Below, one piece after another: positions 1 to 64,000 of a DNA stretch of 64,000 nt; within the stretch, counting starts at the first letter, position 1; each line of letters begins with the position of its first letter. The position numbers were made by a program, and so were the translations under genes. Origin of the DNA: Schmidtea nova. Lineage: Eukaryota. A model generated the notes under the pieces. That model saw only the letters and a program-made list of their open reading frames with translations, was not told the DNA's origin and did not search any database. The stretch spans positions 313,472,001 to 313,536,000 of the forward strand of contig CM097883.1 of assembly GCA_044892505.1 (NCBI GenBank). The letters run 5' to 3'.

Positions 1-728
1 CTTGCCATACCAATCCGAGTATAAGGTGCTGTTTTCCTTTATCTATATCTTCAGGTCCAATGTTTACCACGCAACAACCGATAGATTCAGCAGAATTGAC
101 TGCTAGACATAAATTCTCATTTTTCTTAAATACATTTCTTAAACTCTCCCCAAGATTAAGAAGCCTTTCATCGACAGTATCAGGAACGGCCGAATTGATC
201 AGTTTGCACAGAAGTACGCCGTCTTGGAGTTTATTGTAGAGCTCGTCTTGTTTAATTGGCAAATAAGACGCACAAAGTGGGTCATTTGATAGCACTCTAC
301 TGATCCAGTTTGAGAAACCCCTTTCTTCTGAATCGCACACCGAGTGAATAGCTTGAGTACCTTCATTTACTTTTCGTAGAATATTCTGAAATTAAATGGT
401 AAATAGAAGTGAAAACGTCATATAATTGAACCTCTTGATCGGCTTTGATTTTAGGTTGATAGTTGTTGATAGGGTTAATTTGAAATTCTTTGGCCCTCGA
501 ATAAAGTTCTACAAGCATTTCAACGGGAATCTCATTGTGATTCGTTGGAATATTTAGCATCATATCTCTTAATCGGTATCCAGCCAATGAAATTCCCATA
601 ATCTTTAGGGCCTCATGGACATTTTTCTTTTCAATAAACCCGTTTATTAATGATGAAAATTTATCATTTAATTCCTCAATTATCTCCTCGTCGAGGGATA
701 AACCTTTCCATATAAGCTGTTCTGACAT
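1..728 (-). CDS. PLS: Plastin/fimbrin paralogue A, 5' part only (exon 1 728-432, 46-nt intron 431-386, exon 2 385 to beyond the window start)
   Basis: ATG at 728 and a degenerate EF-hand N-terminus. Removing the GT..AG intron gives a continuous frame into the CH1 actin-binding domain (SEERGFSNWISRVLSNDPLC...LQDGVLLCKLINSAVPDTVDER...ENLCLAVNSAESIGC...LILGLVWQ). Confidence 0.9.
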
Positions 729-1822
729 CGTTTCTTTTAAACAAATTTCAATTTCGAAATACTAAAAAAATTAAAAATATGAGCACACTTTCTTTTTATA
801 AATAAGAAAATAAAACAATGAAACGAATTCTCATTCTCAATCGCTATTGTTACAGTGTAAAGTGTGTAAAAATGTGTCGGAGAACTCTCTCTCGTTTGTA
901 TCATTATTAAATGTGAACTTTTTCCATTTTTCGAAACTGATCACTATTTCTGTGTCCGATACACATTTTATAGTAGAAAAAAATAAACAGATTTTTGTCT
1001 ATCAAAAAATTTAATTTCACTTGATTGGATATTAATTTCTTTAAAATAAAAAATCCCTCCCCAACTCGCGCTTCGAATTTCACGGCTTCACTCTACTGCG
1101 ATATTTTTCACACATGTGTTTTTTTTTCCAAAAACATATAACAATCACAGTACATAATCAACACAGTGCTCGAGAGAATTATGTGAGTCGATACATACTA
1201 CATAAAAATATAAAAACACTGTCTTATTTTCTCTTGTTTTATAATCCATATTATTACTGGAATGTAATAATGGGTAATACGTACTAGTATAATGGTGACT
1301 AGAGGCGCTTTATTTCATGTCCAGAATGTTAATACCTTTATTTAAATTGTAGTAAATATTTTTTTTCTATCCTCTTACCACGAAAATATTTAATTTATTA
1401 ACAAATAATCCTACTTCTCGGTAATTCCCTGATCGCGGTAGAGTCTGGAACGGATTAACTGTGATAAACGAGGGATTATTGTAAATGATTTTTTAGTAGA
1501 AAATTATTTATCATAATTATCTTTTGGTTTCACTTTTGGTTTCTTTTTTAAAATTAAATATTTTTCATATTAATTTTTCTAAGTCTATTGATCAAAATGT
1601 TTTTTATTGTTGTTATGTTCACGAAACTTTGGCACATCCTTTACCAAAAAATTATTTAAGTCTTCGAAAATGGTAGTGTAGTGCCTTAAATTATAAATTT
1701 CTCTTTTTAGTTAATTAATTTATTAAATAATTATTGAATGGAAGATTTAAATAGCTTTGTTTTAATATTTACTTTTTTTGTCTCTTTTTTCAAAATAAAT
1801 CCAACTGATCCAACAAGAACTA

Positions 1823-2194
1823 ATGCAATTTCTTCCAATCAACATGAATCAATTTTCCCCTATATCAGCAATCAATGATATAATGCCGTTAATGAATCCA
1901 TCAGAAACCGCTCAAACTGCTGCGTCACAATCTAATCAAATGTTGGCTCGAACCGATCAATCTAACAATCCAATTTCATATCTCGTTGGATCACACGCAT
2001 TTCTCAGCATGCCAAGTAGTGGATCTAACCAAACAAACTTCTCAACAACGAGTAATGATGCTGGATCTATAATGGATAAAAATCAACGGCCTAGACTGTC
2101 TAAAACGCACTCGATGTTAATTCAGAATATATTTTATGTCTATCCGGCTTTTATCAAATTAATTGTTTTCTTACAGGTAGCAACTAATCAATAA
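1823..2194 (+). CDS. Possible exon(s) of an unknown host gene, S/N/Q-rich
   Basis: 123-codon ORF that is less AT-rich than its flanks, with a plausible intron ending TTCTTACAG near 2176. No recognisable domain. Confidence 0.25.
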   Translation: MQFLPINMNQFSPISAINDIMPLMNPSETAQTAASQSNQMLARTDQSNNPISYLVGSHAFLSMPSSGSNQTNFSTTSNDAGSIMDKNQRPRLSKTHSMLIQNIFYVYPAFIKLIVFLQVATNQ

Positions 2195-3270
2195 CGATCA
2201 ACAAAGAAATTAATAAAAATATTTCCAAGTCTCGCTTTCAAACCCTATATCTTTAAATTTAAAACATTGTATTGTCAATGTGAAAAAAACCGGATGTGTT
2301 TTATACATAATATTTTGGCTATTTTAAAATATGATGTTAGTAGACATGACTGAAATAGAGTGTTTAATTATAATCCTTCTGATCTTGTTTTAATCTTTCT
2401 ATGTACTTTTCCCAAGTTTGAATCGAAAATCCGTGGGATGACAATAAGTATCCTTTCATTTGCAAAGCCGTCGCAACATATTTGGTACCTTTGATAATTA
2501 TTTTGTGGCGCTCCTTACAAATTTATATTGCATTATACATGTATATACACATATGTTGAAAAAAATATTACCTTTTAATTAATTAAAAATATTAAAATCA
2601 ATACAAAATAAAATAGAATTTATTTTTATTTTAATATATTTATTTACAAAACAAGTTTATAAAAAAATTAAAACAAAAAAAAATATTTAACTTTAATTAA
2701 TTAAAAAATTTCGTTATTATTTTTTAATTATTTGGCACCTATGTGCTGTAGCAAAAAGGAATTTCAAAACTAGAAAAAAAACAAAATCGGTATTGCTGGG
2801 TTCATGGACGGTTTGGTGAAAATTCGAATGATTGCTAGGGATCTCCCATCCATGATCATGCATAAATAGTCGTAAGCTACACTCGAGCGCCCTTGATTAT
2901 TTCCCCTGATAACCAAGTTGGTGATGCGCAGGGTGATTAAACAATGAGGGGCAGGTGAGCACTATTGCTAGGACTACTCCCCCTTTATGTTTACGGGTTC
3001 ACGCGGCCGTAGAAGGACTTACGCAATTATTGTTCTATTTTGTGTGTGTGAGGCTATGTATTTATCAAAAAACAAAACAAGCAAGCAAAACCAAACTACG
3101 AATTTGATAATATTTAAGTTCTTTATCGCTACTCCTTTCGTTGTGTGCCGGGTAATTGAAATTTAATTATGAATTATCTAATCGAAGGAAATACAAAAGA
3201 AACAACAACAACAAAACAAAAACGAGCAAAGATTTAATTGACTCCCAAATCGGACATCGTATTCTATCTG

Positions 3271-3861
3271 TTATAGAAATTCTTTGAAAATTCCTTCTGG
3301 AGGGAATATCTCGGATAACCACTCGGCCTCCGACATTTCTGCCATAGTGGTTACTTGTGTCTGCAATTGTTGAGAAAACAACTTTCTTTGGCGACGGCGC
3401 TTGGAGCCGATTCGTTTCCGCTTATTCGTTTTTCCGACGGGGTTTGGTATAGTGGTGGTTTCCACCCGACTCTGCACTGTGGTTGCCTCGAGTCCATCGG
3501 TGTCCGTACTGATTGAGCAGGCCATTTTCTGTTCCCCTACCCAATTCTGGTAAGTAATGGGTCGGATTTGTGCTTTCAATTCGGTCTCGATAAATGAAGT
3601 CGTCACCGAATGGAGACATCGGCGCAACTCAATTTTTGTTGCTTCCCATTCGGTGCGATAATCGTCAGCTGTCTTTTGAGCCCTTTCTGTCCGACTCATT
3701 TGCTCCTTCATGCGAGCTGGTGCGAACCAGCTGGTCCGTAAATGCTGAATCTGAGCTTCTGCTTTGGCTCGTAAGGCTTTTTCTTGGTTTAGCTCTTTTT
3801 CCAATGCTCGGCGGATTCTCCACGCCTTGTCCAATTCTCGCTGCTGGCTAGTTTCCGTCAT
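3271..3861 (-). CDS. LTR-encoded ORF B, 196 aa from ATG, with an N-terminal coiled coil (copy at 29539-30129)
   Basis: Open frame MTETSQQRELDKAW...; the ATG is preceded by TTTGTTATTTAG. No homologue recognised. Confidence 0.55.
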   Translation of the reverse strand: MTETSQQRELDKAWRIRRALEKELNQEKALRAKAEAQIQHLRTSWFAPARMKEQMSRTERAQKTADDYRTEWEATKIELRRCLHSVTTSFIETELKAQIRPITYQNWVGEQKMACSISTDTDGLEATTVQSRVETTTIPNPVGKTNKRKRIGSKRRRQRKLFSQQLQTQVTTMAEMSEAEWLSEIFPPEGIFKEFL

Positions 3862-4043
3862 ACTAAATAACAAACCCAATTTATAATGCATCAAACATGT
3901 TACCAAGATTAATATTATCCGTTGAGTGTAAAAATCATATGATTAAATAAATAGAAATAAATTTAACTAAGAACAAACAAAACACGGATCAACACCATTT
4001 AATTTATTGAAATCGTTTAGTTTATAAAATGTGAATATAATGT

Positions 4044-4544
4044 TTAGTGGAAAACACTTCGCTTGAGGCCGTGAACGGGAGTAATATGCAACCCGTGATT
4101 GACTGGATTTCTTCGGATGTGAGCCATCGAACAGTTTAGTTTGGGGCGTCCGTGGCACGTTTTCGGTAGGTGATTTGGAATCAACCCGAAATTAAGCAAC
4201 CTGAGCGGTGAGACATATCCCCAATGGATCACTGTCGTTGGATTTCCTTCACTGTCTGACACCACTATGATGAACAGAGCTGTCGTCTCCCGGTCTCTTT
4301 CGTCCTGAATTTCCCATCCGGGGCCTCCTCGATATACGATGGTATCCAATCCACCGGCCCAAATCGAAAATGGGCATTTCTTTCCTAGTTCCCTTCTCCA
4401 TTTATACATCAACGCATTTAGCGTTCTGAGGAGTTCCTGTGGAAGCGACTTCAATTTCTTCCGGTGCGTCCGGATTAGAGGATTTTCGACCCGTGCCACA
4501 TGACGTTGAGTTGTTAGAAATTCATCCAGTATCGTTGATTTCAT
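4044..4544 (-). CDS. LTR-encoded ORF A, 166 aa from ATG, unknown function (copy at 30312-30812)
   Basis: Open frame with globular-like composition in an otherwise AT-rich LTR; the ATG is directly preceded by TTTTCTCAG. Confidence 0.55.
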   Translation of the reverse strand: MKSTILDEFLTTQRHVARVENPLIRTHRKKLKSLPQELLRTLNALMYKWRRELGKKCPFSIWAGGLDTIVYRGGPGWEIQDERDRETTALFIIVVSDSEGNPTTVIHWGYVSPLRLLNFGLIPNHLPKTCHGRPKLNCSMAHIRRNPVNHGLHITPVHGLKRSVFH

Positions 4545-6039
4545 CTGAGAAAACAATAATGCTAATAGAATTTACTGTGATAAATCCGTAAATTTTGGTG
4601 AGACCTGATAAAAAGTGCTCTGCTCGTTGATCAATAACACAAAAAAAATGTGAAAAGGAGGAAAAAAAATATTTTTCAAACTATTCAATTAACACCGTCG
4701 CTATGTACAGCGATCGGAATATTAAAAATTTACCTATTATTACCTGCGCTATGTACAGCGATCAGGTTACGATTTTATTTATTTAATCAGTAGTGTCGAT
4801 CTGAATATGTCGTTATTTATGTCTAAATTAAACTGTAGTTGAAACGTCGAAATCGTCTCGGTGTGTCTGGACGTGATTTCGATCAGCTATGTTGGTTCAC
4901 AAAAATTTGCGTGCATATGAAAAAAATCGATCTAGTCGACCTGATAATTGATATTATAGTTTGTTTTCGCCTGTCTGATCGAATGTAAATGTTAACCACT
5001 GTCTACAAATTTTACTCGTGTCCTTGTCCCTGCACAACTTTACCGTACCGTGAAGCTTCCGATAAAATAAAATTAAATAAAGAATACCAATAAAAACTCT
5101 GCTCACCATCTTGTGGAACGGTGAAATCCCACATTTACGGCTTGCTCCCTCGCAGCGTAAGCTACTGAGGAAGTATATTTATTAGATCATAAAATAATGG
5201 CATAAGAAAAATAGAGTAATAGTAATAAATTATATTAAATGAAAATAAAACAAATGGGAATCATGAAACATATCATAAAAATCAATGCAAAATACAATAC
5301 AAAAAAATTTACTGTTTAAATCCACGATGCAGTGTTTTCCAAAAATTTACACAGTCTTTATCGTATCAAAGTTGACTATGATAAATCAGTTCGGTAGCTA
5401 AGTTTTTTGGCGTTTTTTTGTATGATTTTTGGATCGGTATTTATACTGATCCAGTTGGTCAGATTGACCAATCAGGATCAGGCCGTCCATCAAAGTAATT
5501 TTGTTATTTTATTTTAATATAAACCATTTTAAATTTCCGGTTCAGATTTCTCGCTGGGTGGTCTCGATTTTTTCAAGTAATTAACCAATTAATTGTACTT
5601 TTATTTGATTTTATTGGTAATTTTCTTATTTCAGACCCCCATACTGCTCGTTCTTGTGTCAATTTGATTTTCTTCCTTTGCTGGAAATTTAGTAATTATT
5701 ATTTATTATTTTATTTTAATTTTTAATTTAGGTTTTCGAATGTTTTTGTGGTTATTATTTGTATTTATTGTTCAAATTAGTACAATATTTTTGCCTTTTT
5801 AGACCAATTGGTGGGCCCAACATCACTCGGGGACCCCTAAAATTGCGTCCCGCAATTAATTATACATAACTACTTATAACATCATACATAAAAAGTTTTA
5901 CAGATATATACATAAACACAAGAAAATCACTTAAGGTGATAGAATTTATACACATCATGAGATTTGTTATAGGATAGTTGAATATTATCAGATTATTGTC
6001 ACAGGATAGTTAAAGGTTCATCAGAGATGTTCACAAAGT

Positions 6040-6601
6040 CTATTCGATCCTCCGGCTCGCATTGGGTTGGGTTTGAGTTCTCTCATTGATTGTAGCTAAT
6101 TCGTAGTGGGTCTGAATTTGATCTAGATGTTTTCTCATACGTCTTTGGGTTCGTTTGTCTCGCCTTGATGTTTGATTGACGATGGTTTGTTTCTGTTTGA
6201 GGATTTTTATCCGGTAGGAGGCAATCAGGATTGTGATTGCGATGATAGTTACGCTGATTGAGAGGATTATGATGATTGCTATGATCCATTTCTCTTGATA
6301 TTCTATTTCAGCTTGGGCTAGGCTTTTTATGGGCTCTCTACCTTCTTTCAGGGTTTTTTTGGGTTTCTTTTAGCTTCAGTTGTTGGTTATCTAAGATTTG
6401 TTGGATTTGATGATCTTGATTGTGGGGATATTTCTGTCGGAATTCGTTGATTTCTTTAATTACTTCTTCGATTAGGCTGTCTACTTTTTGGTAGGTTTTG
6501 TCGGGTAGAACTCGTAATTGGGTTTCGGTAAGTTGTAGATCTTCTCTCTGTAGGGTGATGGTTATTAACCCTAGGAGTATTGGTATTGCGAGCTTTCTCA
6601 T
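6040..6601 (-). CDS. Small type I membrane protein (~186 aa) split by a +1 frameshift in an A7 run (6354-6360)
   Basis: Signal-like MRKLAIPILLGLITITL. Removing one A joins it to a frame encoding WIIAIIIILSISVTIIAITILIASY (TM), a basic stop-transfer segment and a tail ending at TAG 6040. Confidence 0.65.
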
Positions 6602-6680
6602 TTTCTATCTTTACATAGGAGTCAATACAGCTTGACGCTTTTTATTTTACATCATCTATTTACAATTGGTTTCCGCTCAT

Positions 6681-7742
6681 TTACACGAGGGTTTCGTTAG
6701 GTTCGTGAAAACCTTCGTCTTGAGGTTCCACCTGATTTATGGGGAGTGGCATCCATATTACCGTACTCCTCCACATTTCCACTTCCTCTCGATACGTGTG
6801 GGATATCTGGATCTCTTCATCTAATAAGTATTCCAGATAGTTCGCCTGCTCTGTTAGGGTTTCTATTTGTTTTTCTAGTTCTGCTAATTTTTTCTCTCTC
6901 TCTTCTTTCTCTATCATTTCGGTCACTGCTGCTGTGATACTTGTTTCCTTTGTGGGTACTGGTTTTTCTGTTAGCTTCTTTCTCAGTTCTTCGTTTTCTT
7001 TTGTCAAGTTGGTTATGTTTTCTTCATAACTCTGTTTTGTTTCTTCCATTCTTTCTTTAGTCCTTTTTAATTCTATTTTCTTCTGGGTAATCACTCCTTG
7101 ATATCCATTTATATCTCTTTTCATGTTTTCCTCCTTGTGATTCCACATTCCGGTCAGCATACCTTTTAACTGTTCTTGATTGGCTAAATCTTCTCCCATT
7201 CTTTGCACTTGATAAGTTAGTTCTTTAATTTTCTTGGCTTGTTCTCTGATGAATTGTTGTCTTTTCTTGCTCCATACCTTATTTGACGCTTCTTGACTGA
7301 TCTTTTGCCCTAATTCCTCTTTTAATTCATCGATCTCTTTAAACAGTTTCCAATCATCGCTATACGCTGTTCGTTCAATTATCTCCCTTGCTTCCTTGTA
7401 AGAGTCTTTTGCCTCTTTCTTCCAATATCTTGCTTGTTCGGTGATTGACTGGATCTTGTGGTCTGTTTTTATCTGTTGTCTATCTCTATCCTCTCGTCGC
7501 TCTTTCATCATCTCTTTGTAGTATTCATTTTGTTGCCTTAGCAGTTTGTAGACTTCTTCTATTTTTTCTCGACTTCTTTGATTCGTTTTCTCGGCTTCTC
7601 TTAGTGCTTGGGTTTGTCTTTCCAATTCCTCCTGTTTTCGATAATAGGCATGAATCCATATCCCAATCCGCTCCATGTGATTTCTGATCATTTCGTCTTG
7701 ATGTACTGTTACTTCTTGTAAGGTTACTTCTATATTTCCCAT
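6681..7742 (-). CDS. 353-aa coiled-coil accessory protein, unknown function
   Basis: Long E/K/Q-rich heptad-like ORF with an ATG start, inside the element. Confidence 0.75.
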   Translation of the reverse strand: MGNIEVTLQEVTVHQDEMIRNHMERIGIWIHAYYRKQEELERQTQALREAEKTNQRSREKIEEVYKLLRQQNEYYKEMMKERREDRDRQQIKTDHKIQSITEQARYWKKEAKDSYKEAREIIERTAYSDDWKLFKEIDELKEELGQKISQEASNKVWSKKRQQFIREQAKKIKELTYQVQRMGEDLANQEQLKGMLTGMWNHKEENMKRDINGYQGVITQKKIELKRTKERMEETKQSYEENITNLTKENEELRKKLTEKPVPTKETSITAAVTEMIEKEEREKKLAELEKQIETLTEQANYLEYLLDEEIQISHTYREEVEMWRSTVIWMPLPINQVEPQDEGFHEPNETLV

Positions 7743-7874
7743 TTCTATAATTACAGATAAAAAGAATATTTGATCAGTTTTTTATTTTTATTGTTTTTGA
7801 TTATTTGTTATTTCATATTGTTTTATACAGTTTATTTACATGGTTACTTCCTTCATTACGCCAACCATCCTTTT

Positions 7875-9233
7875 CTATCCGTTTTTCTCATGCCTCTCCA
7901 TCTCTATGTATAGCGTGTCTGCATATAGTCGCTCCCATAGGTTTTCTTTCCTTATAAACATTGGTTCTCCTGCTGCTAGTCCGCATTCCGTTGTTGGTTT
8001 TTCACTTGTACTCGTATGTTTGTCTGTTTCAAAGAATTTTTCTACTGGTTTTCCCATACTTTTGATTCTTATAATGACTCCTACTTTCAAGGGCCATTCT
8101 ATTAGGTCATCGTATTCTCCTTTACATAACGAGAAGAATATTGATACGTGTGTTCCTTGTCCTCTTCCGTCTCCATTTGGGTAGACCTTCAATCTTATTT
8201 TAACCCCATTTTTCCATAAATAAAATGGTGGGCTTATTACTGCTGTTTTCGTCATATTTCTGGCTTCTGCGAGTTTGTCTCTGAAATCTGTTACTTTCCA
8301 TAGGTAAGGTGCGATTGGTAAGTCCCTTCTTTCGTCAATTTCTCGTATTAATTGATTATATTGTATTTTCATTCCTTTTCCTAATTCTTCTATGGCTATT
8401 ATTTTCTTTTCCATTCTTTCGCGAGTTAGTTCAAACTGCTCTCTTGTTTCTAGTAGTAAACTCATCATTATCTTATGTGATTCTACTTCTTTTTCTAATT
8501 TCTGGATTGTCTGTTCCGTTCCTTTTGTCGTTTCGTTTGTCATTTCCACATGCGTTAGTGCTGCTTCTTCTAGGTGTTGTTTCATTGATTGCCGCGTCCG
8601 CTTTTCTTTGCATCCCTGTTTGTTATATGGACATTCTCTTGGTCTTTCGGTACATACTTTCCAATGTTCATGTAACTTTACTTCTTCTGTTATTTCGCAA
8701 TTGTTTGGACATTTACTTACATATTGTCTGCATACTTTCTCCTCTGTTATATTCAAATGTTCTTCCTCGATTTTTCCCCTTGTTTCTCGAGTTTCACAAT
8801 ACTCGCATGTGATTTCTTCTTCTTTACATTCTTCCTTGTGTTGTTCTCTCTTCTTTAGAGTTATTGTCTGTTGGCATTTCTCGCATTCGGCTCTCTTTTC
8901 CTCGCATTTTTCCATATGGTTCTCTAGATTGCTTATTTGTCCTTGCCATGTACAAGGTGTATTTACGCACTCCGTTATGGTGCTCATAATTTCTCTCTGG
9001 GTTGCTTTGTCCGTTCTGGTTTCGTTCAACACTATTCTTCCTTCTTTACATTCTGGGCATGTTGTTATTCCTGTTACATCTAATTCTTGTATACATTTTG
9101 TGCATATTCTACATCCACATATCGTTTGTCTGGGTTCTCGTAATAAATTGTTACATTTTCCGCATGTGAGCCTCTTGCTCCATTTTCTGTTTTCTAATCT
9201 CAAAATCTCGATTATTCGTTCTTCTCTGTCCAT
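7875..9233 (-). CDS. TRAF: TRAF-family protein (RING, TRAF zinc fingers, coiled coil, MATH), intronless, carried by the element
   Basis: RING CGKCNNLLREPRQTICGCRICTKC...CPEC; zinc fingers such as CPYNKQGC...HLEE. MATH domain YLWKVTDF...SPPFY...LKVYPNGDGRGQGTHVSIFFSLCKGEYDDLIEWP resembles TRAF2/3/5. Confidence 0.95.
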   Translation of the reverse strand: MDREERIIEILRLENRKWSKRLTCGKCNNLLREPRQTICGCRICTKCIQELDVTGITTCPECKEGRIVLNETRTDKATQREIMSTITECVNTPCTWQGQISNLENHMEKCEEKRAECEKCQQTITLKKREQHKEECKEEEITCEYCETRETRGKIEEEHLNITEEKVCRQYVSKCPNNCEITEEVKLHEHWKVCTERPRECPYNKQGCKEKRTRQSMKQHLEEAALTHVEMTNETTKGTEQTIQKLEKEVESHKIMMSLLLETREQFELTRERMEKKIIAIEELGKGMKIQYNQLIREIDERRDLPIAPYLWKVTDFRDKLAEARNMTKTAVISPPFYLWKNGVKIRLKVYPNGDGRGQGTHVSIFFSLCKGEYDDLIEWPLKVGVIIRIKSMGKPVEKFFETDKHTSTSEKPTTECGLAAGEPMFIRKENLWERLYADTLYIEMERHEKNG

Positions 9234-9326
9234 TCTCTACAATAATATATACATTCGACTTGTCATTTATTTTTTGATTTTTCTTGTTTTTATTTTTACA
9301 TATTTACAGTTTTCCGCTTTATTTAT

Positions 9327-9683
9327 CTATGGCTCATTCGTTGAATCTGGTTCCGCTTCGTTGTTTAATCTATTTATTACCCAACTCATCCATCCTTCTT
9401 CGGATCCTTCTCTTTCTCCTCGTGTTAAATGGTTTATTTCTATTGCTTGTCTTTGATTGGTGTTGCTTATCGTTTGATTTTCTCTGGTGAGTTCAGTTAT
9501 CACTCTTTGTTGTTCCTCTATTCTGTGTAATTGTTCGAAACAATTATTATAACTCTCTGATAATAACATTTGTCTTTCCGCTAATTGGTTCTGTAATGAG
9601 TTGACTGTTCGTACTAATAAATCACATTGTGCCTTCCATCTCATAGCCATAGTTATTTCAGTGGTTTCGTCCTGTTCGGTCAT
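9327..9683 (-). CDS. 118-aa coiled-coil accessory protein
   Basis: ATG-initiated ORF with a heptad pattern, same orientation and same start context as its neighbours. Confidence 0.6.
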   Translation of the reverse strand: MTEQDETTEITMAMRWKAQCDLLVRTVNSLQNQLAERQMLLSESYNNCFEQLHRIEEQQRVITELTRENQTISNTNQRQAIEINHLTRGEREGSEEGWMSWVINRLNNEAEPDSTNEP

Positions 9684-9807
9684 TTCTAAATTATATACAT
9701 CATTTACTTTGTTTTTCTAGCTTTTTACAATTTTTATAATATCGATACCCATACTATTACGGTAATGCTTTGTTATTTACACTATTATTTACAGTCATAA
9801 TCCGCCC

Positions 9808-12800
9808 CTATACCATCATTATCGTCTTTTCTTCGTATCGTTCTTCATCTTCTATTTGTTTCCAGAATTCTTTACCTTTCGTTCTTCTTTGAAATTCTTT
9901 CTGTATCTCCTCTGGTATTTCTATTCCTAGTTTCATGATTTTGATATCTGGCCATTGTATGGCTGTCGCTTTGTTTCTCTTTCTGTATCTCCAATATACT
10001 ATTATGCTTGTCGTCAGTATTCCATATGCTATTAATATTCCTATACTCATTAATCCTATTATTGTTTTTCCACGGTTTGTTGCTTTGATTTTATTCCGAT
10101 TCGCTTTTATCTCATTTTGGGTTTGAGCCTCTGGCTTCTTCTCTTTCTGTATTTGACTCTTAACTTTGTTCATTACTTCTTGTGTAGACCAATGGCGGTT
10201 TAGTAGTTGTTTGACGTTATTTTCTTTTGTTCGGTTTTTCATGTTTCCTGGTTCGATCTGTTGTTGTAGTTTCTCTGAGATCTGATATAATCCGCATTCT
10301 GGTTTTTCTGAACCTTTTCTGGTGAAGGTACATATCGCGTATGTCCTATTTACTTCCATTTTCTTTAATTCGACTTTTTCTTTATTCCCTGTTTCTTTAC
10401 AGTGGGTTAGGTTACCTTCTTCTCCTTCTGGGTTATGTTTTGTCCAACATATTCCTTTCACTGTCTGATCAAGTCCTGTTAATGTCAGAGTTCTTTCTGT
10501 CTTTGTTAATTCTTCTTCATCTAATTTCAGTATCTCTCCTTTTTGGAATGTCTTGCACTTTTCTATTCCGGGTTGATCTTCTTGGATTCCTTTCTCCCAT
10601 ATACATATACTTCCTTCTCCGTCCATTTGTATTTCTTGTATTTCGGTTTCCTTGTTTGTTCGTGATTCGTCGCTTGTCTGAACTTGGTATTCTTTTTGTT
10701 CGTTGTACCATCCCCAGCATATTTTGTTGCTACTCCGGCCTTTTCTCCTTATTGTCATGGCCATTTGTTCTATTGTTATTCCTTTATTGATACGTTTGGA
10801 CATTGCTATTATTAACGCTATGCATACGACATCTTGTTCGGGTGATGCTCCTTCTCTCGTGTTATTTATGCTTCTCTCCCCTTCTCCTGGTTTATCCGTT
10901 GTGTTTCTTATCTGAGTTGCTGGTTGATCTATTGTGTTTTTGATTTCTTTCTTTGTTGGTTTTACTCTATACCATTCAAGTCTAGGCGTTTCATATTTCT
11001 GGCATACGACTGTCTTAGGTAGCCCCGACTTCTTTTCCTTTTCTATTATGCATATCCGATACATGGTCCCTCCGTCCATTTCTTCTATTCGTATTATATC
11101 CTGGTCGGGTTTTCGGATTATGCATTTTAGTGGGTTATTTTCTCCAATTGGTTCATCTTCTCTATACCAACATATTTTCTCGACTTCCTGGACATTTATT
11201 ATTTTTATCCCTGTCTGTGGGTTTATTGCTTCTTCCCTATTGATTAATGTCAATATTATTGTTAGACCCAACCATTTTGAACTCTGCGGTAGGCTTCTGG
11301 TTCGCCTTTCATATTTTTTCTCTTCTCCTTTAATCTCTTTTATTTCCTTGTCTTTGTTGTTCATTCCTAGTTTTGCGATTTTTGCTTCTTTCTTATTCCT
11401 GGTCGGTTTTGGTTCTTCTCGTGCGTTTTCTTCCAGTATTTCAACTCCATGGCTTGTACTGTCTATATTTGGCCATTGGGTTGCCGATTTCCTTGGGTTT
11501 ATCTTGCGTATCCATATAGCTGATAACGCGATTATTACGGGTATGGTCGCTGTTAATATTCCTAAGCCGATTAGTTCTTTAATTTCTTTATTCTCGTCTG
11601 TTTGTATAGATTCGCTTTGGTTGAACATTATTCCGTATTGTCCCTTTAGTTTTCTCATTAATTGTTCCCGTTCCTCCTGCTTTCTTTTGACTTCCTTGAT
11701 AACTTCTTCGGGTGTCCATTTTGCTTGAGGATCGATTATTGTTTTTTCTGCGTCCATTTGTTCATTCGTTTGGCTTAGTTCCTTGAATTCGATTTTCCTT
11801 GCTACTCCTTTTGATGTCGCGTTTGCTGGTGTATAATAGGTTTCGCATCTTTCTTGTTGGTTTCCTAGTGCGTCCATTTTTTCTATTGCGCATACTTCGT
11901 ACTCGCTATTAAATTGTAGTTTTTCGATCTTGATTTCTTTATTTGTTTTTCTGCACTCTCTTGATTGTCTTCTTATATGTTTCTGTACTATTATCCAACA
12001 TATTTCCAATGTTTTATTCTCTATTTTCCATAATGTTAGAGTTGCTGATGTTTTTCTCTCGGATTTCGTCGTAACTTCTTGGTTTGTTGGTTGTTTATTG
12101 TTTTTAAAGGTAGTGGTGTACTTCGGTTTTCCTTTGTTTTGTTGTTTCCTTTTATTTTTCCGTGTTAACGTTTTGGTTCTTGTTCCGGATGAAGTTGTAT
12201 ATATTCCGCATTCTAGGTCGTTTACCGTTATCTGATCATTTTTCTTTACCAAACATATTTCGTAGGTTTGTTTACTTTCTAAACCTTTTATTTGAATCGT
12301 CGTTGTTCCTGTGTTTGTTCGACATTGTGGTGTCGTTCTTTTATTTACTTCTTTTTCGTACTTCCTCCAGCATACTCCTTTCACATTTGGTTCTATCTCT
12401 TTTATTTCTAATGTTATGTTTACTTTCCGCTTGATTTGTTTATTTCTCTTCCTCGTTCTCCTTCTGAACTTTATTACTTCTCCGGGTTGAAATGTTTTAC
12501 ATTTTGTGGTACCTTTCTTGTTCGTTTCTTTTTCTAGTAGGCATAGTTTGTACGTCTTATCTGCTTTTACTTCGGATATTTTAATTACTTTATTCGTTGT
12601 TGGTTTTCGACTTTTCCTTATTTCGTTTACGCCGATTTCCTCGTTATTTCTCGCCCAACATTTTATGTTAGTATTCTGTGTATCTTCTATTTCTGTTATT
12701 GTCATAGTTTCAATTTCTATTCCTTCCTCTAATCGTTTTATCATTATTAGTATGAGTGCTAAACATAATACTTCCATTTGGTAAGACACTCTTTCGGTTT

Positions 12801-15800
12801 CGTTTGTGGCAACTCTTGCTTCAGGCCTCTCTATTGTAATTCGTAGGGTTGGTGTTGTTTGCTTATCTGTTGCCTGGGGTTTTTTGTTTTCTGTTCCCTG
12901 TGTCTCTGTCCTTCCACATTTTCCGATGATGTAATCTCCTTTGGGTGACTGTTGTATTGCCATGGCTGCTTTAGGTGTTTGGTATTTTGCACATGCGATT
13001 GTGTTGTGTGATCTTGGATGCTTTTGTTTTCTAACGGTGCATATTTTGTACCAGGTATCTAGATCTAAGTCATTTATCTCTATGATTTCTTGCTCGTGTT
13101 TTGAGATTCTGCAATCCATCGGGCTATTTTGTTCCGTGATTTTGTCCTTTTTTGACCAACATACTCGTTCGATTCCTTTTGCGTTTTTTATTTGTATTAT
13201 TGCCCTTTCTTCACATGTCATTCCTTGACTTGGATTAATTAACGTTAAAATCACTGTTAATAATAGTAATTCTGGTTTGAAGAATGGTTTTATGGTTGAT
13301 TTATAACCTGTTCTTTGGGTGTCATTTTTATCTCCTTGGTCGTTTTTTCCTTGTTCTCCCTCTTCATCTCTTTGTTTTTCGTCTTCATTTTTCTTTTCTT
13401 CCTTGTCTCGTTTCTTGTCTTTTCTCTCGTTTTCCTCTTTATCGGGTGGTTCGTGATCGTTTGAATTTTCTGAGTTGTTACCGTCGTCACTATCTGTATT
13501 GTCATCTCCCCCTGGCTCGTCGAAAATGTCGTCCTCGACATTGATTTCTTCTATTAGTTTCGCATACGCTAATGTCGTTAGATTACTTGCCTCAAACTCT
13601 TGTGTTCCTACCTGTTCTGGTATTACTTTGTTAGTGGATTTATATTCTAAGATTTCCTTTTTGGCCTTGATCCAATTGTTGATGTATGTCTTCATCAACT
13701 CTTTCCATTTGCCTGTGTACTTTTCTTCCTTCGGGCTGGTTGTGATCCTTAAATCCTTTCTTTCCATAAACATCTTCAATATCTCTGGCCATTTATACGT
13801 TATTAAGGCACTTCTTATGCACCAATTTTGGTTATGTTCTGTAAACTCATTAATCCTGAATGCTGGTTCGTTAGTATTCGGATTTATCCACGTAAGTATT
13901 GCTTCTGTTAGTTCGACATTATGCATCATTGTTAGTACACTGGTTTTCCTGACCGTATCAGTTAGGTAATCTATTTCTTCCTGATTTGAGATTGTTTTAA
14001 TGAAGTTGACCATTTCCCAATTATGTGTTAGTAATGCTACATCCAGAATTGAATTATCTTTATCTGTCTTTCCTGTAAGTCCTGCACCTGCTTTGTATAG
14101 TTCTTCCAACACTTTTGTTTTCGTTTTGGCCCTTGCTGCAAATATCATGAGTGTATCTCCTTTCTCGTCTACCATATTCATGTTGCTTCCGCAGTTTAGC
14201 ATTATTCGTGCAATTTCCATTACTTTTCTATCTTTGCCATTTCGTAAAGCTCTATGTATGGGCATTATTCCGTCCTTTGGTAGTAAAAATGTTACTGGCA
14301 TCTCCTTTTTTATAGTCGTTATATCGTTACCATTGTATGTTCCTTTTGCGTATGCGTGTACTTTTTCAACTAAGGCACCGAGTATTTCTAATGCGTGTTG
14401 ACAATTCTCGAATTCCGGTAGCAACTCCTTTGCTTTTTCTTGTATCGCATCTAGTCTAGCTTGGTATGGTGCTTCTGCTTTGAAGAGTGGTGTGAGTTTC
14501 TTGTTACTTTCTCTTTCTTTTCTCTCCAAAACCTGTTTGCATTTTTCGGGGTGGTTTAGGGTTTTTACTAGTTCTTCATACTCATTTACTATCGTCTGGT
14601 ATTTCTCGTTAAAATTGTTTATGTCTTTGTATGTTATTAGTTTATCCAGCGGTTTCGCACACCATTTCCTAATCTTGTTGAATAAGGCTTCCTTCTCTTT
14701 ATCAAATTTGTGTTCCTCTTCATTCTTTGTGATGTATATGTTTCCTCTGTCCAGTAAGGTTAGTAATGTCTTTGGATCGCAAATAAATTTCAAAAGGTAT
14801 CTTAACAACGCGTTTTGTCCTTCGCTGTATACTTCGTTTATGTCTAAGACCCATGTATCCTCTTCTGGTCGTTTCCATTCGATTAACTTACGGATCGTAT
14901 TACATTTGCCAATTTTGATTGCCTCTTTGATAAGGTCTCCTTTTATTAATTCGTCTATTTCCCACGTGGAGTTTGCTATTATATATTCCAACATAAGTTG
15001 GTGAGAACTCCATATCGCGTGATTTAGCACTGTTTTATCTTCTCTATCTCGTTCTGTCCAACTGAAACGGACTTTTATCAACAGATCTACCATTTCTTTA
15101 TCTGCTTGGTAGATGGCTGCTGTCATTAATGGAGTTTCCTGTTCACGATTCCCAACGTCTAGGTTTTGGTTTGTTTCTTTTGCGATTTTCAAGAATTCTT
15201 TTGCTCTTTCAATGTTTTTACACTGAATCGCATTATGTAAGGCTGGTTGTCCTCCTACATCTTTTAATAAGAGTATTTCAGGGATTTTTATCAATAATTC
15301 AGAAATAATTGGTTCGGTTGGTAATCCTTGTGCGTAACGGCTAATTATGTGTCTAATGTCCCTTGATATGCCTGCTTCGTCTCTAACATGCCATCTTCCC
15401 ATTATCTCTCTCGCCTTCAATAGGATTTCTTTATTTCTGATTTCTTTTTGCCTTATTTCTGTTTTGTCGTCTTCACTGGTGTTTGCTCTGAGCATGTTTA
15501 TCCTGGCTGTTTGTGATCTGGTTATTATTCGATTCTCTGGTGTTGTAGTTATCGTTTTAGGCACCTTCTTACATCTGCAGGTGTTTACATATATGGGTCG
15601 TATTAATGGTCGGTTTATTAGCTTAACTTTGGCATTATTGTCCTTTTTGTATATAATTTCATAAGGTCCTCTTCCAGGTCTTTGGAGTTTCTTAACCGTT
15701 CCTGGTATTATTTCGGGAGTTTCTATTATCACCCAATCTCCTGGTTTTAGATCGTTCGCTTTAACATTTTTCTTCTGGTCGTGTAGGTCCTTATAACTTT

Positions 15801-18800
15801 CCTGATAAAATTTAATGTTAAGTTCTGCCGTTTTCCATATTTCCTGCATTCTTTCTTTGAATTTGGTTACGTAGTCGTCATCTTCCATATATTGCGATAA
15901 TGGTGGCTGGTACTCCAAATCTATGGGCATGTTGCATTCTCTGCCATACATAAGTTGAAACGGGCTTAGTTTTGTTGCGGCATGTATCGACATTCGGTAT
16001 GCCATTAAACATAATTTTATGTATTCGTCCCAATCAGTTTGGTGTCTGCTGACATAGTTTGATAACATTCTAATCAATGTGCCATTGAATCGCTCTGTTT
16101 GACCATTCGTTTGTGGATGATATGGTGAAGTTCTCAATTTCGCTATTCTGAAATAGTTTGTCACCTCGTTCAATAACTCACTCATAAAATTAGTTCCTTG
16201 GTCTGTGAGTATTTGTTTTGGAGTTCCATATCTGCAGCATATTTCTTCCACTAGAATTTTTGCTACGGTTTTTGCTTTTTGATCTTGCATGGCAAATGCT
16301 TCCGGGAATTTCGTCAAGTAATCCGTTATTACTAGTATGTAAATGTTTCCGTTTAAGCTTTCTGGTAATGGTCCTATTACGTCCATTGCTATAGTTGTCA
16401 TTGGCTCTGCTGGTATCGGCATTGGTTGTAGCGGGTTCTTCCATTTCTTACCACTATCCTTTCTAGTTGCGCAGGTTAGGCAATTTTTAATCCATTCTTT
16501 TATATCTTCTTCCATTGTTCGCCAATAATATTTCTGTCTCATCCGATTTATTGTCTTTTTCTCTGACATATGACCTCCTAATTTCCCATCGTGGTATTGG
16601 ATCATTATCTCTTTCCTTCTGTTTTCCGGTAAACACATCAGCCTCTTTTCACCGTCTTGTATCAATAACCATCCTTTATTTATTATATATCGATGTTGAT
16701 ATTTTCCTATATGTTCCTTTAATTCTTTATTATCTTTGAATACCTCCATATTTCGAGATGTTAGGAACTCTATGATCTGTCCTAACTCTCTGTCTTCCTG
16801 TTGATCTTTCTTTAACTCACTAAAATCTAAATCCTCTGCTATTAATACACAAATTCGTTGTACATCCGGGTCGGTTAATTCCGGAAATGTCAGTCTGGAC
16901 ATACAGTCTGCATTCGCATTCGCTCGTCCTGATTTAAATTTTATGTCTGGTGAGTACTCCTGTAGCTGCATTGCCCATCGCATTAATCTACTGGAGGTTT
17001 CCTTATGTTGTCCTAACCACACAAGCGGTTGGTGATCTGTGGTTATACAGATGATGTGTCCCCATAATAAATATTTAAAGTGTTTAATTGCTAGTATAAT
17101 TGCTAACGCTTCTCGCTCGGTTACTGAGTAATTTTTCTCATGCTTTTTGAATGTCCGGCTATAATATCCGATTACGCGTTCTTTTCCTTCATCGTCGTAT
17201 TGCCCTAATACTGCTCCTGCTGCATATCCGCTTGCATCCGTTGCAAGTAGGAATGGCTTCTTGAAGTCTGGGTGTACCAATATAGGTGCGGTTATCAGTT
17301 TATCTCTCAATGTTTCAAAGGCTGTTTGCTGTTCATCTCCCCATATGAATGATACATCTTTCTTTACCAGCTCCTGTATAGGTTTTGCTATTCCGGCGTA
17401 ATCTTTTATAAACTTTCTATAATATCCACATAGTCCAAGAAACTCTTGTATCTGGGTTATTGTTTTTGGTACTGGGCATTCTTTTACCTTGTCGATATTT
17501 CTAGGATCCGGTTCTTTTCCTTTTGCTGACACTATATGTCCTAAAAATGTAACCTTTTCTTTTGCCCAATCGCATTTTGATGGCTTGAGTTTTAACTTCC
17601 ATTGTCTAAGCCTAACGAATACATCTCGAATATCCTGTATGTGTTGTTCAAACGTGCTAGAATAAATTAATAAGTCGTCTATGTAGACCATACACTGCTT
17701 TATTCCATGGGTGACGAAATTCATGCATCTCTGAAATGATGCTGGTGCGTTCGTTAATCCAAATGGCATTTTCCGAAATTGATATAAATCTCTCCCGATG
17801 GTAAAGGCAGTTTTCTCTTTATCTTCTTCTTTCATTTTTATTTGCCAATATCCGCTTTTTAGATCTAACGATGTAAAATATGCTGCTCCTTGTAGTGTTA
17901 GTAGCATTTCGTTGATGTCCGGTAATGGGTACGTATCTCGTTTGGTCACCGTATTCAACCTTCGATAATCTATACAGAATCTCTGTGTTCCATCTTTCTT
18001 CTTTACCATTACCACTGGAAATTGCCAGGGTGAACAACTTGGTTCGATTACTTCTGCATCCAACATTTTCTTCACTTCTGCTTCCGCTACTGCTTTCTGT
18101 GCTTCTGCTAATTTGTATGGTCTTAATGCAATTGGTGTTTCGTCGGTTAATGGTATCGTATGTAACGTGACATCACATGTTCCTAGATCTAAATCGGATG
18201 CTGCAAATATATCCTTATACTCCATCAAAAGTTTTTCTAACTGCTTCCTTTGATCTTTATTTAGTAGTTCACTATCAATATTCCAGGTTGGTTCTTTATC
18301 TTTCTCTGCTCCTTCTATTGGTAGTTCGATATCCATCATTGGGGTTAATTTACCTAATCTTTCGTTTTCGTATATTATTTTGTCCTCTTCATCGAAGTTT
18401 ACTACGTTTATTGGGATTTCTCCATCATCGTTTATGTTAACTAGTCCTCTTGCCATTGGCAACGCTTTTCTTTTCTCGAATCTCTTACTTGGTTCGAAAA
18501 TCATATCCCCTTGGATTGTCGGATCTATTTTTACGTAACATATTTTCTCCTTTCTTGCGGGTATTATCATTTGCTTTGAACTTGTCACTTTGGCTTCTAT
18601 CGCGCATATTTGTCCTGTGCGATCCTTTAGTCTCATTGTTCCGAGGTCGATTACAATCTCTTTAAATAATGCTGGCATCAAATCTGTTCCGATGATGCAA
18701 GGTACGCTTAATGCTGGTATAACTGCTACGTATGTATCGATTTCCGTGTTTAAGTGGCGTATTTTTACCCACCATCTTCCTGCTACTTCTACAACTTCTT

Positions 18801-20601
18801 TGCTACATGCAATTACATGGACGTTTGTCCTTTCTATATCTCGTCTTTGCTCTTGTGGTATCCATTTGATGTCGATGGCGGAAATGTTTGCTCCAGTGTC
18901 GATCATTGCTTCGATTTCTCTTCCGTTAATTTCTATTGTCGTGGTTAGTACTGGACCTGTGTTTGATGACATTACTGCGATCGTGTGTGTATCTCCTTGT
19001 GGATCTACGCTTCTACATCTTCTCATTTTATAGTCTTCTGGTATCATGGGGTATACATTTGTCATTGGCATCATTTGCATCGTGCTATTTTTTCCTCCTT
19101 GTAGTGGTTCTTGATACATTGTTGGTGGAGGTGCGTAACATTTCCATGCGTCGGCTGGATTCTTTTCGATGTATTGTGGTGCTTGGTTCTTATACACTTG
19201 TCCTCCCTTATAGTCATCATCGTCATCGTCGTCGTCACTTGAATCATTTTGGGTTTTATATCCTTTCATCCTCTCCCATAGTCCTTTTCTTTCTCTCTTG
19301 AGCTGTTGTCTTGCTTGTTCGTCATTCATTATCTTTTTAAATTTTCGTCCTACTTCTTCATCTGTTCCCTTCATTTTTGCTAATATCTTTAGGAGTCTTT
19401 TTATTCGGTGGATATCTTTTGAGTGACCGTGTAACACCATCGTTTTCGCAAGGAATGGTAAAAATCCTACTACCATTTTCCAATTTACTTTCTTTTCTCT
19501 CTTGTAGATGTCAAAACACGCGAGCATTTGCGTTATTATCACTCTGATGATTTGTATTATTAATATGACCCCTAGTATTCCGGCCATCATTTGTCCGAAT
19601 ATCAAAAATCTTCCCCACATTGCTTTCATCATATTTTCGGTGGCTTTCTTGAAATGTGCTGGTGACAACAACAGTTCATAATTCGGTCCTTCTCGATAAT
19701 TCGTTCCTCCCGTTATCGTTACGATATTTGACAGTAATGCTTCTCTTCTTGCCGGGAATAATATATTCTGCCTTGCCGCTTCTAGATCCTTTGGACTATA
19801 TATTCCGTTGTTTGAGACATCTACGTCGCTAAATTGCCTATCCTTTGACAATTGCATTAATTCGAACTCTCTTGGTGCTATCACTTCGGATCTTCCTGGG
19901 AACATAACCCATTTACCATCTGGTTTCTGATAAAGCGGTCCATACGCATTACTACAGTTGAATGGATTTGGTTCAAACCCTGGTGGATTGATGATTCTCG
20001 TCACTGGTTGAACGTATCGTACTTTTCCTTTGTAATCGATTTCTAACTCATTTGTACAGGTTCCAGGTTTCAACTGCGTTGTTGCTGCTAGCGATGCGTG
20101 TGTCTTTTCGCAAATGTATACATACATTGCTTCTCCAACCACTCTTCCGAAATGTCCTTCTCTCAGTGGTAATAATGGCATCGCGCTATCTGGATTCGTA
20201 ATTGCTACGGCCAACTTTGTCTTTAATATTTCTCGATTCAGTATACAATCATTGTTTATCAGATCGTAGTACACTTTTTGTAATGAGGCTTGTCCTCTAT
20301 GGAATAGGAAATCCATTTTATTATTCACATATAGGTGTAGTTTGATATCCATTGTGTCGATTTTGGGTTTCGCATTTGGCACTTCTTGTTTTGACACATA
20401 TATTCCTGGATAATTCGTTTCGTATACCGTTGTACTACACTTAAGGGTTGCTTTCCCTTTTATGAACCTCATTCCCACATCCTGATTTGTGGTTATCAAC
20501 ACTGTTGGTGTGGCTCTCATCTCTATCCGTTTTTCTCTATGATCCGGTTTCAGTTGTCTCCAAAGCTTCCTTGAGATGCTTTGCTCTAGCTTTGTCGTCA
20601 T
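9808..20601 (-). CDS. pol: Polyprotein 3' part: glycoprotein C-half with TM, then PR, RT, RNase H, integrase, ankyrin repeats and two FN3-like membrane modules
   Basis: Protease MIDTGANIS (~18895); RT FCIDYRRLN and VYIDDLL (~17680); RNase H LATDASG (~17235); IN H-x6-H...CLTC, DVIGPL, TDQGTNF, ERFN, GPY (~15665). Ankyrin motifs PALHNAI, TPLMTAA, PIHRAL. Confidence 0.95.
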   Translation of the reverse strand: MTTKLEQSISRKLWRQLKPDHREKRIEMRATPTVLITTNQDVGMRFIKGKATLKCSTTVYETNYPGIYVSKQEVPNAKPKIDTMDIKLHLYVNNKMDFLFHRGQASLQKVYYDLINNDCILNREILKTKLAVAITNPDSAMPLLPLREGHFGRVVGEAMYVYICEKTHASLAATTQLKPGTCTNELEIDYKGKVRYVQPVTRIINPPGFEPNPFNCSNAYGPLYQKPDGKWVMFPGRSEVIAPREFELMQLSKDRQFSDVDVSNNGIYSPKDLEAARQNILFPARREALLSNIVTITGGTNYREGPNYELLLSPAHFKKATENMMKAMWGRFLIFGQMMAGILGVILIIQIIRVIITQMLACFDIYKREKKVNWKMVVGFLPFLAKTMVLHGHSKDIHRIKRLLKILAKMKGTDEEVGRKFKKIMNDEQARQQLKRERKGLWERMKGYKTQNDSSDDDDDDDDYKGGQVYKNQAPQYIEKNPADAWKCYAPPPTMYQEPLQGGKNSTMQMMPMTNVYPMIPEDYKMRRCRSVDPQGDTHTIAVMSSNTGPVLTTTIEINGREIEAMIDTGANISAIDIKWIPQEQRRDIERTNVHVIACSKEVVEVAGRWWVKIRHLNTEIDTYVAVIPALSVPCIIGTDLMPALFKEIVIDLGTMRLKDRTGQICAIEAKVTSSKQMIIPARKEKICYVKIDPTIQGDMIFEPSKRFEKRKALPMARGLVNINDDGEIPINVVNFDEEDKIIYENERLGKLTPMMDIELPIEGAEKDKEPTWNIDSELLNKDQRKQLEKLLMEYKDIFAASDLDLGTCDVTLHTIPLTDETPIALRPYKLAEAQKAVAEAEVKKMLDAEVIEPSCSPWQFPVVMVKKKDGTQRFCIDYRRLNTVTKRDTYPLPDINEMLLTLQGAAYFTSLDLKSGYWQIKMKEEDKEKTAFTIGRDLYQFRKMPFGLTNAPASFQRCMNFVTHGIKQCMVYIDDLLIYSSTFEQHIQDIRDVFVRLRQWKLKLKPSKCDWAKEKVTFLGHIVSAKGKEPDPRNIDKVKECPVPKTITQIQEFLGLCGYYRKFIKDYAGIAKPIQELVKKDVSFIWGDEQQTAFETLRDKLITAPILVHPDFKKPFLLATDASGYAAGAVLGQYDDEGKERVIGYYSRTFKKHEKNYSVTEREALAIILAIKHFKYLLWGHIICITTDHQPLVWLGQHKETSSRLMRWAMQLQEYSPDIKFKSGRANANADCMSRLTFPELTDPDVQRICVLIAEDLDFSELKKDQQEDRELGQIIEFLTSRNMEVFKDNKELKEHIGKYQHRYIINKGWLLIQDGEKRLMCLPENRRKEIMIQYHDGKLGGHMSEKKTINRMRQKYYWRTMEEDIKEWIKNCLTCATRKDSGKKWKNPLQPMPIPAEPMTTIAMDVIGPLPESLNGNIYILVITDYLTKFPEAFAMQDQKAKTVAKILVEEICCRYGTPKQILTDQGTNFMSELLNEVTNYFRIAKLRTSPYHPQTNGQTERFNGTLIRMLSNYVSRHQTDWDEYIKLCLMAYRMSIHAATKLSPFQLMYGRECNMPIDLEYQPPLSQYMEDDDYVTKFKERMQEIWKTAELNIKFYQESYKDLHDQKKNVKANDLKPGDWVIIETPEIIPGTVKKLQRPGRGPYEIIYKKDNNAKVKLINRPLIRPIYVNTCRCKKVPKTITTTPENRIITRSQTARINMLRANTSEDDKTEIRQKEIRNKEILLKAREIMGRWHVRDEAGISRDIRHIISRYAQGLPTEPIISELLIKIPEILLLKDVGGQPALHNAIQCKNIERAKEFLKIAKETNQNLDVGNREQETPLMTAAIYQADKEMVDLLIKVRFSWTERDREDKTVLNHAIWSSHQLMLEYIIANSTWEIDELIKGDLIKEAIKIGKCNTIRKLIEWKRPEEDTWVLDINEVYSEGQNALLRYLLKFICDPKTLLTLLDRGNIYITKNEEEHKFDKEKEALFNKIRKWCAKPLDKLITYKDINNFNEKYQTIVNEYEELVKTLNHPEKCKQVLERKERESNKKLTPLFKAEAPYQARLDAIQEKAKELLPEFENCQHALEILGALVEKVHAYAKGTYNGNDITTIKKEMPVTFLLPKDGIMPIHRALRNGKDRKVMEIARIMLNCGSNMNMVDEKGDTLMIFAARAKTKTKVLEELYKAGAGLTGKTDKDNSILDVALLTHNWEMVNFIKTISNQEEIDYLTDTVRKTSVLTMMHNVELTEAILTWINPNTNEPAFRINEFTEHNQNWCIRSALITYKWPEILKMFMERKDLRITTSPKEEKYTGKWKELMKTYINNWIKAKKEILEYKSTNKVIPEQVGTQEFEASNLTTLAYAKLIEEINVEDDIFDEPGGDDNTDSDDGNNSENSNDHEPPDKEENERKDKKRDKEEKKNEDEKQRDEEGEQGKNDQGDKNDTQRTGYKSTIKPFFKPELLLLTVILTLINPSQGMTCEERAIIQIKNAKGIERVCWSKKDKITEQNSPMDCRISKHEQEIIEINDLDLDTWYKICTVRKQKHPRSHNTIACAKYQTPKAAMAIQQSPKGDYIIGKCGRTETQGTENKKPQATDKQTTPTLRITIERPEARVATNETERVSYQMEVLCLALILIMIKRLEEGIEIETMTITEIEDTQNTNIKCWARNNEEIGVNEIRKSRKPTTNKVIKISEVKADKTYKLCLLEKETNKKGTTKCKTFQPGEVIKFRRRTRKRNKQIKRKVNITLEIKEIEPNVKGVCWRKYEKEVNKRTTPQCRTNTGTTTIQIKGLESKQTYEICLVKKNDQITVNDLECGIYTTSSGTRTKTLTRKNKRKQQNKGKPKYTTTFKNNKQPTNQEVTTKSERKTSATLTLWKIENKTLEICWIIVQKHIRRQSRECRKTNKEIKIEKLQFNSEYEVCAIEKMDALGNQQERCETYYTPANATSKGVARKIEFKELSQTNEQMDAEKTIIDPQAKWTPEEVIKEVKRKQEEREQLMRKLKGQYGIMFNQSESIQTDENKEIKELIGLGILTATIPVIIALSAIWIRKINPRKSATQWPNIDSTSHGVEILEENAREEPKPTRNKKEAKIAKLGMNNKDKEIKEIKGEEKKYERRTRSLPQSSKWLGLTIILTLINREEAINPQTGIKIINVQEVEKICWYREDEPIGENNPLKCIIRKPDQDIIRIEEMDGGTMYRICIIEKEKKSGLPKTVVCQKYETPRLEWYRVKPTKKEIKNTIDQPATQIRNTTDKPGEGERSINNTREGASPEQDVVCIALIIAMSKRINKGITIEQMAMTIRRKGRSSNKICWGWYNEQKEYQVQTSDESRTNKETEIQEIQMDGEGSICIWEKGIQEDQPGIEKCKTFQKGEILKLDEEELTKTERTLTLTGLDQTVKGICWTKHNPEGEEGNLTHCKETGNKEKVELKKMEVNRTYAICTFTRKGSEKPECGLYQISEKLQQQIEPGNMKNRTKENNVKQLLNRHWSTQEVMNKVKSQIQKEKKPEAQTQNEIKANRNKIKATNRGKTIIGLMSIGILIAYGILTTSIIVYWRYRKRNKATAIQWPDIKIMKLGIEIPEEIQKEFQRRTKGKEFWKQIEDEERYEEKTIMMV

Positions 20602-22843
20602 CGTCTTCTTCCTGGAATGTCTTTCCTTGAATTTCGTCGAACTGTGCTCCTTGTAGCAGTTGTAGTTGACATTCGTTCACCTTTGGTTTGTATACTAATG
20701 TTGACATTCCCGTTTGACACATGCTCCTGTCGATTTTACACATGGATAACGTTTTCATTTCCCCCGTTGTTGGTTCGAAGAATGCTTCGTAGCTTTTTAG
20801 TTCGACTATATACGTATCTATCACCACTAAGTTGGTTGCGAGTGTTCCGAACATCGGGTAGGTTTCTCCTTGACAATATCCTTCTCCTCCCGTAATCCGT
20901 CCTGCTACATAGTACGTCTGTTGCATCATCATTCCTGGCTTTCCTTTTATCTTGATTTTATCTCTTGTTGTTACTTCTCCATGTTTAAACAGTGCTTCGC
21001 AGTCCTCTCCTTGTAACACGATTGGTTCTCTTTCCGTTCCTGGCATGACAATTGCTGAATAATGTCCTCTCCCGCAGTAGAATGCGAATCTCGTCTTCTG
21101 CACCTTACATTCATTCACCATTGTCTTTATGAGTTCTGCTTCTTGATACACGTGGTACCATTGTTCCTTTTTAATCTTTTGCAACTCTACTGGAGTTGCA
21201 TCTTTGCATTGCTCCGTGCCTCTCAATGAATACTTTTCTCCTAACTTCATTTGGTCGCAATCAAACACTTCGAACGCTGTTGCGCTATCGGTGCTAATCA
21301 TCCATATCAACATCATCATTATTATGGAACTCAAATTCATTGATGACTTCGCGTTTCTTGTTCCTGCTTGTTCTTTTCCTAACTCTTCCAATATTTTTTC
21401 GAATTTCTTTTTCATATTCTTGGCTTGTGTTTTCTTCTGGTTAGCTTTTATAAATGTTTCCCATCCGCCTTTGTTAATGACGTAGGGTTCTATTTCTTTA
21501 GATATAATCTTTGCGGTATTTTTTATGTGTCTTTCCAACGCAGTGGGTTTTGGTCGACCTCTACTCAGTGTTAGTAGGTTGTAGATAGTGTATGCAATGG
21601 CTATTACGTATTTGTTATCTGTTTCCGCTCCTTCTGTCAATTTCTTTATTAACGTAGTGGTTCCTTGCCAGTCTAAATGATTTGACTTCGTCTTTTCTTT
21701 TATGAATTCCGGTAAGGTGGGTGCAATTGCGCTGTGCAATGACTTCGCCTTTTCGCTTATCTCAGTTATGCGCCAGTATTTTTTCAATTCCGGATCAATT
21801 ATTGCCAATATTTCCATTATTGTTTTCGATATCCATTCCTCACCTTGACATATTGGTGTTGTCTCTTTTTCTTTTATCTCCGCGATTTTATTTAATTTCT
21901 TTAAACATACTTCCCATTGATCTTGTCTCTTTTCATCCTTATTTCTGATGACTACATTTGCCGGATCTGTCTTGGGTCTACCTCGAGGTCGTCTATCCAT
22001 TCCTGTACCCGTTTCCACAAATCTTGTTGCTCGTCCGGTTTCTTCCGTAACATCTCTTGGTTCGTTAGCTCTTTCTTCCAACCATCTTTCCATTTCTTGT
22101 GTTAATCGTACATTTTCGACATTCGCTCCTCTTGTTTCGTCTTCCGTCAAATCGTTTACTTCTTCTATTATTATCTCTTCTTCAACTTCTGTTTCTCCGG
22201 TGTTGGTTACTTGTACTGTCGTAGGTAATTCTTGTATTCTTTCGAAAATGTTATCGTCTTTTTCCTTTGTTAGTTCGGTTAATTCTTCTATCATATCGTC
22301 GCTGTCTGTTAAAATTTCGTCCACGTCGTATGGTTGTGGTGGAGTCATTTCTCTATTCCCTCTGGGTGTTGTCTCAGATCGTCTTGAACTTGTCCCTGGC
22401 GTTGGTACTAATTCCATCGGGCTCGGCGTACTTATACTTCCGTGTGGTTTATGGTTTTCTTCTTTACGTTTTAATGGTTGACCTGCTATTGCTTCTACTG
22501 TCAAGGTATTCATGAGATCTAGTTGTGCTGGCGTTATTCCGATTTCCAAACTGTTATCTAATGATCGTCCTTGGTGTTGTAAATGGAATGGTGGTTCGTA
22601 TCTCAATTTCTTTTTAATATCTCGAATTTTTTCTGCTATTCCTACCCACAATTCTTCCTTATCCTTGTTTGGATATATTATTCTTAAATGCACTTTTTGT
22701 GGAATTTCCTGCGAGAATTCTTGATTTCTCCATTTCCTAATTACGTGGTCTAGTTGTTCCGGGCACCACTCGTTAACTCTTTTATATTCTGCGATTGCCT
22801 TTGCCACTTTACGCAAGCATGTTATATCTTCTCCATTAACCAC
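20537..22843 (-). CDS. Polyprotein middle part: ubiquitin-like domain, Bcl-2-like domain, internal signal peptide and glycoprotein N-half
   Basis: HLQHQGRSLDNS resembles ubiquitin RLIFAGKQLEDG. IEPYVINKGGWETF resembles BH2. The hydrophobic stretch SIIMMMLIWMIST is followed by AFEVFDC and a Cys-rich ectodomain. Confidence 0.8.
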   Translation of the reverse strand: MVNGEDITCLRKVAKAIAEYKRVNEWCPEQLDHVIRKWRNQEFSQEIPQKVHLRIIYPNKDKEELWVGIAEKIRDIKKKLRYEPPFHLQHQGRSLDNSLEIGITPAQLDLMNTLTVEAIAGQPLKRKEENHKPHGSISTPSPMELVPTPGTSSRRSETTPRGNREMTPPQPYDVDEILTDSDDMIEELTELTKEKDDNIFERIQELPTTVQVTNTGETEVEEEIIIEEVNDLTEDETRGANVENVRLTQEMERWLEERANEPRDVTEETGRATRFVETGTGMDRRPRGRPKTDPANVVIRNKDEKRQDQWEVCLKKLNKIAEIKEKETTPICQGEEWISKTIMEILAIIDPELKKYWRITEISEKAKSLHSAIAPTLPEFIKEKTKSNHLDWQGTTTLIKKLTEGAETDNKYVIAIAYTIYNLLTLSRGRPKPTALERHIKNTAKIISKEIEPYVINKGGWETFIKANQKKTQAKNMKKKFEKILEELGKEQAGTRNAKSSMNLSSIIMMMLIWMISTDSATAFEVFDCDQMKLGEKYSLRGTEQCKDATPVELQKIKKEQWYHVYQEAELIKTMVNECKVQKTRFAFYCGRGHYSAIVMPGTEREPIVLQGEDCEALFKHGEVTTRDKIKIKGKPGMMMQQTYYVAGRITGGEGYCQGETYPMFGTLATNLVVIDTYIVELKSYEAFFEPTTGEMKTLSMCKIDRSMCQTGMSTLVYKPKVNECQLQLLQGAQFDEIQGKTFQEEDDDDKARAKHLKEALETTETGS

Positions 22844-23190
22844 GAAAAAATCTGCGAGACCTTTTATTATTTTCTCTTACCGTGCGCATTAGTTTTTAAT
22901 ATTTCGACAAATTCTTCCGTTTTTTGCTTTTCCTTTTCTACCCATATAGCCGCTGTTTCTGGTCCATCTAGGTCTATTGGCGTAGCTTTCCTTGTCACCA
23001 TGCAAACCCTTCTCATTTCTGGTTCGCAGTCATCTTCCATTCCTCTTTCATATTCTTCTTCATATTCTCCTTCCTTTGGTACCCAACATTTTTCTTTCTC
23101 GTTCCATTGTTTTTCTACGGGTGTTCGTCTTCGTCTGTTGAGATTGAGTTCCTCTAATACATTTTCCCACTCTGGCCAAATTCGCCAATT

Positions 23191-26100
23191 TCAATAGATG
23201 TCTACTATTTGTTGTAATTTGCGCACAACTTCTTTCCGTCGTTCCCGTTCTCTTTTCTCATCTTTAGCAGTTTCTCTGGGTGTATCGTCCATTCTGATAA
23301 CGTGGATGGTTTGGTGATTATCCCATATACCGATTTTATATAGTCGTCTCTCATCGTGATCCCATAATACATGTTCGTTATATTGTATGATTATGTCGTC
23401 TTCCCATTCGTCTTCTGGTTCTCTTTGCACTAGTGTCTCGTTGATGACATTTATTGATTCTTTAATGGTGCAATCCGCTACTACTTCAATTTCTTTGGTG
23501 TCTTCGTTAGGCAATTCCACTGAAATTTTTAGATCTGTTATTTTCCCTTGTCTGAACATTGTTTTTCCCATTTTTGCGATTAATTTGTCGTGTGAGATTT
23601 GTGACCATCTCGTGTGACTTGTGTCACGTATACACTCAATACATTGTTTCAATTTCTCGTATTCGCTTCTCATTAACTCCTTTCTATGTTTTTTGACTTG
23701 TGGTATGATTTGTTCTATCAGGGAATTTAGATTCTTTCGTAAGACTCGTTCTTTCTCGTATTCTAACCGAGGTTTTATTCTCCTTTCAAAGCACGTGTTT
23801 GCTTCCCTTGCAACTTCTTGTAGGTTCTCTTCTTCCTTCTCATCACATATTGATAACAGAGTTATTTCTCCTGGCCATATACCTGTTTCTACTAAGTGCG
23901 TTCTTTTCTTTACGAGTCTATTCTGCGAATAGATGAATTTGTTTTTATATGAGCTCCCTAGTCTATCCTCTACCCATCTGTAGATATCGTCTGTAAATGG
24001 AGTTTTGATCCAGATTCTTGGTGTAGATGTATTTATTATTATTGAGATGGTGTAATTGAGGAGTGGTTCCTCTATCAATTTCCCTACGTATCGATTTAAC
24101 ATGTCCACTTCCCGGTCTTGTAACCATTCTCTGTAGTTCATTTGTAATAATGCTTTCATGAATTTCCGATATTGTTTCTTGTCCATGAATTCTTCGTTAT
24201 ATATTACTTCTAGCGAGTTATCTAGTAATTTCTGGATTTCATCTACTTTTATCTGTGTAGGTTCTGAGGTCTTTATTACTTCTCTCTCTTTATTTTCGTC
24301 TTCGGATTCGTTTAATATGTCTCCTGCTAGGCTACTGATGTCGCTATCTTCTTCCTCATCGGAAAATTCTCTGGCGGTATTTCTTAACATATTAATATGT
24401 GCTATTTGGTTCGTTTCTCCTTGTATATTCTTCGTTGGTTCTGGTTCGTTTTTGTCAATCTCTGGTGTTGGTTCACTCTTGTCCTCTATTACTTCGACTT
24501 TTCTCATTTTCTTCTCCAACTCGTCTATCTCTTTCAAACGTCTTCTTATCATTTTTCCTTTAAATATTCGACTGATTCGGGTTTCGTGACGCACTGGTGG
24601 TGGAATTTCTCCTGGTTCTATTTCTTTGATTCTCATCACATTTCTTTTTGTCTCTGTTACTCCCATGTTTTCCCATATATCCGTTAATTTCAATTTTACT
24701 GATGGTGCATCTCTTATTTGTAAGAACGCTTCTCTGGGCAGTTTCGTTACTCCTGGAATCATCTGGTTTACTTTATTGAATAGTATTTCCACCTTTTCTT
24801 TTGCGTTATATTGGAATCGAAACACATGGTCGTTGGGCATGATTATCATCATTCCTTTTTTCCAAATTTTTCTTCTCTCTTCTTGGTTTATCTCAGTTTC
24901 CGCTTCCTTTTCTACTTCTTTTTCTACTTCCTCATCTTTTTGTACTATTTCTTTTCCACTTTCGTTGTCGGCTGGATTCATTTCTAGTGTGGTTTCTTTT
25001 TCGCGAGTATCTGTTTGGTTTATTGCTCTTAGCATGTTGATTCTTAGAGGTTGTCGCTCTCTTTCTTGTTGTTTTTGTTCGTCTTCTCTTTGTATTCTTG
25101 CCCATTCCTGAGCGTGTCGTGCTTGACTTTCTCGATTCAATCGTTCGTTTTCGCTTTCTATTTTTCTCATCATGCTAATTTGTTGTTGGTTGGTTTGCGG
25201 ATTCCCTCTCGTCGTATTGTTTATAAGTTCCGTCAACCGTTGAACTTCTTGCATCAAATGTATTTCTTTGGTGGTAGTTTTGTTCTGATTATTGTTATTA
25301 TTGGCTTGTTGGTTTCCATAATCTTGTCGATTTACGGTATTTGCTTGGTTTCCGTAATTTGGTCGGTTTCCGTTGTTCTGCCAATTTCCTCGTTGATTAC
25401 CTTTTTGTCCGCAATTCCTTGAGTAGTGACCAGGTCGTCCGCAATTAAAACAGATTATCGTAGAACATCTACTCTCCGAGTGTCCTTTAACTCCACATTT
25501 TCCGCAATTCAAATTTTGATAGCATTCTTGCTGCCAATGTCCCAATTTTCCACATGTTTTACATTGTTTTGTTTGTCTTTGAGGGTTGTAATTGTTTTGG
25601 CTTTCAAAGTTCTGCACTTTATTTCCTTCATTCCTTCGTTGAGGGGGTGGTCGGTTTAATTGTTGCGAATTTGGAATGTGATTGTTAAGATTTACTTCTG
25701 GTTCGATTTGCGCCGTGTCCATGGCTAAATAAATTCTACCCTCACTTCCTATCATATGCAATTCAAATCGGTTAGCTGTTTCTAACGCTTGATCTATGGT
25801 TTTGCATCCTTGGCATCCAACTTGCGCTCTTATGTCGGGTCTTCTTAATCCTCCTATGAAGATGGCTGCCATTAATTCCTCGTTTATTGGACCCCCATCC
25901 TTGAATACCGATTTTGCTAATTTTTTCAGTTCGCTTGCGTATACCGCATTAGATTCATTCATCTTTTGTTTCCTCATTGAGAATTCTATGAATGCCTCGC
26001 TTAGCACTTTATTTATTCCAAATGTTTGTTGAAAAAAATCCTTTATCGCTGGCCAGTCTGCAGGTGGATTGGTACCATTCTTTGCTTCCAAATATAGGTC

Positions 26101-26706
26101 CAATGCACTATCTTTCAAATATAACTGTATTCTACTTGCTGTTGTCTCAGCTTTCCATTTGCATACTTCCACGAATATGCCAAATTCTTTTAGAAAAATT
26201 TCCAATTTACTCGCATCTCCGTTAAACGGTTCTCCTGAAAATTTATCCTTTATTTCTTCTCTTGGTTCACCCATTTCAATTCCGCTGTCTTGAGTTATTT
26301 TACTTTCGTTCCCTCTTGTTTCTAGTTCGTTGTTATGTTCGTCTTCTGTTTTACTCGAGCTTGAATCGCTTTCTGTTTCTCTTATTACTTCGCTATCTGA
26401 TATTATACTTTCGTTATCACTCTCGTTGGTTTCAACCTCTGGTTCTACCTCGTTTTCTACTTCTTCGATATTATCGTTGTTAATTTCGTCGCTTTCTATT
26501 TCGCTTGTTTGGTTCTCCTTGGGTTCTGCTTGGTTTTCTTTGTTACTTGAGCTGTTGCTTACTACTGACAATTTATCGTTTTCGATAATTGATTTATCTC
26601 TTATTATTTTCCTCGCTTTACTCCCTTGTGGGTTTTTGTGGTTATCTTTGCCGGCTTTCTGCTTTTTTGTTGGCTTTATTGCGACACTCTTTGCTCCTTT
26701 TCTCAA
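23191..26706 (-). CDS. gag: Polyprotein 5' part: Gag (capsid plus three CCHC knuckles) with a ~600-aa extension containing two ubiquitin-like domains
   Basis: Capsid-like FSGEPFNGDASKLEIFLKEF and RKQKMNES; CKTCGKLGHWQQEC, CGKCGVKGHSESRC, CFNCGRPGHYSRNC. The frame stays open for ~105 codons beyond the TGA at 23191. Confidence 0.92.
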   Translation of the reverse strand: MRKGAKSVAIKPTKKQKAGKDNHKNPQGSKARKIIRDKSIIENDKLSVVSNSSSNKENQAEPKENQTSEIESDEINNDNIEEVENEVEPEVETNESDNESIISDSEVIRETESDSSSSKTEDEHNNELETRGNESKITQDSGIEMGEPREEIKDKFSGEPFNGDASKLEIFLKEFGIFVEVCKWKAETTASRIQLYLKDSALDLYLEAKNGTNPPADWPAIKDFFQQTFGINKVLSEAFIEFSMRKQKMNESNAVYASELKKLAKSVFKDGGPINEELMAAIFIGGLRRPDIRAQVGCQGCKTIDQALETANRFELHMIGSEGRIYLAMDTAQIEPEVNLNNHIPNSQQLNRPPPQRRNEGNKVQNFESQNNYNPQRQTKQCKTCGKLGHWQQECYQNLNCGKCGVKGHSESRCSTIICFNCGRPGHYSRNCGQKGNQRGNWQNNGNRPNYGNQANTVNRQDYGNQQANNNNNQNKTTTKEIHLMQEVQRLTELINNTTRGNPQTNQQQISMMRKIESENERLNRESQARHAQEWARIQREDEQKQQERERQPLRINMLRAINQTDTREKETTLEMNPADNESGKEIVQKDEEVEKEVEKEAETEINQEERRKIWKKGMMIIMPNDHVFRFQYNAKEKVEILFNKVNQMIPGVTKLPREAFLQIRDAPSVKLKLTDIWENMGVTETKRNVMRIKEIEPGEIPPPVRHETRISRIFKGKMIRRRLKEIDELEKKMRKVEVIEDKSEPTPEIDKNEPEPTKNIQGETNQIAHINMLRNTAREFSDEEEDSDISSLAGDILNESEDENKEREVIKTSEPTQIKVDEIQKLLDNSLEVIYNEEFMDKKQYRKFMKALLQMNYREWLQDREVDMLNRYVGKLIEEPLLNYTISIIINTSTPRIWIKTPFTDDIYRWVEDRLGSSYKNKFIYSQNRLVKKRTHLVETGIWPGEITLLSICDEKEEENLQEVAREANTCFERRIKPRLEYEKERVLRKNLNSLIEQIIPQVKKHRKELMRSEYEKLKQCIECIRDTSHTRWSQISHDKLIAKMGKTMFRQGKITDLKISVELPNEDTKEIEVVADCTIKESINVINETLVQREPEDEWEDDIIIQYNEHVLWDHDERRLYKIGIWDNHQTIHVIRMDDTPRETAKDEKRERERRKEVVRKLQQIVDIY

Positions 26707-27316
26707 CTGGATTACTTTTATATTATCAATTTTCTTGTCCTATCTATTATCGTTTTTCTGATTCTTCTTGTTGCTTGATTGATTTGATTGATTTGTATAT
26801 CTAAAATACAAAGGTCCTCAACGATACCTTATTGTTATCGTCGCGCTTTTATTCCCTTTCTTTCGGGATTACTTATTACTGGGTTTTCATTATATCCCCA
26901 TTCCCAGATTCCCCTTTATTTTTAGTCTATTTAAATTATCTATAGACTGGTCACAATTATCTATTTATGTCGTAATAATTATCTATGTTTTATCAAATCC
27001 ATTACTTTTCCCACAGTTTCCCAATTTATTGGTCGCTCGAGCGCTCTAATTCCCTGAGTCTTTCTGACTCGTTTATCATTATTTTATCATTCCTATTCAT
27101 TATTCCCTGATAGCAATCGTTTTACTCATTCTGCCGGTTGCTCCGGTCAGCTCGAATTTTTATTATTCTCCTTGCATGCTTTACTTAAGGTTGCATAATC
27201 AGCTTTACTCGCATTTCTTAACTACTAGTGCGCACTATTCTAAATCTCGTCGACGATTACACTATGGGTCTATATTCCCTCTGTTACTATTTATCCGGAT
27301 ATCTCTATAATCCACT

Positions 27317-27628
27317 ATGGCTCTTTTGGCCTCAATTTTATATCTCACATGGCTCTATTGGCCTCATTTTACTATCTCAAATGGCTCTATTGGCCTCAAT
27401 TTAATATCTCACATGGCTCTATTGGCCTTAATTTAATATCTCACATGGCTCTATTGGCCTTAATTTTATATCTCACATGGCTCTATTGGCCTCATTTTAC
27501 TATCTCAAATGGCTCTATTGGCCTCAATTTAATATCTCACATGGCTCTATTGGCCTTAATTTAATATCTCACATGGCTCTATTGGCCTTAATTTAATATC
27601 TCACTGGCTCTATTGGCCTCAAATTAAT
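27317..27628. repeat. Tandem array of ten ~32-bp units (ATGGCTCTATTGGCCTCAATTTAATATCTCAC) upstream of gag
   Basis: Unit starts at about 27317, 27349, 27381 and so on to 27604. Variant pattern shows a 128-bp higher-order duplication. Confidence 0.95.
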
Positions 27629-28220
27629 CTCTCCATAACGCCTAGCTAGGTCATTCAATAAGGCTCGTTGGCCTCAACCCTTTTTTTCAAGGGACAAACC
27701 GCTGATAACCCTTTGTTTCAAGGGACAAATCTCGTATAACTTTATAACTTTACTTAACCGGTTAATCACAATTCTTAACTTCGCTAGCGATTAAAATTTC
27801 TCAGCTGAGCTATAACTACTTCTATGCGAGCTGACTATGCACCTTTTATTCTCTCAAAAATGTCATTTATCTCTCTATTCTATCATAACTATTTCCTGAT
27901 CAGTCTGCTTTAACTTTTTATTTTTTTTTTCTTATGCGCGCTTTACTCCATCAAGATTTCCCTATCTCTCTCCCCAACCACAATATACAAAAAGATCGCG
28001 TTGGTCCATTAGTGCAGGATGTGGTGATCAATCACATCACAAAAACTTTCCAACATTTGCGATGGGCCCCTTTCTATATACTTGACTAGGTTGATCAATT
28101 GGTACCCCTCAATGGATTCTTATCGGACTACTTTGTAGTAGCTCAAAAAAATTATTTAAATACAATGATTGTTCCCATGATTCACCATTCGACATTTTAC
28201 TAATTAACTCTAAACATTTA

Positions 28221-28682
28221 TTACAAATAAACTATAATTTTTTCATTCACGGTAAAGTTGCACATCGGACACCGGTCACACTTGTTGGCACAGATCTTAC
28301 AAAAACGGAAATGTCCACAAGGTAAAAACATAATTTGTATCTCGTTGTTTTCACATATATAGCACTGTCGGTATTTTTTCGCTGCTTCTACCCCTTGCGC
28401 CCTCCATCGATTGTATGCTGGGGTCAATTGTTGTTCCATCTGTCTGCATCTAATGTTCAGCTCCGCATTCTCTAGTCGTGCTTGGTACCATTTGTAGCGG
28501 GTTTTTATGTCGATTTTACTTGTTCTTTCTGTTATCTTTATTAATTCATCTGTTTCTTCGGTCTGTGTTGTGGGTTCTTGAAATTCAATTTCTCTAAATC
28601 GGTTTATTTTCTTGCCAATTGTTGCTAATGTTTCGTTTTCTGTGCTGAGAAATTCTTCGATTTCTTTCAGTTTTTCCTCCAT
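28221..28682 (-). CDS. 153-aa protein with a C-terminal IAP/Mdm2-type RING finger, between the PBS and gag
   Basis: CYICENNEIQIMFLPCGHFRFCKICANKCDRCPMCNFTVNEKIIVYL at the extreme C-terminus, the hallmark layout of IAP-type RINGs. No BIR domain. Confidence 0.85.
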   Translation of the reverse strand: MEEKLKEIEEFLSTENETLATIGKKINRFREIEFQEPTTQTEETDELIKITERTSKIDIKTRYKWYQARLENAELNIRCRQMEQQLTPAYNRWRAQGVEAAKKYRQCYICENNEIQIMFLPCGHFRFCKICANKCDRCPMCNFTVNEKIIVYL

Positions 28683-29037
28683 TTGCTGAATAAATAATCG
28701 TTTTAACTTTGTGGTTTTTATCGTTTTAAAGTGGTAATATGTCTCGTTTTGTGTCTTTTAATATTTATTTAAAGTAGTAATATGTTTCGTTTTGCATCTT
28801 TTAGCATTTATTTACTCTCCCCGTGTTTCCGAAAATTGTCGTCCCGACAAATTATTTATGCATGCATTCGATTTTTATAACTTTACTTTTATTTGTTGTT
28901 GTGTTTGTTGTTTATCTTGTACATCATTTAGATTTAATTACCAATTTTCTGTTTTTATTAAATTTATTCACACGACACGAGCACTTTAAACTTCTCTGCA
29001 GATTTTTCATTCACATTTTACCGATAAAACGAAGTTG

Positions 29038-29055
29038 ATCCCGGCTGAGCCCCCA
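29038..29055 (-). promoter_or_regulatory. Primer-binding site, tRNA-Pro type
   Basis: TGGGGGCTCAGCCGGGAT, 6 nt inside the 5' LTR; two differences from the classic MLV Pro PBS TGGGGGCTCGTCCGGGAT. Confidence 0.9.
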
Positions 29056-29061
29056 AATTTA

Positions 29062-32000
29062 TGCTGGGTTCATGGACGGTTTGGTGAAAATTCGAATGAT
29101 TGCTAGGGATCTCCCATCCATGATCATGCATAAATAGTCGTAAGCTACACTCGAGCGCCCTTGATTATTTCCCCTGATAACCAAGTTGGTGATGCGCAGG
29201 GTGATTAAACAATGAGGGGCAGGTGAGCACTATTGCTAGGACTACTCCCCCTTTATGTTTACGGGTTCACGCGGCCGTAGAAGGACTTACGCAATTATTG
29301 TTCTATTTTGTGTGTGTGAGGCTATGTATTTATCAAAAAACAAAACAAGCAAGCAAAACCAAACTACGAATTTGATAATATTTAAGTTCTTTATCGCTAC
29401 TCCTTTCGTTGTGTGCCGGGTAATTGAAATTTAATTATGAATTATCTAATCGAAGGAAATACAAAAGAAACAACAACAACAAAACAAAAACGAGCAAAGA
29501 TTTAATTGACTCCCAAATCGGACATCGTATTCTATCTGTTATAGAAATTCTTTGAAAATTCCTTCTGGAGGGAATATCTCGGATAACCACTCGGCCTCCG
29601 ACATTTCTGCCATAGTGGTTACTTGTGTCTGCAATTGTTGAGAAAACAACTTTCTTTGGCGACGGCGCTTGGAGCCGATTCGTTTCCGCTTATTCGTTTT
29701 TCCGACGGGGTTTGGTATAGTGGTGGTTTCCACCCGACTCTGCACTGTGGTTGCCTCGAGTCCATCGGTGTCCGTACTGATTGAGCAGGCCATTTTCTGT
29801 TCCCCTACCCAATTCTGGTAAGTAATGGGTCGGATTTGTGCTTTCAATTCGGTCTCGATAAATGAAGTCGTCACCGAATGGAGACATCGGCGCAACTCAA
29901 TTTTTGTTGCTTCCCATTCGGTGCGATAATCGTCAGCTGTCTTTTGAGCCCTTTCTGTCCGACTCATTTGCTCCTTCATGCGAGCTGGTGCGAACCAGCT
30001 GGTCCGTAAATGCTGAATCTGAGCTTCTGCTTTGGCTCGTAAGGCTTTTTCTTGGTTTAGCTCTTTTTCCAATGCTCGGCGGATTCTCCACGCCTTGTCC
30101 AATTCTCGCTGCTGGCTAGTTTCCGTCATACTAAATAACAAACCCAATTTATAATGCATCAAACATGTTACCAAGATTAATATTATCCGTTGAGTGTAAA
30201 AATCATATGATTAAATAAATAGAAATAAATTTAACTAAGAACAAACAAAACACGGATCAACACCATTTAATTTATTGAAATCGTTTAGTTTATAAAATGT
30301 GAATATAATGTTTAGTGGAAAACACTTCGCTTGAGGCCGTGAACGGGAGTAATATGCAACCCGTGATTGACTGGATTTCTTCGGATGTGAGCCATCGAAC
30401 AGTTTAGTTTGGGGCGTCCGTGGCACGTTTTCGGTAGGTGATTTGGAATCAACCCGAAATTAAGCAACCTGAGCGGTGAGACATATCCCCAATGGATCAC
30501 TGTCGTTGGATTTCCTTCACTGTCTGACACCACTATGATGAACAGAGCTGTCGTCTCCCGGTCTCTTTCGTCCTGAATTTCCCATCCGGGGCCTCCTCGA
30601 TATACGATGGTATCCAATCCACCGGCCCAAATCGAAAATGGGCATTTCTTTCCTAGTTCCCTTCTCCATTTATACATCAACGCATTTAGCGTTCTGAGGA
30701 GTTCCTGTGGAAGCGACTTCAATTTCTTCCGGTGCGTCCGGATTAGAGGATTTTCGACCCGTGCCACATGACGTTGAGTTGTTAGAAATTCATCCAGTAT
30801 CGTTGATTTCATCTGAGAAAACAATAATGCTAATAGAATTTACTGTGATAAATCCGTAAATTTTGGTGAGACCTGATAAAAAGTGCTCTGCTCGTTGATC
30901 AATAACACAAAAAAAATGTGAAAAGGAGGAAAAAAAATATTTTTCAAACTATTCAATTAACACCGTCGCTATGTACAGCGATCGGAATATTAAAAATTTA
31001 CCTATTATTACCTGCGCTATGTACAGCGATCAGGTTACGATTTTATTTATTTAATCAGTAGTGTCGATCTGAATATGTCGTTATTTATGTCTAAATTAAA
31101 CTGTAGTTGAAACGTCGAAATCGTCTCGGTGTGTCTGGACGTGATTTCGATCAGCTATGTTGGTTCACAAAAATTTGCGTGCATATGAAAAAAATCGATC
31201 TAGTCGACCTGATAATTGATATTATAGTTTGTTTTCGCCTGTCTGATCGAATGTAAATGTTAACCACTGTCTACAAATTTTACTCGTGTCCTTGTCCCTG
31301 CACAACTTTACCGTACCGTGAAGCTTCCGATAAAATAAAATTAAATAAAGAATACCAATAAAAACTCTGCTCACCATCTTGTGGAACGGTGAAATCCCAC
31401 ATTTACGGCTTGCTCCCTCGCAGCGTAAGCTACTGAGGAAGTATATTTATTAGATCATAAAATAATGGCATAAGAAAAATAGAGTAATAGTAATAAATTA
31501 TATTAAATGAAAATAAAACAAATGGGAATCATGAAACATATCATAAAAATCAATGCAAAATACAATACAAAAAAATTTACTGTTTAAATCCACGATGCAG
31601 TGTTTTCCAAAAATTTACACAGTCTTTATCGTATCAAAGTTGACTATGATAAATCAGTTCGGTAGCTAAGTTTTTTGGCGTTTTTTTGTATGATTTTTGG
31701 ATCGGTATTTATACTGATCCAGTTGGTCAGATTGACCAATCAGGATCAGGCCGTCCATCAAAGTAATTTTGTTATTTTATTTTAATATAAACCATTTTAA
31801 ATTTCCGGTTCAGATTTCTCGCTGGGTGGTCTCGATTTTTTCAAGTAATTAACCAATTAATTGTACTTTTATTTGATTTTATTGGTAATTTTCTTATTTC
31901 AGACCCCCATACTGCTCGTTCTTGTGTCAATTTGATTTTCTTCCTTTGCTGGAAATTTAGTAATTATTATTTATTATTTTATTTTAATTTTTAATTTAGG

Positions 32001-32090
32001 TTTTCGAATGTTTTTGTGGTTATTATTTGTATTTATTGTTCAAATTAGTACAATATTTTTGCCTTTTTAGACCAATTGGTGGGCCCAACA
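29062..32090 (-). repeat. 5' LTR of the giant element (3029 bp)
   Basis: Direct repeat of 2794-5822, adjacent to the PBS. Confidence 0.97.
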
Positions 32091-32256
32091 GTATTATGAG
32101 GATTTACCCGCAAATTGAATCAAACAAAAATTTAGTTCAAACTTTTATTATAAAATACAAAAATTAATAACAACAAAACTATGATAAACATAACCAATAT
32201 AAGAGCTATTAAAAATTAACAATGAACATAACTAAATCAAATAACTATTACAAATT

Positions 32257-33218
32257 AACAATAAAAAAACAAGACAAAACAAATCATACTCACCCTTGTG
32301 ACCGGCCGACGAAACACGAAGTTAATGAAAAATTAATGCTAACTATATATCAATTGTGATTTTTAGCGTCTATTTATACTAAAATCTACTGACGCTCACA
32401 TATGTTTTTATTTAAATAATTATTTTAACGATTAAACTTATTTATTGTTTTTAATAAATGAGTATTTATTTATTTTCTGTAAATTTAATTTTATAATTAG
32501 ATTTATATATTTCTAAAATATTTGTTCTTAATTCCGTTAAATGATGTGTGTATCTGTTACCGATAAAGTATATAATGCAATTATTTCATAGAATACCTAG
32601 TTATTCCATGAAATAACGGATCATGTCCGTTAAAGTGTGTAATATGTTATTAATTTGACACTTTAACTAGTTATTCTATGAAATAACTAAGTATTGTATA
32701 AATTAACTAATGAGAGACAGTTAAAGAGTAAACAATAAGAGTAACAATAAAAAAACAAGACAAAACAAATCATACTCACCCTTGTGACCGGCCGACGAAA
32801 CACGAAGTTAATGAAAAATTAATGCTAACTTTATATCAATTGTGATTTTTAGCGTCTATTTATACTAAAATCTACTGACGCTCACATATGTTTTTATTTA
32901 AATAATTATTTTAACGATTAAACTTATTTATTGTTTTTAATAAATGAGTATTTATTTATTTTCTGTAAATTTAATTTTATAATTAGATTTATTTATTTCT
33001 AAAATATTTGCTCTTAATTCCGTTAAATGATGTGTGTATCTGTTACCGATAAAGTATATAATGCAATTATTTCCTAGAATACCTAGTTATTCCATGAAAT
33101 AACGGATCATGTCCGTTAAAGTGTGTAATATGTTATTAATTTGACACTTTAACTAGTTATTCTATGAAATAACTAGGTATTCTATAAATTAACTAATGAG
33201 AGACAGTTAAAGAGTAAA
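32257..33218. repeat. 486-bp tandem duplication
   Basis: 32257-32742 is repeated almost identically at 32743-33218. Confidence 0.9.
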
Positions 33219-33702
33219 ATAAATTATTTATCTAAAATGAAATTAAACTAATGATAGGCAATTAAAATGAAAAAGAAGCAATTTTTCTAATTTAAGCAGC
33301 ATATAAATGGTATTTGTGGGAACGTACCATAAAATCATTTGTTACAACAAGTATTACTAAAATGACACTTGGAATTACAAAGAACATTATTTCTAAAACA
33401 AAAACATATTTTCTTGAAACATTGGGTTTTACACGAACATTTTTTAAATCCCTCCATATGGCCTGGAATAGTTCATAAATGCAGTAGGGGTGGAAGGTAA
33501 ATGTATTTGTCGTGCGAGATATATGATATAGATTATTTTACACTTTAACGGGCTGCAGATCGTTATTCTATGAAATAACTAGTTAAACCATGAAATACAA
33601 GAGAGTTTTTCACTTTAATGGACATGATCCGTTATTTCATGGAATAACTAGGTATTCTATGAAATAACTGCATTATATACTTTAACGGTAACATATCCAC
33701 TG
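33033..33702. mobile_element. MITE-like non-autonomous element with ~90-bp terminal inverted repeats
   Basis: 33035-33122 (TGTTACCGATAAAGTATATAATGC...GGATCATGTCCGTTAAAGTG) recurs inverted at about 33610-33697. No ORF between. Confidence 0.55.
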
Positions 33703-34682
33703 TTTTTATGTATTAATTGATTGATTAAAACAATCAAATTTACTTTAATTCTATTTTTATCCTTATCTCCGTTATTTTTAAGACATTTCAATGGGAATTT
33801 TTTCTATAATTTTTAATAAATTATTTTTTTATTCTGATACCAATTTTATTCTTTGATCATGCTTTTCGAAATTTATTTACAAACAATGATCTTCCCAATT
33901 CAATTCTCGTGCGGTCCTTCGTATGTAAATGCGACCTTCCCTCAAACTGTGAGCTCTCTCTTCTAGATGCCTCTTTTCTATCGTTTCAACCCTATCTCAA
34001 TCGACTTATAGAATGCGATTCGTGTGACTACCATTGTACTTTACTGTTTTATTTTCTTTTGCGTTATTTTACTGTATAATGCTTTATCGCGAATTTTTGA
34101 ATTTGTTTCATTTTGTATATATTTAATTTTGATAAATTTAAACAATGTTTATTTTTTGATTTCACCAGCCCAACAAAAATAAAGCAATTAGTTGGTTACC
34201 CACTTTTAAGTCTAAATCAGTAGCTAGGGATTATTAAACGGATATTATCTACGAGCGCTATTCTTCACATAAGTGTTGTAATAAGCACTGTATTATTGTC
34301 TCTTATTATTGATTGATTGTATCAGTCTAATTGTGAAATCAGTTCTGATACCAATAAAGATTCCTGTTGTAATTGTTATTTTATTGATCAATAAAGCACG
34401 AATTTGCAGTCAGAAATTTGATTGGTAACTTTTAAACTTTACTAACCACACTATTACTCAGCATATTTTGGTGAGCCTGGCGTGATCGATGTTGGTGAGA
34501 AATTATTGAATAGAAGGTTATGAAAATAAATTTTGGAATAAAGGAAAATTGTTAAAGTTAATTATGAATTAATATGAATTACTGATTGAATTAATAGTTT
34601 TAGTGACGATATTTAGATTAATATTTGTTTAAATATTACAGTTTTAAATAGAATATAATTTTTGGAAATAACGTCTTATATT

Positions 34683-35864
34683 ATGACTAATAATGGAAAT
34701 GTTACTGGCGACCACGCCGAAATCGCAGCTATTACAAGATCACAACAAAGGCAGAAAATTGTCGAATCTTTGCCAAAAAATATTCAAGAATCGATTTACC
34801 CAGTGATAAAAAAGTTTTTTGGAGGAAAAGAAGAAAATGCAAAGGACTGGCTTGAATCTATTGAAGAATTTGTGACGATAAATTCGCTCAATTTAGGAGC
34901 AGCATTCGATTTATTATTACACGGAGATGCAAAAGAATTATGGATGGCCTTTAAGGAGACACTTAAGACTCCGGCTTCAGATCAAGAAGTAAAAGGTTGG
35001 TTTATTTTAAAATATGTAAAATCCAAAAGTTTTTTACAAAATATCGAAGACATGAGTCTGATAAAGCAGAGATCGGACGAAAGGTTTGAAAATTTTATAA
35101 TCAGAGTGAGGAAATTAGTCCGTGAAGTTCTTTCCGCAAATCAAACGGAAGACATGATTGTCAAGGATATTGTTACAAAACGTATGTATTCAGAAAAAGT
35201 TAAGGATGCAATTGCAATGAACCCAGAAGTATCTCTCACAGAAATAGAGAAAATGAATGTAAACTTTGAAAATAATTTACATACAGAAGACACCAGAGAG
35301 ATATTTGCACTGGCAGATAATAGGAAACAATCGTCATATGCATCTGTAACAAGAAATAAAATCCCAGTAAGGCAGAATGTTCACCCAGTGATTAGACCAT
35401 CAGTTCCAGAGACTAATCGGTATGTCAGTAATAAAAGAAATTACGACAAAAATGGCAATAGACCACATTTCACTGAAAGAAAGCGAAATTCAGAAAGTTT
35501 ATTGGTTAATGAGAGACCCAATAGGCCTATGGTTTCTATGAAACATATTGCAAGACGAGTTTACAACAAAGCGAAAGGGTTTCCGGAACCAGAATTGCGA
35601 CCCTTACAACCCGGTCAATGTTATTGTTGTGGCGAATCAGGTCATATTCGGAACAATTGTCCTTTAAGCAAATGTTGTTTAATATGTGGTAAAAATGATC
35701 ATTTTTTTAATAATTGCCCTCTATTAAGAAGTAATAATACAAGAAAAATCCACTGTATTCAAGAAGAGAATGATTTAGGAAATCTGACTTATTCGTATGA
35801 AGACCTTGAGAATGATGGCACGTCAGAATCTGAAGTAAATAGGATCGATTACAGGAGGTCATAG
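34683..35864 (+). CDS. gag: Gag of the small gypsy element
   Basis: FFGGKEENAKDWLESIEEF capsid motif; two CCHC knuckles CYCCGESGHIRNNC and CLICGKNDHFFNNC. Confidence 0.9.
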   Translation: MTNNGNVTGDHAEIAAITRSQQRQKIVESLPKNIQESIYPVIKKFFGGKEENAKDWLESIEEFVTINSLNLGAAFDLLLHGDAKELWMAFKETLKTPASDQEVKGWFILKYVKSKSFLQNIEDMSLIKQRSDERFENFIIRVRKLVREVLSANQTEDMIVKDIVTKRMYSEKVKDAIAMNPEVSLTEIEKMNVNFENNLHTEDTREIFALADNRKQSSYASVTRNKIPVRQNVHPVIRPSVPETNRYVSNKRNYDKNGNRPHFTERKRNSESLLVNERPNRPMVSMKHIARRVYNKAKGFPEPELRPLQPGQCYCCGESGHIRNNCPLSKCCLICGKNDHFFNNCPLLRSNNTRKIHCIQEENDLGNLTYSYEDLENDGTSESEVNRIDYRRS

Positions 35865-35942
35865 AAGAAATAACAAAGAACGTCCTTTAAACGAGATACG
35901 CTCCATGGCAAACATTTCGTCTGTGGAGTCGTTGAATTAAAT

Positions 35943-38900
35943 GTGAAGAACACAGAAAACCGAAATGTTATGATGTTCAAGAAGACGGATGGAAGGTGGT
36001 GGAGTTTTGTTCAATGCTGTGGAAAAGTGATTGAGATGTTGTGGGATACAGGTGCATCGGTTACGGTAATGTCAGAGGCCATATGGAGAAAGTGTGGCAG
36101 TCCAGTTTTAAAACCGTTGGATATTGCGCTCAGAGGTGCGTTTGGAAATAAACCGATATCATGCTTAGGTGATTTTATGACTTCAATTGTTTGGAATGAA
36201 TTGTGTCAGAAAGTAAAGGTAATTGTGGTTAGAGATATAAGTCCAAGTTTTGTGGGTGGAATGAATTTGATTTTAGCTTTTAAAATAAAACTGGTGCCAG
36301 ATACATCAATTGCATTAATCGATTCAGATACGGTTGGTGTTAGCTACAGTGATAAAGAACGATGTCAAAAAGCGCTGGATGTTTTTGGACCAAATCCAAA
36401 TCCAAAACTGGTGGAGTTAGTAACCATGTATAGTTCGATCTTCATGGCATCGGATTTTGATTTAGGTTGTACTAGTTTAGTTACTCATACTATAAAAACG
36501 TCGGGAAATCCAATAATTCAAAATCACAGGCGCATGGCAATGCAAATGGAATCAAAAGTGGACGATATGATTATGAAATTATTAAAAATGGGCATTATCA
36601 GGAAATGCCAAAGCCCATGGAACTCACCTACGGTCGTGGTAGGTAAAAAAGATGGATCAATCAGAATGTGTCAAGACTTTAGGAAAGTCAATGAAGTTAC
36701 TGAAAAATTCAGTTTTCCAATGGCGGACTCCCAAACAATATTCGATTCTTTGTCGGGATCTTCAGTTTTTTCATCTCTAGACTTGGGGCAGGCATATTAT
36801 CAGGTATATGTTGATGAGGCGTCTCAGTTAAAAACAGCGTTTTCTACAAAGAAGGGACAGTTTTGCTACAATCGAATGCCATTTGGATTATCCACAGCTC
36901 CAGCAACTTTCCAAAGACTTATGCACATATTATTTGATGATATTTTGTATAACGGTGTTGCAGCATATTTAGATGATGTTCTGATATATGGAAAAACTAT
37001 CGAAGAACACAATAGAAATTTGGAGGAAGTTTTCAAGCGAATTAAATTAGCGGGGTTAAGGATCAATCCTAAGAAATGTAGTTTTTATAAAAGTGAATTG
37101 ATATTCTTGGGGCATAAAATTTCAGCAGAAGGTATATCCACGAATAACAAGATGATAAAAAGAATTATTGAGGTTGAAATACCGAAATGCAGTAAACAAC
37201 TACGTTCATTTTTGGGATTAGCAAATTATTATCGCAAATTTGTTCCAAATTTTGCTGAAATAGCCAAACCGTTATATGAAGCTACAAAGGGACATGAAAA
37301 AGATATTAAATGGAATGACGAGTGTGAGGAAAGTTTCCAAAAACTTAAGCATGCACTATCGAGTGCACCAATATTGGCGTTTCCAAATAAGGTCGATTAC
37401 TTTATTTTGGATACTGATGCGTGTTTTAGCGGAATTGGTGCTGTTCTAAGCCAAGTTCAAAATGGTTGTGAAAACGTCATAGCATATGGTTCAAGACTTT
37501 TAAGTGCTCATGAGAAAGGATACTGTGTGACTAGAAAAGAATTATTAGCAATATACGAGTACGTCTTATATTTTCGGCATTATTTATATGGAAAAAAGTT
37601 TGATATACGTACGGATCACAAGGCTTTAAAGTTCTTAAAGTCAACTTCGAAACCAATAAGTCCACAATTCCAAACATGGTTGAGTGAGTTGTCAGGTTAT
37701 GATTTTGATTTAAAATATAGGAAAGGTGAAAATCATAGTAACGCTGATGGACTATCGAGGATATTACTAAGTTATTGCTCACAATGTCAAACCGAACACG
37801 AAGAAGGAAAACTTGAGAAGAGCCGAATAAGATTTTTGAACGTGATTACTTCAAGTAATTTAAATATGCAGGTATATATTGAGAATCAGGAAACATATAA
37901 TTTGCTGTCTACAATAAAGAAATATGTACTTAACCCGAGTCCCGAGATACATCGCTTGATTCGGGATTCACCTTATTCCAAAAGACTGGATCAGATATTT
38001 GTAAAAGACAATCTGTTATTAATAGTAAATGATGATAAGCAGAAGATAATAATTCCGCAGAAAATGGTGTCACAAGTCGTACAGCATATGCACAAAGAAC
38101 TCTGTCATTTAGGAGTTAAGAAAACAACAAATTATATGAACGATTATTTTTTTTGGATACACATGGTAACCGATATACGAGATATTATAAAAAAATGTGA
38201 TGTATGCATGAGAAGGAAAGTGTTGACAAGTAAGACAGCTGAGTATTTAATTCCTAGGGTAATAATGAGTTCGATGGAACAAATCGTAATCGATATTGCT
38301 CATATGAAAGAAACCAGAAACCGTAACCGTTATTTGGTAGTAATAATTGATCAGTTCAGCAAGATGGTTAGTTTAACGCCTACTCAGAACCAAGATGAAA
38401 AGACAATATATCGGGTACTTTTACACAATTGGATATACAAATTCGGTAAACCAGCTTACATTGTTTCGGATAGAGGTAAAGTTTTCGAAGGAAGTCAAAT
38501 CAAAGGGTTAATGGATAATTTTAACATCGAATGGATATTTACCTCACCATATGATCATAAGTCTAATGGTTTAGCAGAACGGGTAATACGAACGGTTCGT
38601 GATATGATCGTGACATTTCTGAATGATGGGTAAACTGGAGGGTGTTGGGATGACATCATGCCAAAAATTGAATATTCCCTGAACTCAACAACACAGAGTT
38701 CTACGGGATTTTCGCCAATGGAAATACTGTTTGGAAGAAAGGTTAATATACATGGAAAGAATTCATTTATAGATCTTAATCGAGAACAAGTATTATTGAC
38801 AGCACAGAATAATATTAAGGTAGCGGCAGATAAAATGAGATCAAGAGATGCAGATAAGAAAATTCATCGGCATTTTGAGGTTGGTCAGAGAGTTCTAGTA

Positions 38901-39056
38901 AAAATGGATCCCCATAAGAGATCAAAGCATGGTAATTTGTTCGAAGGTCCTGTAAAGATTCTTGGTTTCCCAACGAAACACCAAGTTGAACTAGAATATC
39001 CAAGTGGGAAAAGATGCAGAAGAATTGAATGGCTGAAAGAGTATCACAGTTCTTAA
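35943..39056 (+). pseudogene. pol: Pol (PR-RT-RH-IN) of the small gypsy element with an in-frame TAA at 38631-38633
   Basis: LWDTGAS, AYLDDVLI, LDTDAC, H..LCHLG...CDVC, SDRG, ERVIR. The 38658-39056 ORF continues the same frame and contains the GP motif. Confidence 0.92.
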
Positions 39057-40232
39057 AGAAGGGGAGAGTGAGGATATTTAGATTAATATTTGTTTAAATA
39101 TTACAGTTTTAAATAGAATATAATTTTTGGAAATAACGTCTTATATTATGACTAATAATGGAAATGTTACTGTTTTAAAATTTAGATTTTGTGCGATTTG
39201 AGAAAATAATTTATTAAAATGAATAGAAGTAATTTATGAAGTCCGAGTTAGGCGAACCCAAAATGAATAGTGAAGATTTACTAATTTCCGTTGACAAAGA
39301 AAGCTATGATTTTTTCTCAGTTCTCAAAGACTACCAATAGGGCAATATAGAGAATATCCACTTGCATTTTTTAATTCTATGAATGGATATCATATGTGTG
39401 CTACAGCTTCGGGGTGTACAGAGGCAAAAGATTACAAAGAAATTTTTGTTATATTTAACTGGAGTTGCTCGTTATTTATGGTGTATGATTGACAAAAGGA
39501 AAATTGGAGATGAGTGGACAAAATTAAATGAGGCGATGGAAGATTAGTTGGTATGCAAAGAAGTTAAACGAATTATGAGAAGAAACTTTTATGAAATAAA
39601 GCAAAAATACGATGAATCTGTTGTTGAATATGGGTATGATTTAATTTCATTAGCTAAAATGACATTTGTAGTAAACTTCGTTGATAATATCAATGTCAAA
39701 TATCTTATAGTTGATAAACCTTTAGTGGTATTAATAAAACTTTGAAAGAAACAACTTGTTTAGGTTTAATGATATATTTGATTTAATGAGACAAATTTCG
39801 AAGGTTGAACAACAATTGTTTGAGAATAATAAAAATATTAAAAATTACAATGAATCTTGTTATAAGAGTATTAATAAGTCCTATGATAATGAAATGAATC
39901 CTTTCTTATATTGTTATGATATGAATAATCGAAAAAGTTTATTAACAAAAAGTTAGTATAAATTAAAAAATGGAAGTCTAGAAAATGAGTTTCGCCCAGG
40001 GTAGCCAAACCATGGCTACTCATCAATTAATTTAATCAACTTGATTTTATTTTGTTTTATTATTATTTGGTTCCTTTTTATAATAATTTATTCTATGATG
40101 AAATATTAATAATAATATTTATTTTTAAAAAGAAAAGACGGTTTTCAAATGTCATGGGTGAAATGCCACATACTTTGGACAAGACTGACTATCTTTTCTG
40201 TACTCGAGTATTAAAGCATTTGCAATTGAGGA

Positions 40233-40577
40233 TTATGGATTTTGTTTTCAATCGTTCTGTTGTTTATAAATAAGAAAATATTTATAATATATTCTTAAAA
40301 AAAATATTTTTTTGTAAAAAAAGTATTATATTTTTAAAATTAATTTATTTAAATTAAAAAATTTTTAATCGTTTTAAATTTTTTGACTATTATATAAAAT
40401 TTATAATATATATTTTATTTTAAAAATTAATATTAATTCGTTTAATAAATCGATTTATTTGATTTATATTTGAATGGAAGATTGAGTAGCACCTGATGAA
40501 GAGAATTAAGTTCTCAAAATATATTGTGAAGAATATATATTTGGATTGGCGTTTGTTTTTAATTATTTTAGTGCCAT
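40233..40577. repeat. Dispersed ~345-bp AT-rich repeat (second copy at 53273-53623)
   Basis: Shared GATTG[A/G]GTAGCACCTGATGAAGAGAATTAAGTTCTC...GGATTGGCGTTTG core and flanks. Confidence 0.85.
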
Positions 40578-40680
40578 GTTTGTTGTATTATGTAATATTT
40601 ATTTTATTATTATTTTGTTTCTGTAAAGGTTGCATTAATATTGTTGTTATTATTAGTGTTATTATTATTGTGTAAAGGTC

Positions 40681-40681
<1 letters not shown>

Positions 40682-40737
<56 letters not shown>
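40682..40737. repeat. (ATT)n microsatellite
   Basis: Pure trinucleotide run. Confidence 0.95.
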
Positions 40738-40739
<2 letters not shown>

Positions 40740-41736
40740 TTTTGGTGGATATCCTTTCGGACACAGAGTGGCCCCCTTTTTTATTATTTCGAATTAACAA
40801 TTTTTTATTTTAAATAATTAAGATAATATAAATTTTTAAAAAAAACAAAAAAAATCGATTGACAAATAAATTGCTAAGGAAAGAAACAGATTGATAACTA
40901 TATAAATTGTTAAGTAAAATAATATTACAAATTGACAAGAAAACAAAGATTTCAAATTACCTAAAAAATGAAATTACCGAAAAGTAAACCAATTAGCGAA
41001 AAATTAACTGATTATCAATTTATCAAACTATTAAATCTCCAAAGAACTGAAAGGAAAACTATACAAATAGTCAATTAAAGAAATTAATTCAAATTGTCAA
41101 CCAAAAAAAAATTTCAAAATTATATTTTGCTCGAAAATCAAAGAAAAGCCTGTATAAAATAAATTTCCTTTATTGAGGACATTTTCTGTGTTTTAATCTG
41201 AGCATACATGAGTATCTGTTTATTTTATTAGTGTTAAATAAAATTTTTTAATATTATAGTTTTAAGTTGGTTGTTTATTAATATATTCTGTGCAAACACA
41301 AGCACGCAAACACACCATCATATTATCAATATAACATTCACCCCAGCAGTCCCGAAACATTTTCTTTCAAGAGACTTTGATGGGCTCTAAAAATCTTTCT
41401 TTCATAAAATATAGCTACATAAATATCTTTCCAAACAAAAATCCACTCAATATAAGTAAAAACGGATTACCCACTATTATTAGCGTTAGCTAACAGTTTC
41501 TATTTACAATTATTTATTCTTTGATGAAATATTAATAATAATAATGTGACTGAAAATTAAAGTTTGCTACAGTGATTAACTGGTGGGCTGCCTTCATAAC
41601 GAAGACGAATCAACAATAAATTTACGATTAATTTATTTATAAATACATCATATATAAATTAATAGATTTCAGTTAATCCATTTTTATTTCCATTCTCTTG
41701 GATTTATGCTTATATTGGACTGTCGCTTCCTCTCGT

Positions 41737-43288
41737 TCATAAGTTAGGCCGTTGTAAGATATGGTCTAACTGACTTCGATGGATGAATTTGCTTTTCTTT
41801 TCCTGTAATTTAATTCCAACGTAAGTTGAAGTTTTACCATAATCAAACTTGCTACTGTCTTCAATCTTTCTCCCGTTGGTTCTATCATTATTTCCGTTGA
41901 CCCAACTGAGTTCAGTAGAAGGAACTTCTATCTCTGCTATTATTATGTCTTCATTTATCAAGTCAATTTCTTCCATAGCAGTTTTCTCCGGGACTTGTGC
42001 CAACTTTTGCGACCTGGTTTCCTCAGTTGGTTTAAATGTATAAGCATGTAAATTTTTATATTCATTCAGAGAATATTTCTTTTGCGACTGTTTCCTGGGA
42101 ATCACTATGTCATCGATCAATTTATTTTCTACTCAAAAATATATTTTTTGAATGATTTTCACATCCTCTAGAGCAGAATCTATTCCGACCTGAGTTTCCT
42201 CCCCACACATTTCCCGTGCTACTGTTTGTAGTTTAAACAAATCTCCTTTTCTGGTTACATTCATCCTTTGAAGTATTTGGGCAGCTGCTAGATCTCGTAT
42301 TCCATACACTTGGTCTGTCCATATTCCCAGATGGTGTATTTCGGCATGTAAATCATGACCAATTAATATTTTCCCCACCGTAATCTCTGGATATCCTTCA
42401 TTTCCTAATATTGATCGTGTTGATTCCTGATGGCTACTTCGGTAATCCCATGGATCCTTGAATTAAAGTGACGAATGTTTCCTCTTGGGGTCAAATATAC
42501 ATCTTTGACTATTTTCCATGATAATTCATCATAGCTACTGATAGTGGAATCATTTTTCTTGTTTCTGAACTGGCATTCATTTCCAAATATTGATCATGTT
42601 TATTCCTGCTGGCCACTTTGATAATCCCATGGATCCTTGAATTGAAGTGACGAATGTTTCCTCTTGGGGTCTAATATACATTTTTGACTATTTTTCCATG
42701 ATAATTCATCATTGCTACTGATAGTGGAATCATTTTATTGTTTCTGAACTGGCATACTCTCCGTCAACGAATAGTATTCTGTTCCAAATTTTCTCGATAT
42801 CCATTTCCCTCCTAACAAACGACACTTTTCGTTTCAACATCTCTTCCGAGATATTAATCAATGTTGCATTATGGCTCTCCATTGGCTGCATACATGGTCT
42901 CATTTGGCTCATTTGCTGTTCTTGTTTCCAAATCAATAAGAGTCTCTTCGTTCGCTACATTAATGTGTTTTACCATAATTTCCTTTTGAATTTTCCAAGA
43001 TGATAATTTCTTTAATTCCATTCACGGTTGATTCCAATCCATTATTTCCACTGTCTCTTTGATGATATGAAGGTAATATTTTTTTGCTGGATATTTGACC
43101 TTCATCAGTTAATTTCATCCCGATATTCCGATGTTGTTTAAGCATCTTCATATTCATCTTCAGTCATCTATTTTCAAATAATTTGATGTTTGTAAATTTT
43201 CGTTTATTTGAAATTTTTACCCTGAATGATTCCTTTGAAATTTTGCGTAGCTGCCGTATGTTGCCCTTGTCCATTGAATTTGCTCCAT
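41737..43288 (-). pseudogene. Decayed ISG20/REX4-like DEDDh exonuclease accessory gene, copy 1, with an internal ~180-bp duplication
   Basis: RILFVDGEY, HGITKV, GKILIGHDL, IRDLA and SALEDV motifs across several frames. Start MEQIQWTR is homologous to the start at 60485. Confidence 0.75.
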
Positions 43289-43340
43289 TTCTTACTAAAA
43301 TATTTACGATTAACGTTTTATCAATTTAATTTTGAAGCTA

Positions 43341-45711
43341 CCCCGGCCTACCAAAAGTCTCCAGTTAGGCAGTTTTTTACATATTGCAGTTTATAATGAA
43401 CAGCAATGGGAACAAATGTCACAAACACACGTGAATACTGAATGTCTGTAGTGCTGAAAGAGTTAGTGCTTCATTATATTACCTTTCATCTTGATAACAA
43501 GGCGCACTCGTTTAGGCATTGTATTGAACTCTTTTGCTAGGAAATTAGGGGAGAAGTGTGACCATTCCTCATGCAGATGCGTTTCCAATTCGGAGGCGTT
43601 ACGGGTAATGGGAATCATTTTGCGAACTCGTCTACCAAGGACGTCCCACAGAAACCCAAAAGGATTCAGATCAGTTCTTTGTGGAACCAAATCTAAAACG
43701 TTGATTCTGTGCTGCAGAAAGAATTACTTTATAATGTGAGAAGTATGGATTCGTGCATTATCCTGTTGGAAAATGAGCCCCTCAATTTCTGGGAGAAAAG
43801 GAACAAGCTCATTTTCCAGGATGGCACGGTATTCCACTGACGACATGTGATTGCTGCAATTCACTAGAGGGCGAGTTCCACGAGCTGAAAAAAAGACTCC
43901 AATACATGATGGAGCTTCCTCCATATTTGACAGTTGGCTAAATGCAATCAGGTCAAAATCGTTCTCCTACACAACGCCAACAGAATTGCTGTCCATCAGA
44001 TTTGAAAAGAGTGAAACGTGATTCATCACTCCAAATGACTGAGCGTCATTGTTCTGCTGTCCAGCTTTTTCTCTCCCAACACCACTTCAAGCGACAACGA
44101 CGAATCGTTTCTGTAATCAAAGGCTTCCTTGCGCAGTATCTGCCATAGAAACCATTAAAATAGTAATGCGCGACGAATGGTGGACATGCTGGCATGCACA
44201 GAGCCAGTGTTAAATGTGGACACTAACAGGGGGAACCGACGATGAGCCACCACAAGTCGTTTCAGCTGCCGTTGTGTACGGATGCTCAGAAGTTTAGGGC
44301 GGCCTGAACGTTGCTTGTTAACATGTGTCTGTCCCTGGCGATACTTTCTCAAGAAGTAGTTAATAGTTCCTTTGGGATGGCCAGTCAATGTAGTAGTTTC
44401 ACTCTGGCTTTTTCCACAGAAGTAACATCCGTATATAAGGCCTTTCTGAAAGTCTTTAAGCTCTCTACGAGTAGCCATATTCTAAGAAAATGACAATCCT
44501 TCATTAACATGACTCACTGTTGTCACTGGTGTGTCTGGTGTGAGTAGTCATATTATGTATGTGTCTGTGAGTAAGTGCGTGCGTGTGTACATATGCGCAT
44601 TTTGAAGGTGTTTGTAAACGTTATAACTTGTCGTTATTTTCATTTTTATTATTGTCATTTTTATGATTGTTATTATCTTATTGTTGTTATAATTATCGCA
44701 ACCGCTTTCGTGGTCGTGAATTGAAATCGTGAATTGAAATCCTGTACATTTACTTTGCCACAGACAGATAATCAAGTCTAATTCCACAAATTACAACAGT
44801 AAAATCATTCGTGATAAACTTGTAAATAAACTTGATTTTTGAAATAATCATCGAAATATGTTCGATTACCAAAAGGAAATGAAATGTATTTTATTAATTG
44901 AGATATCAATGTTGTTAGCTAGAAGTGCTTCAGAGTCATCGTCATCGATATTAAGTGTACATAGTACAAATGACTGATCTAGCTGATAAATAATTTTATC
45001 AGTAGAAATTATTAAATTACTATGCAAATTGAAGATTAAAAAAAACAATCAATAACAATTTCTATAGTATACTGAAAACTATAAGAATTGCCAACACGAA
45101 AATGGATTAAAGAATTGAAAAACTAAGGACAATAAAAGATTTTGGATTAAGAAATACTAAATATCAAAAGAAAAAAATAATCTGTAAGAATAACGAAAGG
45201 AAAACTTTACAAACCAAAACGAAAATTCAATAAGAAAATAGAAAATCGAAATCTATCATCTAAATCCGTGACATTGAATCAGTGAGTACTTGTTTCACTT
45301 TGTTCATTTTTAATAAAAGTTGTATATTTATATCATTTATTTGTTATATTGTATCAGCACTTAATAAATACACAAGCACACAAGTATACATACATTCAAA
45401 ACAAAATAGCAAGCACCCCGAGTGTCCCAACATAAATCGGTGACTCTCTCGGGCCCTTCAGTATCTCTCTCACACAACTCTCATTCATTATTGATACAAA
45501 TATTAATAAAAAAGCATTTTACTATAAGTCTATCACATAATATACAGCCATCCTCGATATAAAAACAAACTTAACAAATTAACCCTCCATAAACATTTTT
45601 ACAGTGTTGATGACTTTTGTTCCAATGCTGTTCATATTTGCACTGCGGACGTTCATTATAAACTGCAATATGTAAATAACTGCATGACTGGAGACTTTTA
45701 ATAGGCCAGGG
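43341..45711 (-). mobile_element. Decayed Tc1-like DNA transposon
   Basis: Inverted ends CCC[C/T]GGCCTA..AAAAGTCTCCAGT of about 90-110 bp with TA on both sides. Transposase fragments RSGRPKLLS (44155-44478), IFQQDNARIH and DLNPFGFLWDVL. Confidence 0.9.
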
Positions 45712-45725
45712 TATGGTTAAGATTA

Positions 45726-45855
45726 NNNNNNNNNNNNNNNNNNNNNNNNNNNNNNNNNNNNNNNNNNNNNNNNNNNNNNNNNNNNNNNNNNNNNNNNNNN
45801 NNNNNNNNNNNNNNNNNNNNNNNNNNNNNNNNNNNNNNNNNNNNNNNNNNNNNNN
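45726..45855. other. Assembly gap (N run)
   Basis: 130 N. Confidence 1.
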
Positions 45856-46200
45856 TTTGGAAAATTGCTTTAAATTTTATGGGAAAGAAATTGAGCACAT
45901 TCATTACAATTTCATAGTATATTACTTCACATTTTGGTGGTATTTCTAACGTTTGATTAAGAAAGACTTGTCCCGCTTCGTGTATTTCTTCATCGATTTG
46001 TTTTTTTTTAATTTTTCCGTTTTTAAATCAAGAGAAATCCATTGTAATTGTTCCATAACGTCTATTCCAATTAAATATGTGACAGGTATTTTTCTCATTA
46101 CTGATACCTAATGAGTTACTTCCTGATTTCCAATATTCAATTTGACTTCTAATTTTCCAACGATATTCAATGCATTATGCGTCATTGATTTAATAATTTT
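45856..46200 (-). pseudogene. Retrotransposon protease C-half remnant related to the giant element
   Basis: IVGKLEVKLNIGNQEVTH*VSVMRKIPVTYLIGIDVM and QTLEIPPKCEVIYYEIV parallel the giant element's VAGRWWVKI...CIIGTDLM and QMIIPARKEKICYVKI. Confidence 0.6.
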
Positions 46201-47144
46201 TGTTGTTTATTATTCAAGCACCAGGTTTCTCTCCCACTAAAAGCATTTATTTTTTGCTTATACTAAATTTTAATTTAATTAATAAATGTATAAAACTTAC
46301 GGTTTTTTAAAGTTTTTCACACTATACTTCACTACAATTAAAAATTTAAATCTTTCAAAGTGAGCAGTATTATATCAGCTGTTAAAAATACATTTGAAGT
46401 TAATGAATTTGCAAAAAATTCATATATAAAGTAAGCAGTGGGTCTACCGAAATTCGAAAAACATTGCAAGCGGCTCACAAGACAAAAAAAGTTTGGGAAC
46501 CTCTGGTATATATCATTATACACACTATTTATACTTAAAAATAAATTGTAATATATTATAACAATACTTATAAGCATTCAAGTATTTTATTATTATTTGT
46601 TTTATAGTTTCTAATAGAAGTATATTATATCAATAATTTCATTAATAGTGCCTAAACAATCTTTGCATCGGGGCACCATAACTTCTAGGGCCGGCATTGA
46701 TTTCATTTAATTACAAAATAAAACCACAGCAAAATTCTTCATTAATTTACATTCAATATATTATTTTATAATAAAATATAAGAGTATTGTAATTATTGAT
46801 TAGAGTTGTTTCAAATATTCAAATTTTCAGCCAAACCGTTTCAACATTCATTTGGCGATATCTTTGCACGTGCGTGTGCGCGTGTAATCTTAATTGACGA
46901 ATACAATTCAAAGGCTTTATTTTTAATGTATTACTACTTGATAGCGTAGCTACTTCATAATCAATAAATGATAATTTCAATGTAATAACAATAATGCATT
47001 AGTTGTGTATTCATCGCATTCATTACGTATATAAATACAACACTGACACGAAAATGCAAATTTATCAAAAATCATTACTTGAGAATAAAGAGCTAAGTTC
47101 AATTGAATAAAAATCCAATTTTGCAGTTAAAATTTCGTTGTAAC

Positions 47145-49062
47145 ATGTCAAGATCTCAGATATCTCAAAGTTTATTAATAGAAACTGAAACTTTAAATGA
47201 ATTGCATGAGCTTTTTCCTAGTTTGAAAGATGAATACATAGAAAGGTCAGATGTCAAAGAAGCGCTAAAAGTGCTAGGATTTCCATTACCAGGATATGAA
47301 TTTCGTGAATTGATGAAAGATGTTCCAGAAAGCCAAGATAAAATACCAGTTGAAATGTTTATGATGCTTCATGCAAAAGTTAAGGAATCGAAAGACGTTG
47401 GGAGAACATTTCAGCAACGACGAGTTCTTAAAGAAAGAGTTGATGTTAAAGTAAAACTTTATTTTAAAATAATTTTCTAACTTTAATTATGTTTAAATGT
47501 AGACTGTTACCAAAGACGATGAAAAATCTGCACATGCTAAACATACTGTTTGCGATTCAGAAGAAAGGGGTTTCTCAAACTGGATCAGTAGAGTGCTATC
47601 AAAAGACCCACTTTGTGCGTCTTATTTGCCAATTAAACAAGACGAGCTCTACAATAAACTTCAAGACGGCGTACTTCTGTGTAAACTGATCAATTCGGCC
47701 GTTCCTGATACTGTCGATGAGCGAGTAATGAACACTGGCACAAGTTTAAAAAGTGTTTTCAAGAAAAATGAAAATTTAAGTCTAGCAGTCAATTCTGCTG
47801 AAGCGATAGGATGTTGCATGGTAAACATTGGACCTGAAGATATTGACAAGGGAACAAAACATTTGGTACTCGGATTGGTATGGCAAGTCATTCGAATCGG
47901 TTTACTTGGACTGGTAAATCTGTTACATCATGCAGAGTTAGTTGCTCTCTTGAGAGAAGATGAAACTTTGGATGACTTAAAACAATTGACTCCGGAAGAA
48001 TTATTATTGCGATGGGTTAACTATCATTTGGAGAAGGCTGGAATAACGAAGCGAATCACGAATTTCAAGGAAGATATTCAAGATTCAGAAATCTATTCTC
48101 ATTTGCTTTATCAAATTGCTCCACCGGACAAACGAGATGAAATGTTGCCGCCGGTTTCGGTTTTAAAAAACACTGACAACATGAAGCGAGCTGAATTGAT
48201 GCTGGGAAATGCCGCAATATTAGATGCTCGAGTTTTCATTGAACCAGAAGATGTGGCAATGGTGACTCAAAGGGGACAAAACCGAGAGAAATTGAATTTA
48301 GCATTTGTTGCTAATCTTTTCAATAATTATCCGGCGTTAATTGTCGATTCAGATATTGAAATTCGAGAGGAAACCTTAGAAGAAAAAACGTATAGAAATT
48401 GGATGAATTCTATGGGAGTGACACCTTATGTCAAAGACATTTATTCTGACTTGAAAAACGGTTTAGTTTTGTTGCAATTAATAGATTTGTTACAGCCTGG
48501 AATTGTGGAATGGAAGAAAATTGTTCGGGTTTTCGATCCTAGAAAGAAAGTCTTCCAAATGCTCGGCAATTGCTCTTATGTGATAGAATATGCAAAGAAA
48601 TTGAATTTTAATATTGTAAATCTTAGTGCTGACAACATCAAAGATGCCACACCAAATCTGATTTTAGGATTATGTTTTCAAATGCTTCGAAGCTACACAA
48701 TGAAATTGTTGAGTAAAGTTTTACCGGGCAAGAAAGACGACAAAGATATTATTGGATGGGCTAATTTAAAAACAAAAGACGCAAATAAATCCTGTCAAAT
48801 ATCAAGCTTTAGAGATCCATCTATTGCAACTTCCAAGCCAATATTGGACTTGATAGATGCGATCGTTCCAGATTCCGTTGATTATAAACTACTGACAAAT
48901 GAACCGTTGCAAGATGCCAAATTTACCATTTCACAAGCTAGACGAATAGGAGCTCGAATTTATGCGCTTCCACAACATCTTGTTGATGTCAATCAAAAAA
49001 TGGTCATGACCGTGTATGCCTGCTTAATGCTGTTGGATCATCAAATCAATGCAAAAGAATGA
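47145..49062 (+). CDS. PLS: Plastin/fimbrin paralogue B, complete: join(47145..47450,47503..49062), 621 aa
   Basis: ATG at 47145; 52-nt GTAAAA..TTCTAAC..TGTAG intron in phase 0. Four CH domains (LTPEELLLRWVNYHL, EEKTYRNWMNSMGV, ARRIGARIYALP..LVDVNQKMVMTVYACLM). Confidence 0.96.
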
Positions 49063-52000
49063 GAAATTAATAATAGGATTTTCAAAAAATGAAACAAACT
49101 ACATTAACATGAATATTTACAATTTTCTCTTGTGATAATTTAAAATTTTTATAATTAACTTGTTTTTAATGCAAGTTTTTGATTTTTCTAAATATATTAG
49201 CTTTTCTAAGAAAATTATATTCCATATTCTATGTTAATTTCACATTATTTAGAGACGAACAATTTTACGTTAATAAAATCGTTCAGAGATTTATATTGGC
49301 AAATTTACATTTTTAAATTGTATTAGTCAACATATCTGCATTAAGCTAATTGATTATAACAATCTAAAATTCATTAAATGAGCCGGTAAATCCAAAGTGG
49401 CATAAATCCATTTTCTTTATTTCGGGACATTTAAGATTTTTATAATATTTAAAAATAATCCTATCAGTTATTAATTTGTTTTGCTTCCCGAATTATTGGA
49501 TATTAAATTTAAAAATAGTAATAAATTATGAAATAAATGAAGCTTACATTTACGCCACTTTCATTTATAATGAAACTTGAAAAACATATAATGCAAATTT
49601 TAAATTTATATATTATGGGACGTGTAACTTTCTCAATTGTAGTTTTATATGGTAAAAAATAATAGTTAAAATTTTTGACAAACTTATATTTTTGTCAGAG
49701 GATCGAACAATGTTTAATAATATAACTCTTACTGGTCATAAATTTTCACTATTATTTTTTACAATACAAAACTACACGTCACATAATAATTGAACAAAGT
49801 CTAGCTACATCAATGCAGGTGTCACTGTAAGCCATAACATGCTCTTGACTTTTTATGTTATTCTCAATAAGCTTCGAGCAACAAAATTTTACTTCGAAAC
49901 CCTAAGAGTCTCGAAAAAGACGTTACGGTTTCTCCCCAGGTATACAAACAAACATCTTTGTCGTGGAAAATAAGAAATCCTTCATTCCAACCCTACAAAT
50001 TTTTCTTGTAATAAGCAACAGAAACTGATAATTTAAGATATAGTAATGCTAATTGTAGATCAAAATAAAACGCAAAACATTTATCTAGATTCTTTGACAC
50101 AAAATCTTAGACGGTTTTAAACACTCTAGTCAGTTCAGCGCCTTTTAAATAAATTTCAAGATCTTTCATTAAGTTTCATTTCCCTCGATGTCAGAAATAA
50201 CTTTAACCTTCATATTTAGAAAATCATACTGTTAGCAAGTGTCAGCAGATTTCACGAGAGTTTCCCATTCATACTCAATCGCTTACAAAGTTTTCAAGAC
50301 TTCACTAGTACCAAAGGATCCCAGAAAATTTACAGCGATACAGAATCTAATCTATCGGTTTCAAGAAGAATCATAGAGGTTCCCCAGTCGTAGTTAAAAT
50401 AGTCGTTATTTAATGTAAGGTTGCCTTCATTATTAGACATGGAATATTCGGATCATGTCCCGATTGTTCCATGCCAAGTATTTTATTTTATTTATATACG
50501 TTCATATTATTATTATTATTCATTCTTACACTCATGTTAGGTACTAATTTTTGTTAAAACTTATTATATTGGTGTCTTGTATTTAATTAATTAGTATGTC
50601 CATTATATATTCATTCTATTGATTCATTTATTTGTTATTTTATTTTGATAACAGGATATTATTCACAATTGCACCTAAAATTTTTTTTGTTTTTGTCTCA
50701 CATGTTCTATTAAAATTTGATATTTATCATACATAAATGACTGTTTTTCCATACCTTCAGAGAGTAGTGCTGGTTTTAGGAGCCGAACAAACTAGGTAGC
50801 CAAATTGGATCATCGGTAGTTTGAGGTCATACAATTTACCCGGCCATTTCCTTAAAGAGGTAACGCTTATTCACCCTCATACACCTCATCTTATACATTG
50901 ATGAAGGGAACGGTGACTTGGCCAAGGGCAGGAATTTTTAAAATTAACCTTATCTTTATTTATTCTATAGTAGTTTATCGGAATTTACATTAATGCATTT
51001 AACATTTATTTCCTACTCACATGCACTTTACACCTTGCACTCATACATAGTCGTCGAATATGCGAAAATATATCGAGCTTGGAGTAGTATTCAGTTATTA
51101 GAAGTAATAGAATTCAAAAACATCGAAATTTCTGCTGGAAAGTCAGGCATAGAAGTACCCAGAATACCTCTACAGGTATCGAAAGTTATCCAAATTTTTT
51201 TCAAAGGTTCCGGTTATAAGTACCAAATGAATTTGTTCGGAAAAATTTAAACTTCCTGAAATGTCATAAAGTTCAAATTTCTACATTATTTTTTTTCATC
51301 AGGTTTATCATAAATAAAAGTAAATGATGTTAAAATAAATCAAGAAGTTCATAATAATTAAATTTGTTGAGGATACCTAAATAATAATATAAATAATTAG
51401 AATAACTTGGGGGAAAACCGATAGGGTGATTGAGATAGCATTCAGGAATTTGGACAAGAAAACAGAAAAGCAATAATTTAAGAAATGAGGAAGGAATAAA
51501 AAATCAAAAGAAATTCAACAATAAAGCGGAGAAAGGTCACTTATAATTAATAATTGCAAGAAAAGAAAAAATGAATTCCAAAATTGGAAAACAAAAACAA
51601 AACACGAAAACAAAATCGGCATCTCCACAGCTGTCAGAGGTAACGTAGGAACTAGGAAAAAAGTGTGGAAAATGCCAGAAGCAGAAATGAAAATAACAAA
51701 TTATTCCGAGTGCCGAACTGTCAGGGGTAACATGGGAGTTGAAAAAAGAAAATAGAAATGTCAGAGACAGAAGTGGCAAAGGTGAATTGGCATGAGTGCC
51801 GGGCGATAGCGTAATATAAAAGCGAAAGTCATCTTAATTGAAACAGAAGTGAAGTGATATTAAAAATATTACTAAGAAAGTTGCAGAAGATATAAATTGT
51901 ATAATTTCGTTATATTGTGGAGAATCGAGATCGAGATAATTTAATTGAACGGTGTAATCGACATCAGCATGACGACAGTAAAGTTATAACAGTAGAATTG

Positions 52001-53623
52001 TTGAGTATGGAGACAGTATAGTGAAAATACAGTACATTTACCGAGCACGGCGACATTATAGTGGAGTTCTAACGAGAATCAACTTGGGTAGAATGAAATG
52101 AATGAATTACCAGTAATGTGAATATTGAGAAAAATAATAAACTGTCAGTTGCGAGCCTATTTCATCACAGCCGAAAATTATACTAAATAATAAAAATCAG
52201 TAGGGATTTTCTCGGCGCCACGAATAATATAAAATTCAAGTCACAGACTCACACCGGAAAGCATGCATGCCTACCGAGACAGTAAAAGGAAGTTGCAATA
52301 AAAAAAATAATAAAGCCAAAAACCACACCGGAAAGCACAGTCGAGATAATAAATGATTGAGACAGTTTTCACTATACAATACCCGAGGTAGTTAAATATC
52401 AACCGTTAATCATAACGAAACTAGGAAATTCCCCTAAAATACGGAAGATGAGAGTCTTGTCGTGGATATTTGAAATGTGAAATTTTCCACAATGGCACTG
52501 ATAGAAAACCATAATTGTTTAAAAGCGTAACGATAATGCATATCCTGTTTGGGAATGTCATCGCGGTATATAAGTAGAAACCTTCAAAACCGTAAAATAG
52601 CTACGATAAATTATACCAGATCACTAAACGGAGGTAGTAAATCGACTTCATTGAAAATAAAAATTTTAAATGTTTTTGTCACTTCCATGTAGAAGTTTTT
52701 TTTATCTAGGACATGTTTTGCTTTGAAACTCAAACCACCGAAGGAACTGAGGGAAGAGGTTGAATCAGAGAAAACAGAAGAAGTACCGGATCCGATGAAC
52801 CCGAATACGATAATTATCTAATAAAGTTCATGCCCTTAAAACAGATACCAACTGATTTGGGAATGAAAATCTCGAGAGAACGATAGACAACCTTCTTACA
52901 GAATGGTGAGATACCCTGCTTTAGTCTCCACCAGGATAGTCCCGATAGCGTGATTTGGCATGGAAACAACGAATGGCCTATTGGCGTTGATTTAGTCTAT
53001 CCGGCTAATTGCCCAAAATATTTTGTAGAGACACCGAGCTCTATCCCAGGTTGGAATAACATAACATTCTCCGGAATAGTACCAACGGTGGAATTCTTAA
53101 AATTAGGAAGATTCGTTTTCGCCCAATCAATGGCAAGCAAAACTACGGACTCTTCCCTCAGTCCCACGAAATCTATTTTATTTAATGTCACTTTGTGAGT
53201 ATTTCAATGTATTTGCACTATAGTATGACGATAATTCATGCATTCAACCTCATTTTAAAGTAGAATTGGGGTTTATGGATTTCGTTTTCAATCATTCTGT
53301 TGTTTATAAATATGAAAATATTTATAATATATTCTTAAAAAAATATTTTTTTTGTATAAAAGTAAAAGAATATTATATTTTTAAGATTAATTTATTTAAA
53401 TTAAAAATTTTTTAATCTATTTAAATTTTTTGACTATAATAGAATTTAAAATATATATTTTATTTTAAAAATTAATACTAATTTGTTTGAATAAATCGAT
53501 TTATTTGATTTATATTTGAATGTAAGATTGGGTAGCACCTGATGAAGAGAATTAAGTTCTCGAAATATATTCTGCAAAATATATATTTGGATTGGCGTTT
53601 GTTTTTATTTATTTTAGTGCCAT

Positions 53624-53785
53624 NNNNNNNNNNNNNNNNNNNNNNNNNNNNNNNNNNNNNNNNNNNNNNNNNNNNNNNNNNNNNNNNNNNNNNNNNNNNN
53701 NNNNNNNNNNNNNNNNNNNNNNNNNNNNNNNNNNNNNNNNNNNNNNNNNNNNNNNNNNNNNNNNNNNNNNNNNNNNNNNNNNNNN
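53624..53785. other. Assembly gap (N run)
   Basis: 162 N. Confidence 1.
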
Positions 53786-54187
53786 TGGCTTATCCATCTC
53801 CTTATCACAAGAAAATGCGATCATTGAACAGCCTAACGGCATCATTGCAGCTGATTGAGTGTACAATTGAATAATTTCAGCAATACATCGACAAGTCATG
53901 TCACAGGACATTTTGCATTTAAATCGTGCAGCTTCCATTTGTGCACGGCATACTTGCGGTCCGCAATCAGGAATCATTCCGGTCCTAACGTAACCGGTAC
54001 TTTCAATTATGTTAAATAATATTGTAGCTGAACTCTTTTCATTCATATTATATGGGACTTTTCTTTGTGCAGCAACTACGCCACAATCATTATCTCGAAC
54101 ATCAACAGAAAGTAATCCATCTAACGCAATCGCTTTAAATGCATATTCGACCTGAAATAATGCGCCCAAAGACATTTCACTATTCAT
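53786..54187 (-). pseudogene. PSMA6: Proteasome alpha-type-6 pseudogene fragment, cut by the gap
   Basis: LFQVEYAFKAI, QRKVP, TGMIPD and YTQSAAMMPLGCSMI match PSMA6, but the conserved N-terminus is missing, the YGYEIP segment is deleted and many conserved residues are lost. Confidence 0.75.
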
Positions 54188-55152
54188 ATTTAAAATTCAA
54201 ATCAACAATTCCAAGTCACGAAGATTGTATTCAATTCCACAAATTACAATTCCAAATTCGAAACTAAATCAAAAGTTCCACCCAAAATCGAAACAAATCC
54301 AAAATTCAATTAAATTAATCCAAAAATTTCATCAGCTAAATTACAAAAATACTACATTCAGCAAAGATTTACTTACAATTTAAAAACATTCCAATAAGCT
54401 TTCATTATAATAGTTCAGATAAACAATTATGCACTCAGCAATTATTTTTAAATTAAAATCGAAATCCGCCAAACAAATTTATATAACTCCGCTAAACAAA
54501 ATCAAAAACGCCCAAAATTAATTCACACTAAGCAAATAATTAAATTCAAAAGTCTCCCCAAATTAATTTAATTAATTCAGATAAACAAACCGTCGATCAG
54601 AAATGTTTTTAATAAATTATCAAAATTAAAAATCCCCAATAAATTCCTCGAATAATTTCGTTCGATATATTTTAAATCGAAGAGAAAAATCCACCACTCG
54701 CGTCTGTGTGCGCACACCAATTACAATAGATGTAAATACCACAACCACGCACACAGAAGCGATAAGACTAATTGATACCAAAGTCAGTTCATAGCTTTAT
54801 GCGTGCTTGATGAGTAATTGCAGAACTTAAAGGCACTTGAGAAGGCGGTTTTTCTAATTCCTCGAAATATTTAAAATTCGTTACTACCAGACATTCTATT
54901 ACAAAGAACTTTGAAAAATTCACTTCCCACATAAGCAATTTTATCTGACATCGTAATATTTGAAAAAAATAAATTAATTATAGAGTTATTGATAAGACCG
55001 TCTAACGGCTTCCAGGCTCGCCCCACAATCTCTCACAGCGATCAAGCACCCAATTAATTATTTTAATTTTAATTTAATTAATTTTAAAAATATTTTAATA
55101 AGCGGGTGCGACCAATAATAATAATAATGAGATAATAACGAGATAATAATAA

Positions 55153-57780
55153 CACTGGGGAACATTTGGAAACTTTTTTTCGAGTGTTTTGATTTCATTA
55201 TGTGATTCTTTTGTACTTTTTTATGCTGATCACGTATATGAAATCCGTTTTTCTCGATCACGTCTAGTTTGTAAAAACTTTTGCATTTACTTTTCTATGA
55301 AAACGACGTTTTTGCCCCACACGTAATTTCTGTTCTTATATACACCCCATCTCTCCTAATTTAATTTCCATCAGCAAACTTCCAAACTGAGGAGAAGAAC
55401 CTTTAAATATATTACAATATATTTACCTATAAGAAATACAGAGGCCATAATCTTACATGACAGTCATTTATACTGTGAGGGAGGTGAAAAGTGTCTTTTA
55501 CGAGCTTGTCTTTTGTGAGCAGAATTACCATGTCGTTTTAGGCACCAGCAGTAGTCAGCCATCATGCTCACATTCCAAAGGCCTTGATATCGCTGCTCCA
55601 TTTTGACTATATCTTGGTGAAACCTCTCGCCTTGTTCCTCACTGTAAACACCTAAATTCTCGGGGAAGTAATCAAGGTGAAAGTGAAGAAAGTGCAGCTT
55701 TATACTCATTCGGCAGCCCAGTTTCTCATAACTGCGGATCAAATTCTCGACACACTGTTTATAATTTTGAACTTTGTTGTTACCTAGAAATCCCTCCATG
55801 ACTGACTTGAAATCTAGCCACGCTGCCTTCTCGGCAGAGGTCATTATTGTGGCGAAAGAGATGTCTTTCAAAAAATCACGGATTTGAGGCCCAACAAATA
55901 TACCCTCCTTCAACTTAGCATCACTAAGTTGCGGGAATTTTTTAGCCAACCATTTGAAAGTATTGCCTTGTTTATTGAGCGCTTTAACAAATAATTTCAT
56001 TAACCCGAGCTTGATGTGAAGAGGAGGAAGTAAAACTTTGCTGGAATCCACAAGGGACAAACCTTTCTGATTTTGTTGGCCCAGTGTGATGCTAGTGCGT
56101 TTTGGCCATTCTTTCTGTTTTAAATGACGGTCATCTGCTCGACTGTCCGAAAGACACAGAAAACATGGTACTTGGTGTAACCACCTTGCAAACCCAAGAG
56201 AATGGCAATAACTTTTACATCTCCACAAATTAGCTACTTGTGCTCATCGTACTTTAATGAGGAAAGCACAGTTTTCAGATTGTCATAAGTTTCTTTCATG
56301 TGCACTGAGTGAGCCATAGGAAGCGATGACAGTTTATTGCCATTGTGCAACAAAACGGCTTTTAAACTCATCTTTGAGGAATCGATGAATAGTCGCCATT
56401 CATTAGGATTGTATGTGCCTCCCATTTGCTGAATGAGACCGTTGACATCATTGCAGAACACAAGAAGATCTCTGAAAGTAAAAAATCGAGTAAATTCTCT
56501 GTCACGGTTACGGTACCAGGCGTATGTAGTGTTAGGCATTTAAAGGTTTCTCTCTTGCAATCTTGACCCAAGAAGTTCAGCTGCTTTCTTGGAAAGATCT
56601 AAATCACGAACCAATTCGTCCAGGTCTTCTTGAGCAAGCAATTGAGGAGCATTAGGTAATTCAACAATGAAATCTTGATCTGCAACACTATTTTGGGAGG
56701 AACTCGATGAATAAACGTGTTCCGTGAGAGATGCAGGTGGATGGGGAACTGGGATGTCATCAGAATGAGGTGCAAGTAGAGACACTGATAAAGGAGGATG
56801 ATATGTAATAAAATGTTTGTTTCTTTTATTGTATCCATTTATTGTCACCTTACAAAAATAACAGTCATTCACGTGATTTATAAGCTCCCGACAAACCATT
56901 GGAACACCGAAGGGCAGGCACTTTTTCAAACCCGGCCTTCATTTTTTCAGGTTTTCTACACATACTTTACAAACAAGAAGAGGTTCCCACGGCTTTTCCT
57001 GATCCCCCGATTGGCATCCAAAGTAGGCATGATAGCATTTCTTCACAAATGTAGTTATTGGAAGGCGTTGATTTTGAAGGGTAAATTGGCCTCATATATA
57101 ACAAAATATATCTGGTGAATTGATGTAATGGCGATGCATGACGAATGGACTTGTGAATATAATGAATGACTAATTGTTCACGTGAGTCCATTAAAGTTTT
57201 TAAAAATGGTGACTTCACTGGAAAATCGTATTCCTTCTCTCTACCCTCCCTCTGGCTTATCTCACCTATGTATTGATTACATTATACACTTGCGAGCAGC
57301 AAAAAAATTTGACATACACCATCACCCATCCTTTCTTCCCTTCCTTTAGGCAGATGGTTACCTGCATACATACACTAATTTCCTTCTCACTCATCCCTTT
57401 TAAAGCCTAAAATCACTTGTCACACACAGTCGTTCTATCATTTACTATGCAATACAACATCAGCCCCCCGCATACACACACCGGAATATATTCTTTACAC
57501 ACACACTATATATATACAACCCTGCCCCTTACCATTGTGGGCTCTATTCCACACATTTCGCGGGCTCTGAAAAATAGGTGACCTGCACACACACAAACAC
57601 GAAGGAATAATGAAAATGTATAAATGCATTATGCGCCATGTTCCTTCAAACAAAGTATCATTGATTTTGAGACAATTTGATGTGATGAGCCTAAACAATT
57701 ATCATAATTTTTATTCATTATTAGCCTAGTTCACGAAAATATAGCAATCGAACAGACACAAAAAATGATGTTCCCCAGTG
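55153..57780 (-). mobile_element. Decayed CMC/Chapaev3-like DNA transposon (2628 bp)
   Basis: 13-bp TIR CACTGGGGAACAT at both ends and a 3-bp TAA TSD. Transposase fragments PFGVPMV.RE..NHVNDCYFC, LPPLHIKLGL and SEEQGERFHQDI are split by stops and frameshifts. Confidence 0.85.
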
Positions 57781-58075
57781 TAATAATATTGATAATACTT
57801 TTAAAAATAATATGATAATAACGATAATAACAATAAGTAATAATAATAATAATGATATAATAATATTAATAACAATAATAGTTATAATAATAACTAAAAC
57901 AACAAAGATTATAATAATGATAATAATACCAATTCTAACACTAATAGTACTAATAATAATTACAATATTAATAAAGATAGAATTAATGATGATGATAATA
58001 ATAACAACAATAATGATCACTATTATACCAACAATGATTAATAATTATCACAACAATTACAATAATAATAATTAA
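57781..58075. repeat. Degenerate (AAT)n low-complexity tract
   Basis: Imperfect TAA/ATA repeats; the I/N-rich ORFs here are artefacts. Confidence 0.9.
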
Positions 58076-59043
58076 AAATTAGTTCTGATAATACATAAGT
58101 TGATGATTGTCTTTAATCATTCTTTTATTCTATAATAATACATGTGTTTGAGTTATTTATATGATTTATTTCATTATCTGCTTTATTTTATTATTTTATT
58201 TATTTGTGTAGTGCCTCCGTTATTTATATGTTATTATATTATTTAATTAAATATCAATATTTATATATTAAAAAATCAATTATTTAATTTATTTTATAAA
58301 AAAAATCGATTTGTTTTAATCACAAAAAAATGGCACTTTTCACCTTATTCAAAAAACTACAAGCAAGAAGCAATTTAGAAAAAATGGAAGCTGCACCAAT
58401 TAAAACCCAGCGCAAACCACAAAGATACCAATTGAATGTAATGAAAAAGAACGCAAATCGTACAAAGGAATTCAGTGAGCACAAGAGGCGAATGAGACAA
58501 TCAATCACCCCAGCGATTGCTACAAGCACAAAGATTGATATTTCTACCATTGATATACCAGAGCGCATTAAAGACAGCTATTTCATGAAGGAAAAGAAGA
58601 CTAAATCAACAGTGAAATCTGATGATATATTTGCAGCTAAGAAAGAACAATTTGTTTTATTAAATATATTTTCAGCTGTTATATTTGTATTATTAAATAT
58701 ATTTGCAGCAGCTAAAATTTGTTTTACTTTTTTACTGTAGGCTTATGTGATTCCATCATCCCTACAATGATATAATTAAAAAATAATAATTTGATTTACT
58801 ATAATATTTATAATAATACTTTGAATATAATAATAACTGGCAACTTTTAATCGTTGCTCAGGGAGGTGCAACCCCAGTGATTAGGAGTTGTTGGTATTTA
58901 TTTACATTTTAGAGTTCTAATTTTGTTTTATTTATTTATTTACTTTTTGTTTTACGGGATTTGACCGGCGGGGGCCAATTTAATGAACGGAGACAGAATT
59001 GCAGTATTTATTTATAAATATCACATATATAATTAATATAATT

Positions 59044-60485
59044 TTAATCCATTTTGATTTCCAGCCGCTTTGCTCCATGTCGATATCTGATAATTGTTAC
59101 TTCCTTTTCGTACACCACACCATTGATGGTCAGTGTTTCCCCAACGTCGACATCAGATGTTGTAGATTTTCTTTTGCGTTCCTCCTTCCGTTCCATTGGG
59201 TCATACTCCATCGATAATTTAATTCTCGCCGACTTGATGGATTCAATCAATCCTCCATTCTCTTCAATTTCCTCCAAATACGTTTCAGTTGCCCATTTCA
59301 ACTTTTGATTCCTCATTTCTGTCCTCGTATCACTCTCCTCCACTTCCATGCATGTCTCATCTGCTATTAGTACTGTCCTTTCTGAGCTGGGAATTTCGGA
59401 TGTCGATTCTATATAGTACATGGCTTGATATTCTTGTAAGGAATATTTTTTTGACGGTCCTATCTTGGGCATTGATATATCGTCGATCCAAATACTTTCG
59501 AGTCCCAGATATATCTTCCGAATACTTTTAACGTCCTCCAAAGCTGAGTGTATATGCATTTGCATCTCCTCTCCATATAGTTTCTTCATTACAGTTTTGA
59601 GCTTATACCACTCTCATCTTCTTGTTACTCCTTTCAATTGCAAAGCTTGGGCTGTAGCTAGATCTCGGATGCCATAAAGATGGTTAACCCATATCCCTAA
59701 GAATTATAACTCTGCATGTAGGTCGTGTCCTACTAGTATTTTCCCAATAGCCAGTTTTTGAATTTCTTTCATTTCTTCATACTGGTCCTTTTGGTTTCGG
59801 CTCACCACCTCCGTTATCCCATGGATGTTTGAATGGAAATGTTTGAGTCTTCCTCTGGGAGTTAAGAACACATTTTTTACAATTTTTCCATGATAATTCA
59901 TAATGGCCACGGCCAAGGGAATCATTTTTCCAGTCTTGCTGCTTCCATATTCGACATAAATGAACAATATTCTATTGCGAATTTCTTCTATATCCATTTT
60001 CTTCCGAATAAACGAAAGTTTCCTCTTCAACATTTCATTTGTTATTTGTAGGAGTTCAGGAATTTCTTTCTGCATTGGCTCCTTGCTGGGTGCGTCATCA
60101 ATTTCGTTTTTTATCCTTGTTTCCACTACAATTGTGGCATCCTCGTTCGCTGCTCATAATATTTTTCCAATTGCTGGCTCCTTGATTTTCCGCGAAGAAA
60201 GTCTTTCGATTTCCCACCATATTTGATCATTTTCGTCTAGCATTTCCACTGTCCCTTTGATTACGTGGATATGGTATTCCTCTTTGTTTGATATTTTTAA
60301 TTCCTTTGTTATTTGGAATTTCTGTTGATAGTGAATAATTGGACTTTCATTTTTCTGTCATCCAACCTTAGGTAATTTGAGATTTGTAAGTTGTTGACCA
60401 TCTGGAATTTCCTTTGGCCGGCATGATTTCTCATCATCTTCAGATAACTGTCGTACGTTTCCCTGGTCCATTGTAGCTGTTCCAT
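59044..60485 (-). pseudogene. Decayed ISG20/REX4-like DEDDh exonuclease accessory gene, copy 2
   Basis: RILFIYVEY, IHGITEV, GKILVGHDLHAEL, GIRDLATA and HIHSALEDVKSIRKIY motifs; stops and a frameshift are present. Confidence 0.8.
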
Positions 60486-60779
60486 CTTTTGCTAAATGTT
60501 TATAATTTTAAATTTGATTTAATTTAATTTTGACGCTAGGACTAAGATAGAGTAGCCAAAGGATACTGTCTTAGTAGGTAGTGGTATAAATAAAAATATA
60601 AAATTACCGATTGATATTTTCTTAGTTCTTTAAAAGTTTAATTTTGTTTAAAATTGTTTTAAGTTTTATGATGTCTAAGTTTGTCTTATATACCCCTTTT
60701 TTGATTGTTCGATCCCTTTTTCTACCCCCTCACTTTCTTAGTATTAACCAATCAAATCAATTTCTCAATTTTCCCATAC

Positions 60780-63070
60780 CGAAGAGTGCAAATTTTTCTG
60801 ATATTAGCATGGGTGCTACTAAATTTGGGTTTGTAACTGCCATCGCCATTCGATTTCGGAGTATTTATTTATTCAATTTACAATCGTTCAAGCTCATTTC
60901 TTTATATATGTTCTCCATGGTATTTTGGCTAAAATGAAATAAATAATCAATTTTATTATTAAAATAATGAGTTAGTTTTATATCATCCCTGTGAATTCTC
61001 GTTTTCGCTTCATGTACAATCGTTTTTGCTACATATACTCCTTTGTAATTTGTTACATAGACTGTTTGACCACATTTGCTCGTAATCTCCTTTTTAATAA
61101 AGCGCATGCTGTCCGTTGGCAAGGTTGACATTAAAACCGTGGCTGTTTGTCTTGTCCAGAAAGGAGTTGACCTGACTGTGCCATTCTATTTATAATTTAT
61201 GTTAAAGTTGTTTGGTCTATCCCTAAATTGCTCTCTGGTTAACTCTTTGAAATTCATTATTTTTAAATGAGCTAGGTTTCATATATTGGTTTTAACATCG
61301 TAAACGAGAATTGCCTCTCCCGTGTGACAACTAGTTTGCTTCATATTACAAAATGGATGAGTTTGTAGTTTTCCGGTATCATCATCAAAAGATCCTTCGA
61401 ACATTCTCAATTCTGTTAAGTATTCCTCTATTACCACTGTGTGTTTAATTACTTTCTCATTTATTTTATACGGTTCACCTTCACAGTCACCGTCTGATTT
61501 CATCACTCCCTTCACAGCTAACGTTTCTCGAATTTGATGATTTAATTTCGCTTTTAATCGAATTTCAGGACTGATTTTTAATTCCCCCGTTTGAAAGGTT
61601 GTTAAACAATTTTCCGGCAATACATCCACCGGTCGTGGAATGGCGTGCATTCTTTTAATGACGTATGGCTCCATTTACTACAGAAGAATACAAAAGTGGT
61701 TTGTTTTACAATGCATTCTTTAACTTTGGTACGCCGTAAATCTGACTCTTGATACACATGGTATTTTACTTCGTTTTCAATCCTCAATTTTCGAGGGTAT
61801 GCGTCTGGGCACTCTGCCATATCGACCACTGAGTAAATTTTCCCCATTTCTGTTTGTGAACAATCATATGCCACTAATGACGTTGTTTGCGCAATAACTG
61901 CACATAAAATAATCATCATTAACATTACCCAAGGGAATATCATCGTTTTCCTCAGTTTTGGACTTACTCTTTCATTCAATTGCCTTTCGGGTGAATCCTG
62001 ACCTTCTGGTTTCCTTCTTTTCTTTATTATCGATAAATTTAATGCCTTCCACCCTCCAAACTCTCTTAACCAATTTGTTAAAGACTCATTTAATAGTCGA
62101 GCCGCAATGTCAAATAAATTAACAAGCTTGTCTGACTTTGTAAATGCATGAATACCGATCTCTGAAACAACGTAGGTTAGGATTGTTAGCACTATTTCTT
62201 TATCGATCCCATTTTTACTCAAATTTTCTACTACTTCTCGTTTACAAAAGTTTCCTCTTTGCCAAAAATCCGAACTACTTCTGGAAGTCTGGTTTTCACT
62301 TCCTCTACTATTCCTTTCAATTCCTTTTCCGTTTCTGTCTCTATTTTTAGAACTGGGTATACCACTTTAACTAAATTTCTTATTACATCACTTGTTTCAT
62401 CAACTTCCCGCTCTAACTTTATTAAACTTTTCTTCATCTCATATAATGTTCTAGGTTTCTTATTCTCATCTTTAATTTCTTCTTTTTCGATATTCGTATC
62501 CTCGATAACTGTCGTTTCTGCTATCTGAGCATTATTAATCCTCTTTCTACTATGATCATCAGTAACTATTTCAATTTCGCTTCCTTTTATTTCTTCCGCT
62601 TGTTCGTCTGTATCTGAAAATTCAGCTTGATCAAACGTTCTCGAATTGAATTCTTTATTTGCTATTATTCGATTTATTAAATATCCCTGACTTTCATTAG
62701 TGCTTAAATACCCATATTCGTCTAGTTCTTGGGGCACACATCCGCAGTAATATAAATATTCATCGTCATCAAGTTCTTCACCTTTATATCTCAACACTAT
62801 AATTCCATCTTTTCCTAACATTTCCTCTTTTTACGCTCTCTTACGCACTTTTTGAACTTTCGTACACCAGTGTTCCTCTACATACTCAGTTTTCCTAATG
62901 TCTTCATATTCTATTGCAATTGTCAGCGAATTTATTGCAACTCGATCCTTCCTACGCTCTTTACCCAACTTTCTCAATATTCCTTTTAAAATTTTTCTGT
63001 ATCCAGTCCTCCTAAACAAATATGGTCGTATCACATCAACAATTTCTATTTTTTCTTTTTCCCCAAATTC
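60780..63070 (-). pseudogene. Polyprotein remnant of a sister giant element: ubiquitin-like, Bcl-2-like, signal peptide and glycoprotein
   Basis: IVLRYKGEELDDDEYLYYCG (UBL-like), LTNWLREFGGWKAL (BH2), LVAYDC, and YFNNKIDYLF...NDCKLNK, collinear with 19600-22700. Confidence 0.85.
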
Positions 63071-63091
63071 AGATTCATTAAACCCGAGTGA

Positions 63092-63500
63092 TGTGGGAAA
63101 CCCGGGGCATCAAGAAAATCATTTAATTATCTAATTAAATTGAATGCCCCGGGAAGAGCCGAAAAACCATTAGCGGTGAAACTCAATTAGGCGGCGGTCA
63201 AACAAATTAAATTATTTTATTTTCGACAGATCCAATTAAGCCGACAAGATGACAACAAAAAGTAGTATTTAAACGGAGAGCAAATTGCCGATATCGCCAA
63301 AGGTGGTTGAAGATAAATTTCAAGCACAAATGGAACTCGTCAAACAACTACAAGCTATTTGGAGGAAGCGTGTAGAGAAAACCAAAGGAAAAATTTGAAT
63401 TTAATCTTCTTGCGTGCCAGAGAGGGAGATATCCCATTGGGTGTTCTACCCTCACGCGGAAGAGTGCAGAGCATTAGTAGCTTTCTGTGATAAAAAGTTT
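63092..63500 (+). repeat. Possible LTR start of a related element; right boundary unknown
   Basis: CCCGAGTGA-TGTGGG junction matches the giant element's internal/3'LTR junction, and the sequence becomes GC-richer from here. Confidence 0.35.
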
Positions 63501-64000
63501 TCTTGTTCCTTTGAAAAATAATATAAAGTTATTGTGTTGGGTTTCATTTATTTTCGTGGTTGAAAGAGAACACAGGAGTCAGATATTACCGACTACACAT
63601 TAATAGCCCAACAATTTTATTTAAAAACGTGGCCTTTTGTGGTCGCATTAATTATTGGTATGTAGAGGTTGTGTTAGGATTGATATAAAAATGAGGAAAA
63701 CATCGTTAAAAACATTAAAATATTTAACGTACAAAAATTAATTAAAATATTATAAAAATCAAAAATTAATATTTTCCGGGGGAAACAGACATGTGTTTAG
63801 CAAAAGCTGAGATTTGTTTAAATGGCGCGGTATTAAAACATGTAGAGAGCGCGAGTGTATATGTAAAAAACACATATACAACGTGAAAACATCAATTGTG
63901 TAATAGAATAGCACATTGTGAAAAATTAGCATCTTTTCGGGAGGAAATTTTCTAATTGTAATGTAAAAATCCAAAAAATACGAAAGAAAATTGTTTTAGT

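Follow-up and report, generated by a model that had tools for sequence, protein, structure and literature searches.

The window analyzed here, a 64,000-nt stretch of the Schmidtea nova genome, harbors a giant Ty3/gypsy LTR element on its reverse strand, together with the remains of a decayed sister element (Table 1). The perfect identity of the two 3,029-nt LTRs and the 4-nt target duplication mark the giant element as a young insertion. The window copy is broken: a stop interrupts it near 23190, and the frame shifts near 22870 and again within the 20537-20676 overlap, where env is split. A natural copy (G000:C1:168324243-168341165) has a single 5,641-aa frame in the order gag, Bcl-2-like, signal, env, pol, in which Gag takes up residues 1-1182, the Bcl-2-like domain 1604-1778, the short hydrophobic segment 1803-1813, and the env transmembrane segment 2387-2405, followed by Pol. 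Among 1,125 candidate copies in the 1.25-Gb genome, 150 were scored, all 93-100% identical to the domain, and in 33 of these 150 a frame of at least 5,600 aa holds it. The original prediction had described a Bcl-2-like domain fused ahead of a glycoprotein; this stands to the extent that the PF24664 match begins in the same ORF (at residue 519 of ORF 20537-22876, E 2e-19, running on in the next frame), but the unit is a polyprotein of ~5,650 aa and not a two-domain gene.

Table 1. Parts of the giant element and of its decayed sister, in window coordinates
Feature	Position	Strand	Remarks
Giant Ty3/gypsy LTR element, Burro type	2794..32090	-	29,297 nt; 4-nt target-site duplication
5′ LTR	29062..32090	-	3,029 nt; identical to 3′ LTR
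5′ accessory ORF, IAP-type RING finger	28221..28757	-	PF13920, E 4e-11
Gag part of polyprotein, CCHC knuckles	23191..26739	-	closed by stop in window copy
779-aa open stretch: acidic linker, Bcl-2-like domain, signal, env start	20537..22876	-	frame changes at both ends
Bcl-2-like helical domain	21422..21859	-	model residues 25-170; ~145 residues
BH1-equivalent position	21611..21622	-	alignment: NWGR replaced, Arg position still basic
BH2-like motif with GGW at its end	21449..21496	-	residues 461-476 of ORF 20537-22876
Short hydrophobic segment, predicted signal-peptidase site at its end (putative internal env signal)	21275..21346	-	small -3/-1 residues
env, mononegavirus/chuvirus fusion-glycoprotein type, C-terminal transmembrane segment	19501..21274	-	PF24664
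Protease, RT, RNase H, integrase	16114..18942	-	frame shared with 3′ part of env
Ankyrin repeats past integrase (top-scoring stretch)	14971..15240	-	PF12796
3′ accessory TRAF-like ORF: RING-like, TRAF zinc fingers, MATH	7875..9236	-	
3′ LTR	2794..5822	-	
Sister element (decayed): Bcl-2-like domain	62028..62416	-	split across two frames; PF00452 13.4 bits, E 0.11
Sister element: signal segment and env pieces	60865..61943	-	

Several further parts accompany these core modules. The 5′ accessory ORF has the RINGs of cIAP2 and XIAP as its closest PDB matches, and this IAP-type RING is all that was found of an IAP in the window copy of the element, where no BIR appeared at E ≤ 10. Near the end of Gag there is a weak match (8 bits) to a ubiquitin-like segment. 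A motif drawn post hoc has 10 occurrences within the 5,641-aa frame. Four of them flank the protease, RT/RNase H, and integrase, and these occurrences at the Pol boundaries are candidate protease sites. The end of the polyprotein (9808-13500, reverse strand), past the integrase and ankyrin repeats, consists of two blocks that resemble each other, built of modules with Cys residues and a weak likeness to Fn3 (PF24942, E 0.002); the blocks contain hydrophobic segments, in the manner of type I membrane proteins, and the Burro section of PMC6431247 makes no mention of two such terminal blocks. Other accessory ORFs on the same strand (6681-7781, 9327-9716, 3271-3942, and 4044-4571) are coiled-coil or without assignment, two of them lying within an LTR, and a tandem array with a 32-nt period (27285-27668) lies in the 5′ untranslated region.

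By its layout, the element belongs with the Burro elements of the Dugesiidae (Burro1/GYPSM1 and Burro-2 to -4), an assignment made from this layout and the published descriptions. Shared features are a length of ~30 kb, one huge polyprotein, a Schmidtea host, the order Gag, ubiquitin-like, BCL2-like, env, pol, and the possession of ankyrin repeats and TRAF/MATH. Differences from the described Burro elements include a longer polyprotein (~5,650 aa in the window family versus 4,873 in S. mediterranea and 5,140 in D. tigrina), a TRAF/MATH ORF that stands apart from the polyprotein, on its 3′ side, an IAP-type RING ORF without a detected BIR, and the absence of a dUTPase match in the domain scan. 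The arrangement of a Bcl-2-like domain followed by env is already published for Burro elements. According to the Burro section of PMC6431247, in which the first notice of the BCL2-like motif is credited to Grohme et al. (2018), a ubiquitin/SUMO-like motif precedes the BCL2-like motif, which is followed by a mononegavirus-like env, and the region from BCL2 to protease constitutes this env, matching mononegavirus fusion glycoproteins and lying in frame between gag and pol (Arkhipova & Yushenova, 2019). What the present analysis adds is support from fold, selection, and tree for a maintained Bcl-2 homologue in a family missed by Pfam, together with a model of the topology and a domain delimited to ~145 residues.

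The domain was found at the location that had been proposed for it (21440..21830), with a somewhat larger span of ~21422-21859, and the BH2-like motif said to match that of Bcl-xL is indeed present, its GGW kept and the first Trp of the W..GGW pattern being Tyr in the window family. The original prediction was also correct in seeing no canonical NWGR BH1: the motif occurs in 0 of 26 element rows, and at its positions Trp and Gly are each found in a single row, whereas the Arg position is occupied by a basic residue in 24 of 26. A BH3 motif could not be discerned in the alignment of the element rows. A counterpart of the BH2-like motif had been reported from the sister element at 61985-62030; it is real and is followed by a PF24664 match (E 1.7e-12), but lies at 62040-62081, ~50 nt away. 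In common with cellular Bcl-2 proteins (PF00452), such as the product of a host gene 99% identical to Schmidtea mediterranea Bcl2-2, the window domain has a predicted helical bundle, the BH2 GGW, and a downstream hydrophobic segment. It departs from them in having no NWGR and no clear BH3, and in that the hydrophobic segment is farther downstream and runs into env. The decayed sister element additionally contains a DEDDh-type exonuclease-like ORF (59044-60153, reverse strand; RNase_T, E 2e-4).

Used alone as a query, the domain yields no Pfam match at E ≤ 10, PF00452 included, no Bcl-2 protein among its matches to PDB sequences, and no usable match in the ESM Atlas, and word-based searches recovered no homologue among 920 candidates and solely an input row among 3,172. 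It is at the level of families that the relationship emerges. A genome scan with PF00452 returned host genes along with many matches inside long element frames, each readable frame having a signal and env start downstream of the match. Positional homologues from two sister families (L040 and L041) score 34.3 and 34.7 bits against a cut-off of 31.4, the sister family represented in the window scores 21-22 bits, and PF00452 matches at E ≤ 0.1 are obtained for 23 of the 26 element rows. A profile of 6 sister-family rows, from which the query was excluded, matches ORF residues 351-475 with E 8e-7 among 650 window frames and gives the domain 29.4 bits, as compared to a shuffle maximum of 13.2 (1,997 of 2,000 shuffles scored); with a profile built from 10 host exons, the domain scores 15.5 and the best shuffle 11.2. 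Searched against 1.84 billion proteins, a 7-row element-only profile found 23, of which 13 are cellular-type Bcl-2, 9 element-like, and 1 ankyrin. A 16-row element-only profile run against the PDB placed Bcl-xL/Bcl-2 in all of the best 60 of 234 matches (Bcl-xL best, E 5e-9), and HHalign aligned the query family with 12 cellular Bcl-2 proteins over 74 columns (87%, E 4e-6).

Structure prediction followed by a Foldseek comparison, which had been suggested as a check on the proposed domain, was carried out and leads to the same family, with modest scores. The AlphaFold model, computed from 26 element rows with no templates, is all-helical (pLDDT 70.5, pTM 0.61). With this model, Foldseek against the PDB lists Bcl-2 family members in 46 of 46 rows (E 0.02-0.12, TM 0.33-0.52; no row at E ≤ 0.001), and Bcl-2 proteins likewise lead in a viral structure library. 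An unbiased VIA search ranked KSHV Bcl-2 first of 48,161 (Z 7.6, rmsd 3.8, 121 aligned) and a second look gave A1 as best match (Z 7.9, rmsd 3.3, 121 aligned), both Z scores falling below 8, in a range that, per the tool, may reflect a common helical arrangement. Among the best 50 VIA matches, the 15 Bcl-2 rows are the sole ones that align at least 113 residues, and each of the four fold searches made with the 26-row model has a Bcl-2 protein in first place. Since several alignment rows were first found via PF00452, the model is not fully independent of the sequence evidence. A single-sequence AlphaFold model (pLDDT 54), which resembled generic helical bundles only, was set aside as uninformative. 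The domain is predicted to adopt the Bcl-2 fold, in which bundled helices surround a central hydrophobic hairpin.

In an unrooted tree of 36 of 37 rows (P0018 was left out, and P0008 and P0017 are absent), 15 element domains fall on one side of a branch with support 97/95, apart from the host genes, the branches being long, including that of the query. This fits a single old capture, for which the unrooted tree names no host donor. Profile, fold, and tree are in agreement, modest as each fold score is, and the domain is almost certainly homologous to Bcl-2. The designation as a viral-style Bcl-2 mimic holds for the homology, and "captured, diverged Bcl-2 homologue" is the apter term. The genome has at least five element families that combine Bcl-2 and env (L040, L041, L088, L092, and the window family), with recurring open frames of ~5,650, 3,401, 3,070, 2,992, and 2,993 aa. 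In four metagenome proteins (P0001, P0002, P0009, and P0012), this type of Bcl-2-like domain has Gag or env next to it, and judging from these sequences the element type may extend beyond the Dugesiidae.

The variants segregating among copies indicate that the domain is under purifying selection. Across the 42 distinct stop-free loci among 49 of the family, shared variants in the domain core number 51 synonymous and 10 non-synonymous (pN/pS 0.05), and in the same loci pN/pS is 0.04 for env and 0.10-0.12 for the region upstream of the domain (p 0.04 versus the domain). In family C, the domain has a pN/pS of 0.22 versus 0.07 for env (19 of 32 loci), and in family B, with 6 of 30 loci usable and most decayed, 2 synonymous and 6 non-synonymous variants were counted and no purifying selection was seen. 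Purifying selection was found in every region tested and so does not single out the function of the domain.

How might the domain be placed in the cell? The distance between GGW and the env start motif is 54-82 residues in 12 of 12 elements examined, and behind the intervening hydrophobic segment 10 of the 12 have a signal-peptidase-type site with a small residue at -1. The best 19-residue hydropathy amounts to 1.45 in the window family and 2.49 in the sister element, as compared to 1.59-2.32 in four cellular Bcl-2 tails. The segment resembles an env signal that is cleaved off, and would make a weak tail anchor. The original prediction had suggested that it could serve as both; the deduced topology is oriented as that of a tail anchor, and such dual use would be coherent, but the segment is short here and has a peptidase-like site behind it in most elements.

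We regard it as an even call whether the domain is a pro-survival factor that keeps the host cell alive during element replication. Such a role is favored by the position within one frame, the homology, and the purifying selection described above, by the basic residue retained at the BH1 Arg position, and by the IAP-type RING and TRAF-like ORFs on the same element; the steps by which it would operate we infer as follows. The N-terminal third of the polyprotein would remain cytosolic, and the short hydrophobic segment would enter the ER as an internal env signal. Cleavage by signal peptidase just ahead of env would leave a cytosolic product with the Bcl-2-like domain at its C-terminus, which the signal remnant would hold for a while at least, with env luminal and its transmembrane segment bringing Pol back to the cytosol. 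The domain may then bind BH3 helices of host Bak/Bax-like proteins via a non-canonical groove, as do some viral Bcl-2 proteins devoid of NWGR. Cellular pro-survival proteins depend centrally on the Gly and Arg of BH1 for BH3 binding. Among poxviral Bcl-2 proteins, some do without these two residues when binding BH3, F1L and M11L being NWGR-less examples, and others have shifted to immune signaling. The loss of NWGR speaks against the pro-survival role, as does the fact that a signal inserted into the ER would put the domain away from mitochondria. On the host side, a likely BH3-encoding exon (L147:1050-1148, reverse strand) lies upstream of a Bak/Bax-like exon (L035), ~11 kb away, and we infer that the two belong to the same gene.

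Alternatively, the Bcl-2 fold may have been kept and BH3 binding lost, the domain serving as an adaptor with a dampening effect on innate or TNF/TRAF signaling, in the way that the poxvirus proteins A46, A52, B14, and K7 are Bcl-2-fold signaling adaptors. The loss of NWGR from all 26 rows and the company of TRAF-like, IAP-RING, and ankyrin modules on the element would suit such a role. It is harder to reconcile with the retention of the BH2 GGW and of the BH1 basic residue, and with closest folds that are the BH3 binders A1/Bfl-1, Mcl-1, and KSHV Bcl-2; furthermore, A46, A52, B14, and K7 could not be identified among the named rows of the viral library, some of whose rows are nameless. We hold an adaptor role to be unlikely, if a serious contender.

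The even spacing to the env start motif raises another idea, namely that the domain is an assembly part, a folded cytosolic leader that ties the Gag-side product to the env membrane and has no effect on cell death, analogous to the particle-assembly tether provided by the leader peptide of foamy-virus Env. In its favor, the grouping of element domains on one branch (97/95) means that their position has stayed unchanged ever since a single capture, and the candidate protease motif, which was drawn post hoc and is found at four Pol boundaries, does not occur between residues 1144 and 2589. Yet a tether has no need of a Bcl-2 fold, and the persistence of BH2 across rows only ~20% identical suggests constraints of the family type, which leaves this explanation improbable. 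As for a chance GGW match in an unrelated helical linker, the lack of a direct Pfam or PDB match and the generic bundles of the single-sequence model could be read in its favor, but under three profiles 0 of ~2,000 scored shuffles reach the real score, and Bcl-2 is retrieved by the element-only profile, HHalign, VIA, and Foldseek alike; this explanation is largely refuted, and we consider it very improbable.

Returning to the pro-survival role, the nearest known analogues are the viral Bcl-2 proteins, including KSHV Bcl-2/ORF16, EBV BHRF1, ASFV A179L, adenovirus E1B-19K, and adintovirus Bcl2, which are likewise captures of the Bcl-2 fold and stand at the top of the fold lists. Those homologues are stand-alone genes of DNA viruses; the window domain, unlike them, is embedded in a retroelement polyprotein and has an eroded BH1. 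A second analogue comes from Burro itself. The B-IAP of Burro1, as presented in PMC13465017, is likewise a host-derived cell-death module on a Burro element, a combination of RING and BIR that acts on caspases and is reported to have been functionally tested. The Bcl-2-like domain, by comparison, would act farther upstream. The same source relates that this RING-BIR module protects stem cells (Lee et al., 2026). The Burro1 IAP module reportedly helps regeneration, and PMC8532177 describes Burro1 as PIWI-silenced and expressed upon release. For the present genome, the listing of sequencing runs gave 4, from one study, with no RNA among them. No functional test of the Burro Bcl-2-like domain was found in the literature searched, to which the primary texts of Grohme et al. 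(2018) and Lee et al. (2026) may add.

At its most far-reaching, the pro-survival role would amount to a working, NWGR-less viral Bcl-2 within the Burro polyprotein that is anchored in the membrane by the env signal peptide, such that each round of env synthesis leaves an apoptosis inhibitor on the ER, a module captured once, kept in at least five families of this genome and in metagenome elements, and putatively aiding the survival of planarian stem cells. This combined picture is speculative, and we think it unlikely to hold in full. If true, a second, Bcl-2-type survival module supplied by high-copy elements would bear on the persistence of proviruses in stem cells.

Outside the two Bcl-2-bearing elements, the window contains another gypsy element, of the ordinary kind, which has gag and pol between terminal repeats of 106 nt (34602-39172, forward strand), and a fragment of a proteasome alpha subunit (53792-54196, reverse strand). 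There is also an uninterrupted, plastin-like ORF with four calponin-homology domains (47503-49062, forward strand), part of which is repeated in inverted orientation at 1-355.

Follow-up and report, generated by a model that had tools for sequence, protein, structure and literature searches.

Positions 59.0-63.1 kb of the window, by which we mean the whole 64,000-nucleotide stretch of the Schmidtea nova genome analysed here, are what decay and internal deletion have left of a Burro-like giant Gypsy retrotransposon. Downstream of it, on the same strand, lies a broken exonuclease gene that it probably carried as cargo. Burro elements are, to our knowledge, the largest LTR retrotransposons known. 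The family to which the exonuclease belongs is very probably cargo of Burro-like elements, and in its intact relatives an ISG20/REX4-type 3'-5' exonuclease is predicted to be fused to an iron-free domain of AlkB/cupin-like fold. The reading as a whole, i.e. a Burro-like fragment with a broken two-domain cargo gene whose role would have been counter-defence, seems to us evenly poised between right and wrong. The features discussed below are collected in Table 1.

Table 1. Features of the window, with positions counted from its first letter
Feature	Position	Strand	Remarks
Intact Burro-like element, 29.3 kb	2794..32090	-	identical 3029-nt LTRs; 4-nt target-site duplication
Cargo gene, second copy, decayed further	41631..43340	-	179-nt internal duplication; a DNA transposon cuts the upstream side
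Broken cargo gene	59044..60485	-	double-stranded beta-helix domain, DEDDh-family exonuclease, acidic linker, short C-terminal tail
ISG20/REX4-type exonuclease domain	59506..59970	-	Pfam and PDB sequence matches; DEED-type third acidic position
N-terminal AlkB/cupin-like domain	60110..60485 (approximate)	-	a frameshift at about 60.3 kb divides it; relatives P0011 and P0162 align in two frames (tblastn)
Putative splice-acceptor-like site	60486..60500	-	T-rich, then AG; 6 nt 5' of the start codon
env remnant (mononegavirus-type fusion glycoprotein)	60790..61883	-	truncated at about 60.79 kb; remaining env and entire pol gone
Hydrophobic signal/transmembrane stretch 5' of env	61884..61952	-	tblastx 28% over 57 aa to the corresponding stretch of the intact element
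Possible Bcl-2-like domain (weak)	62040..62260	-	phmmer E 0.19-1.6; placement matches the published Burro architecture
Possible ubiquitin-like domain (weak)	62672..62850	-	phmmer E 0.37 and 3.2, sub-threshold
High-copy repeat, likely Burro-family LTR plus 9 nt of the polypurine-tract side	63083..64000	+	orientation opposite to the fragment

The fragment and its surroundings

The intact element of the window encodes a RING ORF, gag-CCHC, env and PR-RT-RH-IN-ankyrin, with TRAF/MATH and coiled-coil ORFs 3' of pol. It shares with the planarian giant Gypsy elements Burro1/GYPSM1 and Burro2-4 a length of about 30 kb, gag-CCHC, a mononegavirus-type env placed between gag and PR, then PR-RT-RH-IN with ankyrin repeats, and accessory MATH/TRAF and RING ORFs; modular cargo has already been described for these elements, but the accessible text of the published description lists no exonuclease or cupin/AlkB-like cargo (PMC6431247). 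The exonuclease family profile finds no member in 2794-32090, as the earlier note had said. The intact element was recently inserted, yet it does without the gene.

The fragment had been described as a polyprotein of ubiquitin-like, Bcl-2, signal and glycoprotein segments collinear with the intact element. This holds for the signal stretch and the glycoprotein: Pfam Monjiviricetes_fusion (PF24664) matches the fragment's env in three pieces (E 1.7e-12, 4.1e-7 and 8.5e-8), and this env is 27-49% identical to that of the intact element (2794-32090), in which env precedes PR. It does not hold to the same extent for the ubiquitin-like and Bcl-2 segments, which stay below threshold (best E 0.37 and 0.19, respectively; Bcl-2-family chains make up 37 of the 49 phmmer rows for 62040..62260) and for neither of which tblastn gives an alignment with the intact element, so that collinearity rests on env and the order of domains. 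In the intact element itself, phmmer gives a sub-threshold match to Bcl-xL (E 0.9-1.9) and no match for the ubiquitin-like domain. The proposed loss of pol from the fragment is confirmed, since tblastn finds none between the env remnant and the exonuclease gene; gag and the fragment's own LTRs are missing as well, and the window holds no LTR pair around it. With six breaks in the 2.3 kb polyprotein remnant and four in the 1.44 kb cargo gene, env remnant and cargo gene have decayed equally.

The adjoining high-copy repeat carries at its edge a 12-mer identical to the tract/LTR junction of the intact element, which occurs twice in the window (0.002 occurrences expected); outside this 12-mer, positions 63092-64000 do not align to the intact LTR, and it is for this reason that we infer, rather than observe, the repeat's LTR identity. 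Summed contig depth is 11,000-23,000 at 63050-63637, compared to 400-4,500 across the fragment. The 2,724-3,767 contigs per run, covering 30 of 30 bins in four of four runs from one study, fit a multi-copy sequence. At 60794 contigs diverge from the window (a loose end in eight contigs of run X4), and none among the contigs listed bridges the env/cargo junction, which may therefore be a private rearrangement. Rfam at E 1 gives no match in 56-64 kb or in the two contigs, L001 and L003, discussed below. A plastin gene adjoins in the window, with best named matches to flatworms at 52-55% identity, and likely retro-copies of host genes (L6-like and proteasome-like) lie elsewhere in the window.

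The exonuclease gene and its linkage to Burro-like pol

The cargo gene starts at 60485 in a frame that differs from that of its exonuclease part, and is interrupted by a frameshift near 60.3 kb and by in-frame stops at 60156, 59706 and 59616. The exonuclease remnant matches Pfam RNase_T (PF00929) above the cut-off (E 1.4e-6), has human ISG20 as its top PDB match (E 4.7e-6) and retains the motifs GHDL, IRD and HSALED. The stand-alone DEDDh exonuclease gene claimed in the earlier note is thus recovered as to its kinship, but the gene is broken, is of the DEED type and encodes an additional N-terminal domain. The D-E-D-D-H residues are not intact in the window copy, as the first metal-binding position is non-acidic and the third acidic position is Glu. 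Judged from its sequence, this copy is a fossil, incapable of any nuclease function itself. The second copy (41631-43340), which the earlier note does not mention, is 62-64% identical to it at the nucleotide level; no env lies next to this copy, whose upstream side is cut by the DNA transposon.

Linkage of the family to pol was found in a metagenome scan that yielded four loci from 239 pattern matches, of which one (L004) was set aside as a host-type REX4-like gene. L001, a contig of 11.5 kb that ends before any LTR, encodes PR-RT-RH-IN-ankyrin. Across 1160 aa this pol is 43.6% identical to that of the window's intact element, compared to 33.9% identity to the ordinary Gypsy element located at 36-38 kb of the window. 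Directly 3' of this pol, at gaps of 173 and 299 nt, lie two genes of the exonuclease family (148 and 307 bits with the profile), one intact and one catalytically dead, and a ubiquitin-like ORF is also found 3' of pol. L003 shows a matching tandem, in which the tail of a dead-type member is followed by an intact member (E 1e-10), while L002 is 99.9% identical to L001, and therefore the linkage of pol and exonuclease comes from one independent element. The L001 member belongs to a different subclade than the window copy (34% identity over 209 aa), and the single-strand order of env and exonuclease in the fragment agrees with the order on L001. Neither in the window nor on L001 is an LTR pair seen to enclose the exonuclease gene, and no relatives occur among the viral contigs or the prokaryote genome contigs scanned. 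The position of the family directly 3' of a Burro-like pol makes the clade very probably retroelement cargo. The idea of a conserved core with swappable accessory genes is supported by the TRAF/MATH and coiled-coil ORFs of the intact element as against the two exonucleases and the ubiquitin-like ORF of L001.

The family was surveyed in the best 150 of 1045 library matches. In a tree of 147 sequences (21 of 168 proteins were dropped, 15 with fewer than 130 domain residues and six near-duplicates), 70 form a clade apart from host-like REX4/ISG20 sequences with support 0.995, the tree being unrooted and without named references; within these same limits it shows no orthology to host REX4, ISG20 or AEN. 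The active site in the 73 family members is DEEDh in 25, DEDDh in 20, altered in 17 and incomplete in 11, so that an intact site is present in 45 of the 62 complete members, whereas all 64 complete host-like sequences are DEDDh. As catalytic residues were lost in 17 of the 62, nuclease activity is not required family-wide. The third-motif His occurs in all 45 intact members, never the Tyr of the rotifer-type DEDDy enzymes. A model of the relative P0017 superimposes on ISG20 (1wlj) with Z 21.0 (rmsd 1.9, 160 residues aligned), above DnaQ (Z 15.0) and nsp14 (Z 10.5), and the ESM Atlas returns RNase T/ISG20 clusters for the full-length protein. Intact members are predicted, with good confidence, to be active RNA exonucleases. 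They share the exonuclease fold and motifs with ISG20, ISG20L2 and REX4 (REXO4), but differ in forming a separate clade, in having Glu as the third acidic residue in 25 of the 45 intact members, in the N-terminal beta-helix, and in being mobile and multi-copy.

The N-terminal domain and likeness to known systems

The approximately 135 N-terminal residues, modelled in the relative P0011 (residues 1-134, pLDDT 94.2), are predicted to form an AlkB/cupin-like double-stranded beta-helix. The fold search places them near ALKBH6 (Z 9.6, rmsd 4.8, 132 aligned), ALKBH1 (9.5), E. coli AlkB (8.7), the N-terminal domain of vaccinia C16 (7.9) and cupins (at most 7.9); by title, all 50 rows listed are 2OG oxygenases, cupins or their kin, 13 chains having Z of at least 8, and Foldseek gives E values of 1e-4 to 1e-3. 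Vaccinia C16 is an iron-free viral immune antagonist. The cargo domain shares the predicted beta-helix with C16, cupins and the AlkB-family 2OG-Fe(II) dioxygenases, but is without the HxD...H triad: an HxD/E/H motif (residues 50-72) together with a His (106-116) is found in one of 57 members, and what is conserved instead is a His and a Glu/Asp, each in 53 of 57. Nor is a 2OG-binding Arg conserved in the last strand; triad and Arg alike were judged by alignment and strand order, as opposed to coordinates. An active AlkB demethylase was rejected for want of the iron triad. Pfam has no model for the domain, and PilZN, matched by one member (7.7e-5), receives no support from the fold search; the ESM Atlas, whose own model of the domain is poor, gives no usable match for it. 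The domain occurs in 64 of the 168 proteins and in none of the host-like ones.

The literature searched, which leaves aside Repbase/Dfam entries, supplements and Grohme 2018, makes no mention of a Burro element that carries a DEDDh or cupin-exonuclease gene; the fusion of beta-helix and DEDDh domains, an architecture that we have not found in print, has dozens of intact natural members. Exonuclease cargo in retroelements has a precedent, namely the DEDDy ORF3 of the rotifer Juno/Vesta LTR elements and Terminons, a stand-alone, family-specific 3'-5' exonuclease located 3' of pol, which according to the accessible text exhibits a DEDD to DEED change as in the cargo family (PMC5408684). ORF3 is, however, an RNase D-like DEDDy enzyme; here the exonuclease is of the DEDDh ISG20/REX4 group, with a beta-helix domain and tandem dead paralogues, and it is the DEDDh plus beta-helix form that is new. 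Virus-encoded exonucleases of the DEDDh family, engaged in immune evasion or proofreading, are also known from arenavirus NP and nidovirus nsp14 ExoN (PMC7968707, in part). The cargo exonuclease resides in a retroelement and not in an RNA virus, and belongs to a structural subgroup other than that of nsp14.

Possible roles of the cargo

A YAG lies within 8 nt of the start in 10 of 13 cargo ORFs, compared to 165 of the 622 ATGs that served as background (p about 2e-4), in a test made post hoc, after the pattern had been seen, and on ORFs that include homologous genes. Subgenomic mRNAs for cargo genes may accordingly arise by cis-splicing or spliced-leader trans-splicing at such acceptors. We favour the possibility that the two-domain protein of intact relatives shields the element: the nuclease would degrade RNAs that the host relies on for sensing or silencing it, the beta-helix domain may bind RNA or a host partner and thereby aim the nuclease, and dead paralogues could serve as binding partners or decoys. 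Candidate substrates are host defence RNAs, either piRNA or siRNA in mature or precursor form, or else immunostimulatory RNA of the element itself. Available parts of the literature report that Burro elements are piRNA targets (PMC8532177), that arenavirus ExoN suppresses innate signalling (PMC7968707), that Burro cargo of other kinds acts on apoptosis and ubiquitin signalling (PMC6431247), and, recently, that an IAP carried as Burro cargo protects stem cells in planarians (cited in PMC13465017). The lack of a clear link between rotifer ORF3 and copy number (PMC5408684, in part) counts against counter-defence.

The same cargo could instead serve the element's own life cycle, by trimming the 3' ends of its RNA, whether genomic or subgenomic, of the tRNA primer or of reverse-transcription intermediates, which we regard as possible but not probable. 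PDB titles describe the trimming of structured RNAs by REX4/ISG20L2-type enzymes, and many tandem cargo ORFs require 3' end formation; a role of this kind has also been proposed for rotifer ORF3, in the text accessible to us (PMC5408684). However, the gene is missing from the intact sister, which is 29.3 kb long and has identical LTRs, and the many dead paralogues and 20-45% divergence suit conflict better than housekeeping. The absence of the gene from this giant element also speaks against an enzyme that proofreads the reverse transcription of genomes 30 kb long, in parallel to nidovirus ExoN, which we deem very unlikely. Coronavirus ExoN has the DEED pattern found in 25 of the 45 intact members. 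The size of Burro elements (about 30 kb) and the growth of nidovirus genomes, tied to ExoN proofreading (PMC7968707, in part), would fit such a function, but the fold is much nearer to ISG20 than to DnaQ or nsp14, and the cargo of small rotifer elements is also DEED (PMC5408684, in part).

As to origin, the window gene could stem from a different element or family that nesting or rearrangement brought to lie beside env. In favour, env is truncated about 300 nt before the gene where the contigs part, the adjoining LTR-like repeat is inverted, and the second copy has no adjoining env. We consider this rather doubtful in view of the shared strand, expected order and equal decay, and of the family's position on L001. 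A processed pseudogene, or an expanded host REX4/ISG20 family lying among repeats by chance, is most improbable: ISG20 is the nearest solved structure and the window has further likely retro-copies of host genes, but the separate clade and the confinement of the N-terminal domain to it argue against a host gene, and the direct linkage to pol on L001 largely refutes one.

A bolder version of the counter-defence reading, which we offer as speculation and think unlikely, is an anti-silencing system in which an AlkB-derived, iron-free reader would recognise modified or protein-bound small RNAs and feed them to the fused ISG20-like exonuclease, with the dead tandem paralogue as partner or decoy and with an operon that the spliced-leader machinery of the host resolves. 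If true, this would mean that, in a regenerating animal, the piRNAs of stem cells are destroyed by a nuclease that a retrotransposon encodes. A class of cargo directed at RNA would widen the Burro toolkit from the control of cell death to RNA metabolism, and the cargo gene is a candidate that can be tested directly as a suppressor of small-RNA silencing encoded by a transposon.

Exonuclease gene copies and the env remnant of the window

Translated with X at its stops, the exonuclease gene at 59044-60485 (the window copy) matches the Pfam family RNase_T (E 1.4e-6) and human ISG20 (E 4.7e-6), in agreement with the identity proposed in the earlier note, but the gene is broken. This copy is a pseudogene: its start codon at 60485 lies in a different frame, the reading frame shifts near 60.3 kb and is interrupted by three stops, and the first metal-binding position holds a non-acidic residue. 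A profile of the family (the exonuclease proteins related to this copy) found both window copies and nothing in the intact Burro-like element, which was rightly said to have no such gene. TATA-like and CCAAT-like boxes that were seen by eye ~200-270 nt ahead of the cargo gene's start codon are a possible internal promoter.

A decayed polyprotein extends on the minus strand from 63.08 to 60.79 kb. Three of its pieces match the fusion-glycoprotein family of Pfam (E 1.7e-12, 4.1e-7 and 8.5e-8) and are 27-49% identical to the env of the intact element, so that the env part of the UBL-Bcl2-glycoprotein collinearity described earlier is borne out. The other two parts are hints only: the best match of the UBL stretch has E 0.37, the Bcl-2 stretch matches Bcl-2-family chains in 37 of 49 rows (E 0.19-1.6), neither aligns between the fragment and the intact element, and the latter's own scores are no better. 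Env ends near 60.79 kb, the point at which 8 contigs from a single run diverge from the window; no pol follows, as the note had stated, and the exonuclease gene starts ~300 nt further on.

The env remnant and the cargo gene share a common strand, the expected order and similar decay (6 breaks in 2.3 kb of env polyprotein versus 4 in 1.44 kb of cargo gene), and both are covered by many distinct contigs from four runs of one study, a depth not equivalent to copy number. The high-depth repeat starting at 63.08 kb opens with the exact 12-mer found at the polypurine-tract/LTR junction of the intact element. This 12-mer, noticed post hoc, occurs 2 times in the window versus 0.002 expected; in the repeat it lies on the plus strand, and no similarity to the intact LTR was found beyond it. 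As an LTR, the repeat would be in the wrong orientation, suggesting an inversion or a second insertion.

Features of the window and of the metagenome loci L001 and L003
Feature	Position	Strand	Properties
Inverted plastin/fimbrin fragment	window 1-355 (start of window)		87% identical
Intact giant element	window 2794-32090	minus	identical (100%) 3029-nt LTRs; 4-nt target-site duplication
Ordinary Gypsy element	window 34602-39172		4.6 kb; very short (106-nt) terminal repeats, 99% identical
Second exonuclease copy	window 41631-43340		more decayed; 62-64% nucleotide identity; upstream side cut by DNA transposon
DNA transposon	window 43327-45725		75-nt inverted ends; just upstream of second exonuclease copy; transposase motifs presumably Tc1/mariner-like
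Plastin/fimbrin gene	window 47097-49062		long open exon
ORF with partial ribosomal protein L6e match	window 58150-58740		E 2e-8; very high contig depth (6,500-12,000); apparently a host gene fragment carried in a high-copy repeat
TATA-like and CCAAT-like boxes	window 60685-60755	minus	
GC-rich short motifs behind family stop codons	window 58840-58990; L001 8767-8958; L003 ~400-440		100-nt direct repeat on L001, similar motif on L003; no Rfam match
Catalytically dead family member	L001 7268-8743		
Next cargo ORF	L001 10906-11518		weak ubiquitin match at its end, E 0.041; helical stretch that we take, by eye, to be TFIIS N-terminal-like

Linkage to Burro-like elements and cargo layout

The window consists of AT-rich animal DNA, and the best named relatives of its plastin gene (47.1-49.1 kb) are from flatworms (52-55% identity). 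The first part of the intact element holds a RING ORF, a zinc-knuckle gag and a mononegavirus-type fusion glycoprotein; PR-RT-RNase H-integrase and ankyrin repeats follow, and behind these come a 129-codon ORF and the genes of a TRAF/MATH and a coiled-coil protein. The same arrangement has been published for planarian Burro elements (PMC6431247). Gag, Bcl-2-like/env and env/pol occupy three separate frames, each LTR contains two ORFs (175 and 223 codons), and ~1600 residues after the ankyrin repeats are repeated, Cys/Trp-rich and membrane-anchored, with no Pfam name.

One metagenome scan yielded four loci. On L001, which is 11.5 kb long, PR-RT-RH-IN is accompanied by a second protease match and by ankyrin repeats. 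Over 1160 residues the L001 pol shares 43.6% identity with that of the intact element, versus 33.9% with the window's ordinary Gypsy element; the ankyrin parts of L001 and the intact element also align (E 1e-7). Directly after pol/ankyrin, where the intact element has TRAF, come two family members, the first catalytically dead and the second an intact DEDDh protein, and then an ORF that matches ubiquitin weakly. This order indicates that Burro-like elements carry the family as cargo; the linkage comes from a single independent element, which belongs to another subclade (34% identical to the window copy), on a locus cut before any LTR. L002 is the same element (99.9%), and L003 repeats the dead-then-intact tandem. 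L004 is host-like and was set aside.

Among 13 cargo ORFs, drawn from the intact element, L001, L003 and the two window copies, 10 have a T-rich stretch with YAG <=8 nt before the start codon, compared with 165 of the 622 ATGs taken as background (p about 2e-4, post hoc and with homologues counted); the exceptions are one LTR ORF, the dead member of L001 and a short L003 ORF. Judged from sequence, the cargo layout of the intact element, L001 and L003 appears operon-like, with spacings of 93-132 nt in the intact element and 173-549 nt on L001/L003. Expression of the ORFs as subgenomic mRNAs, via cis-splicing or spliced-leader trans-splicing, would explain both the acceptor-like sites and the spacing; flatworms use the latter to resolve operons (PMC12582326).

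Family relationships and protein anatomy

The intact relative P0002 gave 1045 library matches; the best 150 of these were analysed. In an unrooted nuclease-domain tree of 147 of the 168 proteins, without named references, 70 sequences including the window copy separate with support 0.995 from the remainder, which is made up of 74 host-like sequences of REX4 type plus 3 members of the family that branch in between. The 73 family members have DEEDh (25), DEDDh (20), altered (17) or incomplete (11) sites; all 64 complete host-like sequences have DEDDh. None of the 20 clusters looked up had an informative name. Catalytically dead members (the L001 copy, P0063, P0149, P0099, P0100, P0066, P0132 and others) form a long-branch subclade that retains the N-terminal domain.

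The model of the relative P0017 (mean pLDDT 68.5) matches ISG20 with Z 21.0 (rmsd 1.9, 160 residues), ahead of Pan2 (16.4), SDN1 (15.1), DnaQ (15.0) and nsp14 (10.5); within the superfamily, ISG20, REX4 and PAN2 belong to a single cluster (PMC3985635). The first 145 residues of P0017 match AlkB-family proteins. P0011 is closely related to the window copy; its N-domain, modelled by itself on an alignment of 57 rows, reached pLDDT 94.2 and matched ALKBH6 (Z 9.6, rmsd 4.8, 132 aligned), ALKBH1 (9.5), E. coli AlkB (8.7), vaccinia C16 (7.9) and cupins (<=7.9). All 50 rows are double-stranded beta-helix folds, judged by titles, and Foldseek gave E 1e-4 to 1e-3; these middling Z values would fit AlkB and cupin ancestry alike. 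The domain has no Pfam model and occurs in 64 of the 168 proteins, none of them host-like. Both elements of the iron triad are present in only 1 of 57 sequences; one His and one Glu/Asp, apparently on neighbouring strands, are each kept in 53 of 57, also in dead-nuclease members. We infer a binding module, not an AlkB-type enzyme.

Possible roles of the exonuclease cargo

Modular cargo is already known in Burro elements; one such cargo, an IAP, is reported to protect planarian stem cells (cited in PMC13465017). Exonuclease cargo is known in rotifer LTR elements, where it is of the DEDDy type with the same DEDD-to-DEED change (PMC5408684). The literature searched, outside the two main Burro papers, repeat databases and supplementary material, contained no report of Burro elements with DEDDh cargo or with a beta-helix/exonuclease cargo. 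Proofreading would be an attractive role in a genome of 30 kb, but the absence of the gene from the intact giant element contradicts it. The main rival to the role that we favour is processing of the element's own RNA, and a transposon-encoded system destroying small RNAs seems rather unlikely.

By analogy, we favour counter-defence: Burro elements are piRNA targets (PMC8532177), and arenaviruses use a DEDDh-family domain for this purpose (PMC7968707). The agent would be an RNA exonuclease that diverges fast and is optional to the elements, with a putative targeting domain and with dead paralogues; it is carried next to anti-apoptotic and ubiquitin-signalling cargo.
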